From Candidatus Hermodarchaeota archaeon (GTDB taxonomy: Archaea > Asgardarchaeota > Hermodarchaeia > Hermodarchaeales > Hermodarchaeaceae), in the NCBI GenBank assembly GCA_016840065.1, contig JAEOTB010000066.1:1-44135 (forward strand): a stretch of DNA of 44,135 nucleotides. The letters are read 5' to 3'. Both the position numbers and the translations under genes were made by a program. Position 1 is the stretch's first letter; each line of letters opens with the position of its first letter. The notes under the pieces were generated by a model. That model saw only the letters and a program-made list of their open reading frames with translations. It was not told the origin of the DNA and did no database searches. Positions 1 through 44,135 of this stretch are shown here, piece by piece.

Positions 1-555
1 AGTGGTCTCGCCAAATTTTCTCCACCCATCAGCGTTCTTTTGTACGAGTGGCCAGACTTCCTCGGGGTCTTCTCTTCGCGCATCATCCGTGGCCTTCTCT
101 ACGATGTCTTTCCATAGCTGGATTCCCTCTGCTCTTCCCAACACTTCAGTGAGGGCCATGAGGCGGTGATAACGCAGGACTTCGGTTGCCCGGGATGCGT
201 CTAGTTGGAGAACATCGATTTCGGATTCTCCAACCGGAACCCGTTGTTTTGGGCTGAGCTCAGCGAGGGTCCACTTAATGACGACGTTACGAAAATCAGG
301 GTTCGCATTGACAAACTTGTATTCGACACCTAGTAGGCTGAAATCGCCTTCCTCGAATTCGGGGGTTGTCCTCTGAATGGTCTCTTCATACCGCTTTCTC
401 AGCACAGGAATGTACTCATCGAGAATTTCGGGTTTCAATTCTCTGATGTATTTGAGTATGTTATTAACGAGTCTTAGGTTTCCTGTAAGCAGTTCGTCAA
501 GTTTGATTTTCCTTCGTGATTCGGGGTTCCGTTTTCTGAAGTGTTTAATATCCAT
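1..555 (-). CDS. ATC-hydrolase/V4R-like family protein, subtype A (partial, runs off the window edge; not in the ORF track)
   Basis: Manual translation from ATG at 555: MDIKHFRKRNPESRRKIKLDELLTGNLRLVNNILKYIRELKPEI...PDFRNVVIKW...LRYHRLMALTEVLGRAEGIQLWKDIV. It aligns with the N-terminal halves of 585..1469 and 4850..5743. Confidence 0.85.
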   Translation of the reverse strand, partial: MDIKHFRKRNPESRRKIKLDELLTGNLRLVNNILKYIRELKPEILDEYIPVLRKRYEETIQRTTPEFEEGDFSLLGVEYKFVNANPDFRNVVIKWTLAELSPKQRVPVGESEIDVLQLDASRATEVLRYHRLMALTEVLGRAEGIQLWKDIVEKATDDARREDPEEVWPLVQKNADGWRKFGETT

Positions 556-584
556 AATTCTTCATCTTCACTATCTTCGCCTAG

Positions 585-1469
585 CTATTCCCGGTCTTTC
601 CCAAGCTTCCGGGTGAGCTCTAGACTCGGTTGCTCGGGATCCTTAAGGAATCGAGTATCCCAACGAAACTCGTCGCAAAAGGCAGCATGATGGAGGGTCT
701 GGGTTCGCCGCATGAAATGGGTTCTTGACTCGTGATTGAACTCGGGCGCATCCCCAGCGTAGCAAGTGGCAAGGTAGGCCCAGTCCGGGTCCTCCAGATC
801 CTTGAGGACTTCATGGATGATGCATCTGTCAAATCGAAAGACTTCGCTATGCTCATCGAACACGCTCTCGACAAAGTCGCCCAGCCCTATCTCACTCCAG
901 CTTTTGATCGCGTTTTGTCTCATCTCTGGGCGTCGGGGGCTTTCTTCGCCTTTCTCTTCCCGCTCCCTTCGCTCCTCCTCCATTCTAACTTGTTCAGCTT
1001 CATGCCGCTTACCCACTATACGTTTCCATAAGGAGATAGCTTCCTCGCGTTCTAGTATATCTGGCAAGGTTTTGACTGTGTGATAGGATAGCCGCTCGCC
1101 CGCCATGATAATATTCCAGATTCTGATTCCGATTTCCTTCGAACCCGAAGGAAGAGTTTCAGTCAGACCCAGATGTTTGATAACATAGAGGAGGATAGCA
1201 TCCTTGAGAACAGGATGGGCATTCAAGTGGTCAAGGTTCCTAGTAATTTCTTCGTGGTCTAACGAACCAGTATCGATTCTGAAATCCTTCACGACATCCG
1301 TTAAGCGCTTGGTTAATCTTTGGATGTACTTGGCGGCGATCTTCGGTTCGAGTTCACCAAGATACTGGAGGATCGAATCCATTCTTTCAAAGAGTCGGCG
1401 TATCCACTTATTCAGAGTAATCTTTCGAATTATGTCAGGATTGTATGCCTTGTAAATTTCAACTTTCAT
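585..1469 (-). CDS. L-2-amino-thiazoline-4-carboxylate (ATC) hydrolase-family / V4R-like protein, subtype A
   Basis: C-terminal C-x-x-HE...AYLATCYAGD...RRTQTLHHAAFCDEF, the family C...C..D...RTQTL....CDF pattern. Close paralogue of 4850..5743. Confidence 0.75.
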   Translation of the reverse strand: MKVEIYKAYNPDIIRKITLNKWIRRLFERMDSILQYLGELEPKIAAKYIQRLTKRLTDVVKDFRIDTGSLDHEEITRNLDHLNAHPVLKDAILLYVIKHLGLTETLPSGSKEIGIRIWNIIMAGERLSYHTVKTLPDILEREEAISLWKRIVGKRHEAEQVRMEEERREREEKGEESPRRPEMRQNAIKSWSEIGLGDFVESVFDEHSEVFRFDRCIIHEVLKDLEDPDWAYLATCYAGDAPEFNHESRTHFMRRTQTLHHAAFCDEFRWDTRFLKDPEQPSLELTRKLGKDRE

Positions 1470-1493
1470 TGATTTTCACCTTTAGGTTTTTCA

Positions 1494-2354
1494 TCACGAA
1501 TCGGGGGAGATGCTATCAAAGAACTCCTTGGGTGGGTGGGCGTAATCCTTAGTGATTCGGGTATCGTGGACTATGACATCGCAGTAGGGGTCTCCCCGAG
1601 CTATTGTGAGCTCCATCGTCATCTTGAAACACTTGTTACTGCTCCGGATATTCTCAAAATCGCCATAGCAGCAAACAAGGTACTTGAGTTCCCGGTCTAC
1701 TAGGTCATCTAGTGCTTCATCCCAGTAGCAGCACTCTTTACGAATGACCAGTTTACCGTCCTCGACCTCGCCCACAACGCGTTCCCATACGCTACTCTCC
1801 GGGGTAGCTTGAATTACATTTTCATAGAACTCCTCAAGGGTCTGGTACCGGTCCTCTTGGTCGGCTAGCCCCTCACGAATGTAGTCGTCGATGTGATGCT
1901 TGAAGATTCTAACTGCTTCGTCACGCGGAAAGGTTTCAGTCAAGACCTGAAGGTTTGTGTACTGAGGAATCAACGCAGAACGCAGGAAAATCCGGTGTGT
2001 AACTCCCACCTTCTCGGAGTCCCATCTCTTATCACCAGTAAGATGCAACAACCTGATGTGATAATTGAGATAGAATCCAGCAAGCTCGGGAAACTCCCTA
2101 AGACATGCTAAACCAGCAAGAAGAGTGGAAATATCAACACTCTTCAAGGCAAGATAATCTGTTCTCACAATCCCACGGTATCGAACCTCAAGGTTGGCAG
2201 TGTATTCAGCCATTCTCTTCGGCTGCTGTGCCTTTACCGTCCTAAGGAGGTTGTCAAACTTCTTTAGAAAGCGTTTCGCAAACTCCAGGACTTGATGTTC
2301 ATAAATTTCCTCTAAATAATCTGGGCGATACTCTCCAATTCTCCTAAACTCCAT
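1494..2354 (-). CDS. ATC-hydrolase/V4R-like family protein, subtype B
   Basis: KECCYW...RELKYLVCCYGDF...MELTIARGDPYCD motif. Confidence 0.78.
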   Translation of the reverse strand: MEFRRIGEYRPDYLEEIYEHQVLEFAKRFLKKFDNLLRTVKAQQPKRMAEYTANLEVRYRGIVRTDYLALKSVDISTLLAGLACLREFPELAGFYLNYHIRLLHLTGDKRWDSEKVGVTHRIFLRSALIPQYTNLQVLTETFPRDEAVRIFKHHIDDYIREGLADQEDRYQTLEEFYENVIQATPESSVWERVVGEVEDGKLVIRKECCYWDEALDDLVDRELKYLVCCYGDFENIRSSNKCFKMTMELTIARGDPYCDVIVHDTRITKDYAHPPKEFFDSISPDS

Positions 2355-2369
2355 TTTCTGTTTCCCTCA

Positions 2370-3242
2370 CTAATCCTCTTTGTCAGCTAGAGGCCAGATA
2401 CTATCAAAGAACTCCCTTGATGGATGCTCTACATCTTCGGCGATACGCATATCGTGATATACACAATCACAATACGGGTCACCTCTTGCGATGGTGTGCT
2501 CCATTGTAAGTTTGAAACGCTTGTTGAGTAATCGAACGTTTGTGAAATCTCCAAAGCAGCACACATAATATTTGAGTTCACGATCATCTAGATCGTGGAG
2601 TGCGACATCCCAATGACATGAGTCCTTGCGCGTTATGAGTTTGCCCGCTTCAACCTCGCCCACTACTCCAACCGAACCAGTATTCTCTGTCTCCATTGAT
2701 AGTATGTCCTGCCTGAGTTCTTCAAGGGTCTGAAACCTTTCTTCCTCATCAGCGATTCGCCACTTCACATATTCGATGACATGATGCTTGAATAGTTCAA
2801 TCGCATTGGTGCGGTTGGTGACAGCTGTCAACACCTCGAGGTTTGTATACCGGGGGACCAAGGCTGAGCGTAAATACGTTCGCTGGGTGATTTCCACCTT
2901 CTCAATTTCCCAAAAGGTCTCTTTAGGTAATTGCAGGAGCTGGAAGTGGTAATTGATATAGTTCCTTGCTAGCTGTGGATAATCACTCAGGTGGTCCAGC
3001 CCGGTAGTTAGGGAAGAAACATCAGCTGGTTTGAGTGAAAGATACTCCCCGCTCCAGAGTGCCTTGTATCGAGTAGAAAGGTATTCCATATACTGGGTCA
3101 AGATTTTTGGCATCTTTTGCTTGACGACACCTAGTAAGTGTTCAAGGTTCTGTAGGAGGCGTACCGCAAAGGTCTTCGGTTGATGCTCCTGTTTTTTGTC
3201 TAATACTTCTTCGCGATATTTCCCAACATGCCTAAACTTCAT
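2370..3242 (-). CDS. ATC-hydrolase/V4R-like family protein, subtype B
   Basis: DSCHW...RELKYYVCCFGDF...MEHTIARGDPYCDCVY motif. Confidence 0.78.
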   Translation of the reverse strand: MKFRHVGKYREEVLDKKQEHQPKTFAVRLLQNLEHLLGVVKQKMPKILTQYMEYLSTRYKALWSGEYLSLKPADVSSLTTGLDHLSDYPQLARNYINYHFQLLQLPKETFWEIEKVEITQRTYLRSALVPRYTNLEVLTAVTNRTNAIELFKHHVIEYVKWRIADEEERFQTLEELRQDILSMETENTGSVGVVGEVEAGKLITRKDSCHWDVALHDLDDRELKYYVCCFGDFTNVRLLNKRFKLTMEHTIARGDPYCDCVYHDMRIAEDVEHPSREFFDSIWPLADKED

Positions 3243-3263
3243 CGGTTGATCATCTCATTGGTT

Positions 3264-4130
3264 CTATTCTTTGTCAGCGAGTGGCCAAATGCTATCGAAG
3301 AACTCCTTTGAAGGGTGTTTGAAGTCCTTTGTGATTCGGGTGTCGTAATAGACACAGTCACAGAAGGGGTCTCCAGCGACGAGAGTGCCATTCATGGTGA
3401 GCTTGAAGTGCTTATTGAAGGATTGGACTCCCTCGTAGTCTCCGTAGCAGCAAACGAGAAACTTGAGCTCTTCGTCAGGGATGTCCGCTAATAGGGAATG
3501 GTGGAGGCAGCTGTCTCTGCGTGTAATCAGTTTCCCATCTTTTACTTCGCTAATGTTAGTCACGATACCCCATTTCTCTACATTGAGCAAAAACTCTCTA
3601 AGTTCCTCTAGTGTCTGGAACCGGTCGTCCATCTCTGCTATACGTTTCTGCATGTAGTCATTGATGAAGTCTTTGAAGAGCTGAATCGCCTTCTCACGGG
3701 GGATGGTCTCTGTTAAAATCCGTAAGTTGGTGTAAACAGGGAGGTACCTAGCCCGCATCCAGGTTCGCAGAATGATTTTTACTTTCGCGCTTTTCCATTT
3801 GGTCTCTTTGGCTAATTGCAGGAGTTGGAAGCGGTAATTGAGATAGAGTCTAGCTAGTGCGGGGTACTCCCTTAAGTGGATCAGCTCTGTAATCAGGGGT
3901 GAGACATCACTCTCGTCTAGTGAAAGATAATCGCTCTTCATGAATTGCTGATACCGTTTCTCTAGGTTTGCCACATATTCAGCTAGCGTTTTTGGCTGCT
4001 GTGCCTTAACTATTCCCAGAAAGTGATCGAAACTTTTCAGTATGGATTTCGCATACTCTTGAGGTTGATACTCCTGTGTTAGTTCGTCCATAACTTCTGG
4101 GCGACACTCGCCAACATGTGTGAATTTCAT
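3264..4130 (-). CDS. ATC-hydrolase/V4R-like family protein, subtype B
   Basis: DSCLHH...ELKFLVCCYGDY...GTLVAGDPFCDCVY motif. Confidence 0.78.
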   Translation of the reverse strand: MKFTHVGECRPEVMDELTQEYQPQEYAKSILKSFDHFLGIVKAQQPKTLAEYVANLEKRYQQFMKSDYLSLDESDVSPLITELIHLREYPALARLYLNYRFQLLQLAKETKWKSAKVKIILRTWMRARYLPVYTNLRILTETIPREKAIQLFKDFINDYMQKRIAEMDDRFQTLEELREFLLNVEKWGIVTNISEVKDGKLITRRDSCLHHSLLADIPDEELKFLVCCYGDYEGVQSFNKHFKLTMNGTLVAGDPFCDCVYYDTRITKDFKHPSKEFFDSIWPLADKE

Positions 4131-4142
4131 AGTTAATCACCT

Positions 4143-4823
4143 TCATTGATTCTTGGATTCGCAGCCACCAATGCAGTAGGAATTCCCTCTCATGGTGGTG
4201 TGTTCTATTGCTAGCTTGAAACCCTTGTTGAAAATTCCTTTATTTGCGGATTCTCCATGACAAACGATATACTTGAGTTCACGGTCAAAGAGCTCCTTCA
4301 ACGCTACATGGGTACAATCCTCATGCATAACCAATGGGTCGAGAGCTTGGAATTCAGAAATATGATGTTTGTAAAGCTCAATTGCCTTTGAGCGGTCGAT
4401 GACAGATGTTAGAGCCTGGAGGTTAGTATATCGAAGGAACAGCGCTGAACGCAGGTAGGTTCGTTGAGTAATCTCAACTTTCTCAGTTTCCCACTTGGTT
4501 TCCTTGGGTAGATTTAGGAGTTGGAAATGATAGTTCAGAAAATATCGTGCTAAATGCGGGAATTCACTTAGATGAGTCAGCTCTTCAACCAGGGGAGTAA
4601 CATCCTCATTATCTAGTGAAAGATACTTTCCCGTCCAGAGGCGGTCATATTGTGCCACAAGTGTTTCCGCATACTTAGTGACAATCGTTGGATGCTTTTC
4701 ATTGACGATTCCTAGCAGGTGATTAAGGTTTTCTAGGAGGTGTTCCGCAAACGGTTTTAGTTGATGCTGCAATACCTCATCCAAGATCTCTTCATAGTAT
4801 TTCCCAACATTCCTATAATACAC
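4143..4823 (-). CDS. Shortened/degenerate subtype-B paralogue (internal deletion, eroded C-terminal motifs; possible pseudogene)
   Basis: The N-terminal ~160 aa closely match 2370..3242 (EKVEITQRTYLRSAL). It lacks the segment between KHHI and the first Cys. VCCFGDF has become VCHGES and RGDPYCD has become RGNSYCI. Confidence 0.7.
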   Translation of the reverse strand: MYYRNVGKYYEEILDEVLQHQLKPFAEHLLENLNHLLGIVNEKHPTIVTKYAETLVAQYDRLWTGKYLSLDNEDVTPLVEELTHLSEFPHLARYFLNYHFQLLNLPKETKWETEKVEITQRTYLRSALFLRYTNLQALTSVIDRSKAIELYKHHISEFQALDPLVMHEDCTHVALKELFDRELKYIVCHGESANKGIFNKGFKLAIEHTTMRGNSYCIGGCESKNQ

Positions 4824-4849
4824 TCTTTCATCACCATTGATTCTAGCTT

Positions 4850-5743
4850 TCAGTCGTCTTGATCTCTACCAAGATTTCGGGTGAACTCTAAATCGGGCTG
4901 CTTGGGGTCTTTGTGGAATCGATTATCCCAGTAAAATTCGTCGCAGAAGTCTCCGTGATGGAGGGTCTGGGTTCTTCGTAGGTATTTGGTCCCGAAGGTG
5001 TTGTATTCGGGTGCGTCTCCAATGTAGCAGGTCGCGAGATATGCCCAGTCGGGGTCCTCAAGGTCCTTGAGGGCTTCGTGGGTGATGCAACAGTCGAACC
5101 GGAACACTTCGCTATGCTCATCAAAGACACAGGCTACGAAGTCTCCCAGACCTGTTTCGGTCCAGTGTTTGATGGCTCTTTCTCTCACTTCAGTGAGTGA
5201 GAGGATGCCTTCACCCTTTTCTTCTCTCTCCTTCTGCCTTTTCTCATACTCGGCTTTTTCTGTTTCTAGTCTTTTGGCAACTACCTTCTTCCATAAGGGG
5301 ATTGCCTCCTTGTTTCCGAGGAGATCTGCGATGGTCTTGGCCCTATGATAAGCTAACCGTTCATATGCCTTGGTGGTGTTGAGGCTCCTGAGATCGATTT
5401 CTTCAGAACCTGAAACAGGTAGTTCTTGTAAATCTAAGTGCTTGAACACATAGAGGATGACGGCGTTTCGCAGATCCGGATGCGTATTTAGATGGTCTAA
5501 ATCCTTGTTGATTTCTCCGTGGTCTAAGAATCCTGTGTCCATCTCGAAGTCCTTTATGACATCGGTTAACCGCTTCGTCAAGGCTGACACATAGTTGGTG
5601 GTGATTGTTGGTTTGAGTTCGCTCAAGTAGCGGAGAATCGAGTTTGTTGATTCGAGGGCTTCGCGTATTCTTTTATTGGGCGTTGTCTTCCTGATTGCGT
5701 CAGGATTCCAGGCTTTGTAGACCTTAATCTCCATTTTCTCCAC
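4850..5743 (-). CDS. ATC-hydrolase/V4R-like family protein, subtype A (first gene of the array)
   Basis: FDCCITHEALKDLEDPDWAYLATCYIGD...RRTQTLHHGDFCDEF. The C-terminus is nearly identical to 585..1469. Confidence 0.75.
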   Translation of the reverse strand: MEKMEIKVYKAWNPDAIRKTTPNKRIREALESTNSILRYLSELKPTITTNYVSALTKRLTDVIKDFEMDTGFLDHGEINKDLDHLNTHPDLRNAVILYVFKHLDLQELPVSGSEEIDLRSLNTTKAYERLAYHRAKTIADLLGNKEAIPLWKKVVAKRLETEKAEYEKRQKEREEKGEGILSLTEVRERAIKHWTETGLGDFVACVFDEHSEVFRFDCCITHEALKDLEDPDWAYLATCYIGDAPEYNTFGTKYLRRTQTLHHGDFCDEFYWDNRFHKDPKQPDLEFTRNLGRDQDD

Positions 5744-6027
5744 CCATAGTTCGGGCTATTACTCTGGTGGCTGGAAGCTGGGAGGCGTGAAAACCAGCTT
5801 ATCTCTCTCAATGAGTGAGAGAACACTCTATTTCTATGATAAAAGGCTTTCCATTTGGGCTAATAAAGTATCATGCGCTGAGAACGCTAATGGTCCTCTT
5901 CTGTCACGCTATAAGGTTTAGGGGTTCTAATTGATTTCAGGAACGCCTCTTCCTCACCCATGACAGGAGAAGGAACAAGACACTGGATAATACTGTCTTG
6001 AGTGCAAGCTTGTGTCGCTACTCCCGC

Positions 6028-6741
6028 TTAGCCCTCTCTCCACACAATCAGACCCCAATACTCCTTGAGTGCCCTGGACACAGAGCCTGATGTTTTAAGA
6101 CTCGAACGTGCCCAGAGCTCCACATTGTCATCCAAGCCAAGAGCAACTAGCTTCTGGCAGGCAAAGAGCGGCGACACATCCACGCTCACCAACCGATTCT
6201 TGTTGAAATGGAGTTCTCGTAAATCAGTGCAATAGCTGAGGGGAGCAAGATCCACCTCCACCAGCTGGTTCTTGGAAAAACTGAGCCATTGTAGGTTGGG
6301 GCATCGACTGAGGGGAGTAAGATCTACTTCGTTCAGATGGTTCTTGGAAAGGCTGAGTGATTTCAGTTTTTGGCATTGGCTGAGGGGGGAGAGATCCACC
6401 TGAATCAACCAATTGTTGTTAATAAGAAGTGTTTGTAGTTTTTGGCATTGGCTGAGGGGGGAGAGATTCACCACTGCGAACTGGTTGTCCGATAGCCAGA
6501 GCTTTTCTAGATTGTAGCAATGGCCTAGAGGAGTAAGGTCTACCTTCATCAACCGGTTCCTGGAAAGGCTAAGGGTTTGTAGTTTCTGGCATTGACTGAG
6601 GGGAGACAGGTCAATCGACGCGATGATTTCTCGACTGAGGTTGATGCTGGTTTCGTCGGTGCTAAACGTTTCTCGTATACGTTCTCCTCTGTGGGTTAGG
6701 TATTCGATTTCAACTGTTGATTCAGAACTTCTCTCTGGCAC
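6028..6741 (-). CDS. Leucine-rich repeat protein (22-aa repeats)
   Basis: About 7 repeats of VDLSPLSQCQKLQTLSLSRNRL. Paralogue of 13546..14169. Confidence 0.92.
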   Translation of the reverse strand: MPERSSESTVEIEYLTHRGERIRETFSTDETSINLSREIIASIDLSPLSQCQKLQTLSLSRNRLMKVDLTPLGHCYNLEKLWLSDNQFAVVNLSPLSQCQKLQTLLINNNWLIQVDLSPLSQCQKLKSLSLSKNHLNEVDLTPLSRCPNLQWLSFSKNQLVEVDLAPLSYCTDLRELHFNKNRLVSVDVSPLFACQKLVALGLDDNVELWARSSLKTSGSVSRALKEYWGLIVWREG

Positions 6742-6800
6742 ACATTTTGTCTCCTAAACGCAGATTCTTTATTCGCTTGCCTCAAAGTTGAAGATGAACA

Positions 6801-7469
6801 TCACGACTGAAGAAGTTCTCGCAACTGGTCTAGAATCTCCGGTTTTTCCACAAGAACCCCAAGCATACCTACTAGCTCAACAAGGAACTTGATGTCATCG
6901 ATACCAAGTCTCCCAAAGAGCTCGGTAAGTTGTTCGGTTCCCTGTATCGTTCTGAAGAGCTTCTTGATGGTCTTTTCTCTGGACACAAAGAACTCTAACA
7001 TTAGTTTCCGGAACGGGCTAGTATCCTCTTCAGAGATCTGGAAGAACTCCCAACACACAATCCTCAGGTTTCGTAGGAGGGCCTTACCCTGTTTGGTACG
7101 CCACCACTTCGTTCCTTCAGCCTCTTCTTCGGTGACGAATATGCGCGCTGCCCGGCAATAGAGCTTCTCTACCAATCTGCTATCTTTGGGCTTTCGGTGC
7201 CCAGCTACCTTAACAAGACCGGCAGCCTCGAGCTGATCGAGATGTCGGTAGATGGTTTTGATGGTCTTTGTAGGCCTTTGGGTTTCAGGGTCTTTGAAGA
7301 TGCCGTGGATCTCTTTCACTGTTAAGGGTCCTGTGATTAAGGCTTTGAGAATAATACCATGCCTTTCAAATAGTTTCAGTTGGTCCCTTCCAATAAACAA
7401 AATGGGTTCGGGCTCTGTCGTGATAAAGTCTTGGTGTTCTCCAGAATCTGGTCCATCTGTGGGGTTCAT
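6801..7469 (-). CDS. Winged-helix (ArsR-like) transcriptional regulator with C-terminal helical domain
   Basis: ILKALITGPLTVKEI...TIYRHLDQLEAAGLVKVAG...EKLY wHTH signature. Confidence 0.85.
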   Translation of the reverse strand: MNPTDGPDSGEHQDFITTEPEPILFIGRDQLKLFERHGIILKALITGPLTVKEIHGIFKDPETQRPTKTIKTIYRHLDQLEAAGLVKVAGHRKPKDSRLVEKLYCRAARIFVTEEEAEGTKWWRTKQGKALLRNLRIVCWEFFQISEEDTSPFRKLMLEFFVSREKTIKKLFRTIQGTEQLTELFGRLGIDDIKFLVELVGMLGVLVEKPEILDQLRELLQS

Positions 7470-7589
7470 TGTGGTTTAAGCTCCTTCTATGAGTTGTTGT
7501 TCTTTTGAGCTAGTTAGATAAGAAGCTAGTGATTGGAAAGCTTTGTCCTCTATTGGCACTTATGGTAATACTAATATATAGCATTGTCT

Positions 7590-7618
7590 ACCAATGACAT
7601 ACTATGTCATTCATTGGT
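7590..7618. promoter_or_regulatory. Palindromic putative operator in the divergent promoter region
   Basis: AATGACATA-C-TATGTCATT (7593-7611, perfect 9-bp arms) overlapping ACCAATGA-N13-TCATTGGT (7590-7618). It lies just downstream of the AT-rich TAATATATA at about 7572-7580. Confidence 0.65.
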
Positions 7619-7665
7619 CATATAGCGTCACCAATAAATCAGTAATGACAGCATCATCATAAGAC

Positions 7666-8103
7666 GTGAAAGAAATGATAAGCCAAACAAAGGAAGAACA
7701 ATCCATCCAAGAAGTAATAGAACGATTCCAGAAAGCACAAGCCACAGGAGACGAAAAGGAATTCCTAAAGATATGGCACCCCAAGGCTCAACGATTCAGT
7801 ATCGGTTTCAGCAAAGAACTCTTCGTTTTCTCCACAGAAGACATCCTCAAACTCCAGTTTGGAGGAATCCGACAACAGAAAGAGAAGGACCCCGATTTCG
7901 TTGTCACCTACAAGATGTGCAAGATTCAGCGTATCACGGTTCAACCAGATGCCCTAACCGCTTCCGCCTACACAACTTGGCAAATGAAGATAAAAGAAGA
8001 AGTCGTTGGCGACCACTCCACTTTCCTCAACTTCGTGAAAGTAGATGGAAACTGGATGGTAGCAAACGTTGTGGATCGTGGTGCTGAACCTAAGAGTTCT
8101 TAG
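7666..8103 (+). CDS. NTF2-like/SnoaL (lumazine-binding-2-like) protein
   Basis: IQEVIERFQKAQATGD...IWHPKA...FLNFVKVDGNWMV pattern. Confidence 0.8.
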   Translation: MKEMISQTKEEQSIQEVIERFQKAQATGDEKEFLKIWHPKAQRFSIGFSKELFVFSTEDILKLQFGGIRQQKEKDPDFVVTYKMCKIQRITVQPDALTASAYTTWQMKIKEEVVGDHSTFLNFVKVDGNWMVANVVDRGAEPKSS

Positions 8104-8182
8104 GTTCACTATGTCCTGCATGTAGCCCTTCATCTACCACAAAAAGGCGAAACACTCAATTAGTAGGCGGTATTGAAGAACG

Positions 8183-11100
8183 GTGATGAACCAGAGAGCC
8201 GCTATCGCTTTCAGTATATTCTTGCTTACTAATTTTCTATCATCCGCTGTTACATACAATACGCCTTTGACTTGTCAGTTTAGCAGCAGTTTTCTGGATT
8301 CAGATGGCAGGTCTCCAGTTCAGAGAGGGGTTTCACTAGTCACCACTAAGGGGGAGCCATCAGATAGGCTGAAAACCCTGATTCACCCTAACCTTGATGA
8401 CACTCCCACCCTACCCAGCGACTTGAGCTTCAATATCACGTCCAATGAGGGCTATTTTGATGGACTCAACTTGTTCGATCCTCGCGGAGAGATTGAGTAT
8501 AAATCGGTCATCATGAATCTCGAGGGGGATATCATTGTAGAGAGGCCTTATTGGAGAATGGTGGAATTCATCAATTCGACACACGTTCTAGGTTTTTGCT
8601 CTGAACATGAAGCAGCACTTTGGAATGTTTATGAAGGAACTGAAACACGATTAGGTATCCAAGGCCACCACGAATTAGAATACAACTGGATAAATAACAC
8701 CATTCTAACCTTCAAGGCATACGTTGTCACAATCAATGAAACGCAATACAAGTATGACATGATTGAAGAATACAACCTGGAAGGGGAGCTAGTCTGGTCT
8801 CTGGATACACAGGATATCATCTCTCCCAATCAGTGGTGCCCTTTCAAGGATGGCTTCACCGAAGCTGATATCACTCATTCGAATTCAATATTCTTTGATT
8901 CAGAAGAAGACACCTTCCTATTCAACGTTAGAAACGTAAATACCTTCTACAAAGTAGACCACAAAACTGGAGAGATCCTTTGGGGTTTAGGAGAGTACGG
9001 CAACTATTCTTTATACGATTCCAATGGTAATCCCAAGGATAACCTCTTCTACCATGCTCACGCTGTCGAGCAGGTTGACGACAACACCTTCATTCTCTTT
9101 GATAACGACTATCATAACCAGACTAACCCCACCTATCCACGTTCACGCATCCTCGAAATAACCATCAACGAAACCACCATGACCGCAAACGAGTCTTGGT
9201 CATGGATTGCCCCCCAGGATTATTACTGCACCTACTTTGGCGATGCAGACCGGCTACCAAACGGAAACAGGCTAGCAGTCTTTGGGGTCCACTACGGTCC
9301 TAGGATTGTTGAGGTTTCAGAGGAAGGTGAAATCGTTTGGCAGCAGGAATTCTCCAGTGGGAATACAATCTACCGAGTGGAAAGGTTTCGCTTTGAACCA
9401 ATTCTTAGCAGCCCTCCCGATATCCACGTAAATTCCTCAGAGAACGTGAATGTTACCTGGCAGGCATTCTACAATTTCCGCCCCAAGAGAGACATAAACG
9501 GAACCTACGCCCTGTACCTAAACAACTCTGAAATCGCAACAGGCATTACCACCTACGACAAGCTCTGGCGCCCCACTAACTTAACCTTCAGTGTGGGTGT
9601 ACTAGAAGATGGACTCTACAACGTCACCCTTGCAGTAACCGATGGAGGGGGACACCAAGCCACAGATAGCCTTAACATGACCATTGGACCATTCTACATC
9701 GAGCGAGAAGGCCCAACAACTATTGAGAAAGGACAGGAGGGCGAGATGATACGATGGAGCGGGTTCACCAACAACCCTCTGTTCTACAACATCACTCTGA
9801 ACAGTACTCTGCACACATCTAATATGTGGGATGGTGAAATCATAACACTTGATCTCGACTTGCTAGAAGAAGGTAGCACTCGAGTGATATTCCGTCTCTA
9901 CAATGGAACCGAACTCGTACACACAGACGATTTCTGGGTCGACGTGGCACCTCCAATCCTACCCGTCATTACGCCCTCCCAACCAAATGATATAACGATA
10001 ACCTGGAGTGGCACACAACCCCTTTCATGGACCCTAACTGACAATTTCCCATCATCATGGAGTCTATTTCTAGAAGGAACAGAGGTGACCAGTAGTTCGT
10101 GGACTTCTCAAACATATCTCCTCAACTGGACCGTACCCCTTCTAGACGAAGGCGAATACAACATCACCGTTGTCGCTTCTGATCTTGCTGGACAAAGGAC
10201 AATCAACACCACCTGGTTAACCGTAGAGTTCCCCAGCCCGCCCATAATCCTTTTTATGTCAGGGGAAACACAATTTCTGTGGGGACAGGAGAACGCTATC
10301 CTGACATATGAGATTCATGGTGGGGTTCAATGGGCTTTGTGGAAGAACGAGGTTCAGATACGAGGGGCAGGGCTATCAGGACACCTGCTAGAGATTGAGA
10401 TAGAGAATTGGCAACCAGAAGGGTGGAGCCTGGGTATCCATAATATCACTTTGGAGGTAACAGATAGTTCCGACGCCTCGTCAACTCTCACCCTCTGGAT
10501 TCAGATAATACTATCTCCAGGTGATCCTTACGCCGATGCCTGTATTGCTTCACATTCTGATTGGTATCTTCATGGAGATAACGCTGTGGGAGCACCTGAC
10601 AATGCCTTCGCAGAGATCTTCCTGGATTACGGAAACGGCTACGTAACCCTTGATATGGGTGCGGGAGAAGAGATACTGGATGGTATTGGTGCTGACTTCT
10701 GGGTGGTGGCCCAGGGCGGCGAATACAACGTCCGGGTCAGCAACAGCCTCACCACCGCCTTCATCACTATTGGCACAGGTCAAGGTTCCCAAGAATACAA
10801 CCTAACCGGGACAGGATTAATCGCCGCACGTTATGTAAGAATCACCTACCTAGACGGTGCAGATGTTGAAGTTGATGCCATCGTTGCCCATAACTACAAT
10901 CAAGCAGGAGGCGACACGGAAGCCCCCCTCATTACAGGGCTGGAGGACTTCTGGGTTCTAGAAACGCAGACAACAACCTCTTTCATCTGGGAAACCTATG
11001 ATGCAAACCCCTGGAATTACAGCTTGTACGTCAATGGTAGCCTATACGAAACTGGTCCATGGAATGGCTCAGACATAACCCTCACTCTCGAAATCACTAT

Positions 11101-11581
11101 GACAGGGGCTTGGCAGAAACAAAATGTGACACTAGCTCTCTTCGATGTTTGTGGCCAGCAGAATCAGGATTCAGTCTTGGTTGACATTCTCCCCATCGAT
11201 AACGACAATCCACAGATTTTCGGTCCAGATGACTTCTGGATCCTTGAGACGCAACCAACCTTCTCTTGGATCTGGACGGGCCAGGATTTAACACCAAGCA
11301 ACTACTCCATCTTCGTTGACGGGATCTTCTATGAGGCTGGTTTGTGGGACGGGTCAGATATTCCCTTCAGTTACAATGTGAGCCGGATAGGACTCCTGAC
11401 AATCACTCTCACTCTCTGTGATTTCTTCGGTCACCAGACAGTTGACACGGTTCTGGTTGAAGTCCGATCGCTTCTCAGCGGACCAGCTGACCCAATCCTA
11501 AAACTAGCCTTGACTGTATTCGTTCTGGGTACCTTTCCTGTTCTATCAACGCTCCTCTACCTGACTCGCCGCCGCAAGTGA
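8183..11581 (+). CDS. Membrane-anchored aryl-sulfate sulfotransferase (ASST)-family surface protein with Ig-like repeats and a jelly-roll-like domain
   Basis: Signal peptide; GHHEL, THSNSI, YHAHAV, ILFDN and GDADRLPNGN ASST propeller motifs; repeated Ig-like units (W...D..P..Y.....G....G.W.G; G.YN.TL...D..G); C-terminal TM followed by RRRK. Confidence 0.8.
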   Translation: MMNQRAAIAFSIFLLTNFLSSAVTYNTPLTCQFSSSFLDSDGRSPVQRGVSLVTTKGEPSDRLKTLIHPNLDDTPTLPSDLSFNITSNEGYFDGLNLFDPRGEIEYKSVIMNLEGDIIVERPYWRMVEFINSTHVLGFCSEHEAALWNVYEGTETRLGIQGHHELEYNWINNTILTFKAYVVTINETQYKYDMIEEYNLEGELVWSLDTQDIISPNQWCPFKDGFTEADITHSNSIFFDSEEDTFLFNVRNVNTFYKVDHKTGEILWGLGEYGNYSLYDSNGNPKDNLFYHAHAVEQVDDNTFILFDNDYHNQTNPTYPRSRILEITINETTMTANESWSWIAPQDYYCTYFGDADRLPNGNRLAVFGVHYGPRIVEVSEEGEIVWQQEFSSGNTIYRVERFRFEPILSSPPDIHVNSSENVNVTWQAFYNFRPKRDINGTYALYLNNSEIATGITTYDKLWRPTNLTFSVGVLEDGLYNVTLAVTDGGGHQATDSLNMTIGPFYIEREGPTTIEKGQEGEMIRWSGFTNNPLFYNITLNSTLHTSNMWDGEIITLDLDLLEEGSTRVIFRLYNGTELVHTDDFWVDVAPPILPVITPSQPNDITITWSGTQPLSWTLTDNFPSSWSLFLEGTEVTSSSWTSQTYLLNWTVPLLDEGEYNITVVASDLAGQRTINTTWLTVEFPSPPIILFMSGETQFLWGQENAILTYEIHGGVQWALWKNEVQIRGAGLSGHLLEIEIENWQPEGWSLGIHNITLEVTDSSDASSTLTLWIQIILSPGDPYADACIASHSDWYLHGDNAVGAPDNAFAEIFLDYGNGYVTLDMGAGEEILDGIGADFWVVAQGGEYNVRVSNSLTTAFITIGTGQGSQEYNLTGTGLIAARYVRITYLDGADVEVDAIVAHNYNQAGGDTEAPLITGLEDFWVLETQTTTSFIWETYDANPWNYSLYVNGSLYETGPWNGSDITLTLEITMTGAWQKQNVTLALFDVCGQQNQDSVLVDILPIDNDNPQIFGPDDFWILETQPTFSWIWTGQDLTPSNYSIFVDGIFYEAGLWDGSDIPFSYNVSRIGLLTITLTLCDFFGHQTVDTVLVEVRSLLSGPADPILKLALTVFVLGTFPVLSTLLYLTRRRK

Positions 11582-11723
11582 GCCCCCTAGGACATTGTAC
11601 GGGGCTCTGCCTGACTCACGCCTGACCAGTAGACATCGTTATCTTGTTCATCGGAAGAGCTCCCAATCTCTCAGAAAGTTGCTGCTTCATAAGATATTAG
11701 GGCTTCAAGCACTTTGTACTCTC

Positions 11724-12164
11724 ATGTCTGATACAGCAGTACTTTGCCCCAAGTATGCATGGTTAGTACTGACCCTAATAGGGATTATCGATTTGGCAAG
11801 AGGCGTCATTCACACCTTCTTTGTTGAATTCGCCGCCACAAACATCGCAGGCCTCAATCTGTCGGTAGTGACACAAGACCAGCTGTTCCTTCTAGCGCTC
11901 TTTGGGGTGTCTAACTACATGACTGGAGCCATCTTCCTTCTCATCGCGTTCAGAGCAAGGCACCTCGTTCCAATAATGCTCCTATTTGTGCTTGGACTAT
12001 TCATGCTCCCCACAATCATCCTCATGGCGGTTCTCCAACCCACAGCCCCTCTATCGGGAGGTGGTCTAATCGGTCCTGCCTATTTACTACTCTGCGGAAT
12101 CACGATAATCGTCCTTACTGTAAGAGACCGGACGTTCCTCATCCGTTCATTAAGAGGTGGATGA
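11724..12164 (+). CDS. Small integral membrane protein (~4 TM)
   Basis: Four hydrophobic segments. The ATG at 11724 is more plausible than the track start at 11595. Confidence 0.7.
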   Translation: MSDTAVLCPKYAWLVLTLIGIIDLARGVIHTFFVEFAATNIAGLNLSVVTQDQLFLLALFGVSNYMTGAIFLLIAFRARHLVPIMLLFVLGLFMLPTIILMAVLQPTAPLSGGGLIGPAYLLLCGITIIVLTVRDRTFLIRSLRGG

Positions 12165-12307
12165 GTTAAGGAGTTAATGCCACACTAAGACATTGCCTTT
12201 ATCTAGCCCAGCGGCGAGGTAACGCCCATCTGGTGAGATGGTCAGCGTCCATACTTCACAATCAGGTGAAATGTTAAGTAGGAGATAGATGACCAACTGA
12301 CTCGGTA

Positions 12308-13453
12308 GTGATTATGTCCTCATACGTTGCTGATTTTGGACCTTTCGATGGTCGTATCTGGCTTAACGCCGCAAGTATTGGGCCCCTTCCCAAGGTAGCT
12401 GTCAAGGCTGCCCAGGAGGCTATCGAGAGGAACATCTCCCCTCATCTGTTGCCCATCGAGTTGTATCGTGAGATTCCCAGTCGCCTCAAAAGAGCGCTAG
12501 GCGAGTTGATTAGTGTTAACCGCTGGGAGATTATCATTGGTAACAGCACCAGTTACGGGCTACACCTCCTCGCCAACGGCATCCCCTTCAAGCAGGGGGA
12601 CGAAGTGCTCTTGGTCAAGGGCGACTTTCCAGCTAGTATCTTACCCTGGCTTGCCCTCAGGAAACAGGGCGTCACCGTCCGTGAAATTGAACCGAAGGGT
12701 CCTGTCCTTCAGGCAGAAGACGTTGCAGAACACCTATCGGATAAGACGAAACTGCTCTGTGCCACCTGGGTTGACTCCTTTACTGGTTATGCCATCGATG
12801 AACAGGCCATCGGTAAGGTGTGCAGGGCCCATGATGTGTGGTTTGTCCTTAACGCTACTCAGGGCATGGGGGCACGTCACATCAACGTCTCTGATACACC
12901 AATCGATGCGATAACCAGTACTGGAGCAAAATGGCTACTCGGACCATACGGGACAGGTTTCTGCTGGATAAAACCCGAACTCCTAAACATCCTCGAATAC
13001 AACCAATGTTACTGGCCAGTCCACCACGGCGACCGGGACCTCGACAAGATGCGCGAGTACCAACTCAGGGACGATTTGGGGGCAGCCGCGTATGATGTCT
13101 TTTCCGCCGCCAACCACTTCAACAACGTCCCCTGGACAGCCTGCATCGAGTACCTCAACAAACAGGGAATCCCCAAGATCCAGAAACACAACGACAAGCT
13201 AGTGGACCGACTAATTCGGGGACTTGATCCCGACCAATTCATTGTAGAGAGCCCTCGCTCTGGACCTGAACGGACCGCTATAGTCGTAGTGAGCCATCGA
13301 GAACCCACCCGAACCCGTGACCTCTTCGAACTACTCACCAATGAGGGTATCGACATCTCCCTCAGAGAAGGCAACCTCCGCATCAGCCCTCACCTCTACA
13401 ATACTCGCGAGGACATAGAACGCCTCATCACCTTGCTCTCAATCTCTACCTAG
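12308..13453 (+). CDS. Aminotransferase class-V PLP enzyme (cysteine desulfurase/selenocysteine lyase/kynureninase-like fold)
   Basis: WLNAASIGP, NSTSYGL, STGAKWLLGPYGTGF (PLP Lys), LRISPHLYNT. Confidence 0.9.
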   Translation: MIMSSYVADFGPFDGRIWLNAASIGPLPKVAVKAAQEAIERNISPHLLPIELYREIPSRLKRALGELISVNRWEIIIGNSTSYGLHLLANGIPFKQGDEVLLVKGDFPASILPWLALRKQGVTVREIEPKGPVLQAEDVAEHLSDKTKLLCATWVDSFTGYAIDEQAIGKVCRAHDVWFVLNATQGMGARHINVSDTPIDAITSTGAKWLLGPYGTGFCWIKPELLNILEYNQCYWPVHHGDRDLDKMREYQLRDDLGAAAYDVFSAANHFNNVPWTACIEYLNKQGIPKIQKHNDKLVDRLIRGLDPDQFIVESPRSGPERTAIVVVSHREPTRTRDLFELLTNEGIDISLREGNLRISPHLYNTREDIERLITLLSIST

Positions 13454-13545
13454 CTGAATACCTATTAGAGTGTTCAGTCTAATGACGCCTCGCCTCGTGG
13501 GGTGTAGTGAACATTGGAGAAAGAAGTAGAGATTTTTCTTGGGTT

Positions 13546-14169
13546 TTAGCGCCAGTCTACTTTGTTCCTCCGAATCAGCTCTCCTAGCGCATCAGATATC
13601 CAGGCAGTTTTTTGGAGCGCTGATTGGGCGAACACTGCTACTGAATCATCTAGTGTTAGGGTTTTAAGGCGTGAGCAGTCAAAGAGGGGTGAGATGTCTA
13701 ACGCCCTCAACGGGTTATTATCGAGCCAGAGTCTTTCTAGCTGTTTACAGTGACTGAAGGGGGAGAGGTCCAATTGTCCCAATCGGTTACCATTAAGCGA
13801 GAGCTTCTGGAAGATGCTGCAATGGCGGAGAGGTGAGAGATCCACTTCTTCCAACTGGTTCTCATAGAGCATAATAACACGGAGGTTTTCGCAGTACTGA
13901 AGAGGGTCTAAGTCGAGCTGTGTCAATCTGTTTCTATCAAGCACAAGAGTGTGGAAATCAGAGCAGTGGCGGAGTGTGGAGAGATCTACTGAGGTCAACT
14001 TGTTTAATGCAAGGGAGAGTTTTTGGAGACGAGGGAAGTATTCGAGGGGAGACAAATCAATGGTAGCAATTTCTTCAGCTGCCAGATTAACTGTCAAGGT
14101 CTTGTCTGGAAATTTCTTGGTCTTCTGTTTTCCATCAACCCGAGTATAAGAGAGTTTTATCTTAGCCAC
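13546..14169 (-). CDS. Leucine-rich repeat protein (22-aa repeats)
   Basis: Repeats such as VDLSPLRHCSIFQKLSLNGNRL. GTG start with an AGGAGG SD-like sequence. Confidence 0.92.
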   Translation of the reverse strand: MAKIKLSYTRVDGKQKTKKFPDKTLTVNLAAEEIATIDLSPLEYFPRLQKLSLALNKLTSVDLSTLRHCSDFHTLVLDRNRLTQLDLDPLQYCENLRVIMLYENQLEEVDLSPLRHCSIFQKLSLNGNRLGQLDLSPFSHCKQLERLWLDNNPLRALDISPLFDCSRLKTLTLDDSVAVFAQSALQKTAWISDALGELIRRNKVDWR

Positions 14170-14304
14170 AAAGACACCTCCTTACCATAGATACAAAATG
14201 CAATTATGTTCTATATATTCTCTACTCCACCTCATGATTCCCATGTACCTTGTAGCGTTCTGAAGAAACGTTACTTTTACCGCTGGCAAGAAATAAAGAA
14301 GAGG

Positions 14305-14326
14305 AGGGCAGCCTTGAAACTGCCCT
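14305..14326 (-). terminator. Hairpin followed by pyrimidine-rich tail downstream of DJ-1 gene 14350..15468
   Basis: AGGGCAG-N8-CTGCCCT, followed on the minus strand by CCTCTTCTTTATTTCTT. Confidence 0.5.
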
Positions 14327-14349
14327 AAGAACAGTCAGGAAATGAATTT

Positions 14350-15468
14350 TTACCGTCTTCTGAGGAAGAATACTACAGCTATCACAACAACGACTGCGCC
14401 TAATGCTCCGCCAATTAGAAGAATCATTTCGAGAGGTAACTGTGGTAACAGCACAGTGACAGAAGCTGCATTTCGTACAACTTCTAAGGTTTGGTCACTG
14501 TCAGTTACTTCTATGGCAACATTATACTCTCCTGCTGCTGAAACTGAAACGCTGCCGGTATACGTACCATCTGAATCAGTGTCAGTAAGTGGTATAGTGT
14601 GTGCTGATGTGTTCGAGCCTTGTAGATAGAAACACGCTTCCATACTGTCGATAGTCGTTGATGTAAGTCCTATGATTCCTGCTGCAGGATCGGTGGTTTC
14701 AATACTGACTGAGAAGGTTGTTCCTGCTCCACTTGAGGATGGTGTAACCGTACAGGTTTCCACGAAGGAGCGTCCAAGAGCTGCCTTGGCAGCCATCGCA
14801 CAGGTCTCTGATGTGGGGGCTACTGTATAGCCGCCCTCAGTTAATCCGCCTCCTCCACCACCTGTGACAAGCTGGCTATCACTGACAGAAAACATTCCAG
14901 TCACAGGGATAGCTCCTGCGCTAGTCCATTGAACAACACTCTGAGTATAATGGGCGACTTTGAGTCCCTCCCACTCACCTGGAGTAATGATTACTCGATG
15001 TCCAATGCAGATTGATGCGATTACAAGTCCGGCTGTTTGAGCGGCTATCACAAGATCATCCACAGCTGAGCTGATGGAGAGGGCCTGCCACTGACCGCCT
15101 GCTGGAACGAAAAGGATGTCATAGTTGTCTATCGTGTTTAGATCAAAGGTTGATAAGAGGTAGCCTGCGGTAATTGGGGATGATGGGCGATTCAGACAGG
15201 AGGGCACTGTGAGAGTTGCGCCACCTGTAACTATTGTGACATCTGCTCCCCATCCAAGGAGAATGTCTCTGACATCAAAGAAGTTCCAGCCGAAGAAGTC
15301 CCCTATCAGGATTAGTGCATCGATATCGTCAATGTCTTGAGCTAAGACTTTGCCCTGGGTGTCTGGTACGAATACCTGAACTGGTCCAGGTGTATTGGGA
15401 ACCTGATAGGAAACCAAGAACATCATAAAGGCTAGAATAAAAACAAGGGATTTACGATTCATAGGCAT
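14350..15468 (-). CDS. Surface-anchored DJ-1/PfpI (class I glutamine amidotransferase-like) protein with Ig-like domain
   Basis: Signal peptide; YDILFVPAGG; nucleophile elbow IASICIG; SDSQLVTG; Ig-like domain; C-terminal TM followed by LRRR. Confidence 0.85.
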   Translation of the reverse strand: MPMNRKSLVFILAFMMFLVSYQVPNTPGPVQVFVPDTQGKVLAQDIDDIDALILIGDFFGWNFFDVRDILLGWGADVTIVTGGATLTVPSCLNRPSSPITAGYLLSTFDLNTIDNYDILFVPAGGQWQALSISSAVDDLVIAAQTAGLVIASICIGHRVIITPGEWEGLKVAHYTQSVVQWTSAGAIPVTGMFSVSDSQLVTGGGGGGLTEGGYTVAPTSETCAMAAKAALGRSFVETCTVTPSSSGAGTTFSVSIETTDPAAGIIGLTSTTIDSMEACFYLQGSNTSAHTIPLTDTDSDGTYTGSVSVSAAGEYNVAIEVTDSDQTLEVVRNAASVTVLLPQLPLEMILLIGGALGAVVVVIAVVFFLRRR

Positions 15469-15540
15469 CCCACGAGAACCTCACTTCTCGCCTTTTAAAT
15501 CACAGTTTATGGGCAAAAATTGTTAGAAAAGTGGAAAGAT

Positions 15541-15559
15541 GGCAGCACAAAAGGCTGCC
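15541..15559 (-). terminator. Hairpin followed by pyrimidine tail downstream of DJ-1 gene 15582..16688
   Basis: GGCAGC-N7-GCTGCC, then ATCTTTCCACTTTTCT on the minus strand. The stem is related to that at 14305-14326. Confidence 0.45.
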
Positions 15560-15581
15560 CTCAATCCTTTGCTGATTATAA

Positions 15582-16688
15582 CTAGGTGCGACGCCTTCTG
15601 AGGATGACAACTACCGCCACTATTACAACCGCAACGCCGACTCCGCCGCCAATTAGGAGTATCAATAATTCGAGTGGGACAGCGGTAGGAGCAGATGGTC
15701 CTGCGATGCTGGAGGCGTTTCTAACAACCTCAAGGCTGAACGTGTTGTCCATGACTTCTATTGAGACGCTGTGCTCTCCCATGTCGACTCCAGTGAAGCT
15801 CCCAGTATAGGTGCCAAAACCTGTACCCGAGAGTGTAACGTTGTGAATAGGCGTAGTTTCGTTGAAGGGATAGACCCGCGCTACAACACTAGCGATATTT
15901 GAAGAGGGAACACTAGCTAATCCAAGGGAAGGATCTTGGGTTTCTACAGTTATGGAGAACTCGGTTGTGGGGTCACCAGAAGCGGGCGTTACTGTGCAAC
16001 TCTGAACGAAGGAACGTCCAAGGACAGTCTTCAGTAAAGAATGACAGAACTCATCAAGCGGAAGGATATTGGTGCCGCCCAGATAGGGTACACCTCCGCC
16101 TGTGCTTCCTGTGGCAACCCAGCTGTCTGAGGCCACAAGAGCGTTATCAACCGGTATCGCACCAGCTAATTCGAAGAGTAACTGTGTCTGTGCATAATAT
16201 GCGACATTGACACCGTTAACAATGTCCCTAGCTTCGAGGATGACCCTTTGCCCTATGCATAAGGATGCAATCACGACCCCTTGGGCATGGGCAGCTGCGA
16301 GTAACTCACCAACTCTTGGGTCTAGGGTCAGACCTTGCCAATGTCCCCCTGGAGGAATAAAGAGACAGTCATAGTTCGATAGCGTATCGAGGTCAAAGCT
16401 AGATAATAGAAAATCTGCGCTAATCCAGGTTGGCGCTGGGTTATAACAGGACGCAACACTCGTGGTAGTTTCAGCTGAGATCACCGAAACACTTGCACCC
16501 GCCGCTTCAAAGTAGGTTCTGAAGTCAAAGAAGGGGTGCCCGAAACCCGTCCCAACAAGGATGAGTACATCAACATCCTCTGCCTGTCGATAAACACCTG
16601 TTGACTGGTTTGGTACAAAACTGATGGTAACGATGGTACAAAGGAGAAGTACAGAGAGTAAAATCGTTTTTCGTTTCACTCCAATCAC
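15582..16688 (-). CDS. Surface-anchored DJ-1/PfpI protein with Ig-like domain (tandem paralogue)
   Basis: Signal peptide; YDCLFIPPGG; IASLCIG; C-terminal TM followed by RRRRT. Confidence 0.85.
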   Translation of the reverse strand: MIGVKRKTILLSVLLLCTIVTISFVPNQSTGVYRQAEDVDVLILVGTGFGHPFFDFRTYFEAAGASVSVISAETTTSVASCYNPAPTWISADFLLSSFDLDTLSNYDCLFIPPGGHWQGLTLDPRVGELLAAAHAQGVVIASLCIGQRVILEARDIVNGVNVAYYAQTQLLFELAGAIPVDNALVASDSWVATGSTGGGVPYLGGTNILPLDEFCHSLLKTVLGRSFVQSCTVTPASGDPTTEFSITVETQDPSLGLASVPSSNIASVVARVYPFNETTPIHNVTLSGTGFGTYTGSFTGVDMGEHSVSIEVMDNTFSLEVVRNASSIAGPSAPTAVPLELLILLIGGGVGVAVVIVAVVVILRRRRT

Positions 16689-16771
16689 CTTTCCGAAACT
16701 GACCCAATCTGTTTAATAAGTTAATTCAATGCGGCAATTAAGGATTCAGTGAACCTTTCTGATTATGAGTA

Positions 16772-17185
16772 TTAGGGGGGTTCATGTGGAGGTGACCAGC
16801 CTGTGACTCCGACAATCTGTTTGCCCCGACGATAGGTAACAGTGACATGTGGCCAATGGAATTGCTCATCACTCAGATTCTGGTGGAGACGAATTTCAAG
16901 GGTCGCTGTCCCCTTGAGCCTAATGGTGCCTCCCATCCCTGGAGGGGACAAACCCGGGGGAATCACCTGAACCTGGAGCTCAGCGGCGGGGCCTATCATA
17001 CCAAATTCGCAGCCCTTACAAGAGACCTGGATTGGCTGACTGGTTAACGGGTCTGTGGGTGTCATACTGACTTGGGTCCATTCGATGTCGCCTCCAGCGG
17101 CAACAAAGATCTTAATGACTCCTGCCAGCTTTGGTTCCTTTCCTGGAGGGAAGGGTGAACCACCTGGGTATCCTTCTGGCTTCAT
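16772..17185 (-). CDS. Hypothetical Pro/Gly-rich beta-strand protein
   Basis: 137-aa ATG-initiated ORF collinear with its neighbours; no family recognised. Confidence 0.55.
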   Translation of the reverse strand: MKPEGYPGGSPFPPGKEPKLAGVIKIFVAAGGDIEWTQVSMTPTDPLTSQPIQVSCKGCEFGMIGPAAELQVQVIPPGLSPPGMGGTIRLKGTATLEIRLHQNLSDEQFHWPHVTVTYRRGKQIVGVTGWSPPHEPP

Positions 17186-17224
17186 AGTAACCCATTAGGA
17201 GTTACTTCATTTAGTTGTTTAGTT

Positions 17225-17911
17225 TTAAGAGGTGTAAGTAGGAGCGGAGCTTTGCCATTCCCAGATAGGCTTAATTCCGTTCGCTGCGGAGAGGACCATT
17301 GTTATCAATGCTTTGATTCTGTTTGAGGTGAGGTCCTTGCGGTGAATTTCAACCGCGATTCCCACATCATTGTCAACATCAAGAGTACATTTCACACCTC
17401 TTGTTCTGTGACTTCTATGGAGTAACGATTTGAGGATAAGACAGCGTTGATGAGGAGTCCAATCGTCTCGCTTGAAGGGATTCAAGATTTCATTATCGAG
17501 TTTGGGGTCAAGGGGAAAAGCAACAATTGTAAGCCAGTCACCGGTCACGGAGATGCAGAAGTTCAAACGTATAGATGCCCAAGAGCTAGTACTCTGATGA
17601 GTGGTCAAGAGTTGTTCTCCTCGGGTTTCGTAAGCGATACCGCATTCACTCAGGAGACTCTGAATACGCTCAATCGTGAACCGGCTCTTTGGCTGGGGTA
17701 TGAAAGTGAGATCAGGAGAATGATTCTGGACCGTTTCTGTGCTGGGTCTCATTCTTCCTTCAACAAACCCTGTGCTTCCTCTCCCTCCACCAACCCTTTT
17801 TTCCCTAAAACGTTCTAGATATCTTCGATGAGACTCCTCTTGACGTCTCCCGAATTCCTCCCAGCTCTCGTTCTCACGACGCTTGTACCTATATTCCTCA
17901 TTATCTGACAG
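17225..17911 (-). CDS. YbjN/T3SS-chaperone-like fold protein with charged N-terminal extension (probable CTG start at 17911; first ATG at 17752)
   Basis: IERIQSLLSECGIAYE...GDWLTIVA...LLHRS...VKCTLDVDNDVGIAVEI matches the YbjN pattern. The frame stays open for 53 codons upstream of the ATG. Confidence 0.6.
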   Translation of the reverse strand: MSDNEEYRYKRRENESWEEFGRRQEESHRRYLERFREKRVGGGRGSTGFVEGRMRPSTETVQNHSPDLTFIPQPKSRFTIERIQSLLSECGIAYETRGEQLLTTHQSTSSWASIRLNFCISVTGDWLTIVAFPLDPKLDNEILNPFKRDDWTPHQRCLILKSLLHRSHRTRGVKCTLDVDNDVGIAVEIHRKDLTSNRIKALITMVLSAANGIKPIWEWQSSAPTYTS

Positions 17912-18032
17912 GATTCAAGAACCCCCTATGGAAACACCCTAAACAGGTTAACCTAGAATACTAATTTAAGCTTGTCATACAAGACCACAAAAGACATAGT
18001 CAACTCCTACCAATAAGGATTGGACGTGTTGA

Positions 18033-18923
18033 GTGTTGCGTGAAGAGTGGATAAAGTATCTTGAGCAACTGGAAGAGAACAGGGGATGGCCTATGATAGG
18101 CTACATCTATCCTGTCACCGACGAAGTGACAACCACACATCTTCAACAACAAGATCAAAACAAGCAAACGATGGAACAGTCACTCATCAGTGAATTGCTA
18201 CAGGAAGCCTGGCGGGTCGCCGTAGATTTCGGCTGCGGCACAGGTGCCAATTTCTTTCTCTTCGATGGTCACAGACAACGTAAGAGCCTACTCGTAGGTC
18301 TTGATCCAGATTGCGAGCGACTGGAATGGGCCAGGCAGACAGCAGACTATCAACTGATGTTTGTCCAGAGCTACACTCTCTGTGGAGGAGTAGAAATCCT
18401 AGAAAACATACCCGATAAACTCAAGGCGGATGTTGTCCTTTGCTCTCAGGTTCTTGGCCATGTCTCAGAGGAACAAACCCAGCGAATCATCAAAGGATTT
18501 CACAGAATCCTCACCAAGAAGGGTCGCTGTGGAATCGCAATTCCTATCATCGGGGAAGCATTCAAGGAAAATCCTCAAGCCGAGGATTGGTCCGGTAAGG
18601 AAGATTTCACACACCTAGTCGATATGGCAAAATCTCCTGGTGACCGTGGTTTCCGACGCCAAATAACTCTCGAAGAATTCAATAGAGCGGCTGACAAACC
18701 GGAAACAGGACTATTACCTGTCCGCTCATTCCTCGTCCCAGAGTTCCCCAATCCCTTAGAAATTAAACTTCCCTGCGAGCTGAGTGCCCCACCACCGACA
18801 ATTGCTCATTTAATTAAACCTCTCTTCGATGTTGAAAAGAGCACAATATACTCCATCCACAAGGATCCAGGCAGCCCAATATTTCCTATAGGTGATTTGT
18901 TCATCCAACTAGGGAAGAAATGA
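18033..18923 (+). CDS. Class I SAM-dependent methyltransferase
   Basis: VDFGCGTG motif I, VGLDPD, DVVLCSQVLGHV, RILTKKG. Confidence 0.88.
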   Translation: MLREEWIKYLEQLEENRGWPMIGYIYPVTDEVTTTHLQQQDQNKQTMEQSLISELLQEAWRVAVDFGCGTGANFFLFDGHRQRKSLLVGLDPDCERLEWARQTADYQLMFVQSYTLCGGVEILENIPDKLKADVVLCSQVLGHVSEEQTQRIIKGFHRILTKKGRCGIAIPIIGEAFKENPQAEDWSGKEDFTHLVDMAKSPGDRGFRRQITLEEFNRAADKPETGLLPVRSFLVPEFPNPLEIKLPCELSAPPPTIAHLIKPLFDVEKSTIYSIHKDPGSPIFPIGDLFIQLGKK

Positions 18924-19858
18924 ACTATTGGAGGATAATACAGTTGACAACGATACTTGGTGCAGTTTTACAGAATGGTAGCCCAATTGACATAACAACA
19001 ATCACAATATGGACTATAGAGCTTATCATCTTTCCAATCATCACGTTTTTCCTTGGTTGGTTCATTACAAAAATTCGTAAACTACTCAAGTTCAGAACCT
19101 TCCGCAAGGTCTTCGGACAAATCGCTGAACACCCTGAAAACATCCTCTTCTCTCTACCGCTCTGGAAAGTGAAAGCGGCGTCTAGGGACGAAACACGTTT
19201 TGAGAAGATTGGTTTTGACGAAAAGATAGAAGCCTTCTATGGACCCGACGATACAGTGGCCTTCGATGACTTAGATGCCACAGCTCAGGTCGCCTCCATC
19301 CTAGCTGAATTCTTTCCCACGCCCGTGAACTTCACTCTAGACAACGACAGGAGCCTAGAAATCACAGGAAAAACCGTAATCATGATAGGCTCTCCACTGG
19401 TCAACCTCCGAGCCCGGAGTGTCTTGGATTTAGTGGAGCAACCACACCTCGACTTTGTAGATCAGGAGGAAACCGCTGACCACCCAGCACGAACTGGAAT
19501 ACTCGACAAGAGAAGAGGGTTACTATATGATTCTTCAGGTGACTGGCAGTATTCGATGATTCTCCGAGTACCCAACTACCGCACGTCCGGAGCCTATTTC
19601 TTTCTGGTCTTCGGAGCCCACGCCGCAGGAACGCTCGCAGCTGGGATTTACTTGAAGAATAATTGGGAAGAGTTCAAGGATGCTGACCCAGCGGCTGGTG
19701 TGGTCATCGAGATGCCCAGAAGTGATATCGCGCACTATCGTGTAGTGGTCAAATACGGTTTTCCTGCAAGTGAAAAAGGTGTTGAATCCCCTGACGGGCA
19801 ACCCCTTAGCATGCCAAGTTTTCCTCCAAAGGAAAACCGGAATGCAATCACTAGATAG
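18920..19858 (+). CDS. Membrane-anchored hypothetical protein, translationally coupled to the methyltransferase
   Basis: ATGA overlap; N-terminal TM; soluble alpha/beta domain with VIMIGSPLVN and FLVFGAHAAGTLAA motifs. Confidence 0.75.
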   Translation: MNYWRIIQLTTILGAVLQNGSPIDITTITIWTIELIIFPIITFFLGWFITKIRKLLKFRTFRKVFGQIAEHPENILFSLPLWKVKAASRDETRFEKIGFDEKIEAFYGPDDTVAFDDLDATAQVASILAEFFPTPVNFTLDNDRSLEITGKTVIMIGSPLVNLRARSVLDLVEQPHLDFVDQEETADHPARTGILDKRRGLLYDSSGDWQYSMILRVPNYRTSGAYFFLVFGAHAAGTLAAGIYLKNNWEEFKDADPAAGVVIEMPRSDIAHYRVVVKYGFPASEKGVESPDGQPLSMPSFPPKENRNAITR

Positions 19859-19877
19859 TCAGCTCCTTTTCGCCCTT

Positions 19878-20066
19878 CTAAGATTCAGGGGGTTTGAATT
19901 TCATCGCACCACCGTGTGTACAGTATTCAAATCCTTCAGGGATGACTGATCCACACCTGTGATAATACGATATGGTACTCGGGGGTGGTCGAGTGAGTTC
20001 CATCTCTGGTCTGGCAGGGGTTCTTTCTGGTATAGAAGGTGTGAAAGCCTTTACCAAATATCTCAC
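19878..20066 (-). pseudogene. Short Pro-rich ORF ending in a degenerate zinc ribbon (possible remnant)
   Basis: GTG at 20066 overlaps the RING gene stop. YYHRCGSVIPEGFEYCTHGG resembles CxxCG-x7-CxxCG with 2 Cys lost. Confidence 0.4.
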
Positions 20067-21148
20067 TAAACTACATCGGATTTCCTTAATCTCCGTTGGC
20101 AGAAAGGACATACTCCCTTGACCTTTAGCCACTCTAAAAGATGGGACCTGTGAGCTAATTTCTGGCAGTGAGGGCAATTAAGATACATTTCTCCAATTTC
20201 TACGGTAGTATGACAGACAATGCACTGGCCAGGTTTCACCCCACAACCCGGGCACTTCCCTATGCGTCTTCCTTGAATGTCAAGACCGCAATCCTGGCAC
20301 TGATACACACCACGTTTACTACGAGTAACTGGTTCACTTCTCGGGCTGGAATCGCGTCGTGAACGTATCAACAAAAGTATACAAACTAGCAATATGAACA
20401 CGATTGTAACAGCATAGCCGGCTAAGAAAAGCGGATTCGAAGGAAAGGGAGTGCCTGTTACTGTTATAGTGCATGAGGCTGATCGAGAATTATCATACTC
20501 GTCAGTTACTCTTACAGTCACGCTGTGTCGGCCAACAGAGAGGGTACGTCTATTTTGGAGTCGTCCATAGTAGTTAATCGAGAAATAATAATTATTGTTG
20601 GTGATTTCCCAGTCGTCGATATCTGAAAGGTCCTCCGCTACCAGTAACTGGTTTACACTCTCACCGTATTGTATGGTTTCACTTTCAGGTGCTGTAACGA
20701 AGACTGGGGCTGTAGTATCTTGTACAGTTATTAAGAATCGTGCAGAGCAGTAATCGTTGCTTGGATTAAATGCCCTAACCTCAACGTCGTAGACACCCAC
20801 AAGTACGAGCGATATGTTTCTCACAATAGCTGTAGATGCGTCAATGGGGGTAATGCTGAACAGGCCGGAACTTATCCACCAATCATCCACTCCGTCAGGA
20901 TCAGATGCTCTCAGTTCCATACTGAAGCCAACCCCAAGCTCTACAAACTGGTCAGTGGGTTGTATAAACCATACTGGACGAAATGGGCTTCCCATCGCCA
21001 AATCAGCAGAGTTTGTACAGAAATCAATGTTTGGTTTAGTGCCTTGACCCGAGATGACGAAGTATTCAGATGTGGGATAAAGTGAAGGAAAGATAGGAAA
21101 TAGGAAACATACGATAAGTAGAAGGAATGGAATCAAACCACTACGCAA
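20066..21148 (-). CDS. Single-pass membrane protein: signal peptide, two cadherin-like Ig domains, TM, double zinc ribbon and RING finger (putative E3 ligase)
   Basis: PVWFIQPTDQ...ASDPDG and PVFVTAPE...AEDLSDI Ig units; TM LAGYAVTIVFILLVCILLLI; CQDC...CPGC; CIVC-x12-CPHC-x4-H-x2-H-LLEWLKVKGV-CPFC. Confidence 0.85.
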   Translation of the reverse strand: MRSGLIPFLLLIVCFLFPIFPSLYPTSEYFVISGQGTKPNIDFCTNSADLAMGSPFRPVWFIQPTDQFVELGVGFSMELRASDPDGVDDWWISSGLFSITPIDASTAIVRNISLVLVGVYDVEVRAFNPSNDYCSARFLITVQDTTAPVFVTAPESETIQYGESVNQLLVAEDLSDIDDWEITNNNYYFSINYYGRLQNRRTLSVGRHSVTVRVTDEYDNSRSASCTITVTGTPFPSNPLFLAGYAVTIVFILLVCILLLIRSRRDSSPRSEPVTRSKRGVYQCQDCGLDIQGRRIGKCPGCGVKPGQCIVCHTTVEIGEMYLNCPHCQKLAHRSHLLEWLKVKGVCPFCQRRLRKSDVV

Positions 21149-21330
21149 CTCAAGAACCCCATAGAAACCAGAGACACCTATTCCTTCAAGCTGTAAAAAT
21201 AAAGCTTTTTCGTTTTCAAGGAAATAAACAACTCAAAATCTTGACACATTCTGTCTAGAGAGCAGACCCAATCCAATTAACTTAAAAACAATGGCAGGAA
21301 TGTATAGATAATTCAATTGGAGGAATTTCT

Positions 21331-22179
21331 ATGAAATGTGCTAAACATACTGCCGCTGATGCAGTGGGAGTCTGCGTTTCCTGTGGAATTGGTGTCTGCA
21401 GGAGCTGTGAAATCAAAGTAGTTGGCAGAACTCACTGTAAAACATGCGTTGAAGCTGGAAGAGCCTATGACCCACAGGCTGCTCCAGTTAGAACTTACCC
21501 AACTTATGGACCAACCATTAGCCCGCCCGTAGAGGCAAAACCAACAGGAAATCCAAGCAGAGCATTCTTCATCATGGGATTCATTGGAATGATTATACTC
21601 ATGGCCAGTGGAATGATAAATTGGATCTTTGACACCACTGGATTCTTCTTCTACTGGATGTTCATGATGCCCTTTCCTGTCTATACGATTTCACTTGCCA
21701 TCTTCTGCGCTTCTATAGTCGTGACCTCCATAGCACTCTACGGTTACAGAAGGAATTATGGCTCGTTAATGGGGATAGCCACCTTCATTATCTCACTCAT
21801 CCTGCCCTGGTTCCTTCTAATCGCAAAGCTTCTCCTCTACACTGGACTTGTCTTCACACCACATACGAGCTACTATCCCCCCTATTACACCTACTATTAT
21901 CCTGGACCACTCTATATCCACTACTTTGCACTGTACATCACTGGTGCTGTATTAATCGGTGTTCTGTTCATACTATGGGGTTGTGCCCTCTTTGTAGTCC
22001 GAAAACATACAGGTAAAGCTGGATTACCTATTGCCGCAGGTATTCTATTCATAATTGCTGGTAGCTTCTGGTGCACGATAATGCTCTATCAGATTGGCTC
22101 CATTCTACTGATTCCTGCAGGAATTTTGTGGATGATATCTCTAGCCACTTCTAGGATGCCTGGCGACTTTACCTACTGA
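21331..22179 (+). CDS. B-box-type zinc finger plus ~6-TM membrane protein (paralogue 1)
   Basis: CxxH-x8-CxxC-x4-CxxC-x9-CxxC at the N-terminus, a Pro-rich linker, hydrophobic helices; GGAGG SD. Confidence 0.85.
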   Translation: MKCAKHTAADAVGVCVSCGIGVCRSCEIKVVGRTHCKTCVEAGRAYDPQAAPVRTYPTYGPTISPPVEAKPTGNPSRAFFIMGFIGMIILMASGMINWIFDTTGFFFYWMFMMPFPVYTISLAIFCASIVVTSIALYGYRRNYGSLMGIATFIISLILPWFLLIAKLLLYTGLVFTPHTSYYPPYYTYYYPGPLYIHYFALYITGAVLIGVLFILWGCALFVVRKHTGKAGLPIAAGILFIIAGSFWCTIMLYQIGSILLIPAGILWMISLATSRMPGDFTY

Positions 22180-22225
22180 GGAAAAGAATAAGGGTAAGAC
22201 AATACCAACGAGTTGAGGTGATGGC

Positions 22226-23128
22226 TTGAAGTGTAAAGAGCACAAGGTAAAGGACGCAATTGGTGTATGCATTAGTTGCGGTTCGGGTCTGTGTAAAAAA
22301 TGCCTAATTTCAGTAAAGGGTATCAGCTACTGTAAACCCTGCCTCGAAGGAGGGAGAATACGCCCTGGACCCACTCAGGGCACAAGTCATCCTCCTCCAA
22401 CTCGCACGCCACAACCGATAAGAGCTCCACGCCCAGTAAGGATTCCTCAATCCACAAGGAGGCCGATTCGCCCCCTCTTCTACCTAGGCGCCGTAGGAGT
22501 AATCCTTCTCATTTTTTCAATGATTCTCTACGTCTCCCTTCAATACGTTGCATTCCTTGAGGAAACATTCCTACCCTCAATAATTACCGCTTCGATGCTG
22601 GTTCTGATAAGCAGTGTTATTACAGGAATCGGATTCTTTGGCTACTGGTGGAACTACGGCCTTCGAACTAGCTTAGCCGCTTTCATCTGTACCCTAATAT
22701 TCAGCTGGTGGCTGCTACTGGGTGAAACCCTACTTGGAACTTATCTGGGCTATTTCCCGCTAATCATACGGGATATTGGGATCGCTGCCTTTGGTGTAAT
22801 GCTCGAGGTTTGGGCTACAGCGATAGGAGAGGTTAGCCTCTTTGATGTCAACGAGTGGCTGGCTCGGATTTGTAAGTTCTTTCTGAGTCTTACAGCCCTA
22901 CTATTCTTCTTCACATGTGTACTGGGAATAGCAAGCGATGTCCTAATCGGGCCTGGACCAATAGAATTCGCTATAATGTTTAGAGCATTCATGATTATCC
23001 TTCTGAGCGTAGGTGTAGTTTTCCTAATCCCAGGAGGCATACTTGGCATAATAATACTAGCGACGACAAAATACGGATTAGTTAGAATACAATCCGAAAC
23101 CCCCGCTACTACCAGCACTGAAGGATAA
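22226..23128 (+). CDS. B-box-type zinc finger plus multi-TM membrane protein (paralogue 2)
   Basis: CKEH...CISC...CKKC...CKPC; Pro/Arg linker; TM bundle with GIGFFGYWWNYG; GAGGTG SD before TTG. Confidence 0.85.
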   Translation: MKCKEHKVKDAIGVCISCGSGLCKKCLISVKGISYCKPCLEGGRIRPGPTQGTSHPPPTRTPQPIRAPRPVRIPQSTRRPIRPLFYLGAVGVILLIFSMILYVSLQYVAFLEETFLPSIITASMLVLISSVITGIGFFGYWWNYGLRTSLAAFICTLIFSWWLLLGETLLGTYLGYFPLIIRDIGIAAFGVMLEVWATAIGEVSLFDVNEWLARICKFFLSLTALLFFFTCVLGIASDVLIGPGPIEFAIMFRAFMIILLSVGVVFLIPGGILGIIILATTKYGLVRIQSETPATTSTEG

Positions 23129-23196
23129 GGGGTTAAATCAAAGACTTAAAAGCATAAATAGTTTAGATATGGCAGAATGGTTCCGAGGGAAACATC

Positions 23197-23979
23197 TTGA
23201 AATGTAACAAACATACAAAACGGGCTGCCGTTGCTGTGTGCGTCTCTTGCGGAGTAGGAGTCTGCAGGGACTGTGAAATCAGGGTCAGCGGCAGAAGCCA
23301 CTGTAAGCAATGCGTCGAAGAAGGAAAAGCAACTCCAACAGAACAAGTAGTACAACCCAGTGCGCCTAGGGCTCCCATGGTTACTCCAGCTGGGCAACCA
23401 AGACGCGGCTACTTCGTCTTAGGTGCAATCGGACTTGTCATTTTCATCATTGCGGCCACTTTGTCCTGGACGTTTTCTTATCTCCTTTTATTCCTCTTCC
23501 TTTGGTATAGTCCCTTCTTCTACATCATCAGTCTAGTACCGAATATACTCCTCACTGTTGGAGGTATAATGAGCGCTATCGGATTCTATGGTCAACGCCG
23601 AAACTTCGGCTCAAACATGGGCTTGGCAACATTCATTATCTCCCTAGTCTTCATCTGGTTCCAGCTCATACCTGGAATAATACGCGCCGCCCTCTACGGA
23701 GGTTACTACTATTATTATCCTTGGTATATGATATCTTATACCCTGTTCTATGTGGGTTACGCTCTCATGGGTGTAATGGTTATCCTTTGGGGGTGCTCCA
23801 TGCTAGTGAACCGTATTCAAATGGGGAATCAGGGTCTGGCGATAGCGGCTGGAGTCCTTTTCATCATCACAGGCGGGTTCATCTGCTCAATAGTTCTTGA
23901 GTGGATTGGCTTGATACTAGTCATTCCGTCTGGAATTCTGGGAATCATCCTCTTCGCTACCGTCAAGGTCCCAACATGA
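23197..23979 (+). CDS. B-box-type zinc finger plus ~6-TM membrane protein (paralogue 3)
   Basis: CNKH...CVSC...CRDC...CKQC; AIGFYGQRRNFGSNMGLATFIISL matches paralogue 1. Confidence 0.85.
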   Translation: MKCNKHTKRAAVAVCVSCGVGVCRDCEIRVSGRSHCKQCVEEGKATPTEQVVQPSAPRAPMVTPAGQPRRGYFVLGAIGLVIFIIAATLSWTFSYLLLFLFLWYSPFFYIISLVPNILLTVGGIMSAIGFYGQRRNFGSNMGLATFIISLVFIWFQLIPGIIRAALYGGYYYYYPWYMISYTLFYVGYALMGVMVILWGCSMLVNRIQMGNQGLAIAAGVLFIITGGFICSIVLEWIGLILVIPSGILGIILFATVKVPT

Positions 23980-24005
23980 GAAAAAAAGGCATTGAAAGTG
24001 GTGAG

Positions 24006-24278
24006 TTAGGGTAACTCTTTCTTCTGCAGGTTTTTCTCGCAGCGGGGACAGGTACCCTTGACCTTGAGCCACTCCAGAAGATCGACTCGATGCGCCACCC
24101 CATGGCAATGAGGGCATTTGGTCGAGTCATCCGCGGACCTAACAGCTCCCTTACAAACCATACATCGTACATGGATAGCTCCGCAGTTCCTGCACCATTC
24201 CTGTTCACCGGGGAGGACAGCCCCACACCTTGTGCAATAGGCCACAGCCCCCTTAGCAGATTCGCCCGGTTGGTTCAA
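24006..24278 (-). CDS. Small soluble zinc-ribbon plus RING-finger protein
   Basis: CTRC...CRNC, then CMVC-x12-CPHC-x4-H-x2-D-LLEWLKVKGT-CPRC. TTG start with GGAGTG SD. Confidence 0.8.
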   Translation of the reverse strand: MNQPGESAKGAVAYCTRCGAVLPGEQEWCRNCGAIHVRCMVCKGAVRSADDSTKCPHCHGVAHRVDLLEWLKVKGTCPRCEKNLQKKELP

Positions 24279-24490
24279 TTAATACACTCCAATTTGTGTA
24301 ATAAGCGAAACAACATACCTTCACCTAAAAGGCTATCGATAGAAACCCTCAATCCTGACCTGGATAGATTTACGGTGCTAATGCAGAAGAATCCTCCAGA
24401 ACATCGATATCACTGATACATTACAAGATAGACAAACATTAATCTTAAGGGAGTGGGTGCTGTTCGTAGCAGATGGAGGTTTTTGCTAGT

Positions 24491-24958
24491 ATGTCTCCGC
24501 ACAAAGAAATGGTAAAGGATGAAATCGACCAGTTCCTCACGTGTGCCCGTACAGGTCGCCTAGGAGTTATTCTCAATGACGAACCCTACATTGTTCCTGT
24601 GGGGTTTGCCTGGGTGAATGGGCAAATAGCTTTTCACGCCTGTAGCAAGGGCTTGAAGATGGATGCGTTAGAGTCCAATCCGAAGGTCTGCTTTGAGGTT
24701 GATGAATCACTCTCTGATGGCTCAATGTACAAGTCGGTACTCGTCTTCGGCAGAGCAGAAATACTAAAAGACAACGCCGAGAAAATCCCATACCTCCAAG
24801 CACTAATCAACAAATATAGGGTCCATGAGGAATTCGATGCCTACATCAACAAAGCCACCCGAAAACCGGAAGCAGAGATGAAAGCCGTCCGAATAGTCCT
24901 CATAACACCTGAAAAAATCACCAGCAGACAATTCATCAAATTCGGAAAATGGGAGTGA
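24491..24958 (+). CDS. Pyridoxamine 5'-phosphate oxidase / NimA-family flavin-binding protein
   Basis: GRLG...PYIVPVGF...FH...GLKMDALESNPKVCFEVD...YKSVLVFG. GGAGG SD before ATG at 24491. Confidence 0.9.
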   Translation: MSPHKEMVKDEIDQFLTCARTGRLGVILNDEPYIVPVGFAWVNGQIAFHACSKGLKMDALESNPKVCFEVDESLSDGSMYKSVLVFGRAEILKDNAEKIPYLQALINKYRVHEEFDAYINKATRKPEAEMKAVRIVLITPEKITSRQFIKFGKWE

Positions 24959-24964
24959 CAAAGA

Positions 24965-25693
24965 ATTACAAAAACTGAGCTAATCTATCTAGAGGACAGC
25001 TACCAGAAAGAAGCCGAAGTCACAGTCATAGACACCAACGCAGCCCGAAACAGCGTCATACTCGACGGTACGATATTCTATCCTGAAGGAGGCGGCCAAC
25101 CGAGTGATAAGGGCAGGATTGACTCAGCGTTGGGCTCTTCAGCGGTGATACATGTGGCAAAGCAGGGCAACCACATCTACCACTACCTAGAGGGGCCACT
25201 CCCATCAAAGGACCAAGAAGTGACCCTAAAGCTAGACTGGACCAGACGCTACGCTCACATGCGCATGCATACAGCCCAACACCTCCTCAGCCGAATCATC
25301 TTCGACAAGTACGGCGCAATGACCGCCGGCAACCAGATCTACGCGGAAGTCTCCCACATCGACTTTGCACCAGCAACCTTCCAATCCGATGCACTTCCCG
25401 CCATAGAAGCCAAGGTCAACCACTACATCAAAGAAGACCACCCAGTCACCATCACAGTTGTTGAACGAGCAGAACTGGAGATGGAAATGGATCTCGACCG
25501 CTCCGACCTATCAAAGCTCCCCTCCTCCATCAAGCGCCTCCGCATGGTCCGTATTGGTAACTTCGATGCTTATCCGTGCGCTGGAACCCATGTACACTCC
25601 ACAGGCGAATTACTCGGGTTAAAAATCACCAAGCGCAAAAGCAAGGGGAAAGAGAAGATACGAATCACCTACGAACTGACTCCTCAAAAATAA
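24965..25693 (+). CDS. alaXM: Alanyl-tRNA editing protein AlaX-M (no canonical start codon; probable ATT start)
   Basis: Manual translation gives ITKTELIYLEDSYQKE...ILDGTIFYPEGGGQPSDKG upstream of the track start, then HMRMHTAQH (HxxxH) and CAGTH (CxxxH) zinc ligands. Confidence 0.9.
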   Translation: MTKTELIYLEDSYQKEAEVTVIDTNAARNSVILDGTIFYPEGGGQPSDKGRIDSALGSSAVIHVAKQGNHIYHYLEGPLPSKDQEVTLKLDWTRRYAHMRMHTAQHLLSRIIFDKYGAMTAGNQIYAEVSHIDFAPATFQSDALPAIEAKVNHYIKEDHPVTITVVERAELEMEMDLDRSDLSKLPSSIKRLRMVRIGNFDAYPCAGTHVHSTGELLGLKITKRKSKGKEKIRITYELTPQK

Positions 25694-25846
25694 CCGAGTC
25701 ATCGTGTCAGATTCCAATGAGCATCCTCAAGATAACACAGAGTAAGGGGAAGGATGGGATACGGTTAACCTATCGGGTAGTCCCCAAAGATTAAATGAGT
25801 AAAACGTAGAGTATAGTAATATCCCCTATTAGGGGAGGTTCAAAAC

Positions 25847-26161
25847 TTGAGTCCAAGACCAAGAGTAAGAAGGCGAAGAATCCGGCGACGGGTCAGGCGT
25901 AGGACTCGAAGACGTGTCCGCAGACACTTCAGACGAGTTCGAAGAGGCGCCTACTGGCTTTTTGCACCAGTCGCTGGCGCACCTTGGCGGCTACACCGCA
26001 GACATGTGATCATCATCGAGCGGGAAGCCGGTAAACCCATTGATGAGCTGAGCGAAGAAGAACTAGAAGAACTCCTAGAACAGCTAGGTATAAGCAAAGA
26101 AGATCTCGAAGACGAAGACGAAGAAGCTCTTGACGAAGAGGATGAAGAAGAAGACGAATAG
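25847..26161 (+). CDS. Small bipolar protein with Arg-rich N-terminus and Asp/Glu-rich C-terminus
   Basis: GGGGAGGT SD before TTG; the first ~33 aa are mostly Arg; central IEREAGKPIDELSEEEL; acidic tail. Confidence 0.8.
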   Translation: MSPRPRVRRRRIRRRVRRRTRRRVRRHFRRVRRGAYWLFAPVAGAPWRLHRRHVIIIEREAGKPIDELSEEELEELLEQLGISKEDLEDEDEEALDEEDEEEDE

Positions 26162-26280
26162 ACTCGGAAACCAATTAACACAGAAAGAATACTCCTCTCT
26201 CAATCGATGTGTAGGTTCTCGATTTAGTAGTGGCTTTTATATCTACTAAGTCGAAACCCACATCAAACCCACAAAGTAGG

Positions 26281-27024
26281 ATGGTTGTAGTTATGCCCCA
26301 ATGGTCCGAGTTGACCCAAGCTAGCTTTGAAAGAAAAGCTAGGCAAACCAAGGTCGCAGTAATGGTCACCTGTGCAGTCGAAACCCATGGCGACCATTTA
26401 CCCTTAGGTACTGACATGATTCTACCTACTTTTCTAGCCGAAAAAATCGCTCAAAAGACCAAAGCCTTGGTTCTTCCACCAATTCCCTTTGGGGAGAGCT
26501 GGTCATTTGATGTCTTCAAGGGTACAGTCTCCCTTCGACCTGAAACTCTCTTGATGGTCTATCGGGATGTGATGAAGGCGGTGTTTCGTCAAGGCTTCAA
26601 GTTCATTATAGCCCTCAACGGTCACGGAGGTAATTCACGACTTCTCCATCAGGCAGCAGAATACTCTACCGAAGACCACGACGGTACAGTTGTTATCGTA
26701 AACTGGTGGAGTGACTTGGCAGCAAGTGTGAGAGCCGAAATCTGTGAAACACCTGATGGCCATGCTGGCGAGGACGAAACCTCTGAAGTGCTCGCGGTGC
26801 GTCCTGACCTAGTTGATATGAAGGCAGCAAAGAGTGCACGCATCCGTACTACCTTTCGGATTGTGTCGGCTTCACGCAGAGAAGAGTTACTGCCCCGGGG
26901 GATCTATGGTGAACCCCAAAACGCAACAGCAGAAAAGGGGAGAGCCATTATGGAAAGAGCAGAGAAAGAACTGATAGAACTTGTACAACAACTTGAGAAA
27001 GGAAAACTTCCAATCTCCGAATGA
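26281..27024 (+). CDS. Creatininase / creatinine amidohydrolase family protein
   Basis: ETHGDHLPLGTD, NGHGGN and HAGEDETS metal-binding motifs. Start uncertain (26230-26293). Confidence 0.92.
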   Translation: MVVVMPQWSELTQASFERKARQTKVAVMVTCAVETHGDHLPLGTDMILPTFLAEKIAQKTKALVLPPIPFGESWSFDVFKGTVSLRPETLLMVYRDVMKAVFRQGFKFIIALNGHGGNSRLLHQAAEYSTEDHDGTVVIVNWWSDLAASVRAEICETPDGHAGEDETSEVLAVRPDLVDMKAAKSARIRTTFRIVSASRREELLPRGIYGEPQNATAEKGRAIMERAEKELIELVQQLEKGKLPISE

Positions 27025-27057
27025 TATTAATTGACTTTTCCATTCCCTTGAGAGCGG

Positions 27058-28563
27058 GTGAATGAAAGTATGCGGCGTAATTCTGTGGTTCTGATTGGTT
27101 GTGGCCGCATGGGTCGGGCAATAACCAAGATGCTTCTTCAAGAGGAGAAGCAGGAGAATCTGAGCATTGATATTTTCCTCTATGATCCATTCAAAGAAGC
27201 TGAAGAAACCTGTATGTTGGAGTGCCAGGAACTTTTCAGCAGGAAACTAGCTCATCCCCTTCGTGAGGTTCATACAGCATCTGACTGGGAAAAAATAGAT
27301 AGGCTAATGGTAAAGGCTCGGGGCGAGCAGGAACTCACACGAGAACTCTCAAAACTAATGAAAGCTCCTCTAGCTAGCGTCCAACCACGACTACTTCTTA
27401 ACGCCGCCACATATTTTGCTCATAGAATCTACATACCTCTAGCAATCGAACTGGGCTGTGACTACATCGACCTCGGACAGGGAATTCCTGCCCCAGAGGA
27501 ACGCCAGACATACGAAGCCGCCATCAGGAAATCCAAAACCCCTTCAAGGCTTGTACACGAATCAGGACTCGCACCAGGACTCGCAAACGTTCTAGCGGCT
27601 AACCTATACAATCTAGCTCTAGCACAGTCGTCGAACGGTCGGGTGCATTCAGTTCAGATGCGCTGTGGAGGCCTCCCACAAAACACCGAGAAATCTGGGG
27701 ATTTGCATTATGGTCCAGTTTTCTCTCCAGACGGGCTCTTATACGAATATGAAGCCGAGGCTCGTAGTATCAGGGATGGTGCGGTGGTTATAGGCACAAC
27801 CTTTGACAACCCGGACCATTGGGAGAATTCTACCCCCCAACACACACCCTATGGCTGTGCTCCATTCTTGGTTGAGACACCAACGATTAGAATGCTACTG
27901 GAGGACCGTATCCAATCCAAATTCCTTGAATACCAAGATGATCAAATGTACTTAACGGGGTTACAGGCTCGCCCAACAGCGGACGGCACCTCTCAGATGA
28001 CATCAGATGAACGCTACCGAGTAACCATAGACAATCTAGAATATAAGACATTTCGATTCAAACCTCATTTTGAGACTTGGTCTAGAATGCAAGAAGAAGG
28101 TACACTTGAGGTTCTCCTTGATCGTTGGCGACTAAAGATGGACGAACCCCACGTCTCAGGCTACCCCGATTTAGTGATGTTACGTGTCTGGGCTCAAACC
28201 AGTACAGACTCAGAACACCTCTCGACGGAGTTGCTTGTTCTCCACGACGATGTCGATGTAGACGAGTCTAACGCTTTCTCTGCGATGGCCCATTTGACCT
28301 GCTGGCCCACTGTTCTCCTAGCCGTCGCTCTCCTCCAATACCCGCCGGGAACTTCATCCTCCAAGCGTCCCAAACTCTTTCAGGCTCCCGAAGCGATGGT
28401 AGGGTCCCAGCGGAGTGTGGAGAGCCTGCTCGAAGAAGGTGGAATAACCCTCCCTTATGATATCCTAGATGGAAAAACGATGCTTGAAATGCTAGACGAT
28501 GACCACCGAATACCCCTTCGAGATGTTAGGTATCCGCCCCCATGGCGAACCTCGGATAACTAA
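27058..28563 (+). CDS. Saccharopine dehydrogenase / lysine 6-dehydrogenase-like oxidoreductase with insertions
   Basis: LIGCGRMG Rossmann motif, AIELGCDYIDLG, SGLAPGLAN, CGGLPQ, FSPDGLLYEY, YKTFRF. Confidence 0.85.
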   Translation: MNESMRRNSVVLIGCGRMGRAITKMLLQEEKQENLSIDIFLYDPFKEAEETCMLECQELFSRKLAHPLREVHTASDWEKIDRLMVKARGEQELTRELSKLMKAPLASVQPRLLLNAATYFAHRIYIPLAIELGCDYIDLGQGIPAPEERQTYEAAIRKSKTPSRLVHESGLAPGLANVLAANLYNLALAQSSNGRVHSVQMRCGGLPQNTEKSGDLHYGPVFSPDGLLYEYEAEARSIRDGAVVIGTTFDNPDHWENSTPQHTPYGCAPFLVETPTIRMLLEDRIQSKFLEYQDDQMYLTGLQARPTADGTSQMTSDERYRVTIDNLEYKTFRFKPHFETWSRMQEEGTLEVLLDRWRLKMDEPHVSGYPDLVMLRVWAQTSTDSEHLSTELLVLHDDVDVDESNAFSAMAHLTCWPTVLLAVALLQYPPGTSSSKRPKLFQAPEAMVGSQRSVESLLEEGGITLPYDILDGKTMLEMLDDDHRIPLRDVRYPPPWRTSDN

Positions 28564-28660
28564 CCAACAGGTAATATCTAGTATTGATTCTCAACTGTTT
28601 AATAGATAACCGATAATAGGTAACCAGCAAATAAACGCCTAGCAATGGAGCGAATGTTGA

Positions 28661-29179
28661 ATGTGTGGCATGTTTCCACCGGAGTTCGAATGTGATGCAG
28701 TGCTAAAAGATGGGTGTTGTTTGTACATCCGTCCCCTCAACTTCGACGAGTATGACCGGCTTGATGACCTATACCAGCGCTCATCAGAGGAATCGCTCCG
28801 AAAACGCTTTGGATGGACTGAAGCACGAGAATGGCTGCGATCAATCAAGGGCTGCTCAGAAGACTCCCAGATCTGCTTAATCGCGGAGAATTCGATAAAA
28901 GAAGAAGAAAAGGAAGTTGTGGGTGACTGCTGGTACTTCAAAGAGGTAGGTACAGGCAGCGCAGAAGTATCTATCCTGGTAAGAGACGACTTCCAGAACC
29001 GGGGACTCGGCACTCAGATGATGGAACAGCTTGTTAGAGTAGCCAAAGCTGAGGGAATCTACAGGCTCTTTGTACTCGTCAACATGACAAATCACCCAAT
29101 GTTAGCCATTGTTAAACGCCTCAGGTTCAGTTTTATCCACAGCGCCGACGCATCACACCTTTACCGACTCGACCTTTAA
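28661..29179 (+). CDS. GNAT acetyltransferase (Pat-like GNAT domain)
   Basis: LKDG...IRPL...SEESLRKRF...AEVSILVRDDFQNRGLGT...NHPML. Confidence 0.9.
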   Translation: MCGMFPPEFECDAVLKDGCCLYIRPLNFDEYDRLDDLYQRSSEESLRKRFGWTEAREWLRSIKGCSEDSQICLIAENSIKEEEKEVVGDCWYFKEVGTGSAEVSILVRDDFQNRGLGTQMMEQLVRVAKAEGIYRLFVLVNMTNHPMLAIVKRLRFSFIHSADASHLYRLDL

Positions 29180-29298
29180 CCAAACCTTCTCTACCTCAAT
29201 TAAAGAGATAATTCATAGAAGAAACAAAATTCCCTGGTCTTTGCTAGGGAAAAGAATTAAAGCAGAAATTTACATGCCTGAATATAGGAGGAACTCAA

Positions 29299-29856
29299 AT
29301 GTCTTGGGATCCGATTCCGCAAAAACCAACAGATACCGACATTTCACTCAAAGTCATCGTAGTAGGAGATGCTGCTGTGGGTAAGACTAGCCTCACTGGT
29401 CGTTTCGTGACCGGGGCCTTCAGCTCAGAATACAAAGCCACTATTGGCACTGATATCTTTCGAAAGCTGGTCAAGGTGGATGGAAGGCGGGTTGGCATGC
29501 TTGTATACGACACTGGCGGCCAAGAACGTTTCCGCAATCTAGTTGAGCGATATTTCATGGGAGCAATAGGCGCACTCTTGGTCTACGATGTTACAAACCG
29601 GGAGAGCTTTGAGAATCTTCCCACCTGGGGCAGACAGGTAGACCGTTTCGCCTCAAATGCCCTGAAAATCGTGTGCGGGAACAAGACCGACCTTGTCAAG
29701 CAGAGGACAGTAAGCAAGGATGAAGGGCGTGGTATGGGAATGCAGCTTGGCGCGTCCTTTCTTGAGACAAGTGCCAAAGACGGAAGCAACGTCGAGGAGT
29801 CCTTCACTGAAATCGCCAGATACGGAATCAACCGTGTCCGAGGACGAGTCACATAA
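29299..29856 (+). CDS. Rab-like small GTPase (Ras superfamily)
   Basis: G1 GDAAVGKT, G2 TIG, G3 DTGGQE, G4 NKTD, G5 ETSAK. RabF-like motifs IGTDI, RFRNL, YFMGA, LVYDVT. AGGAGG SD. Confidence 0.95.
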   Translation: MSWDPIPQKPTDTDISLKVIVVGDAAVGKTSLTGRFVTGAFSSEYKATIGTDIFRKLVKVDGRRVGMLVYDTGGQERFRNLVERYFMGAIGALLVYDVTNRESFENLPTWGRQVDRFASNALKIVCGNKTDLVKQRTVSKDEGRGMGMQLGASFLETSAKDGSNVEESFTEIARYGINRVRGRVT

Positions 29857-29876
29857 TAAAATGAAGAAATCTTTAG

Positions 29877-30500
29877 CTACCTTTGCTCGATAAGCCGTGC
29901 CCCACAATTATCACAGAACTCTGCTGGGTCCTCCAGATACATGCCGCATTCATTGCAATAGGCATAACGTTTTCGTTTTCTTCTCGGCGTGGCACGAACC
30001 TCTGTACCTGGATGTTTGGCTCGACGAACCCTTTTGGGCATAGCCTCGCCTCCCCGGTACTTGTAGAATGCGTTTTCAAGAATAGCGCTAAAGCCAGCTT
30101 TACGGCGCTTGAAGACCTCACGGGACTCATATGGCGACGACTGTTCCACTGTAATTACATACTCCCTTTGCGGCTCTCCAGAATCCCGGGGTGGATCCAC
30201 GACAAGGTGGACCTTTGCCCCTTTCCCTATGATTTTGATTACCCGATCATATCTCACATACTCGGTAATCGGGCCGCCTCGGAGGGATAGGATACCACCG
30301 GCTGATATATCGGTATCTGAGAAGAACGCGACCCCTCGATTTGTAATCACTAGTTCCCCGCTCTTTATGGAAGAGCGCTCGCCCTTCACAATGCGTTTCA
30401 CCTTAACGGCTGTCGTGTACAAGATTGTATCTTCAAGGGGAATCAGTACGCGGAGCTCAGGACACAGCTCCCTTTCAGGAATGTAGAAGTCACTGGGCAT
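29877..30500 (-). CDS. PH/GRAM-like domain protein with basic linker and C-terminal zinc ribbon
   Basis: EDTILY...GELVITNRGVAFF...VRYDRVIKI (PH-like); RRKRKR; CNECG...FCDNCG. Confidence 0.65.
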   Translation of the reverse strand: MPSDFYIPERELCPELRVLIPLEDTILYTTAVKVKRIVKGERSSIKSGELVITNRGVAFFSDTDISAGGILSLRGGPITEYVRYDRVIKIIGKGAKVHLVVDPPRDSGEPQREYVITVEQSSPYESREVFKRRKAGFSAILENAFYKYRGGEAMPKRVRRAKHPGTEVRATPRRKRKRYAYCNECGMYLEDPAEFCDNCGARLIEQR

Positions 30501-30873
30501 TTTCAGTCAACAAGACACTAATAATTCATCCCTAAAAAATTGCGGCTTTCGTGGAATTACAAGAGATCAATAAAACTTAGCAGTGCGTCCACTTAGGAAA
30601 TGGAGGTGAAGTAGGATGGAGAGGGGCAACAACAGCGTTGTCGCCCCAATCTGGAGATTGCAGTTAAACTAACTGCAGGTTAATCTTTCTAGAACAGGCT
30701 TAAAAAGACTAGCTCTCTGGAGGGCGAAAAACGGCGTTTTTCACTAGTGATACGACAATAAGTATAATTCCATGTCAAAGAGAAACTAATGAATCTCTTA
30801 ACATTCTCACTAACAGCTAGAATATCACTAACACCTAAAACCCTCTCCAGTCAGAATGAAAAAAGAGGAGGAC

Positions 30874-30892
30874 GGAGGCGTGTCAAGCCTCC
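30874..30892 (-). terminator. Hairpin followed by T-tract after the propeller gene
   Basis: GGAGGC-N7-GCCTCC, followed on the minus strand by GTCCTCCTCTTTTTTC. Confidence 0.5.
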
Positions 30893-30909
30893 AGGTTTGC
30901 CCGCCCCAG

Positions 30910-32625
30910 CTAGACTTTTTTGTATCTCCTTAAACAGAGAAAGAAAAGGAGGAACACTAGGGCAATGGCGGCGAGGAAGATGACCAAATGCCAGGGAAAG
31001 GCTGGTATCACAATGACAGTGAACACACCGGTACGGATGTTGCCAAAGGTGTCGTTGACCGAAACCTGCAGCCCATAACTTCCCACCTCTAGCGCAGACG
31101 TGTTGGTGATTACACCCTCATTGCTGATGGCAAAGTTGGTCGTATCGTTGAGCCACCAGGCATCCAGTGAGAGCCCTTCAGGGTCTGTGGCATCTAGATC
31201 ATAGAGGAAGGGTGTGCCCACGATTATCACCTGGTCTGTGGGTGTCATCACCCAGGTCGGCGGCAGGTTGTCATTGGCGACACGTATCAACCATCCATCC
31301 ATTGTAGTAGGACCTAGTGTGTTAAGTTGTCCAGTTAGGAGGAAGCCACCATCGCTGCAAGTGATGAGCGAAAAGCCCCATTCCTCGCCAGTACCACCAT
31401 AAGATTGATTCCACACATGGTTCCCACTGGCATCCGTCCGCAACAAGCATATGTCCGATTCCCCTGCCCCAAATCGATTGTCGCCGCCGCGACCCCTGCT
31501 CTCCTCCAGACTAACGGTCGGTGGTGGGCCGATGGCGTCCCAGTCGTAGTTCCCGGTGCCAGAGAGGGCGAAGCCGCCATCACTACACTCCACTAGATCC
31601 CACGCCTCATCGTATAGGGAGGAGACCTCGTGGGTCTGGTTCCACTGGTGATCACCATTAGCGGTGGTTCGCAGTAACCACATTCCCATTGAATATCCAA
31701 AACTAGCGTTATGGTGTATACCTGCAAGGGCGAAGCCGCCGCTGCTGCACTCAATGACTTCCATGCATTTGTAAGCCTGGTCAACAGCAGTGTACGACTT
31801 GTTCCAGAGCTGATTTCCGCCTGCATCCGTTCGTACCAGTATCCCATCATAAGAAGTAGGCATGAGAACGTCGCCACAAACCGCGAACCCTCCGCCACTA
31901 CACTCGACGATTGAATAGCCTGTATCCTCTAGTCCGTATCCAAAGGATTCATTCCACAAATGTTGACCTGTGGCATCAGTCCGAATCAGCCAAAGGTCTT
32001 GGCTACTGGTTTTTGCAGTAGTGGTGTAGCCAATGATGGCGAAGCCGCCACCGCTGCACTCTATCACTTGTAAACCTGTATCATGGCTACCGAGGTCACC
32101 GTCGAAGGTCTGGTTCCACTGTTGGTGACCAGTTACATTGGTGCGGATTAACAACACATCCTCCCCAGTGGGGACGGAATATGTGCGTCCTGTTATAATG
32201 TATCCACCGTCACTGCACTCAGCGAGAGACCATCCCTGCTGGTCATACGCACTACCCCAACTGTGATTCCACAGCTGGTTGCCATGAATGTCAGTCTTGA
32301 CCAGCCACACATCTTGTAGATTCCCAGGTAAGCTGAATGCACCAGTGAAGACGAAGCCGCCACTGCTACACTCCACCACATCAGATATAAAATCGAAGGA
32401 GCTAGACCCAAAGGTTTTGTTCCAACGAGTCGGGAGCATTGCTTGACGCGAAGAATAATCAGTCTTGGTCGATAATCGCTCCTGGTAGTGGACAAGCGAG
32501 TTGGGTAGGGTGGTCCGAAAACCTGCGGTGGGTAGAACCACGACCAGGATAAGCAAGAGTCCTAGAACCGGATATCGTGATTTCAAATTCATGAGCCCCA
32601 AATATCCCATTAGTGGGGATGACAT
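30910..32625 (-). CDS. Cell-surface 7-bladed beta-propeller protein with cadherin-like Ig domain and C-terminal TM anchor
   Basis: Seven WN.(T/S)...(E/T)CSxGG(F/Y) repeats; PPTWVMTPTDQ...DATDPEG Ig domain; IPAFP-TM-RRYKK. The true start may be the Met near 32592. Confidence 0.85.
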   Translation of the reverse strand: MSSPLMGYLGLMNLKSRYPVLGLLLILVVVLPTAGFRTTLPNSLVHYQERLSTKTDYSSRQAMLPTRWNKTFGSSSFDFISDVVECSSGGFVFTGAFSLPGNLQDVWLVKTDIHGNQLWNHSWGSAYDQQGWSLAECSDGGYIITGRTYSVPTGEDVLLIRTNVTGHQQWNQTFDGDLGSHDTGLQVIECSGGGFAIIGYTTTAKTSSQDLWLIRTDATGQHLWNESFGYGLEDTGYSIVECSGGGFAVCGDVLMPTSYDGILVRTDAGGNQLWNKSYTAVDQAYKCMEVIECSSGGFALAGIHHNASFGYSMGMWLLRTTANGDHQWNQTHEVSSLYDEAWDLVECSDGGFALSGTGNYDWDAIGPPPTVSLEESRGRGGDNRFGAGESDICLLRTDASGNHVWNQSYGGTGEEWGFSLITCSDGGFLLTGQLNTLGPTTMDGWLIRVANDNLPPTWVMTPTDQVIIVGTPFLYDLDATDPEGLSLDAWWLNDTTNFAISNEGVITNTSALEVGSYGLQVSVNDTFGNIRTGVFTVIVIPAFPWHLVIFLAAIALVFLLFFLCLRRYKKV

Positions 32626-32743
32626 CCCCTTAACCCTGTTAAAAGTCTTTAGAGTTTAGAAGATTGAAATCCAGCTGAATGAACTCTTCCTATCATAACC
32701 TTTTTCTTACCACAAAACAAGCTAGAGAGTGGATTGTGATTCT

Positions 32744-33157
32744 ATGCCGCTTGAACCCGGACTAAAACCCGAAGATGTAGCGACACGTTTCTATCAGGCA
32801 ATCATGGACAACGATTACCCAGCTTTTCTTGAATGCTTCACACAATGGCACAAAGAACGAGAAAAGGGGCGACCAAAGCTCTATTGGGGCGTTGGCCGCA
32901 AACTCGTAGACGAGAAAGGCTACACCTATCGAATTCATAAGCCTGGCTTTCTGGAGAAAGCACGGCTTATGGCACGGGCTGCTGATATGATAGCTGACGG
33001 TCGTGACCCGCGTCGTCCCCAGCCCAAGGGTCAAAAGAAGATCTTCTTCCAGCGATACTTGCGCACAGGCGAAAAAACGGGCTATCCTATGCCAATCATT
33101 TTGGTCAAGGATCCAGATACAAATGGAGAATGGCGAGTAGAGCTAGCGACAATCTAA
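32744..33157 (+). CDS. Hypothetical protein, possibly NTF2-like (DUF4878-like)
   Basis: KPEDVATRFYQAIMDNDY...IILVKD...GEWRV pattern. Confidence 0.6.
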   Translation: MPLEPGLKPEDVATRFYQAIMDNDYPAFLECFTQWHKEREKGRPKLYWGVGRKLVDEKGYTYRIHKPGFLEKARLMARAADMIADGRDPRRPQPKGQKKIFFQRYLRTGEKTGYPMPIILVKDPDTNGEWRVELATI

Positions 33158-33278
33158 TGTCTGGGCTAGGCTCTTTCTTCGGCAGACTTTATCATAGGGG
33201 ATAGTCTATACTATTAGCCTGTTTCCTATGGTTTCCTCCGCAAGAATTTTAACCGACTTGCAGACAAACCATCTTACG

Positions 33279-34118
33279 TTGATTCGACTCGGCACCAGCG
33301 GATGGAAATACAAGGACTGGATCGGAACCTTCTACCCCTCAAGGCACCATCACTTCCATTACTATCGTACTATATTCGACACAGCCGAGATCAACAGCAC
33401 CTTCTACACATATCCCAGCGTGAAATTGGTAGAAGCCCTTGTACGCAACGCTTCAAAGGATTTCATTTTCACTGCTAAAATTCCACAGGAGATTACCCAT
33501 GAACTCCGCCTCGACCTAGAGGCAGGCGCTGACCAGCGTCTCGGATACTTCTTGAAGGCTATGTCCCCCCTCCAAGAAGCGGGAAGGCTGGGTCCCTTAC
33601 TACTCCAGTTGCCGCCCTCCCTTCACTTTGACCCAGAAAGACTAAAGGCCTTCCTAGAAATTGTACCAAAAAAGTGGTTGATGGCGGTCGAGTTCAGGCA
33701 CCGCTCCTGGCTTCGACAAGAAACCTTCAGTATCCTGCGGCGTCACCAGGCTGCTTATTGTATTGTTGATGCTCCAGTAATGCCACCTAGGGTTGAGGTG
33801 ACCGCCCCCTTCTCCTACATTAGATTTCATGGCCACGGTGAAAAGCTCATGTACTATTACCTCTACTACGAGGATGAGCTAGAAGAATGGGTGCCTAAGG
33901 TTCTTGAGCTAGAGGAAAAAAGCCCAGAAGGGGTCTATGGGTATTTTAACAACCATTGGTTCGGATTTGCTGCACGTAATTGCGTGGAGATGCAGGACCT
34001 CCTCGGTCTTGGATCAAGAATGCCGCCCCATATCAGGCAACGACTACGGCGTATTACAGACCAGCGTATCAAAGTGAAACCTAGCCAGCAGACAGACCTT
34101 GACTCCTTTGCTGACTAA
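33279..34118 (+). CDS. DUF72 (YecE-like) TIM-barrel protein
   Basis: IRLGTSGWKYKDW, EINSTFY, LLQLPPS, AVEFRHRSW, YIRFHG, YFNN. Confidence 0.93.
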   Translation: MIRLGTSGWKYKDWIGTFYPSRHHHFHYYRTIFDTAEINSTFYTYPSVKLVEALVRNASKDFIFTAKIPQEITHELRLDLEAGADQRLGYFLKAMSPLQEAGRLGPLLLQLPPSLHFDPERLKAFLEIVPKKWLMAVEFRHRSWLRQETFSILRRHQAAYCIVDAPVMPPRVEVTAPFSYIRFHGHGEKLMYYYLYYEDELEEWVPKVLELEEKSPEGVYGYFNNHWFGFAARNCVEMQDLLGLGSRMPPHIRQRLRRITDQRIKVKPSQQTDLDSFAD

Positions 34119-34126
34119 CAAGAATG

Positions 34127-34675
34127 CTAGCCATTAACAGCGGCGAGTCTTTGTTGACAACTTGAACAGAAGGTTTCTGGCTTTTGGTCACATTCTTCAA
34201 GGGAATTCGAAAAGACCATCACACAATCATTGTCGCAGTGGTCCAAGCCTAGGACATGACCGAGTTCGTGGAAGGTCACCTTCTTGATTCGCTCAAAAGC
34301 CAGGTCTGAACTCGTTGGCTTCTGGCAGAGCCGGGGGATTGCTACAACCGCGTTGCCTCCCTTCTCAGCCACGCCGAAAATGAAGTTAAGCTCCTTAGTG
34401 TAGAGGTCCTGGTTCACAATTCCAAGCCCACAGCACTGGGCGGCAATTTGGGTTGAAATGACCCAGAGAAAGGGTGACGCCTTATACTGTGACCTAACAG
34501 GGTCATAGGAGTCAAAGGGAACCGGCAGCCGCACCGGATGCATCTTTACCGGTGAAAAGAATTGGGAGAATCTGCTTGTTATAGTCATTGTCAGTTCCAA
34601 AAGGAGGTCCGTGGAAACCCCCTTAAAGCCATAAACATGGAGCCTGGTCATCATCATTTCCCAAAGAATGCCCAA
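34127..34675 (-). CDS. amzA: Archaemetzincin (M54 Zn-metallopeptidase)
   Basis: DLY...LNFIFG, HELGHVLGLDHC...CVMVFSNS...DQK...FCSSC. Confidence 0.93.
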   Translation of the reverse strand: MGILWEMMMTRLHVYGFKGVSTDLLLELTMTITSRFSQFFSPVKMHPVRLPVPFDSYDPVRSQYKASPFLWVISTQIAAQCCGLGIVNQDLYTKELNFIFGVAEKGGNAVVAIPRLCQKPTSSDLAFERIKKVTFHELGHVLGLDHCDNDCVMVFSNSLEECDQKPETFCSSCQQRLAAVNG

Positions 34676-34720
34676 CGAACATCATTCAAAAGTCTAACTG
34701 CTGAGGCATTCCAAACCCTC

Positions 34721-34748
34721 CCATATTGAAGAAAGATAGATTAAATAA
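34721..34748 (+). promoter_or_regulatory. Putative promoter of GH3-1: CCATATTGAAG motif upstream of TATA-like TTAAATAA
   Basis: The motif recurs before GH3-2 at the same spacing to a TATA-like box. Confidence 0.45.
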
Positions 34749-34845
34749 GGAAGGGGCTTCAGACTAGTTTAGGTTCAGAAATCGGGCTATCTCTGAAGCA
34801 TGTAACCAGAGGGTGCCACTGTCAAATTATTTGCTAGGTGTGTTC

Positions 34846-36402
34846 ATGTCTGGCTCACTAGAAACCCTGGGTAAGATGTTGTATGGAAAGTATGTGCGCA
34901 AATTCCTTTGGGGACTTGAGAACCCCCAAGAAGCACAGGAAGAATGCCTGAGACGACTCCTGACGCGGAACCAAGGCACAGTCTATGGGCGACGGCATAA
35001 ATTCAGTAAGATTAGTTCCCCTGAAGCCTACCAAGAACAGGTTCCTTTGGCCACATTTGATGATCTAAAACCATACTTTGAATCGATAAGTCAGGGCGCC
35101 GAGAACGTGATGTACCCAGATAAAACCTACTGCTTCATGATCACTAGTGGAACATCCGGCGACCAGAAGTATGTCCCCATCTCAAAATACGGACTCAAGG
35201 AATTCAGGGACATCAACAAGATAGCCATTGCCAGGATATTTACTATTGCAGATAGGCGTTATTACAATGGGCATACATTCAATTTCTCCGCACCCTATGT
35301 GCTTCCTGAATACAAATACGGGAAATACGACGTTGGGTATCTAACCGGGCTTACGTGTGCCAAGGAAACAGGGCAGGACAGCGCAATCTCATCACAAGGG
35401 AGGATGTGGCCCAGCGATGAAGTCCTCAACATGACCGATTGGGTGGAGAAGAGCTACCGCATGGCGCTCGAAATCATCCCTTTGGATATCGTAGCTGTGC
35501 ATGGTCTACCCAGTAACCTCTGCACTTTCTTCCGTAACCTAGTCGATGACATCACGCCACAATTGCTGAGTGATTCCCAGATTTCCTCCAAGATAAAAGA
35601 CCGTGTAAGGAGTTCAATGCATCGAGGGAAACTAGACTTGGGGAAACTGTGGCCAAATATGGACATAGTTGTATATGGCGGCATTCATATCGACCCCTAT
35701 CTTCCCTTCCTGGAAAGCTACTTCGCCCCAATAACACCAGTGGCGCTCTACATGGCAACCGAAGGATACATTGGTCTGGAGTGGTATCTGGGCGAAGGAT
35801 TAAGTCCCGTCCTCAATCGCACCTTTCTCGAGTTCATTCCCGCTGATGAACCTGATGCCCGACCTCACCTCGTGTCGGAGCTCAAAACAGGTAAAATCTA
35901 TTCCCCAGTCATGACAACTCCAACAGGCTTCTACCGATACGAGGTAGGCGACCACATCGTCTTTACAAAACTTGATCCCCTACTTTTCAAGATCATTGGT
36001 CGGGCGAAGACCGTAGCGAGTCTTGTGGGTGAACGGCTCCAGGAGTCGCAGCTGAATGATTCGATTATAGCAGCGTGTAAGGCAACTGGGGCAACCATTC
36101 ATTCTTTCATGGCGGTTCCAATGGTCACCCGTGAGCGAACAGCCTATGACATATTTATCGAGTTCCGAAGAGAGCCCAAAGACCTCGCTGAGTTCGAAGC
36201 ACGTTTTGACGAAGAACTACGGAAACTAAATCACAGCTACAACTATGAACGAAAAGCAGGAGTAATCCATCATGCAAGGTTCATCAAATTACCTCCCAAG
36301 ACCCTCGAGAAGATACCCTTTGAAAGAACCGGAGTAGGCGGAGCAGGGAAGATTCCCGTCATAGGGACTCCAGAGCTTGCCGAGAAACTCCGAAACCTCT
36401 AG
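34846..36402 (+). CDS. GH3-family acyl-adenylate-forming acyl-amido synthetase (1)
   Basis: Motif I TSGTSG, motif II YMATEG, motif III YRYEVGD; N-terminal RNQGTVYGRRH...VPL. Confidence 0.92.
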   Translation: MSGSLETLGKMLYGKYVRKFLWGLENPQEAQEECLRRLLTRNQGTVYGRRHKFSKISSPEAYQEQVPLATFDDLKPYFESISQGAENVMYPDKTYCFMITSGTSGDQKYVPISKYGLKEFRDINKIAIARIFTIADRRYYNGHTFNFSAPYVLPEYKYGKYDVGYLTGLTCAKETGQDSAISSQGRMWPSDEVLNMTDWVEKSYRMALEIIPLDIVAVHGLPSNLCTFFRNLVDDITPQLLSDSQISSKIKDRVRSSMHRGKLDLGKLWPNMDIVVYGGIHIDPYLPFLESYFAPITPVALYMATEGYIGLEWYLGEGLSPVLNRTFLEFIPADEPDARPHLVSELKTGKIYSPVMTTPTGFYRYEVGDHIVFTKLDPLLFKIIGRAKTVASLVGERLQESQLNDSIIAACKATGATIHSFMAVPMVTRERTAYDIFIEFRREPKDLAEFEARFDEELRKLNHSYNYERKAGVIHHARFIKLPPKTLEKIPFERTGVGGAGKIPVIGTPELAEKLRNL

Positions 36403-36459
36403 TTACTCTTGGAATATGGTATCTTGTTTCTAATTGGGTGAAACTTTTTGTAGCCGTGT

Positions 36460-36488
36460 CCATCTTGAAGTAAAGGATAACTACATAA
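36460..36488 (+). promoter_or_regulatory. Putative promoter of GH3-2: CCATCTTGAAG motif upstream of CTACATAA
   Basis: 10/11 match to the motif at 34721, with 21 vs 20 nt to the TATA-like element. Confidence 0.4.
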
Positions 36489-36559
36489 GAGAGCATCACA
36501 TTCTTGTTTCAATTCACGATACTCAATAGCGTCACAAGAGAGTCATTGTGGGATAATTC

Positions 36560-38119
36560 ATGGTCGGTCTTCTACAAATTCTTTCGAAACTTATGTATGG
36601 TCGAAAGGTGAGAAAATTCCTACGGGGGCTTCAGAGACCCCAGGAAGCACAGGAAAACTGTCTTAGCCGAATCATGAAACGGAACCAAGGCACAGTCTAC
36701 GGGCGCCGCCACAAATTCAGCAAAATCAGTTCCCCTGAAAAATACCAAGAACAGGTTCCGCTGACCACCTACGATGACTTGAAGCCTTATTACGAAGATA
36801 TTGGTCAAGGCGCAGAGAATGTCTTGTACCCTGACCCAACCTACCAGTTCATGATTACCTCCGGTACAACTGGTCGCCAGAAGTACATTCCCCTCTCATC
36901 ATATTCCCTAGAAGAAAACAGGGACATCAACATGCTGATCATGGCTAGAATCTCATCTTTCACTAAAGGGCTCCAGGGGCTTGATAGCCATATATTCAGC
37001 TTTTCTGCTCCAGCTATCATCCCTGAATACTCATACGGAAAGTACCAATGTGGTTACCTGACAGGGATTATAGGTGCCTCCGGTGCTGCCCAAGGTGGTC
37101 TTTTCTCCCGGTTGGGCAGAATCTGGCCAAGCGATGAAGTTCTTAACATGATTGACTGGAAGGAGAAAAGCTACAGACTAGCCCTTGAAATCGTACCATT
37201 GAAGATTACTACGATGATAGGATTACCCAGCAACTTATGCTCCTTCTTCCGAACCCTAGTTCAAGACATCGCGCCCAGAATGCTGGGTGACAAAGACGTA
37301 CCATCCGAAACAAAGGATAGGCTTCGTAGAGCCATGCACAGAGGAGAACTCCACATCGGGAAACTATGGCCATATATGACCTACATAATATATGGCGGAA
37401 TTCACATTGACCCCTACATGCCCTTTTTTGATAGCTATTTCAGAGGCCTTCACCCAATTTCAGTTTATCAGGCGACTGAAGGCTATCTGGGCTTTGAATG
37501 GAATTTTGGTGAAGGAATCAATCTCTCGCTAAACACAGTCTTTTTCGAGTTCATCCCCGCTGATGAACCAGAAGCGCGACCTAGGCTCATATCTGAGGTC
37601 AGAAAGGGTGTTGTCTACCGTCCGATAATAACCACCTCAGGAGGCTTCTACCGTTATGACCTTGGGGATCACATTGTCTTCACCAAACTGAATCCTCCCA
37701 CAATGAGAATTGTTGGACGAGCAGGTACTGTTGCTAGCCTCGTTGGTGAGCGACTCCAGGAGGAGCAACTAGTTAATGCGCTAAGGAGTGCCTGCACCAT
37801 GACAGGTGCAACCATCAGTGCGTTCATGGCCGTTCCAATTGTGACCTTGGAGAGAACAGCCTACGACATATACGTCGAGTTCACAGAGGAACCCAGAGAC
37901 CTTGTAAGGTTTGAAGCAGTCTTCGACGAAGAGCTCCGCAAACTTAACCACAGCTATAATTATGAGCGGAGAGCCGAAGTGATTGCTCCTGCCCGGATCA
38001 TACAGCTGACCCCTAGAACCCTTGAGAAAATTCCCTTTGCAAAACATGGGGTCGGAGGAGCGGGTAAGGTTCCAGCAATAGGAACCCCAGAACTCGTACA
38101 GCAGTTGAAGCTCCCCTAA
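36560..38119 (+). CDS. GH3-family acyl-amido synthetase (2), tandem paralogue
   Basis: TSGTTG, YQATEG, YRYDLGD; highly similar to GH3-1. Confidence 0.92.
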   Translation: MVGLLQILSKLMYGRKVRKFLRGLQRPQEAQENCLSRIMKRNQGTVYGRRHKFSKISSPEKYQEQVPLTTYDDLKPYYEDIGQGAENVLYPDPTYQFMITSGTTGRQKYIPLSSYSLEENRDINMLIMARISSFTKGLQGLDSHIFSFSAPAIIPEYSYGKYQCGYLTGIIGASGAAQGGLFSRLGRIWPSDEVLNMIDWKEKSYRLALEIVPLKITTMIGLPSNLCSFFRTLVQDIAPRMLGDKDVPSETKDRLRRAMHRGELHIGKLWPYMTYIIYGGIHIDPYMPFFDSYFRGLHPISVYQATEGYLGFEWNFGEGINLSLNTVFFEFIPADEPEARPRLISEVRKGVVYRPIITTSGGFYRYDLGDHIVFTKLNPPTMRIVGRAGTVASLVGERLQEEQLVNALRSACTMTGATISAFMAVPIVTLERTAYDIYVEFTEEPRDLVRFEAVFDEELRKLNHSYNYERRAEVIAPARIIQLTPRTLEKIPFAKHGVGGAGKVPAIGTPELVQQLKLP

Positions 38120-38214
38120 ATCCCTAAGACTCAGTTTTTTAGTGTCTAGCAAATGATTTAACGAAGAGCAGAGAACAGGCATAGTCTACAGAATCTTTCC
38201 AAAAGGCGCTGGAC

Positions 38215-39693
38215 TTGACTGAACTAGATATCGTTTTCATCCATCCGCCTATCCGCTTCCAGAGGAAATGGACCAGGTTCAAGCACTCAGAGATTCTCCA
38301 AATCCCAATGGGCATGCCGGCCTTAGCAGACCTTTGCCTTCAGCAAGGCTACAAAACCAGAATACTCGACATCCCCTTGGAGCTCAACCTCGACGTCAAG
38401 TGGAATCCTAACAACTACCTGAGGAACCATCCAGCTAAGGTCTACGCCATTGACTTACACTGGTTCGCAACCTCCTACGGAGCAATACAAACCGCTAAAC
38501 TATGTAAAGCATCCAACCCCCAAGCAAGGGTAATCCTTGGTGGCAGCACAGCTACGGTATATGCCCATGAGATTCTTGAAACCCATAAGGTCGTAGATGC
38601 CATTATACGAGGGGAAGCAGAAGAGCCCATAATCAAGTATCTTCAAACCATCGAAGGGAACCCTGGTAAACTCCGAAGAGTCCCCAACCTCAGCTTCCGT
38701 GAAAGAGGTGGCAAGGTCAGGGAGAACCCAATAACCTATGTCGCAAGGGAAGAGGACATCAACAGGCTCAACTTCACAAACCTCACAATGATGGAACACT
38801 ACAAGGAATACCTTAGTTTCCTGGAGCGATACATGCCCTTCGGAATTATGGTCGCCAGGGGCTGCCCATTCAACTGTCCTTTCTGCACCGGAGGTCGCGA
38901 CTCCCTTGCCCATTACTGGAAACGTCAGAAAACTACTCTACGAGACCCAGCCCTCATCGCAGAGGATATCGCACACCTTGCGGAAAACAAACTCACCAAG
39001 GAGATCTACTTTGGTCACGGCATCTACCCCTCAACCCAGAAGTACTGGCTCAGCATATTCAAGGAGGTTCGAGACAGGGGAGCCGACATTGGAGCTCACC
39101 ACGAGGTCTGGCGACTCCCCGTTTCACCCCAAGTTCTCAAAGCCTACAAGAGGACCTTCAATCCTTCCTGCACATCAATCGGCTACTCTCTCCAAGCTGC
39201 CACTCCAAAAGTGCGTCGTAGCCTTGGTAAAGCTCTCAATGATCCCACGCATAACTTCACCAAGGCCCAAATGGATGGTTTCCTCAAGACCTGCAATGAC
39301 CTTCGAATGCCATTACGCCTTTGGCTCACCTTCGGGAGCCCTTTCCAAGGCTTCACCGACATGTTCCACACTCTCTGGTTACTCGCTACACAGGCACGCT
39401 TCAGGCTAGCATGGCGCAACTGCACCCAACTTCTTGCCCAGCCAATAACACCAAGTCCAGGGTCACCCGTTTCCCGAGATCCCGAGAAGTTTGGGGTCAA
39501 GCTCAAGCTCCATTCCTTCGCGGATTACTACAAACTACACAAGAAGACCCTCAACAGGTTCTTCAGTCTTGACTTCCCCATAGCCTACCAGACGAAGCGG
39601 CTTTCTAGCGCCCAGCAGCGACTCTGGAACACCCTTGCCAGTATGTTGGCACTTCCCACTCATTTTCTCAATTTTTATCCCGAGAAAAATTAA
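38215..39693 (+). CDS. Cobalamin-binding radical SAM protein
   Basis: N-terminal B12-binding domain (IPMG...LA; ARVILGG...AT; VDAIIRGEAE) and ARGCPFNCPFC (CxxxCxxC). Confidence 0.92.
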   Translation: MTELDIVFIHPPIRFQRKWTRFKHSEILQIPMGMPALADLCLQQGYKTRILDIPLELNLDVKWNPNNYLRNHPAKVYAIDLHWFATSYGAIQTAKLCKASNPQARVILGGSTATVYAHEILETHKVVDAIIRGEAEEPIIKYLQTIEGNPGKLRRVPNLSFRERGGKVRENPITYVAREEDINRLNFTNLTMMEHYKEYLSFLERYMPFGIMVARGCPFNCPFCTGGRDSLAHYWKRQKTTLRDPALIAEDIAHLAENKLTKEIYFGHGIYPSTQKYWLSIFKEVRDRGADIGAHHEVWRLPVSPQVLKAYKRTFNPSCTSIGYSLQAATPKVRRSLGKALNDPTHNFTKAQMDGFLKTCNDLRMPLRLWLTFGSPFQGFTDMFHTLWLLATQARFRLAWRNCTQLLAQPITPSPGSPVSRDPEKFGVKLKLHSFADYYKLHKKTLNRFFSLDFPIAYQTKRLSSAQQRLWNTLASMLALPTHFLNFYPEKN

Positions 39694-39867
39694 CTCCCAA
39701 TATTCTACCTGCTCGAGTCTTTCTATGTGTAGATTATAAAAAGTATGTATCTCGGTTCGACCCACAGCGGTGGCACGCTAGCGCGAATCAACATTGATAG
39801 AATTAACGATGCCCAACAACGACAGAGCCTAACGCGTGATAGAAAAGCTCGAATTCTCTGATCAACA

Positions 39868-40317
39868 TCACGCAGTGCTTGCTTTATCCCGAAGCCTATC
39901 GAGTACTCCTTCGATGTATTCCTTATGTACACGCATTAAGCACTGGTCACATGTATCATCGAAGACCAGGCAAAGATCACTACAATTCCCAGGGTCGCTG
40001 CATTGGAGGTCGCCCCAGTCTCTCTCCCTAAGATACCGTTCAAGTTCGGGTACGGCACGGGTTTCATCGATACTCCGCCACGCACTCACCACCCAGTAGA
40101 CATCCTCTGATGCCCAGAACATCTTCACCATTGTTTCAAAGACTCGAGGGTGTTCTGTTCTGATAAACGCGTCTAGCAGCCTTTTCAGGTTATAGGCTGA
40201 TAGGTTTCCCTTCAGGAGTACCTCAATGGCAGCTACGACGCTCTGGTCACCCCCCTCCTCTAAGCTTTGAATTAGACCCTCAACACGCGTATCGTCCGAT
40301 TCAGCCGGCTTGCCCAT
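39868..40317 (-). CDS. Hypothetical HEAT-repeat-like protein with a Cys cluster
   Basis: Helical repeats (VVSAWRSIDETRAVPELERYL); C-x5-C-x3-C-x6-C-x2-C. Confidence 0.6.
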   Translation of the reverse strand: MGKPAESDDTRVEGLIQSLEEGGDQSVVAAIEVLLKGNLSAYNLKRLLDAFIRTEHPRVFETMVKMFWASEDVYWVVSAWRSIDETRAVPELERYLRERDWGDLQCSDPGNCSDLCLVFDDTCDQCLMRVHKEYIEGVLDRLRDKASTA

Positions 40318-40543
40318 ACCTGTCCTTCACACACGGTCTTTTTAACTTTTCACGGTCTCGACGATCTGATAGGCATATCTCAACCTTGACAATGGAATAC
40401 TTAGTTATCCAGATTATGAAATAACGATTGTATTCTGCCAAATATTGTCACAATAACAAAAAATTGAGTTGTCTTCAAACGTTTATAAGCTATTAGCGTA
40501 GACTGATGTTCTTGTATACAAATTCCTGGGATACTGTGAAGAA

Positions 40544-41137
40544 GTGATGTCGATGAACTTGATTGTGGATGTGAGAAGTAGAGAGGAATACTATAGAAGT
40601 CATGTGAAAGGCGCATTGAACATTCCCCTGTTCGATTTGGAGTATTACATTGCCTTCTTGAAAGATAAGGACGTTTTATTTTACTGCAACAGTGGGCACA
40701 GGTCGAAATTGGCTGTTGAATACGTCACCAAGAAAGGGATTAAAGCCACTATGATTCCAACAGAAGAACTTGCTAAATACGAGAAAGAGGGGAAGCCAAT
40801 AATATGCGCCTTAAATTATCTCTCGGTGAAGCCCGGATGTGAAGCGGAGTTCGAAGAAATGGTTAAAGAGCTGTGCCATGTAACCAATGGAATGAAAGGC
40901 TTTCTCGGGTCAAAAATATTTAAGATCTCAACAATTTCCTATGGGGGAACTGGACTTCAAGGAGCATACGAGGATATCGATGTCAGGCCAAGCAAATATG
41001 TGATGTTGACCTACTGGACAAGCAAAGAAGCCCATGAGGAATTCCATAAGGAAAAGGAGATTCTCAAAGGATTCATGGATATGATGAAATACGTCTCGAT
41101 AATGCCCTACGAAGAATATGGCGAAATCATGAGATAG
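40544..41137 (+). CDS. Rhodanese domain fused to an ABM/sulfur-oxygenase-reductase-like domain
   Basis: IVDVRSREEY...HVKGALNIP...FYCNSGHRS (rhodanese with active Cys); then LCHVT...GFLG...YGG...TYW...HEEFH...PYE. Confidence 0.85.
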   Translation: MMSMNLIVDVRSREEYYRSHVKGALNIPLFDLEYYIAFLKDKDVLFYCNSGHRSKLAVEYVTKKGIKATMIPTEELAKYEKEGKPIICALNYLSVKPGCEAEFEEMVKELCHVTNGMKGFLGSKIFKISTISYGGTGLQGAYEDIDVRPSKYVMLTYWTSKEAHEEFHKEKEILKGFMDMMKYVSIMPYEEYGEIMR

Positions 41138-41326
41138 CTAGAACCCTTCACTTCTTTGTCCTGAGGAATTGAATCATTGTTTTAGATTCATATGCGATTG
41201 GGGAACTGAATGCTTGCAACTAGGGGCAAAAAGCATGGTGGAGGCCAGTGAACAAGAAACCCTCGCAAAAATCCAGACCTCCTACACAATTACAATTATA
41301 AGCCCTGGCTTGGGTTCGCTGGGGTT

Positions 41327-43138
41327 ATGAGTTCTCGCGGAGATCAGGTCGCTCCCGGATCCTTCGGGTCTGTCGTGAAGCGTCTCAAGGAAGGTGTCAC
41401 AACATGTATGACCGAGCACAAAACCTCCGCTCTGGCCATTAGCGTTGTGACCAAGGAGCAGATAGTGTATCAGGCAGCCTTCGGACACCTGGACCGAGAA
41501 CATAAGCAAAAGGTAGACCACGATACGCTGTTTTCTATCCAGTCAACCAGCAAGCTCATCACGGCCCTAGCCTTCATGATGGCAGTACAGGATGGAGTGG
41601 TGAGCCTCGATGACAAGTTGGTAGATTACTATCCCGAATTCAAAGTGCGGAGCCAGTGGGGGGACTCGGAGGGTGACAGGATTACGTTCCGGCAGCTACT
41701 CTCTCATCAGTCGGGCTTGCCGCAATTCACGAGGGTTGGTGGTTGTTTTGATGACAGCCCTCACACCTTTGAAGAGCGAGTAGAGAGCGTGGTGGGGACT
41801 TGGCTGCAGGCGCCGGTCGGGCAACGTTTCAACTACTCCAATATTGGTTTTGACCTAGTTGCCTACACCCTGCAGCGAATCACGGGAAAGCCCTTCCCGG
41901 ACTACGTTAGGGAGAAACTGGCAAACCCATTGGGAATGACCTCGCTTTCTTATGGGCACGGCGAAGTCGCAAAGAACCCCAATCATGTAATCGGATACGA
42001 GTACGGCGCATTACCAGTGGAGTTTAATTATGCCTTGGGTTACGGGTGTGGCGTAGCCTGGCTCAGTATCACAGACCTCACCAAGCTAGTCCAGTTTCTG
42101 GTTAACCACGGAAACCATCAGGAAACACAACTAATTCAACCAGAACTACTAGACGAGATGCTCACCAGACAAATCAAAGGCACGGAAGGATACTCATATG
42201 GCTTAGGCGTGTTCATCCGGGGCATTGATGTCAGAGCCGTAAAACACGACGGTGGGGGCTATGGATACAGCGGCAGCCTCCAATGGCTACCAGACCACGG
42301 TATTGGAGTCGTCGTGGAAACAAATAACGAAGCTCACTTCCCCTGCGCGACCAGCCAAGCAGACAAGGCGCTGGACCTGATGCTCGAAGCCGTCGGCGTT
42401 GAACGCCAAGAATATTCACCCGAGACCTTGGTTACTCGACCCGCTGTGTCGATCGAACCCGTTCGGCTCCAACGCCTAGAAGGAATGTACTCAGGGATAA
42501 TAGGTATTATCAATATCAAACTCCGTGATAGCAAGCTCTTCGCATACCTTGGCTCAAGCGAGTTCGAACTCACTCCCCATAGCGAAACTCAGTTCACTGG
42601 GAAGTTCCCACCAGCACTCAAGTTCACCTTCTGCACGAGAGGCAACAAACACCCCGCAAAACTAACAATCTTTCGCCAAGGGAGTGGACTAGAGGACCTA
42701 CTCTATCTTCAGCCGCTCCCCAAGGATGAACCGCAAGGACCCAACAAGCCCCATTGGAAGCAATACGTCGGACTCTACAGGATGTTCTATTACGGGTCAC
42801 AGCCGAGTCACTTGGGAGTCGCTATCAAGGACGGGCATCTGGTGCTCAAATCCTTCGCAGGAGTGACAAAACTCCAAGAGCACGAAAGCCTCTCCGGAGT
42901 CTTCTTCACACCCAATGGAGGATCAGTGGTGTTCGAGGGCAACCGAATGTACAATGGGAATTGCCCGGCAGTCCGTGTTGATGATCCCGTTCAAGACTTC
43001 AGCAGGTATGCCTCGTCAGGGAAACGCCATCGGCTCCTCCAAAAATTCGTAGTAGACTTTACAGCACAGATACTCGAGTTCCTCGACCGACAAGAAGAAG
43101 CAGAAGCACTAAGAGCCGTCAAATCACAATGGAACTGA
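41327..43138 (+). CDS. Serine hydrolase, beta-lactamase/PBP class C (S12)-like, with C-terminal extra domains
   Basis: SxxK (STSK), LLSHQSG, YxN (YSN), HxG (HDGG); no signal peptide. Confidence 0.9.
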   Translation: MSSRGDQVAPGSFGSVVKRLKEGVTTCMTEHKTSALAISVVTKEQIVYQAAFGHLDREHKQKVDHDTLFSIQSTSKLITALAFMMAVQDGVVSLDDKLVDYYPEFKVRSQWGDSEGDRITFRQLLSHQSGLPQFTRVGGCFDDSPHTFEERVESVVGTWLQAPVGQRFNYSNIGFDLVAYTLQRITGKPFPDYVREKLANPLGMTSLSYGHGEVAKNPNHVIGYEYGALPVEFNYALGYGCGVAWLSITDLTKLVQFLVNHGNHQETQLIQPELLDEMLTRQIKGTEGYSYGLGVFIRGIDVRAVKHDGGGYGYSGSLQWLPDHGIGVVVETNNEAHFPCATSQADKALDLMLEAVGVERQEYSPETLVTRPAVSIEPVRLQRLEGMYSGIIGIINIKLRDSKLFAYLGSSEFELTPHSETQFTGKFPPALKFTFCTRGNKHPAKLTIFRQGSGLEDLLYLQPLPKDEPQGPNKPHWKQYVGLYRMFYYGSQPSHLGVAIKDGHLVLKSFAGVTKLQEHESLSGVFFTPNGGSVVFEGNRMYNGNCPAVRVDDPVQDFSRYASSGKRHRLLQKFVVDFTAQILEFLDRQEEAEALRAVKSQWN

Positions 43139-43253
43139 ATCATCAGCTCCCAGGCGATAAGAGTCACGAACCAGAGCATAGACTAATAGTCCTGATTGGA
43201 AATGCACTATCCTTTAATCCAGTCCTCACACGCTTCTAGTGGGAGGCACTCTG

Positions 43254-43952
43254 ATGGTAGAAGTTGTCGAGATAGCTGATGGCGTATACGCCTTTGCGGA
43301 GTTCCTGAAAGAGAACGATATCTCTGTCTCCTGTTTCCTAGTCCAGGATGAAAAACAGGTAATCATCGAGACAGGAACCCTGAGTCTAGCAAGACCCTTC
43401 CTGAAACGAATGTCCGAACTGGGTCCTCTGGACAAGACATCTCATATCTTCGTCACTCATGAGCACCAGGACCATTTCGGTGGTTTACCCGAGTTCATCT
43501 CCGAAGCCTTCAGCGCAAAAGTCGTCGCACACAGGACAATAACTGCTCAACTAGCCTTTTCTGGTATCGTGGGGCGAAACCTGCTTGTAGAGGGAGGAGA
43601 AGCCATCAAGCTAGGGAAAAGAACCATTCACATCTACTATGCTCCTATCGAGACCAAAGGGAATATCATCTTTCTCCTTGAACCTGATGGAATCCTCTTC
43701 ACTGGTGATTACTTCGGTCAACTCACCAAGGAGACTTGGACTCCATACACACGAATGCCGACGAACGTGTTCATTCATAACATCATCGCCTTCCATCAGG
43801 CCCTCGGATACTTCCAGAAAGACTTCATCAAGTACTTCTCTCCCCTGAAGAGAAAGTCTCTACAGTTCATTGCACCCTCCCACGGATCAATGATTAAAGA
43901 GTCCATTTCAGAGATATTCGAAAAAGTGATTAAGGCAAAGCTAGAGAAATGA
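43254..43952 (+). CDS. MBL-fold metallo-protein (FprA/ODP-like, no flavodoxin domain)
   Basis: IIETG, THEHQDH, LFTGD, APSHG. GGGAGG SD before ATG at 43254. Confidence 0.85.
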   Translation: MVEVVEIADGVYAFAEFLKENDISVSCFLVQDEKQVIIETGTLSLARPFLKRMSELGPLDKTSHIFVTHEHQDHFGGLPEFISEAFSAKVVAHRTITAQLAFSGIVGRNLLVEGGEAIKLGKRTIHIYYAPIETKGNIIFLLEPDGILFTGDYFGQLTKETWTPYTRMPTNVFIHNIIAFHQALGYFQKDFIKYFSPLKRKSLQFIAPSHGSMIKESISEIFEKVIKAKLEK

Positions 43953-44135
43953 AAGAAGGAGCGACAATCGCAGAAATCGGAGGAACAAACCCAGTGATTC
44001 TAGGATACATTCTTAGCAGCGAAGACGGCTTGGTTATTCATTACGACTTCTTTCCAAGTGGAAGAATAAAGGATATCATGGACGTTGATCTAGTTGGTGG
44101 AGCTATCTCTGCCATTTCCACCTTCACTATAGCTA
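43949..44135 (+). CDS. Roadblock/longin-like domain protein (partial; not in the ORF track)
   Basis: ATGA overlap with the MBL gene. Translation MKEGATIAEIGGTNPVILGYILSSEDGLVIHYDF...DVDLVGGAISAISTF matches the roadblock/longin strand-DGL-strand-helix pattern. Confidence 0.75.
   Translation, partial: MKEGATIAEIGGTNPVILGYILSSEDGLVIHYDFFPSGRIKDIMDVDLVGGAISAISTFTIA

Follow-up and report, generated by a model that had tools for sequence, protein, structure and literature searches.

RING genes beside genes for B-box-like membrane proteins in a Hermodarchaeota archaeon: probable juxtaposition of two expanded families

Does the proximity of RING and B-box-type zinc fingers in an archaeal locus indicate a membrane ubiquitin ligase assembled from separate polypeptides in the manner of the eukaryotic TRIM proteins, as a preliminary description of this DNA had proposed, or do two gene families lie side by side? 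The question is raised by five genes in a stretch of 44,135 nucleotides (contig JAEOTB010000066.1, hereafter the window) from an Asgard archaeon of marine sediment. The ORF list of the window confirms that all five are present: the RING genes A and C occupy the flanks, and the paralogues B1, B2 and B3 lie between them. On balance, we think that the locus is probably a juxtaposition of two gene families, both expanded in this Asgard lineage, and we favour the absence of an obligatory partnership between RING and B proteins. What is known of RING E3 ligases in Asgard archaea mainly concerns a single small protein encoded in the ubiquitin operon; the present genome, with about 32 RING paralogues, goes beyond this picture, and A is a receptor-like example.

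Gene A (20066..21148, minus strand) encodes 360 aa, comprising a signal-peptide-like N-terminus with a hydrophobic stretch at aa 5-23, a beta-rich ectodomain of ~210 aa, a single TM helix placed by hydropathy at about aa 237-261, a C4 zinc ribbon (aa 284-302; 20243..20299, minus strand) recognized from its pattern and from sub-threshold Pfam zinc-ribbon matches, and a RING (aa 309-350; 20099..20224, minus strand) identified by ligand pattern, by the family alignment A2 and by profile comparison with RING-H2 ligases of the PDB. Gene C (24006..24278, minus strand) encodes a soluble protein of 90 aa, with a zinc ribbon at aa 15-32 and a RING at aa 39-80 (24039-24164). Both proteins end in these two modules, and both RINGs contain eight zinc ligands with cross-brace spacing in the variant order C4-H2-C2. 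The identical ligand spacing first attributed to the pair holds for the RING (C-x2-C-x12-C-x2-C-x4-H-x2-[H/D]-x10-C-x2-C), but ligand 6 is His in A and Asp in C, and the zinc-ribbon spacer measures 11 residues in A and 10 in C. Likewise, the motif LLEWLKVKG is indeed found in both proteins, but it is not private to them: four ORFs of the genome contain it, and nine contain the looser EW[LV]K[VI]KG, the RING of the ubiquitin operon among them. Judged by bit scores, A and C are not mutual closest RING paralogues. Against zf-RING_2 (PF13639), A scores 20.4 bits (E 6.5e-4) and C 19.7 bits, both below the gathering threshold of 27.3 bits.

The zinc-ribbon+RING family to which A and C belong follows one conserved pattern throughout the genome. 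Its zinc ligands are invariant or nearly so in an alignment of 23 paralogues, and a hydropathy scan places TM segments in most of the members. The family was found in 51 of 61 relatives, in 1-35 copies, with the highest numbers in this genome and its genus. One paralogue, of 81 aa, is located on contig C69 between ubiquitin and UEV/ESCRT genes; this contig carries ubiquitin with a GG end, E1, E2, a UEV-type protein and Vps4. As previously stated, no ubiquitin, E1 or E2 gene occurs within the window; all are on C69. The genome therefore has the ubiquitin system expected of Asgard archaea, and the absence of its components, which had been named as an objection to a ligase system, does not apply.

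The 81-aa operon RING clears the zf-RING_2 threshold (27.9 vs 27.3 bits), and both A and C are homologous to it (phmmer E 3e-11 and 2.4e-8, respectively). Against the PDB, the family profile A2 matches solved eukaryotic RING-H2 E3 ligases (E 1.4e-8); RNF24, Arkadia, EL5, RNF165, RNF38, ZNRF3, Hrd1, gp78 and RNF13 are matched with E values from 1e-8 to 4e-4. The AlphaFold2 model of C (pLDDT 80, and >90 over most of the RING) superposes on 3lrq, Rad18 (2y43) and TRAF6 (3hcs) with an rmsd of 1.0-1.2 A over 53-55 columns, and on solved RINGs including RNF165 (5ulk) and RNF24 (2ep4) with 1.0-2.0 A over 46-55 columns. Homology, profile and fold thus support the earlier assignment of the RINGs of A and C to the E3 type, with catalysis as the predicted activity.

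The nearest characterized relatives are the small RING finger proteins (srfp), E3 proteins of archaeal ubiquitin operons in Caldiarchaeum subterraneum and in Asgard ubiquitin-ESCRT clusters, which share with A and C a homologous RING, the ligand pattern and the EW[LV]K[VI]KG helix motif. In the Caldiarchaeum protein, mutations at I30 and W58 abolished or impaired activity (PMC5654768); the matching residues are conserved in A and C, where the E2-contact positions read C-I-V-C (Ile after Cys1), the LLEW Trp in the helix and CPFC (Pro after Cys7) in A, and C-M-V-C, the LLEW Trp and CPRC in C. Unlike srfp, A and C stand outside any ubiquitin/E1/E2 operon and possess an N-terminal C4 zinc ribbon, to which A adds a membrane anchor and an ectodomain. 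A further difference concerns the basic linchpin after the last Cys (R69 in the tested protein), which is absent from both, being replaced by Gln in A and Glu in C; among the paralogues of the genome this residue is R in 14, K in 8, Q in 4, E in 2, H in 2, G in 1 and N in 1. Lacking an Arg or Lys here, A and C are not assured of catalytic E3 function, and C, which combines an acidic linchpin residue with Asp as ligand 6, may be a weak or partner-dependent ligase in the form of a small soluble zinc-ribbon-RING protein.

These substitutions could also be read as the mark of RINGs that serve as structural zinc scaffolds for assembly, comparable to the zinc-ribbon+RING modules at the C-termini of GATOR2/SEA and IFT-A subunits. 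Indeed, when the model of C, zinc ribbon and RING together, is compared by Foldseek, the C-terminal modules of IFT-A (8bbg_A, E 2.7e-5, 79 columns) and of GATOR2 subunits come out on top, and these families recur among the matches of profile A2 (WDR59, WDR24 and WDR19). On the other hand, the RING core is closest in sequence to catalytic RING-H2 ligases, the three E2-contact positions (helix Trp, hydrophobic residue after Cys1, Pro of CPxC) are all retained, and the operon paralogue adjoins E2 and ubiquitin. Moreover, the operon RINGs of Caldiarchaeum (PMC5654768) and of a Helarchaeial cluster (bioRxiv 10.1101/2023.07.25.550441) act as E3 in reconstituted cascades in vitro. A purely structural role is for these reasons unlikely.

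Returning to the E3-type reading, A combines a signal peptide, an ectodomain, one TM helix and a RING-H2-like domain on the predicted cytoplasmic side, a layout that resembles that of ZNRF3/RNF43 and of the PA-TM-RING proteins (RNF13, GRAIL, plant RMR), and the RING profile matches ZNRF3 (E 1.5e-5), RNF13 (4.4e-4) and AT5G66160 (6.3e-4). In contrast to these proteins, A has an ectodomain of another kind than PA: its Pfam matches are all weak and Ig-like, at aa 147-231 (He_PIG 0.0029, HYR 0.0053; also Big_9 and PKD), and the 5.8e9 proteins searched contain no homologue of it. In addition, a zinc ribbon precedes the RING, a CPxC knuckle takes the place of C-x-H at ligands 3 and 4, and the host is archaeal. 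From its sequence, A is best read as a putative type-I, receptor-like membrane E3 ligase, with a topology predicted from the Arg/Lys-rich stretch that follows the TM helix. The Ig-like ectodomain would face outward and the RING the cytoplasm, where it would recruit the E2~ubiquitin of the genome to the membrane and tag membrane-proximal targets; such tagging would probably feed the genome's own ubiquitin-ESCRT pathway.

Between the two RING genes are B1 (21331..22179, 282 aa), B2 (22226..23128, 300 aa) and B3 (23197..23979, 260 aa), all on the plus strand and with pairwise identities of 36-48% (B1 is 36% identical to B2 and 47.5% to B3). The ORFs, the alignment and the model of B1 agree with their original description as three tandem paralogues, each with a B-box-type finger, a Pro-rich linker and about six TM helices. 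Each protein starts with M-x-C-x2-H-x8-C-x2-C-x4-C-x2-C-x9-C-x2-C (in B1 the finger spans aa 1-41, 21331-21453, plus strand), and C3, H6, C15, C18, C23, C26, C36 and C39 are the same in all 13 sequences compared. The binuclear ligand set of B-boxes, C-x2-H-x7-8-C-x2-C-x4-5-C-x2-C, is present in all three, and a final C-x2-C pair, set off by a 9-residue spacer, stands where TRIM B-boxes have their His pair. Scores against zf-B_box (PF00643) are 11.9, 16.2 and 15.3 bits for B1, B2 and B3 (E 0.26, 0.012 and 0.023), all below the gathering threshold of 24.1, and B2 reaches 20.1 bits with DUF2180 (E 7.4e-4), below 22.2. Compared with the PDB, the B-box profile gives weak matches to TRIM28 B-box2 (E 0.0065), MID1 B-box1 (0.18) and the MID1 tandem B-box (0.27). 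In the AlphaFold2 model of B1 (pLDDT 89), the B-box-like domain is a hairpin plus a short helix (pLDDT 93-95), and the 6TM domain (aa 78-273) consists of helices 78-111, 116-143, 146-171, 195-222, 231-248 and 250-273, with a beta-hairpin between helices 3 and 4.

The 6TM domain matches no Pfam model; its family counts 297 representative clusters, mainly in this Asgard family. Among the best 150 of these 297 representatives, 94 have the TM domain only, 36 a B-box, 10 P/Y-rich tails and 10 other CxxC modules, with no RING in any of them. The finger of the B family is 40-57% identical to the N-termini of Chloroflexota (Dehalococcoidia) membrane proteins that are otherwise unrelated. Prokaryotic B-box membrane proteins, as summarized in PMC4506424 from Burroughs, Iyer and Aravind (2011), likewise begin with a cytoplasmic binuclear finger, followed by a low-complexity linker and TM helices; they often form tandem paralogues, for instance at two Dehalococcoidia loci (L092 and L095). 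[quoted passage not shown] B1-B3 differ from these proteins in that the finger sits on a separate 6TM family. The best reading of the B-box module, as judged from sequence comparison, is that of a prokaryotic membrane-protein type that would serve as an exchangeable accessory.

The distribution of the genes bears directly on their possible partnership. The block C-B3-B2 is kept in three loci of the genus, namely in the window, on contig C89 and at G003:C158, and in G003 it persists although the flank beyond C differs from that of the window. A further neighbourhood is found at G003:C287, where a B-family fragment has a RING gene of a second, different subtype at a distance of 1.1 kb. The collinear copy on C89 lacks gene A. 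The B genes of C89 and of the window share 57-73% aa identity as compared with 82-84% for the flanking genes, indicating that the B genes diverge faster. Co-location beyond the window, on which the preliminary description had made its proposal depend, was thus found on C89, G003:C158 and G003:C287, but not in the sister genus, where none of 12 loci has a RING within 8 kb of the B gene; there, a single B gene lies amid POR, hydrolase, cupin, NAD-kinase and ADH genes. This genome has five more B loci, and no RING occurs on any of their contigs. Finally, in G068, a genome from another Asgard family that is 97% complete, two full-length B homologues lie in tandem (E 2.7e-36 and 1e-26), and searches of it for the RING family, E2 and ubiquitin gave no match. 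RING-B adjacency is confined to one genus.

Random placement gives a measure of chance: of 2.65-kb segments distributed uniformly over this genome, 3% have a RING gene no more than 300 bp away, and 1e-4 have one on both sides. The rarity of two-sided RINGs, the kept C-B3-B2 block and the RING near the B-family fragment of G003:C287 make it conceivable that C and the B proteins are functionally linked in this genus, which we regard as a tentative possibility. More specifically, C and the B-box-6TM proteins might constitute, within the genus, a dedicated membrane ubiquitination module in which the B-box would be the docking site of the RING E3 or a substrate handle; such a split prokaryotic forerunner of the RING/B-box cooperation of TRIM proteins, feeding membrane cargo to ubiquitin-ESCRT, is unlikely.

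The observations that leave room for this link are also those that speak for a split TRIM-like membrane E3, in which C, and perhaps A, would dock on the B-box fingers of B1-B3 and the 6TM proteins would be anchors or adaptors. The locus does share with TRIM/RBCC proteins the presence of RING-type and B-box-type fingers and the weak TRIM28 and MID1 matches, and RING and B-box are both binuclear treble-clef fingers, which in TRIMs touch one another (PMC5533445). However, the two fingers reside here on separate polypeptides, the models of B1 and C are free of coiled coils, and neither a RING/B-box nor a RING/6TM fusion exists among the ORFs of the genome or the best 150 of the 297 6TM representatives. 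In addition, C and B3 are convergent, 26 bp apart, and therefore not co-transcribed, and the B-box module swaps with zinc ribbons or P/Y-rich tails in the 6TM family. Together with the restriction of the adjacency to one genus, the B homologues of G068 and the occurrence of the finger on Chloroflexota proteins, this argues against the TRIM-like complex of the preliminary description, which we hold to be decidedly improbable. It is highly improbable that C and/or A ubiquitinate cytoplasmic loops of the B proteins for turnover via ubiquitin-ESCRT with no stable complex: the genus-level linkage, the ubiquitin-ESCRT cluster of the genome, the ubiquitination of UEV-Vps23 by an Asgard E1/E2/RING cascade in vitro (bioRxiv 10.1101/2023.07.25.550441) and the fast evolution of the B genes, as might befit a regulated surface protein, agree with it, but the phyletic arguments apply here as well and the B sequences carry no mark of substrates.

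With the locus taken as a juxtaposition of two families, B1-B3 would be fast-evolving members of an uncharacterised 6TM family, whose cytoplasmic N-terminal finger most likely would serve, with no part played by ubiquitin, in contacts between proteins or in oligomerisation at the membrane. Prokaryotes habitually place B-box fingers on membrane proteins; this offers a better explanation of the apparent RING plus B-box 'proto-TRIM', and domain co-occurrence should not be over-read as a eukaryotic signature. If the RING proteins are active, E3 diversification and membrane-localised ubiquitination began before eukaryotes, and, with archaeal ubiquitin-ESCRT, ubiquitin-dependent sorting of membrane cargo would become testable in vitro with defined components.

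Two minor observations concern the ends of gene A. A 99-aa ORF in another frame (19878..20177, minus strand) overlaps its 3' end, including the conserved RING coding region, has no family matches and is probably spurious; the start of the locus was initially placed at 19878 on account of this ORF, and the coding range of A begins at 20066. At the other end, a public gene call starts A at a later ATG, with a product of 309 aa; this start would drop the signal-peptide-like N-terminus.

The region contains five real genes, in which two zinc ribbon and RING genes (A and C) bracket three tandem paralogues (B1, B2 and B3), confirming the arrangement first read from the sequence. Gene A (20066-21148, minus strand) is an ORF of 360 aa with a C4 zinc ribbon at aa 284-302 and a RING at aa 309-350; gene C (24006-24278, minus strand) is an ORF of 90 aa, predicted to be soluble, with the zinc ribbon at aa 15-32 and the RING at aa 39-80. 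The start at 19878 adopted in the preliminary description comes from an overlapping ORF that is probably spurious. The B genes lie on the plus strand between A and C; they are co-directional, separated by spacers of 46 and 68 bp, and each has its own ribosome-binding site. A and B1 are divergent with 182 bp between them, while C and B3 are convergent with 26 bp between them. Both RINGs have the same ligand spacing (C-x2-C-x12-C-x2-C-x4-H-x2-[H/D]-x10-C-x2-C) and the motif LLEWLKVKG, as previously noticed; ligand 6 is His in A and Asp in C, and the spacers of the two zinc ribbons differ by one residue. A local duplication as the origin of A and C was considered and dropped, since neither is the nearest paralogue of the other and both have closer RING relatives on other contigs. 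The source is a marine sediment, and the contig (C48) belongs to an assembly of 2.59 Mb in 131 contigs (84% complete, 5% contaminated). The sequencing runs containing the locus are marine-sediment DNA of one study only, with no RNA run listed. In NCBI, relatives within the family are labelled 'Promethearchaeota archaeon' or 'Candidatus Thorarchaeota archaeon'.

The RINGs of the locus are credibly ubiquitin-system proteins. Contig C69 of the same genome encodes, in this order, E1, E2, ubiquitin, an 81-aa RING protein and a UEV/E2-like protein; therefore, the lack of ubiquitin, E1 and E2, which the preliminary description had named as an outcome that would undo its proposal, does not apply. The E2 has an HPN...C motif, the ubiquitin ends in GG, and an AAA ATPase beyond the UEV/E2-like gene was read by eye as Vps4. 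The helix motif of the operon RING, HLAEWVKVKGVCPICR, is nearly as in A and C, and phmmer relates this protein to A with an E value of 3e-11 and to C with 2.4e-8. The operon RING exceeds the Pfam zf-RING_2 threshold; A and C by themselves remain below it. A profile of 23 paralogues matches solved eukaryotic RING-H2 ligases (RNF24, E 1.4e-8; Arkadia, E 2e-8; also EL5, RNF165, RNF126, RNF38, RLIM, ZNRF3, Hrd1, gp78 and RNF13). In the paralogue alignment, a CPxC knuckle provides ligands 3 and 4 in place of the C-x-H of RING-H2. When C was modelled (pLDDT 80), its structure could be superposed on those of solved RINGs at ~1.1 Å. Taken as a whole, its zinc ribbon and RING module is structurally closest to the C-terminal zinc ribbon and RING of IFT-A (WDR19, IFT122) and GATOR2/SEA (WDR24, WDR59, MIOS) subunits, proteins of the protocoatomer type in which the RING has a scaffolding role.

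The RING family is large in this genome. A family HMM retrieves 32 ORFs and a six-frame search 35 matches, the highest count among 61 related genomes, 51 of which have the family in 1-35 copies each; copies number 10-21 in the genus of the window and 3-7 in the sister genus. Most of the 32 ORFs contain transmembrane (TM) segments in a hydropathy scan, and some have large N-terminal regions. These paralogues of the ubiquitin-operon type lie on contigs C5, C101, C30, C56, C106, C62 and others; several stand in tandem arrays, and many have 1-5 predicted TM helices or N-terminal regions of up to 929 aa. Beside the E1 gene of contig C69, directly adjoining it, lies a gene for a membrane protein with a zinc ribbon and a Yip1 domain (L008:5792-6550, plus strand; Pfam Yip1, E 7e-14).

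With regard to catalysis, A and C both retain a hydrophobic residue next to Cys1 and the Trp of the helix. In the Caldiarchaeum protein srfp, I30Q abolished the reaction and W58A impaired it significantly (PMC5654768). The basic linchpin position after the last Cys (R69 in PMC5654768) is occupied by Arg or Lys in 22 of the 32 paralogues; A has Gln there and C has Glu. Therefore, judging from these residues, A and C appear to be RINGs of the E3 type, perhaps with an intrinsic activity that is low or dependent on a partner. Gene A encodes a notable receptor-like membrane RING protein: a hydrophobic, signal-peptide-like N-terminus is followed by ~210 aa with weak Ig-like Pfam matches only, a single TM helix, an Arg/Lys-rich stretch, and finally the zinc ribbon and RING. 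In layout, its nearest analogues are the ZNRF3/RNF43 and PA-TM-RING ligases; its ectodomain, however, is unrelated to theirs and an orphan, a homologue search with it returning only A itself. A MARCH-type ligase was rejected, because such ligases have an N-terminal RING-CH and a multi-TM chain, unlike the RING proteins here.

The B proteins form a six-TM family that is restricted to the lineage, diverges rapidly and has a B-box finger of the prokaryotic type. B1-B3 are 36-48% identical to one another and each begins with eight invariant ligands (C3, H6, C15, C18, C23, C26, C36 and C39), followed by a Pro-rich linker and six TM helices. An AlphaFold2 prediction for B1 that drew on 24 relatives (pLDDT 89) has a small finger of hairpin plus helix at the N-terminus, then a disordered linker and a bundle of six helices, the third and fourth of which are separated by a Tyr/Pro-rich beta-hairpin. 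If the finger is taken as cytoplasmic, both basic loops of the model (YRRNYG and VRKHTGK) would lie inside. A word-indexed search of 5.8e9 proteins returned only 13 relatives; when the six-TM domain alone served as query in an exhaustive profile search, 297 representative clusters reached an E value of at most 1e-3, and 171 of them one of at most 1e-10. Among the best 150 of these 297 representatives, a B-box finger is present in 36, 94 consist of the TM domain only (some being fragments), 10 have a Pro/Tyr-rich N-terminal tail, three an N-terminal zinc ribbon and seven C-terminal CxxC pairs; none contains a RING. Thus, the six-TM domain is the core of the family and the finger an exchangeable accessory. 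Three members (P0043, P0051 and P0062), one of them labelled 'Euryarchaeota archaeon', have a Pro/Tyr/Gln-rich N-terminal tail instead of the finger.

The six-TM domain matched no Pfam family, nor did ten divergent relatives match any Pfam TM family. Against solved and predicted folds we found nothing beyond generic helical bundles: Foldseek gave no PDB match at E 0.001 or better, and in the ESM Atlas the TM scores were at most 0.31 by the query in the structure search and at most 0.77 in the feature search. Comparison with the Yip1-domain protein by hhalign revealed no relation. PADLOC had no matches, PHROGs gave one weak match, for B3, to a group of unknown function, and a search for related loci with B3 alone found none. 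The finger falls below threshold against Pfam zf-B_box and DUF2180, matches the B-boxes of TRIM28 and MID1 weakly, and is 40-57% identical to the N-termini of Chloroflexota proteins (mostly Dehalococcoidia). The two Chloroflexota loci read through contain tandem paralogues with a different, shorter TM domain; in these Chloroflexia and Dehalococcoidia MAGs (L092:3001-4161 and L095:3001-4170) the B-box-like finger precedes a short TM domain marked by the motif GNEWAWQ. Asgard archaea and Chloroflexota have the finger module in common. Its distribution fits a published view, given in PMC4506424 after Burroughs et al. 2011, in which the B-boxes of prokaryotes occur together with membrane proteins and have a role in their folding, stability or proteolysis.

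The neighbourhood of RING and B genes recurs within the genus only; it is missing from the loci read in the sister genus and in another family. A 10-kb stretch of the same assembly, on contig C89, is collinear with window positions 17001-27076 and encodes a methyltransferase, a 312-aa membrane protein, B1, B2, B3, the small RING, PNPOx, an AlaX-like protein, an Arg-rich/acidic protein and creatininase. Identity to the window is 82-84% for flank proteins, 80% for C and 57-73% for the B proteins, and genes of housekeeping type are part of the stretch. The only break is the slot of gene A, where C89 has a B-box-like ORF of 73 aa and a CxxC membrane protein of 190 aa. C89 may stem from a segmental duplication of old date, and so be paralogous, or from a relative binned together with this genome (contamination is estimated at 5%); the numbers of paralogues counted here may therefore be too high. 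In G003, a genome of the same genus, contig C158 has a RING gene whose product shares 63% identity with C; it converges on a B3-like gene, after which comes a B2-like fragment. The outer flank is a membrane methyltransferase, not PNPOx, and PNPOx and AlaX are on another contig, which has no RING or B genes. So C, B3 and B2 move as a block within the genus. On G003:C287 a B fragment and a RING gene of a different subtype are 1.1 kb apart. When a segment was placed at random, 3% of trials had a RING within 300 bp of it, and a fraction of 1e-4 had one on each side.

As a whole, the B family appears to be independent of RING or ubiquitin genes. The source genome has 13 B-family ORFs in seven places, including TM-only forms and a 55-aa finger-only protein; none of its five other B loci has a RING on the contig. 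In the sister genus, 12 B loci show no RING within 8 kb and represent two conserved contexts, one with POR subunits and a hydrolase, the other with ferredoxin, cupin, NAD kinase, DUF1844 and alcohol dehydrogenase. G068, a genome of another family (97% complete), has two tandem full-length B homologues (E 2.7e-36 and 1e-26; ORFs read); in it and four further genomes of its family, no match was found to RING-family, E2 and ubiquitin queries that all match the source genome.

The block conservation suggests that, in this genus, the small RING C and the B cluster may be linked, a pattern indistinguishable from inheritance of a jointly inserted block. That C and the B proteins form a physical complex is improbable; a full-length prediction for B3 with C scored 0.00, a value that carries no weight for or against binding. 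An enzyme-substrate relation between the RING and B proteins is slightly less probable still. The analogy with TRIM ligases, on which the proposed split membrane E3 was modelled, fails on their defining feature, a single chain with a coiled coil, and no RING/B-box fusion occurs among the ORFs of the source genome.

Upstream of the locus, the minus strand carries at 1-5743 a tandem array of seven co-directional paralogues of ~290 aa each (21-61% identical), one with a weak ATC_hydrolase match, and at 6028-6741 a 237-aa leucine-rich-repeat protein; a 1132-aa protein with arylsulfotransferase-like and Ig-like domains is encoded at 8183-11581 (plus strand). Downstream, an AlaX-like editing-domain gene (25130-25693, plus strand) starts at a TTG and reads as 187 aa; on C89 and in relatives the corresponding proteins have 240-249 aa, so that the true start may be upstream or the N-terminal part may have been lost. 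It is followed at 25847-26161 (plus strand) by a gene for a small protein whose N-terminal half is extremely rich in Arg and whose C-terminal half is acidic, being rich in Glu and Asp; the protein is conserved on C89 with 92% identity over 50 aa.

What the first reader, a model, noticed from the sequence alone, without database searches (positions are those of the whole stretch)
20066..21148. Receptor-type E3 architecture: extracellular cadherin-like Ig x2, TM, cytoplasmic zinc ribbon and RING
Seen: signal peptide, two Ig units, a single TM with a basic stop-transfer, then C4-H-H-C2 RING spacing (RINGv-like) with the Trp and Pro typical of the E2-binding surface. Known: eukaryotic single-pass RING ligases such as RNF43/ZNRF3 couple an ectodomain to a cytosolic RING. 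Inference: an analogous transmembrane signalling or quality-control ligase in an archaeon.
Basis: partly seen in the sequence, partly recalled or inferred. Interest (0 to 1): 0.8.

Follow-up and report, generated by a model that had tools for sequence, protein, structure and literature searches.

The report
Asgard receptor-like membrane RING ligase
An uncultured Asgard archaeon encodes a surface-exposed, single-pass membrane protein whose cytoplasmic tail carries the same kind of RING finger as the ligase of its own ubiquitin operon, so it is probably a receptor-style ubiquitin ligase, a layout I found described only for eukaryotes; no activity has been shown.

Summary
Window 20066-21148 (-) is a real 360-aa gene with these parts:
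- N-terminal hydrophobic leader
- two Ig-like domains (AF2 pLDDT 97-98)
- one TM helix followed by RSRR
- a C4 zinc ribbon
- a RING finger, C309xxC312-x12-C325xxC328-x4-H333xxH336-x10-C347xxC350, with V311, W340 and P348 conserved

The finger is not RINGv-like. It is the archaeal srfp variant of RING-H2. It is 49% identical to the small RING of this genome's Ub-E2-E1 cluster, and its family profile hits Arkadia, RNF165 and ZNRF3.

The genome has Ub ending in GG, an E1-like gene, a UBC E2 and ESCRT-II. It holds 31 ORFs with this RING, 20 with TM segments and 8 with the leader-ectodomain-TM-RING layout. The same layout occurs in other families of the phylum.

Best reading (about 0.6): a membrane-anchored RING E3.

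Caveats:
- The ectodomain is only the generic stalk of surface proteins.
- The linchpin position is Gln.
- The predicted E2 docking is on the E2 backside.
- The tail's best fold matches are the scaffolding ZnF-RING ends of GATOR2 and IFT-A.

The scan had already noted sister RING membrane proteins on other contigs of this genome.

The parts
20066..21148 (-). Whole gene, 360 aa plus stop, TTG start: leader, Ig x2, TM, zinc ribbon, RING
   Evidence: ortholog P0003 with the same TTG start and layout; overall dN/dS about 0.29
21071..21148 (-). aa 1-26: N-terminal leader (M-R, hydrophobic core 5-23). Signal peptide or signal anchor; the cleavage site is not clear
   Evidence: Hydropathy peak 2.56; AF2 helix 6-19; conserved in P0003, whose c-region reads VNA/F
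20981..21070 (-). aa 27-56: low-confidence, poorly conserved extracellular segment
   Evidence: pLDDT about 40; 30% identity to P0003
20714..20980 (-). aa 57-145: Ig-like domain 1
   Evidence: pLDDT 97-98; Foldseek tandem Ig/cadherin hits; 61% identity to P0003
20453..20713 (-). aa 146-232: Ig-like domain 2, entered through a QDTTAPVF linker
   Evidence: sub-threshold He_PIG, HYR, PKD and Big_9 hits; SraP cadherin-like module 4m00_A, rmsd 2.9 A over 185 columns
20363..20431 (-). aa 240-262: transmembrane helix ending in R262, followed by SRRD
   Evidence: Hydropathy 2.95; AF2 helix 239-265; 0 K/R in the 15 residues before and 5 on the cytoplasmic side from R262 onward
20234..20308 (-). aa 281-305: C4 zinc ribbon (C284, C287, C299, C302)
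   Evidence: Sequence; sub-threshold DUF7129, Zn_ribbon_LapB and DZR hits; present in about half of the paralogs; pLDDT 64-82
20081..20233 (-). aa 306-356: srfp-type RING-H2 finger (C309, C312, C325, C328, H333, H336, C347, C350; V311, W340, P348; Q351 at the linchpin position)
21331..22179 (+). Divergent neighbour: N-terminal B-box-like zinc finger plus multi-pass membrane protein. Candidate partner, linkage only
   Evidence: the same divergent pair lies on the ortholog's contig L090
22226..23979 (+). Two further B-box-like finger plus multi-pass paralogs (22226-23128, 23197-23979)
24006..24278 (-). Small soluble zinc-ribbon + RING paralog (90 aa), 27 bp from the last B-box membrane gene
   Evidence: the same adjacency occurs at own-genome C89 and at G003:C158

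Best explanation
The gene encodes a type-I-like single-pass membrane protein. Two Ig-like domains sit outside the cell. A C4 zinc ribbon and an srfp-type RING-H2 finger sit in the cytoplasm. The RING most likely recruits the ubiquitin-charged UBC E2 of the genome's Ub-E2-E1-RING/ESCRT cluster to the inner face of the membrane. There it would promote transfer of ubiquitin to lysines of itself or of nearby membrane proteins, marking them for ESCRT-dependent sorting or for extraction and degradation. The ectodomain would set where, or with which surface proteins, this happens.

Shown here: the gene, its domain order, the RING fold and its homology, conservation of the usual E2-contact residues, the inside-facing charge bias, and a complete Ub/E1-like/E2 set in the genome.

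Inferred: E3 activity, substrates, any coupling between ectodomain and RING, and the link to ESCRT.
For: 1. RING identity.
- Family profile against solved structures: Arkadia 7e-9, RNF24 3e-8, RNF165 7e-8, EL5, RNF126, RLIM, RNF38, RNF4, gp78, HRD1, ZNRF3 8.8e-5.
- The tail model superposes on RNF165, EL5 and TRIM37 RINGs at 1.1-1.7 A over 46-56 columns.
- All top 50 rows of the exhaustive comparison are RING or U-box domains.

2. Kinship to a ligase of known type.
- 49% identity over 47 aa to the small RING of this genome's Ub operon (operon).
- Operon RINGs of this type were shown to be E3s for Caldiarchaeum subterraneum. There the residues I30, W58 and R69 mattered, and the same displaced ligand 3/4 was noted (PMC5654768).
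- The same was shown for a Helarchaeia operon (bioRxiv 10.1101/2023.07.25.550441).

3. The matching residues here are V311, W340 and P348, invariant or at least 90% conserved in 23 paralogs.

4. Machinery is present: Ub ending in GG; an E2 with the HPN motif and Cys84 that resembles Ubc4/UbcH5 at 3e-28; an E1-like gene; ESCRT-II about 4 kb from the operon.

5. Topology.

6. Purifying selection is strongest on the RING: 67% identity, pN 0.19 against pS 0.82.

7. Complex prediction of the E2 with the RING.
- Score 0.66 against a best control of 0.16. That mark was reached by 58 of 80 solved complexes and 2 of 110 mismatched pairs.
- The three runs share at least 87% of contacts, and the partner's pLDDT is at least 88.
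- My own alignments were used, so the calibration counts hold only roughly.
- RING-E2 complexes are solved, so a pass can reflect likeness to known structures.
Against: - No activity data exist.
- The linchpin position after the last Cys is Gln351, also Gln in the ortholog, whereas 15 of 23 paralogs have K or R. In RNF38 the R454Q change keeps E2 binding but weakens E2~Ub binding about 12-fold and slows transfer (PMC12326332).
- In the predicted complex the E2 residues that touch the RING are 23-24, 38-42, 106, 110, 147 and 150. This is the beta-sheet backside (S24 = UbcH5 S22), not helix 1 and loops 4 and 7, so the catalytic pose is not reproduced.
- P0001 itself is below Pfam's zf-RING_2 cut-off.
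- The best whole-tail fold matches are the ZnF-RING C-terminal domains of GATOR2, the SEA complex and IFT-A, which act as scaffold junctions.
- The ectodomain has no recognisable sensing head.
- The gene is not in the Ub operon. No full-length ortholog was found in the three other species of the genus, which are about 80% complete.
Confidence: 0.6

Rival explanations
1. The zinc-ribbon + RING tail is a non-catalytic assembly module. As in the C-terminal domains of GATOR2, SEA and IFT-A subunits, it would pair with other ZnR-RING tails. Candidates are the soluble 90-aa paralog 3 kb away and the fingers of the neighbouring B-box membrane proteins. The result would be a membrane-associated scaffold, with no ubiquitin transfer by this protein.
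For: - Foldseek's best matches for the whole tail are IFT-A WDR19 and the GATOR2 and SEA subunits (E about 1e-4, 72-100 columns). VIA's top row is GATOR2 7uhy_C, Z 7.2 over 75 residues.
- The family profile hits WDR19, WDR59 and WDR24 at 1-2e-5 across both the ribbon and the RING.
- WDR24 shares the CxxC-x4-HxxH-x3-W pattern.
- GATOR2 C-terminal domains form scaffold junctions, and the proposed E3 role of WDR24 is disputed (PMC12507694).
- The linchpin is Gln351.
- The predicted E2 contact is not the catalytic one.
- Gene linkage to B-box finger membrane proteins and a small ZnR-RING is conserved within the genus.
Against: - The RING keeps all three classic E2-contact residues, which a purely structural RING need not keep.
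- Its closest relatives by sequence are active RING-H2 ligases and the operon srfp.
- The Z scores are middling, and the tool warns that Z under 8 can reflect only a common arrangement.
- No self-association or pairing was tested.
Confidence: 0.2
2. It is primarily a cell-surface or envelope protein of the large Ig-stalk family. Its RING tail would serve as a regulatory handle on the protein itself: a substrate or adaptor that brings the E2 or ubiquitin machinery to control its own turnover, or a weakened decoy ligase. It would not be a ligase acting on other proteins.
For: - Residues 57-265 (Ig pair plus TM) match the membrane-proximal end of hundreds of large surface proteins with LVIVD propeller, NosD beta-helix or rhodanese heads and short tails: 619 hits at E <= 1e-10.
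- The protein looks like such a stalk with a ZnR-RING cassette added.
- The cassette is attached to many different front ends in this genome.
- Gln sits at the linchpin position.
Against: - Autoubiquitination is itself E3 activity, so this differs from the best explanation mainly in the target.
- The RING is the most conserved part of the protein.
Confidence: 0.12
3. It is not a functional gene: a chance ORF or a decaying fusion, with the N-terminal leader an artefact of choosing a TTG start.
For: - A gene caller placed the start at M52.
- The family turns over quickly, and broken copies exist elsewhere in the genome.
- The paralogous region on contig C89 has a different gene in this slot.
Against: - A full-length ortholog at 51% identity has the same TTG start and a conserved leader.
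- pN is below pS in the leader, both Ig domains and the RING.
- The AF2 model is confident.
- All twelve zinc ligands are intact.
Confidence: 0.03

Closest known systems
Small RING finger protein (srfp) E3 of archaeal ubiquitin operons (Caldiarchaeum subterraneum, PMC5654768; Helarchaeia operon RING, bioRxiv 10.1101/2023.07.25.550441)
   Same: Same RING variant: ligands 3 and 4 are CxxC, four residues before HxxH. The hydrophobic residue after Cys1, the helix Trp and the CPxC Pro are shared. The target is 49% identical to this genome's own operon srfp. It presumably uses the same single UBC E2.
   Different: The srfp is a soluble protein of about 80 aa encoded inside the Ub operon. This protein is 360 aa, lies on another contig, has a leader, two Ig domains, a TM helix and an extra zinc ribbon, and has Gln instead of Arg at the linchpin.
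Eukaryotic receptor-like transmembrane RING-H2 ligases: RNF43/ZNRF3 and the PA-TM-RING group (RNF13, RNF167/Goliath)
   Same: Signal peptide, ectodomain, one TM and a cytosolic RING-H2. The family profile hits the ZNRF3 RING at 8.8e-5 and the RNF13 RING at 5e-4.
   Different: The ectodomain is a pair of bacterial/archaeal Ig-like domains, not a protease-associated domain. A zinc ribbon precedes the RING. The ligand spacing is the archaeal variant. Orthology is neither shown nor likely; the resemblance is one of layout.
C-terminal ZnF + RING domains of GATOR2 (MIOS, WDR24, WDR59), the SEA complex and IFT-A (WDR19, IFT122)
   Same: A zinc ribbon directly followed by a RING with CxxC-x4-HxxH. These are the best whole-tail fold matches, and the profile E-values are about 1e-5.
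   Different: Those proteins are soluble beta-propeller/alpha-solenoid scaffolds, and their RINGs mainly glue subunits together. Here the module is the tail of a membrane protein in an organism with a simple Ub cascade.
Archaeal surface proteins with a Big/cadherin-like Ig stalk and a C-terminal TM anchor
   Same: Residues 57-265 align at 30-42% identity with the membrane-proximal end of many such proteins, which carry LVIVD propeller, NosD beta-helix or rhodanese heads.
   Different: Those proteins have large heads and cytoplasmic tails of about 5-25 residues. This one has no head and a 98-residue zinc-finger tail.

Membership tests
RING finger, RING-H2 class (Pfam zf-RING_2 PF13639) | Eight Zn ligands in cross-brace order | tested here: met
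   C309, C312, C325, C328, H333, H336, C347, C350. The Cys ligands and H333 are invariant and H336 is at least 90% conserved in 23 members.
RING finger, RING-H2 class (Pfam zf-RING_2 PF13639) | Canonical RING-H2 spacing C-x-H-x2-H-x2-C at ligands 3-6 | tested here: not met
   The spacing here is C-x2-C-x4-H-x2-H, giving ligand order C4H2C2. In the alignment to RNF126 and Arkadia the ligand-4 His column is not His. The same displacement is described for the C. subterraneum srfp.
RING finger, RING-H2 class (Pfam zf-RING_2 PF13639) | Score above the family's curated cut-off | tested here: not met
   20.4 bits for the whole protein and 23.9 for the tail alone, against a cut-off of 27.3. The operon paralog passes at 27.9, and the family profile hits solved RING-H2 domains at 7e-9.
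RING finger, RING-H2 class (Pfam zf-RING_2 PF13639) | RING fold | tested here: met
   Tail model pLDDT is 83-94 over the RING. It superposes on RNF165, EL5 and TRIM37 at rmsd 1.1-1.7 A. All top 50 VIA rows are RING or U-box domains.
Catalytic RING E3 | E2-contact residues: hydrophobic residue two after Cys1, Trp in the helix, Pro after Cys7 | tested here: met
   V311, W340 and P348. The equivalent I30 and W58 were needed for activity of the C. subterraneum srfp.
Catalytic RING E3 | Cationic linchpin (Arg/Lys) right after the last Cys | tested here: not met
   Q351 here, and Q in the ortholog; 15 of 23 paralogs have K or R. Gln at this position lowers but does not abolish RNF38 activity.
Catalytic RING E3 | Binds a cognate E2 on helix 1, loop 4 and loop 7 | tested here: inconclusive
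   The complex prediction passes (0.66 against a best control of 0.16; the mark was reached by 58 of 80 solved complexes and 2 of 110 mismatched pairs). However, the E2 residues in contact are on the backside sheet.
Catalytic RING E3 | Stimulates Ub transfer from E2~Ub | not testable with these tools
   Needs biochemistry.
Archaeal srfp of Ub operons | Small soluble single-domain protein encoded in the Ub/E1/E2 operon | tested here: not met
   The protein is 360 aa with a leader and a TM helix, on contig C48. The operon is on C69.
Archaeal srfp of Ub operons | RING homologous to the operon RING | tested here: met
   49% identity over 47 aa, E = 8e-16.
Receptor-type TM RING ligases (RNF43/ZNRF3, PA-TM-RING) | Leader, ectodomain, single TM and cytosolic RING topology | tested here: met
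   Hydropathy and positive-inside rule and the AF2 model. No dedicated topology predictor was available.
Receptor-type TM RING ligases (RNF43/ZNRF3, PA-TM-RING) | Protease-associated (PA) ectodomain | tested here: not met
   The ectodomain is two Ig-like sandwiches, and no PA family appears among the Pfam hits.
RINGv / RING-CH (MARCH type) | C4HC3 ligand set with C-x-C at ligands 3/4 and His about 7 residues later | tested here: not met
   Ligand 6 is His336, ligands 3/4 are C-x2-C, and the gap to His is 4 residues. RINGv is not among the Pfam hits down to E = 10.
PHD finger | C4HC3 ligand set | tested here: not met
   Ligand 6 is His, not Cys.
PHD finger | PHD fold rather than RING fold | tested here: inconclusive
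   No PHD appears among the listed Foldseek or VIA rows, which are all RING or U-box.
GATOR2/SEA/IFT-A C-terminal ZnF-RING domain | Zinc finger directly followed by a RING with CxxC-x4-HxxH | tested here: met
GATOR2/SEA/IFT-A C-terminal ZnF-RING domain | Preceded by a beta-propeller and an alpha-solenoid in a soluble coat-like protein | tested here: not met
   The module is preceded here by Ig domains and a TM helix.
Cadherin repeat | Ca-binding linker motifs (DxNDN, DxD, LDRE) and a Pfam Cadherin match | tested here: not met
   The inter-domain linker reads QDTTAPVF. There is no Cadherin hit for P0001, only sub-threshold He_PIG, HYR, PKD and Big_9. The fold is Ig/cadherin-like in the general sense only.

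The most novel reading that the evidence does not exclude
Asgard archaea of this lineage run a diversified family of receptor-like transmembrane RING ligases. Variable ectodomains or multi-pass front ends are fused to one ZnR-RING cassette, and the family couples events at the cell surface to ubiquitin-ESCRT sorting of membrane proteins. That would be a prokaryotic forerunner of eukaryotic receptor-type RING ligases. The same srfp-type ZnR-RING cassette would also be the ancestor of the ZnF-RING C-terminal domains of protocoatomer-type complexes (GATOR2/SEA, IFT-A).
Probability: 0.25. Interest if true: 0.85.

Novelty: new variant of a known kind. Interest (0 to 1): 0.62.

Why it matters
Archaeal ubiquitin systems have been described as compact operons with one small soluble RING. 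One review states that archaeal components are single-domain proteins (PMC11354881).

A family of multi-domain, membrane-anchored RING proteins in an Asgard genome would change that picture. This gene belongs to such a family: 31 RING ORFs in the genome, 20 with TM segments and 8 receptor-like. If they are ligases, E3 diversification and ubiquitin marking at the membrane began before eukaryotes. Ubiquitin marking at the membrane is the precondition for ESCRT-dependent sorting of surface proteins.

The gene also offers a short, soluble, testable tail together with its cognate E1-like protein, E2 and Ub, all from one genome.

Tried and rejected
- Word-index homolog searches found almost nothing: only the ortholog P0003 and the protein itself, and 18 mostly unnamed proteins with the tail profile.
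I therefore could not name the organism myself. 'Hermodarchaeia' comes only from earlier scan notes.
- No SSU rRNA was found in the assembly (completeness 83.9%).
- The exhaustive representative search was dominated by the Ig stalk. The RING architecture could not be surveyed from its top 150 rows.
- No full-length ortholog was found in the three congeneric genomes, which are about 80% complete.
- PADLOC and NCBIfam gave no match for the protein or its neighbours, so I did not pursue a known anti-phage defence reading.
- RINGv and PHD readings were rejected on ligand pattern and fold.
- A cadherin reading was rejected on linker motifs.
- Literature searches found no description of transmembrane or receptor-like RING proteins in Asgard archaea, and no link between GATOR2-type RINGs and archaea. 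The held library lacks most subscription papers, so this is weak evidence of absence.
Full report
**The gene.** Window 20066-21148 (-) is an open frame of 360 codons that starts at TTG. A public gene call begins at Met52 and so lacks the N-terminal hydrophobic stretch. The only ortholog I could find is P0003 (366 aa, 51% identity), from a 1.9-kb Logan contig. It also starts at TTG and conserves the leader. A codon comparison gives pN below pS in the leader (0.23 against 0.53), in both Ig domains and most strongly in the RING (0.19 against 0.82). Overall dN/dS is about 0.29. The gene and its long form are real.

**Anatomy.**
- Hydropathy shows two membrane-grade segments: residues 5-23, after Met-Arg, and residues 240-261.
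- No K/R lies in the 15 residues before the second segment. R262 ends it and four more K/R follow.
- The stretch between the segments is acidic (27 D/E against 12 K/R). The tail is basic and holds the twelve zinc-ligand residues, ten Cys and two His.
- An AlphaFold2 model built on 56 sequences has mean pLDDT 84.7. It shows two beta-sandwich domains at pLDDT 97-98 (about 57-145 and 146-232), a helix at 239-265 and a compact C-terminal finger at pLDDT 89-96.
- Foldseek matches the ectodomain to tandem Ig and cadherin modules. The best rigid fit is the cadherin-like region of SraP (4m00_A, rmsd 2.9 A over 185 columns).
- Pfam gives only sub-threshold He_PIG, HYR, PKD and Big_9 hits, and the inter-domain linker reads QDTTAPVF rather than a cadherin calcium motif.
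- So 'two Ig units' is right, and 'cadherin-like' holds only in the loose sense.

**The ectodomain is a generic stalk.** An exhaustive search found 619 proteins at E <= 1e-10. The best of them are large surface proteins in which the same Ig pair sits just before a C-terminal TM anchor and a very short tail. Their heads are LVIVD propellers, NosD beta-helices or rhodanese domains. The protein therefore has no recognisable ligand-binding head. It looks like a surface-protein stalk and anchor to which a zinc-finger tail was added.

**The tail.**
- The zinc ribbon uses C284, C287, C299 and C302.
- The RING reads C309xxC312-x12-C325xxC328-x4-H333xxH336-x10-C347xxC350.
- In an alignment of 23 family members the Cys ligands, H333, W340 and P348 are invariant. 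V311 and H336 are at least 90% conserved.
- Aligned to RNF126 or Arkadia, the usual ligand-4 His is missing, and a Cys three residues upstream of ligand 3 takes its place.
- This is the peculiarity described for the small RING finger protein (srfp) of Caldiarchaeum subterraneum, which was shown to act as an E3 with its E1 and E2 (PMC5654768).
- P0001 itself stays under Pfam's zf-RING_2 cut-off.
- A profile of the family hits solved RING-H2 ligase domains from 7e-9 (Arkadia) to 8.8e-5 (ZNRF3).

**Fold of the tail.**
- A separate model of the tail superposes on RNF165, EL5 and TRIM37 RINGs at 1.1-1.7 A.
- In an exhaustive comparison with 48,161 chains, all top 50 rows are RING or U-box domains. 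No PHD finger appears.
- The best matches for the ribbon and RING together are the C-terminal ZnF-RING domains of IFT-A WDR19 and of GATOR2 and SEA subunits.
- The profile reaches these at about 1e-5, and WDR24 shares the CxxC-x4-HxxH-x3-W pattern.

**The host and its ubiquitin system.** The assembly has 2.59 Mb in 131 contigs and is 83.9% complete. One cluster on contig C69 holds:
- an E1-like ThiF protein with a Ub-like tail
- a UBC E2
- a ubiquitin that ends in GG
- an 81-aa RING
- a second E2/UEV-like gene
- ESCRT-II, about 4 kb from the operon

UQ_con and ESCRT-II are absent from all 14 control prokaryotes. The E2 keeps the HPN motif and the catalytic Cys and resembles Ubc4/UbcH5 at 3e-28. 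This is the Asgard-type Ub-ESCRT arrangement. A preprint reports the UEV-Vps23/Ub/RING cluster for Hermod-, Odin- and other Asgard classes, and shows E3 activity for a Helarchaeia operon RING. I could not name the organism myself. The target RING is 49% identical to the operon RING.

**A family, not a one-off.**
- An HMM of the module finds 31 ORFs in this genome.
- 20 of them have at least one predicted TM segment before the RING, and 8 have the leader, ectodomain (>100 aa), TM, RING layout.
- The module is found in 28 of 31 related genomes. Counts are 10-35 in this genus, 3-7 in the sister genus and 29 in one closed genome of another family.
- Among twenty long RING ORFs fetched from relatives, six more have the receptor-like layout, in three genera of two families.
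- In 29 of 32 TM-bearing members the RING side of the last TM carries more K/R than the other side, so an inside-facing RING is a family rule.
- No full-length ortholog of this particular gene was found in the three congeneric genomes. The cassette is evidently shuffled onto different front ends.

**Test of E2 binding.** A complex prediction of the E2 with the RING passed.
- The score was 0.66 against a best control of 0.16. That mark was reached by 58 of 80 solved complexes and 2 of 110 mismatched pairs.
- The three runs share at least 87% of contacts, and the partner's pLDDT is at least 88.
- My own alignments were used, so the counts hold only roughly. RING-E2 complexes are solved, so a pass may reflect likeness.
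- On the RING side the contacts are the expected loop and helix (V311-T314, R334-K344).
- On the E2 side they are residues 23-24, 38-42, 106, 110, 147 and 150. By alignment to Ubc4/UbcH5 and my own residue mapping, this is the beta-sheet backside around the equivalent of UbcH5 Ser22. It is not helix 1, loop 4 or loop 7.
- I therefore count this as support for some affinity, not as a reproduction of the catalytic pose.
- The linchpin position is Gln351. In RNF38 the Arg-to-Gln change leaves E2 binding intact but weakens E2~Ub binding about 12-fold and slows transfer (PMC12326332).

**Context.**
- The gene is transcribed divergently from the first of three paralogous genes (21331-23979). Each encodes an N-terminal B-box-like zinc finger followed by a multi-pass membrane domain.
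- A 90-aa soluble ZnR-RING paralog follows at 24006-24278.
- The ortholog's contig keeps the same divergent pair.
- Contig C89 of the same assembly is a paralogous copy of window 18033-24958 at 57-80% protein identity. It has the three B-box membrane genes and the small RING, but a different 190-aa zinc-ribbon membrane ORF in the slot of the target.
- In G003 a small RING again abuts a B-box membrane gene. In the sister genus the two families are not on the same contigs.
- The linkage is thus conserved within the genus only. It suggests a partnership but does not show one.

**Verdict.**
- The most likely function is a membrane-anchored RING E3 of receptor-like layout (about 0.6).
- The main rival is a GATOR2-like, non-catalytic assembly role for the ZnR-RING tail (about 0.2).
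- In the literature I could search, archaeal RING ligases are small operon proteins, and I found no description of transmembrane RING proteins in Asgard archaea.
- Earlier notes of this scan had already flagged sister proteins on other contigs of the same genome.
- I rate it a new variant of a known kind.

Noticed in passing
window 21331-22179, 22226-23128, 23197-23979 (+): Three tandem paralogs with an N-terminal B-box-like zinc finger (MKCxKH...CxSCG...C..C...HC..C), a Pro-rich linker and a multi-pass membrane domain. No Pfam family passes its cut-off (weak DUF2180 and ANCHR-like B-box hits). The own genome holds about a dozen relatives. The family was found in two genera of the window's family and in none of the other families searched.
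   Followed up: partly
own genome contig C89:6775-12704, compared with window 18033-24958: A paralogous copy of the whole neighbourhood at 57-80% protein identity: methyltransferase, TM protein, three B-box membrane genes, small ZnR-RING and PNPOx-like gene. The slot of the target holds an unrelated 190-aa zinc-ribbon + TM ORF (C89:10292-10864). This could be an old segmental duplication or a second strain in the bin (contamination 5%).
   Followed up: partly
window 24006-24278 (-); C89:6775-7059; G003:C158:1097-1351: A small soluble zinc-ribbon + RING protein lies close to, and convergent with, a B-box membrane gene in three places (26-27 bp away in the own genome, about 160 bp in G003). In the two own-genome copies the sixth RING ligand is Asp instead of His.
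   Followed up: partly
own genome, e.g. C25:25698-28487, C5:23256-25307, C21:941-3001, C62:950-2920, C131:4692-5765, C5:2459-3499, C5:764-2362: Seven further ORFs with the leader, large ectodomain, TM, RING layout. There are also multi-pass RING proteins (C113, C106, C73, C101) and two-RING proteins with RanBP2-like fingers (C30). In total the 2.6-Mb assembly holds 31 RING ORFs.
   Followed up: partly
P0001 aa 281-356, compared with PDB 7uhy, 8bbg, 8adl: The archaeal ZnR + srfp-type RING module resembles the C-terminal ZnF-RING domains of GATOR2, SEA and IFT-A in fold, profile score and the CxxC-x4-HxxH ligand pattern. I found no paper linking these domains to archaea.
   Followed up: partly
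own genome C69:42608-48461: Ub-ESCRT cluster: E1-like protein with a Ub-like C-terminus, UBC E2, Ub ending directly in GG (no pro-peptide), 81-aa RING, a second E2/UEV-like gene on the other strand, and ESCRT-II. An actin-family gene lies at C69:26773-27756.
   Followed up: partly
E2 (C69:43579-44037) with P0001 aa 304-360: The complex prediction docks the RING's usual E2-binding face onto the E2 backside sheet (S24, F38-T42) instead of helix 1 and loops 4 and 7. Whether this is real or an artefact is unexplained.
   Followed up: no
window 20066-21148: The public gene call starts at Met52 and hides the leader. TTG starts may cause systematic loss of signal peptides in annotations of this lineage; the ortholog's gene also starts at TTG.
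   Followed up: partly
window 34813-38119 and 8183-11581: Two adjacent GH3-family (acyl-acid amido synthetase-like) genes, and a 1132-aa arylsulfotransferase-like protein with Ig-like repeats. Both are unusual for an archaeon and were not examined.
   Followed up: no

Follow-up and report, generated by a model that had tools for sequence, protein, structure and literature searches.

A rhodanese joined to a single sulfur oxygenase reductase-like domain in a protein family of anaerobic sediment archaea

A gene of a Candidatus Hermodarchaeota archaeon encodes a rhodanese joined to a second domain that, judged from profile comparisons, is a true homologue of sulfur oxygenase reductase (SOR) and the closest known single-domain relative of that enzyme. 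The second domain has counterparts of the SOR cysteine and of the three SOR iron ligands, and these are kept in nearly every member of a so far uncharacterised family from anaerobic sediment microbes; the family probably deals with reactive sulfur under oxygen stress. We propose that the protein is a two-domain sulfane-sulfur enzyme that acts in anaerobes as an iron-dependent persulfide oxygenase, a proposal to which we give roughly even weight for and against. The window below is the whole stretch of DNA that was analysed, 44,135 nucleotides long.

Gene and domain architecture

An earlier note on this DNA had placed a rhodanese fused to half of a SOR-like domain at positions 40544–41137, and Pfam domain matches, together with profile and hhalign comparisons with SOR, bear this out. 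The motifs that it quoted for the C-terminal domain are likewise present in the open reading frame. The frame is open on the forward strand over 40544..41137 and gives 197 residues if translation begins at GTG 40544, from which all residues are numbered here. The ATG at 40553 is the likely start (Table 1), because most homologues are 194 residues long and begin, with the N-terminus MNLIVDV, at the corresponding ATG.

The N-terminal domain matches Pfam Rhodanese over residues 6–67 with 46.2 bits against a cut-off of 22.2 (E = 7e-12), and its top match in NCBIfam is PspE. In VIA-align structure comparisons it scores Z 13.4 with the rhodanese Alr3790, Z 12.8 with E. coli PspE (32% identity) and Z 11.0 with the rhodanese of the persulfide dioxygenase fusion 5ve4. 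Within this rhodanese fold, the active-site loop C48-N-S-G-H-R53 is a six-residue loop of the C-x4-[R/T] form, and Cys48 and Arg53 are each kept in 130/130 cluster representatives, the set on which all conservation counts are based and which reaches down to 38% identity. The active-cysteine rhodanese that had been read in front of the SOR-like domain is thus supported. In the subgroup from Hadarchaeota and Thermoplasmatota, the rhodanese loop is one residue longer (C-x5-R), an observation that we count against a persulfide oxygenase.

Table 1. Features of the fusion gene and of the DNA around it (residues counted from GTG 40544)
Feature	Position in the window	Strand	Basis or remark
Rhodanese/SOR-like fusion gene	40553..41137	+	194 aa from ATG 40553 (likely start)
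Rhodanese domain, residues 4-83	40553..40792	+	Pfam PF00581, NCBIfam PspE, VIA-align
Catalytic Cys48 of the rhodanese	codon 40685-40687	+	C-x4-R53 sulfurtransferase-type loop
Single SOR-like ABM/DABB domain, residues 87-197, beta-alpha-beta-beta-alpha-beta	40802..41134	+	Pfam, PDB profile search, hhalign, AlphaFold model
Candidate persulfide Cys111	codon 40874-40876	+	aligned to SOR Cys31
Candidate iron ligand His164	41033-41035	+	aligned to SOR His86
Candidate iron ligand His168	41045-41047	+	aligned to SOR His90
Candidate iron ligand Glu190	41111-41113	+	aligned to SOR Glu114
Horizontally acquired patch, 770 bp	40505..41274	+	blastn against L046, synteny with G109
DUF202-like gene remnant, first 15 codons	41235..41279	+	tblastn E 3e-5 over 20 residues
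Repeat element of ~55 bp just upstream of the patch	40402..40458		sequence comparison with related genomes

Relationship of the second domain to SOR

Pfam assigns residues 87–173 to the ABM family (PF03992; E = 1.4e-8, 35.2 bits against a cut-off of 23.1) and not to SOR (PF07682), for which the Hermodarchaeota protein stays below threshold (19.7 bits, cut-off 25); this assignment also counts against a persulfide oxygenase. The NCBIfam SOR model NF047630 gives 17.9 bits against a threshold of 400. Two divergent relatives, P0122 and P0140, exceed the Pfam SOR cut-off with 34.2 and 27.6 bits. The likeness to SOR nevertheless exceeds chance, as the following comparisons show. A phmmer comparison of the fusion protein with the SOR chain 9rdn gives E = 2e-6, and in a profile search of the C-terminal domain against the PDB the first 11 matches are all SOR sequences (E 3e-8 to 1e-5), the first non-SOR being the ABM protein TT1380 at E = 0.009. 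A profile of the C-terminal 58 columns again retrieves mainly SORs, plus CT0912 (3gn6) at rank 4. The profile–profile comparison with SOR that the earlier note had suggested, made here with hhalign, matches the N-half of the Sulfolobales SORs with E = 7e-6 over 108 columns, which include all four candidate catalytic residues, and the C-half with E = 4e-9.

In the HMMER alignment to solved SORs (PDB numbering), Cys111, His164, His168 and Glu190 pair as listed in Table 1, in accordance with the earlier proposal that Cys31, His86, His90 and Glu114 all have counterparts, and hhalign gives the same mapping; in addition, HMMER aligns Glu165 with Glu87. Cys111 lies inside the motif C-x-x-T-x4-G-F-x-G. 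The spacings given in the earlier note also hold, with 53 residues from Cys111 to His164 and 22 from His168 to Glu190. A joint alignment of the family with the N-halves of SOR has 12 invariant columns, among them all four residues. The relationship was to be doubted, in the earlier reasoning, if homologues had lost the set; Cys111 and Glu190 are each kept in 129/130 representatives and His164 and His168 in 130/130, and the most divergent members, at 38–45% identity, keep the set as well, so that this ground for doubt falls away. In P0036, from a complete Bathyarchaeota genome, Tyr replaces Cys111, which we again count against a persulfide oxygenase. Part of this "catalytic" conservation is superfamily heritage, because the pattern W158-x9-H168 with N91 is also general to ABM and IsdG proteins; this too counts against a persulfide oxygenase.

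What the domain lacks was anticipated as well: the joint alignment confirms that it has neither the CxxC of SOR nor a second half. The positions of C101 and C104 read G-F-M-D-M in the Hermodarchaeota protein and hold Cys in no member, and the SOR segments past residue 120, which build the 24-mer sphere, are without counterpart. In SOR, the residues Cys31, His86, His90 and Glu114 are essential and C101 and C104 dispensable, and the subunits assemble into a hollow 24-subunit sphere with chimney channels (PMC9529111). The SOR comparison sequences were drawn from Thermoproteota. Among 400 genomes of Asgardarchaeota, no full-length SOR scores above the family cut-off, and two matches lie below threshold (E 0.005–0.008).

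Family members and hosts

The hosts are anaerobic sediment archaea (Bathyarchaeia, Hadarchaeota, Thermoplasmatota and Asgard) and some bacteria. The family is under strong purifying selection; for the fusion gene and its closest relative (L046), dN/dS is 0.095, although most of the divergence may predate transfer of the gene. In searches for near, longer and exhaustive homologues, the SOR-like domain is always joined to a rhodanese, and these searches found no member with a second SOR half; none of the 130 members has another fusion partner or a DNA-binding or signalling output domain. The search for longer members yielded N-terminally extended copies only, and the exhaustive search of representatives two divergent full-length clusters plus fragments. 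P0131 (1674 aa) was set aside as an immunoglobulin-repeat false positive, and P0125, P0127 and P0128, which match over only the last ~60 residues and have unrelated N-termini, look like fragmentary or chimeric gene calls.

Members are currently annotated only as "rhodanese-like domain-containing protein", and some carry the JGI name "heme-degrading monooxygenase HmoA". In literature that treats SOR together with rhodanese, ABM proteins, Bathyarchaeota or Asgard, we found no description of a rhodanese/SOR-like fusion.

Gene neighbourhoods and proposed function

In three loci (L004, L005 and L059) the gene lies inside operons of peroxiredoxin, rubrerythrin, desulfoferrodoxin, ferritin and glutaredoxin. 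In addition, rubrerythrin adjoins the gene in two loci from Bathyarchaeia (L013, L017), and MsrA, MsrB and thioredoxin are close by in L001. In the proposed persulfide oxygenase, Cys48 would accept sulfane sulfur, with thiosulfate, polysulfide or a low-molecular-weight persulfide as the donor, and hand it to Cys111. A mononuclear Fe(II), bound by His164, His168 and Glu190 as a 2-His-1-carboxylate site, would then use O2 to oxidise the persulfide on Cys111 to sulfite, a step that corresponds to the oxygenase half-reaction of SOR. The role would be to protect strict anaerobes: when oxygen reaches sulfidic cells, the enzyme would consume O2 and/or clear reactive sulfane sulfur, in company with rubrerythrin, superoxide reductase and peroxiredoxin. 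It would not be an enzyme of dissimilatory sulfur oxidation.

The hosts are anaerobic, yet SOR chemistry requires O2, and this tension is among the points against a persulfide oxygenase. A different possibility is an O2-independent sulfur enzyme or relay, serving assimilation or disproportionation, in which thiosulfate or another sulfur compound, imported by YeeE/YedE-type carriers, would be cleaved by the rhodanese and the SOR-like domain would convert or pass on the sulfane sulfur, for example as sulfide for biosynthesis. This alternative, which we judge unlikely, is consistent with the anoxic sediments in which the hosts live and with the thiosulfate sulfurtransferase PspE as the best NCBIfam match of the rhodanese. 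It also draws on five loci from Hadarchaeota and Thermoplasmatota where two half YeeE/YedE sulfur-transporter genes adjoin the gene; a ZIP metal transporter lies upstream in four loci, and in L028 the split YeeE/YedE, the ZIP gene and the fusion gene are all on one strand. The YeeE/YedE and ZIP neighbours are equally among the points in favour of a persulfide oxygenase. However, the YeeE neighbours are confined to this one subgroup, DsrE/TusA or sulfite-handling genes do not recur near the gene across the homologue loci, the oxidative-stress operons are left unexplained, and the SORs known to us show no activity without O2.

Predicted fold and homodimer

The AlphaFold model (pLDDT 89.1) has the beta-alpha-beta-beta-alpha-beta ferredoxin-like fold, which together with the Pfam score places the domain in the ABM family. 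Cys111 ends helix 1, His164 is on helix 2, His168 lies one turn on, just past helix 2, and Glu190 is on strand 4. The earlier note would have given up the SOR relationship if the best structural matches proved to be heme-degrading IsdG/ABM proteins, and taken literally this is what the comparison returns: the top matches are SnoaB, LsrG, RslO4, YgiN and unnamed ABM proteins (Z 14.1–12.8; the best, 3gz7, with rmsd 1.8 over 97 residues), and generic ABM proteins overall span Z 14.1–12, compared with 11.8 and 10.8 for SOR, 10.9 for IsdG and 10.8 for MhuD. The ranking is a weak discriminator, because the fold is common to all of these proteins and the longest alignments are those with SOR (111–113 residues, compared with 92–101 for other ABM proteins). 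Foldseek and VIA-align do not separate SOR from ABM proteins here, since rank tracks the compactness of the domain. That generic, mostly cofactor-free ABM proteins outrank SOR structurally (Z 14.1 against 11.8/10.8) nevertheless counts against a persulfide oxygenase.

The same ranking, together with the Pfam ABM match above cut-off and the HmoA naming of some members, would suit an ordinary ABM domain without an iron site. Such a domain might oxygenate or isomerise an organic substrate without a cofactor, or might bind or degrade heme in the manner of IsdG and HmoA, with the two His and the Glu serving as acid-base, heme-ligand or structural residues. TspO/MBR, of a porphyrin-binding family, is near the gene in three loci, and Asn91, Trp158 and His168 fit the Asn/Trp/His spacing of IsdG-type enzymes. 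We consider this alternative fairly improbable. HmoB and MhuD reach only E 0.5–0.9 over 40 residues in the PDB profile search, compared with 3e-8 for SOR; the near-invariant Cys111, His164 (one helical turn before His168) and Glu190 are counterparts of SOR residues and not IsdG-type features; and a link to sulfur is indicated both by the fused sulfurtransferase and by the adjoining YeeE genes.

Two copies of the SOR-like domain are predicted to pair into a barrel, as is usual for ABM proteins; such a homodimer would correspond to a single SOR monomer, except that it would have two active sites. The homodimer model, which supports this pairing without proving it, scores 0.74, compared with 0.00 for the best of three controls, with at least 95% of contacts in agreement between runs and a partner pLDDT of at least 87; strand 4 packs against strand 2 of the partner in the predicted interface. 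Among 30 proteins whose solved structures are pairs of one chain, 20 pass the mark, and among 23 solved as single chains one does; these counts hold only roughly here, because our own alignment was used and Fe was included. The pass may reflect likeness, because ABM dimers have already been solved.

Membrane-protein neighbours

Most loci from Bathyarchaeia have only a DUF202-like membrane protein in common. Its gene lies 0–38 bp downstream on the same strand in eight of them, and the neighbourhoods are otherwise heterogeneous, a further point against a persulfide oxygenase. Heliorhodopsin is encoded two genes downstream in the closest relatives, and the L004 operon includes a MarR-type gene. 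With the DUF202-like remnant in the Hermodarchaeota DNA (Table 1), these neighbours could also suit a non-catalytic sensor or carrier, which would bind iron or persulfide and report the oxygen or sulfide state, or would store sulfane sulfur or pass it on, for example to the DUF202-like protein. This is quite unlikely in our estimation, given that no output domain or other fusion partner accompanies the protein in 130 members and that the complete SOR catalytic set exceeds what a sensor needs.

A horizontally acquired patch

The Hermodarchaeota gene is a recently acquired, intact copy. It sits in a patch that extends from 48 bp before ATG 40553 to 137 bp past the end of the gene and that is 85% identical by blastn to L046, a metagenomic contig of a Bathyarchaeia-type group. 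Synteny with a genome of the same genus (G109) breaks off at 39776 and is restored at 41271; a different gene lies between these points, and the fusion gene was not found in the three same-genus genomes searched (80–81% complete). The DUF202-like remnant is cut off where the acquired patch ends. The ~55-bp repeat is single-copy in this genome and multi-copy, with 87–92% identity, in genomes of a sister genus; it was rejected as a shared operator, since it is single-copy here and, in relatives, belongs to a longer repeat whose surroundings are unrelated.

The native neighbours encode GH3-type ligases, a B12/radical-SAM enzyme, a serine beta-lactamase-family protein and an ODP-type metallo-beta-lactamase, with no sulfur genes among the neighbours in the window. 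They are uninformative on the function of the gene, because it sits in a foreign patch. A scan for bacterial promoters and terminators was also uninformative, the models being bacterial and the host archaeal. This copy might be a silent passenger, brought in by a recent DNA insertion and useless to its host. That would fit the foreign patch with its adjacent repeat, the mere stub of the usual downstream partner and the three same-genus genomes in which the gene was not found, yet it is very improbable, for the gene has an unbroken reading frame, retains all conserved residues and shows a low dN/dS, with the reservation on its timing given above.

Evolutionary link and significance

To our knowledge, all SORs described so far are large cage enzymes of 24 subunits from aerobic sulfur oxidisers. 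By hhalign, the probability of the match between the present domain and the two SOR halves is 84% and 96%, compared with 52% between one SOR half and the other, so that the suggested evolutionary link between ABM-fold proteins and SOR gains support. A broader reading would combine two claims, namely that the family is the living single-domain form of the ancestor of SOR before its duplication, and that it is an iron-dependent persulfide oxygenase in strict anaerobes fed by its own rhodanese. We regard this combination as possible, and on balance doubtful. If true, the family would be an unrecognised member of the oxygen-defence toolkit of anaerobes, with sulfane sulfur as the reductant of O2, alongside rubrerythrin and superoxide reductase.

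A domain of 110 residues with the complete set of essential catalytic residues and a built-in sulfur donor would offer a minimal soluble test system for the iron-plus-cysteine site. We note that the occurrence in Bathyarchaeia, Hadarchaeota, Thermoplasmatota and Asgard, often in operons with rubrerythrin or superoxide reductase, suggests that sulfur chemistry is tied to defence against oxygen in sediment microbes, a connection absent from current annotation.

Comparison with known systems

The reference SORs are those of Acidianus ambivalens (2cb2), Sulfurisphaera tokodaii (6m35) and Halothiobacillus neapolitanus (6qpa), represented by PF07682 and NF047630; SOR converts elemental sulfur, with O2, to sulfite, thiosulfate and sulfide. 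They share with the present protein a homologous DABB domain, in which Cys31, His86/His90/Glu114 and the second-sphere Glu87 are matched by Cys111, His164/His168/Glu190 and Glu165, and in which N9, T34, the GF.G motif, T78, W80 and P112 are also common to both. However, SOR consists of two tandem halves (~308 residues) that form a barrel within the monomer, has the C101/C104 CxxC and the insertions of the sphere and chimneys, and is not fused to a rhodanese, whereas the protein described here has one domain of ~110 residues that lacks both the CxxC and the insertions and is joined to a rhodanese. The hosts also differ, aerobic (thermo)acidophiles for SOR and anaerobes of mesophilic sediments here.

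The persulfide dioxygenase–rhodanese fusions (PRF, 5ve4; CstB-type) have in common with our proposal the principle that a rhodanese is covalently linked to an oxygenase with mononuclear non-heme iron, which converts persulfide to sulfite in the detoxification of sulfide and reactive sulfur. YeeE/YedE-type transporters also accompany these systems. Their oxygenase domain, however, has the metallo-beta-lactamase fold of the ETHE1 type, unrelated to the ABM/SOR fold, and the domain order is reversed. Pfam finds no Lactamase_B domain in the fusion protein, which matches 5ve4 by its rhodanese part only; a shared function, if there is one, would be analogy and not homology.

Like the domain described here, members of the ABM family (PF03992: ActVA-Orf6, SnoaB, LsrG, YgiN, IsdG/MhuD) have the same fold, the highest structural scores and the homodimer barrel that is predicted for the SOR-like domain. 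Unlike it, they are cofactor-free or heme-binding enzymes without the Cys and H-x3-H...E set, their sequence similarity is far below that of SOR, and they do not have the long glycine-rich beta2–beta3 loop, which here aligns with SOR only. CT0912 of Chlorobaculum tepidum (3gn6; PF22087, CT0912-like_C) is a structural-genomics protein of unassigned function with two ferredoxin-like repeats and no rhodanese; its C-terminal repeat carries W-x5-H-E-x-S-H ... P-x-E, aligned to W158/H164/H168/E190 in a weak match (E 0.06), and divergent family members with H-D/E-x-S-H give weak matches to PF22087. Finally, the single-domain sulfurtransferases PspE, GlpE and TSTD1 have the same C-x4-R active-site loop as the N-terminal domain; they stand alone, whereas the rhodanese of this family is always joined to the SOR-like domain.

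A rhodanese fused to a single SOR-like domain

The fusion gene is a single open frame of 197 codons counted from GTG, and its protein contains all the motifs quoted in the earlier note. The true start is probably the downstream ATG, because nearly all homologues have 194 residues and the N-terminus MNLIVDV; residue numbers used here count from 40544. The top NCBIfam match of the N-terminal domain is the thiosulfate sulfurtransferase PspE.

Features of the fusion gene, its protein and the surrounding window
Feature	Position	Detail
Fusion gene	40544..41137	+ strand
Probable start	40553	ATG
Rhodanese domain	residues 6-67	Pfam E 7e-12
ABM domain	residues 87-173	Pfam E 1.4e-8, over cut-off
Weak SOR match		Pfam, 19.7 bits against a 25-bit cut-off, sub-threshold
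Faint SOR equivalog match	residues 101-193	NCBIfam, model positions 21-117
Acquired patch	40505-41274	85% DNA identity to metagenomic contig L046
Break in synteny with G109	39776 (end), 41271 (restart)	different gene between
DUF202-like gene remnant	41235-41279	first 15 codons
AT-rich element, ~55 bp	40402-40458	just upstream of patch; core ATCCAGATTATG.AATAAC.ATTGTATTCTGCCAAA.AGTGTCACAATAAC
GH3-family genes (acyl-acid amido synthetase type), tandem	34813-36402, 36560-38119	
B12-binding radical-SAM gene	38215-39693	follows the GH3 pair
ODP-family (oxygen-binding di-iron protein type) metallo-beta-lactamase-fold gene	43239-43952	2 kb downstream; genus-native, outside the patch
Region with second copy (~8 kb)	26000-34400	on own-assembly contig C89, 78-81% DNA identity

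A word-index search recovers 219 clusters at 70–89% identity, with identical two-domain architecture in all. An exhaustive search with the C-terminal domain (1.8 billion representatives) adds only two full-length clusters, 53% and 44% identical, and otherwise fragments; a search among longer proteins yields only copies with an N-terminal extension, at identities down to 38%. Over 130 full-length representatives, C48, R53, H164 and H168 are each conserved in 130, and C111 and E190 each in 129, the exception at E190 being an alignment gap, which bears out the Cys/His/His/Glu set of the earlier note across homologues. The sole exception at C111 is a tyrosine (ELYRIT) in P0036, encoded at L001 (CP070709.1) on a complete, closed Bathyarchaeota chromosome, and reflects an error of sequencing or else a natural variant with lost function. 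Every member joins a rhodanese whose active site is intact to one SOR-like DABB domain, and the family is under strong constraint and resident in anaerobes.

C88 and E191 seem invariant when close relatives are compared, yet they are substituted in the Hadarchaeota and Thermoplasmatota members, and were rejected as core residues. We note that the rhodanese loop at loci L025-L031 (Hadarchaeota, Thermoplasmatota and Thermococci) reads C-G-P-R-G-K-R, a C-x5-R loop one residue longer than the Bathyarchaeia-type C-x4-R. Loops of the C-x5-R kind typify phosphatases and arsenate reductases of the Cdc25/Acr2 type.

Among named genome records carrying the gene, Bathyarchaeia predominate (12 loci), accompanied by some other anaerobic archaea, i.e., Hadarchaeota and Thermoplasmatota (3 loci each), uncultured Thermococci (1 locus) and Asgard MAGs (Hermodarchaeum and Thorarchaeota, 2 loci); one divergent member lies on a contig with bacterial-looking genes. 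The distribution is patchy: the gene occurs in 5 of 301 Bathyarchaeia species sampled and, within the class to which the window belongs, in 3 of 19 genomes, and searches of the other 381 genomes sampled in the window's phylum did not find it. The Bathyarchaeota MAG JAPUUO01 has two copies (L032:8001-8590 and L017), the first of which holds a short open frame alone (8282-8608, ORF call) and may be disrupted.

Sequence relationship to SOR

The likeness of the C-terminal domain to SOR, as asserted in the earlier note, is real at the sequence level by phmmer, profile search and profile–profile comparison. With the whole fusion protein, phmmer against all PDB chains finds SOR 9rdn at E 2e-6 and the Acidianus SORs at ~1.5e-4. 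A C-terminal-domain profile made from 19 family members returns SORs as its first 11 distinct PDB sequences (E 2.7e-8 to 1e-5), followed by the ABM protein TT1380 at 0.009 and, below it, the heme-degrading HmoB and MhuD at 0.5–0.9. Restricted to its last 58 columns, the profile matches mostly SORs, with the structural-genomics protein CT0912 (3gn6) interspersed at rank 4 (E 0.06). In the C-terminal ferredoxin-like repeat of CT0912 (Chlorobaculum tepidum; Pfam PF22087), W-x5-H-E-N-S-H ... P-V-E aligns to the SOR-type His/His/Glu positions, and this sulfur bacterium may possess a further SOR-like iron site that has so far gone unrecognised.

In PDB numbering, the alignments pair C111 with Cys31, H164 with His86, H168 with His90 and E190 with Glu114, the counterparts that had been proposed, and E165 with Glu87; by alignment, the domain keeps counterparts of the cysteine essential to SOR and of its three iron ligands. 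In comparisons with eight bona fide SOR genes taken from genomes of Thermoproteota, the family domain matches the SOR N-half with a probability of 84% (E 7e-6, 108 columns, all four residues in register) and the C-half with 96% (E 4e-9, 83 columns), whereas the two halves match one another with 52% (E 1.4e-4, 34 columns), the SOR-half profiles being shallow (eight Sulfolobales SORs, Neff < 2). Because it is better matched to each half than the halves are to one another, the single family domain is, in sequence terms, an intermediate bridging both. When 13 diverse family members are aligned jointly with the N-halves of four SORs, 12 columns are invariant (N91, C111, T114, F120, G122, G135, T156, W158, H164, H168, P188 and E190), and the SOR C101/C104 pair (CxxC) has no counterpart in the family, as had been noted. 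SOR activity requires each of H86, H90, E114 and Cys31, whereas a C101/C104 double mutant keeps part of its activity (PMC9529111); the family therefore retains exactly the essential set of SOR.

Gene neighbourhoods and proposed function

Clustering of 27 loci, with extra loci inspected separately, reveals two recurring themes, sulfur-compound transport and oxygen/ROS defence. Two half-size YeeE/YedE genes (PF04143, sulfur transport) adjoin the fusion gene in five Hadarchaeota/Thermoplasmatota loci, and a ZIP metal transporter lies immediately upstream in four loci; at L028 both half genes, the ZIP gene and the fusion gene are all co-directional. Rubrerythrin adjoins the fusion gene at L004, L005, L013 and L017. 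Of the four contexts observed for the divergent subgroup, three are oxygen-defence operons of the classic anaerobe type: desulfoferrodoxin, peroxiredoxin (4-bp overlap), fusion gene, rubrerythrin and MarR (L004); rubrerythrin, fusion gene and desulfoferrodoxin (L005); and peroxiredoxin, ferredoxin, rubrerythrin, desulfoferrodoxin, ferritin, two rubrerythrins, glutaredoxin and fusion gene (L059). A DUF202-like membrane protein (~130 residues) is encoded 0–38 bp 3' of the fusion gene on the same strand in eight Bathyarchaeia loci, and further recurrent or notable neighbours are a nitroreductase, a PNPOx-like flavoprotein, MsrA/MsrB, TspO and heliorhodopsin. The heliorhodopsin gene lies two genes 3' of the fusion gene, past the DUF202-like gene, in L046-L048, to which the window gene is most closely related; L016, L022 and L023 have a TspO/MBR gene close to the fusion gene.

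We propose that the H164/H168/E190 triad would bind Fe(II), that C48 would load sulfane sulfur onto C111, and that the C111-bound persulfide would be oxygenated to sulfite in an SOR-like manner and, by analogy, also as in persulfide dioxygenase–rhodanese fusions. The role would be O2 consumption and/or removal of reactive sulfane sulfur when a sulfidic anaerobe comes into contact with oxygen. Taken whole, Fe(II)-dependent persulfide oxygenation fed by rhodanese, protecting anaerobes from oxygen or reactive sulfur, has about an even chance of being correct. An O2-independent enzyme of sulfur assimilation or disproportionation, with which the YeeE/YedE genes are consistent and to which the oxygen-defence operons do not point, is unlikely.

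Predicted structure

The AlphaFold model (40-sequence alignment) is confident, with pLDDT 89.1 and pTM 0.76, and has a rhodanese fold (residues 1–83) and a beta-alpha-beta-beta-alpha-beta domain (residues 87–193). C111 is placed where helix 1 ends, H164 on helix 2, H168 one turn past it, just beyond the helix end, and E190 on strand 4; from ABM topology, we infer that the four surround one pocket. A sensor or carrier is improbable.

Foldseek and two VIA-align runs confirm the fold superfamily but do not single out SOR, generic ABM proteins ranking first. The top match is 3gz7 (Z 14.1, rmsd 1.8, 97 residues aligned); SORs 2cb2 (Z 11.8, rmsd 2.0, 113 aligned) and 6qpa (Z 10.8, 111 aligned) both match through the C-half, beside the heme-type IsdG (Z 10.9) and MhuD (Z 10.8). 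These rankings would suit an ordinary ABM or IsdG-like domain with no iron site, which we consider unlikely given the SOR-first profile search; whole-domain coverage, including the long glycine-rich beta2-beta3 loop, is found in the SOR structural alignments only.

The model supports, short of demonstrating, homodimer binding of the SOR-like domain, with a score of 0.74 against 0.00 for the best of three controls, at least 95% of contacts agreeing between runs and partner pLDDT of at least 87. Among proteins with solved structures, 20 of 30 one-chain pairs and 1 of 23 single chains attain the score mark, a calibration from which this run departs by its custom alignment and included Fe; the pass may also stem from likeness, because ABM dimers are already solved. 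In the model, strand 4 packs against strand 2 of the partner as in the canonical ABM barrel, and the modelled dimer would be equivalent to one SOR monomer.

An acquired patch in a native contig

The flanks of the window gene are syntenic with three same-genus genomes at 73–79% DNA identity, so the contig is native. Synteny with one same-genus genome, G109, is interrupted at the fusion gene, where the window matches L046, a metagenomic contig of a Bathyarchaeia-type group that encodes P0003, 89% identical to the window protein; the patch ends within a DUF202-like gene. The window protein is 78–89% identical to the Bathyarchaeia-type group and only 53% to the copy from an own-family genome. The window copy is an acquired patch, and its native neighbours (GH3-type ligases, a B12/radical-SAM enzyme, a beta-lactamase-family protein and an ODP-type metallo-beta-lactamase) are therefore irrelevant to its function. 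dN/dS against L046 is 0.095, most of this divergence possibly being older than the transfer; a silent passenger, an explanation confined to the window genome, is highly improbable.

The AT-rich element occurs once in the window genome and in many copies (87–92% identity) in sister-genus genomes, there as part of a longer repeat that itself contains a direct repeat; the element resembles a MITE or the end of an IS. The GH3/GH3/radical-SAM trio is unusual for an Asgard archaeon. The second copy on C89 may reflect segmental duplication, the presence of a second strain, or contamination, the level of which is 5% in this bin.

Comparison with known systems

A literature search found no paper describing a rhodanese/SOR-like fusion, and databases name members only 'rhodanese-like domain-containing protein' or 'rhodanese-related sulfurtransferase/heme-degrading monooxygenase HmoA'. 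The fusion protein belongs to the rhodanese and ABM superfamilies. It falls outside the SOR family as defined, being a single half without CxxC or cage-forming segments and scoring under curated thresholds. Like SOR, it carries the essential active-site residues, and so offers a minimal SOR-type active site, its chemistry predicted, and a testable connection, in sediment archaea, of sulfur chemistry with defence against oxygen.
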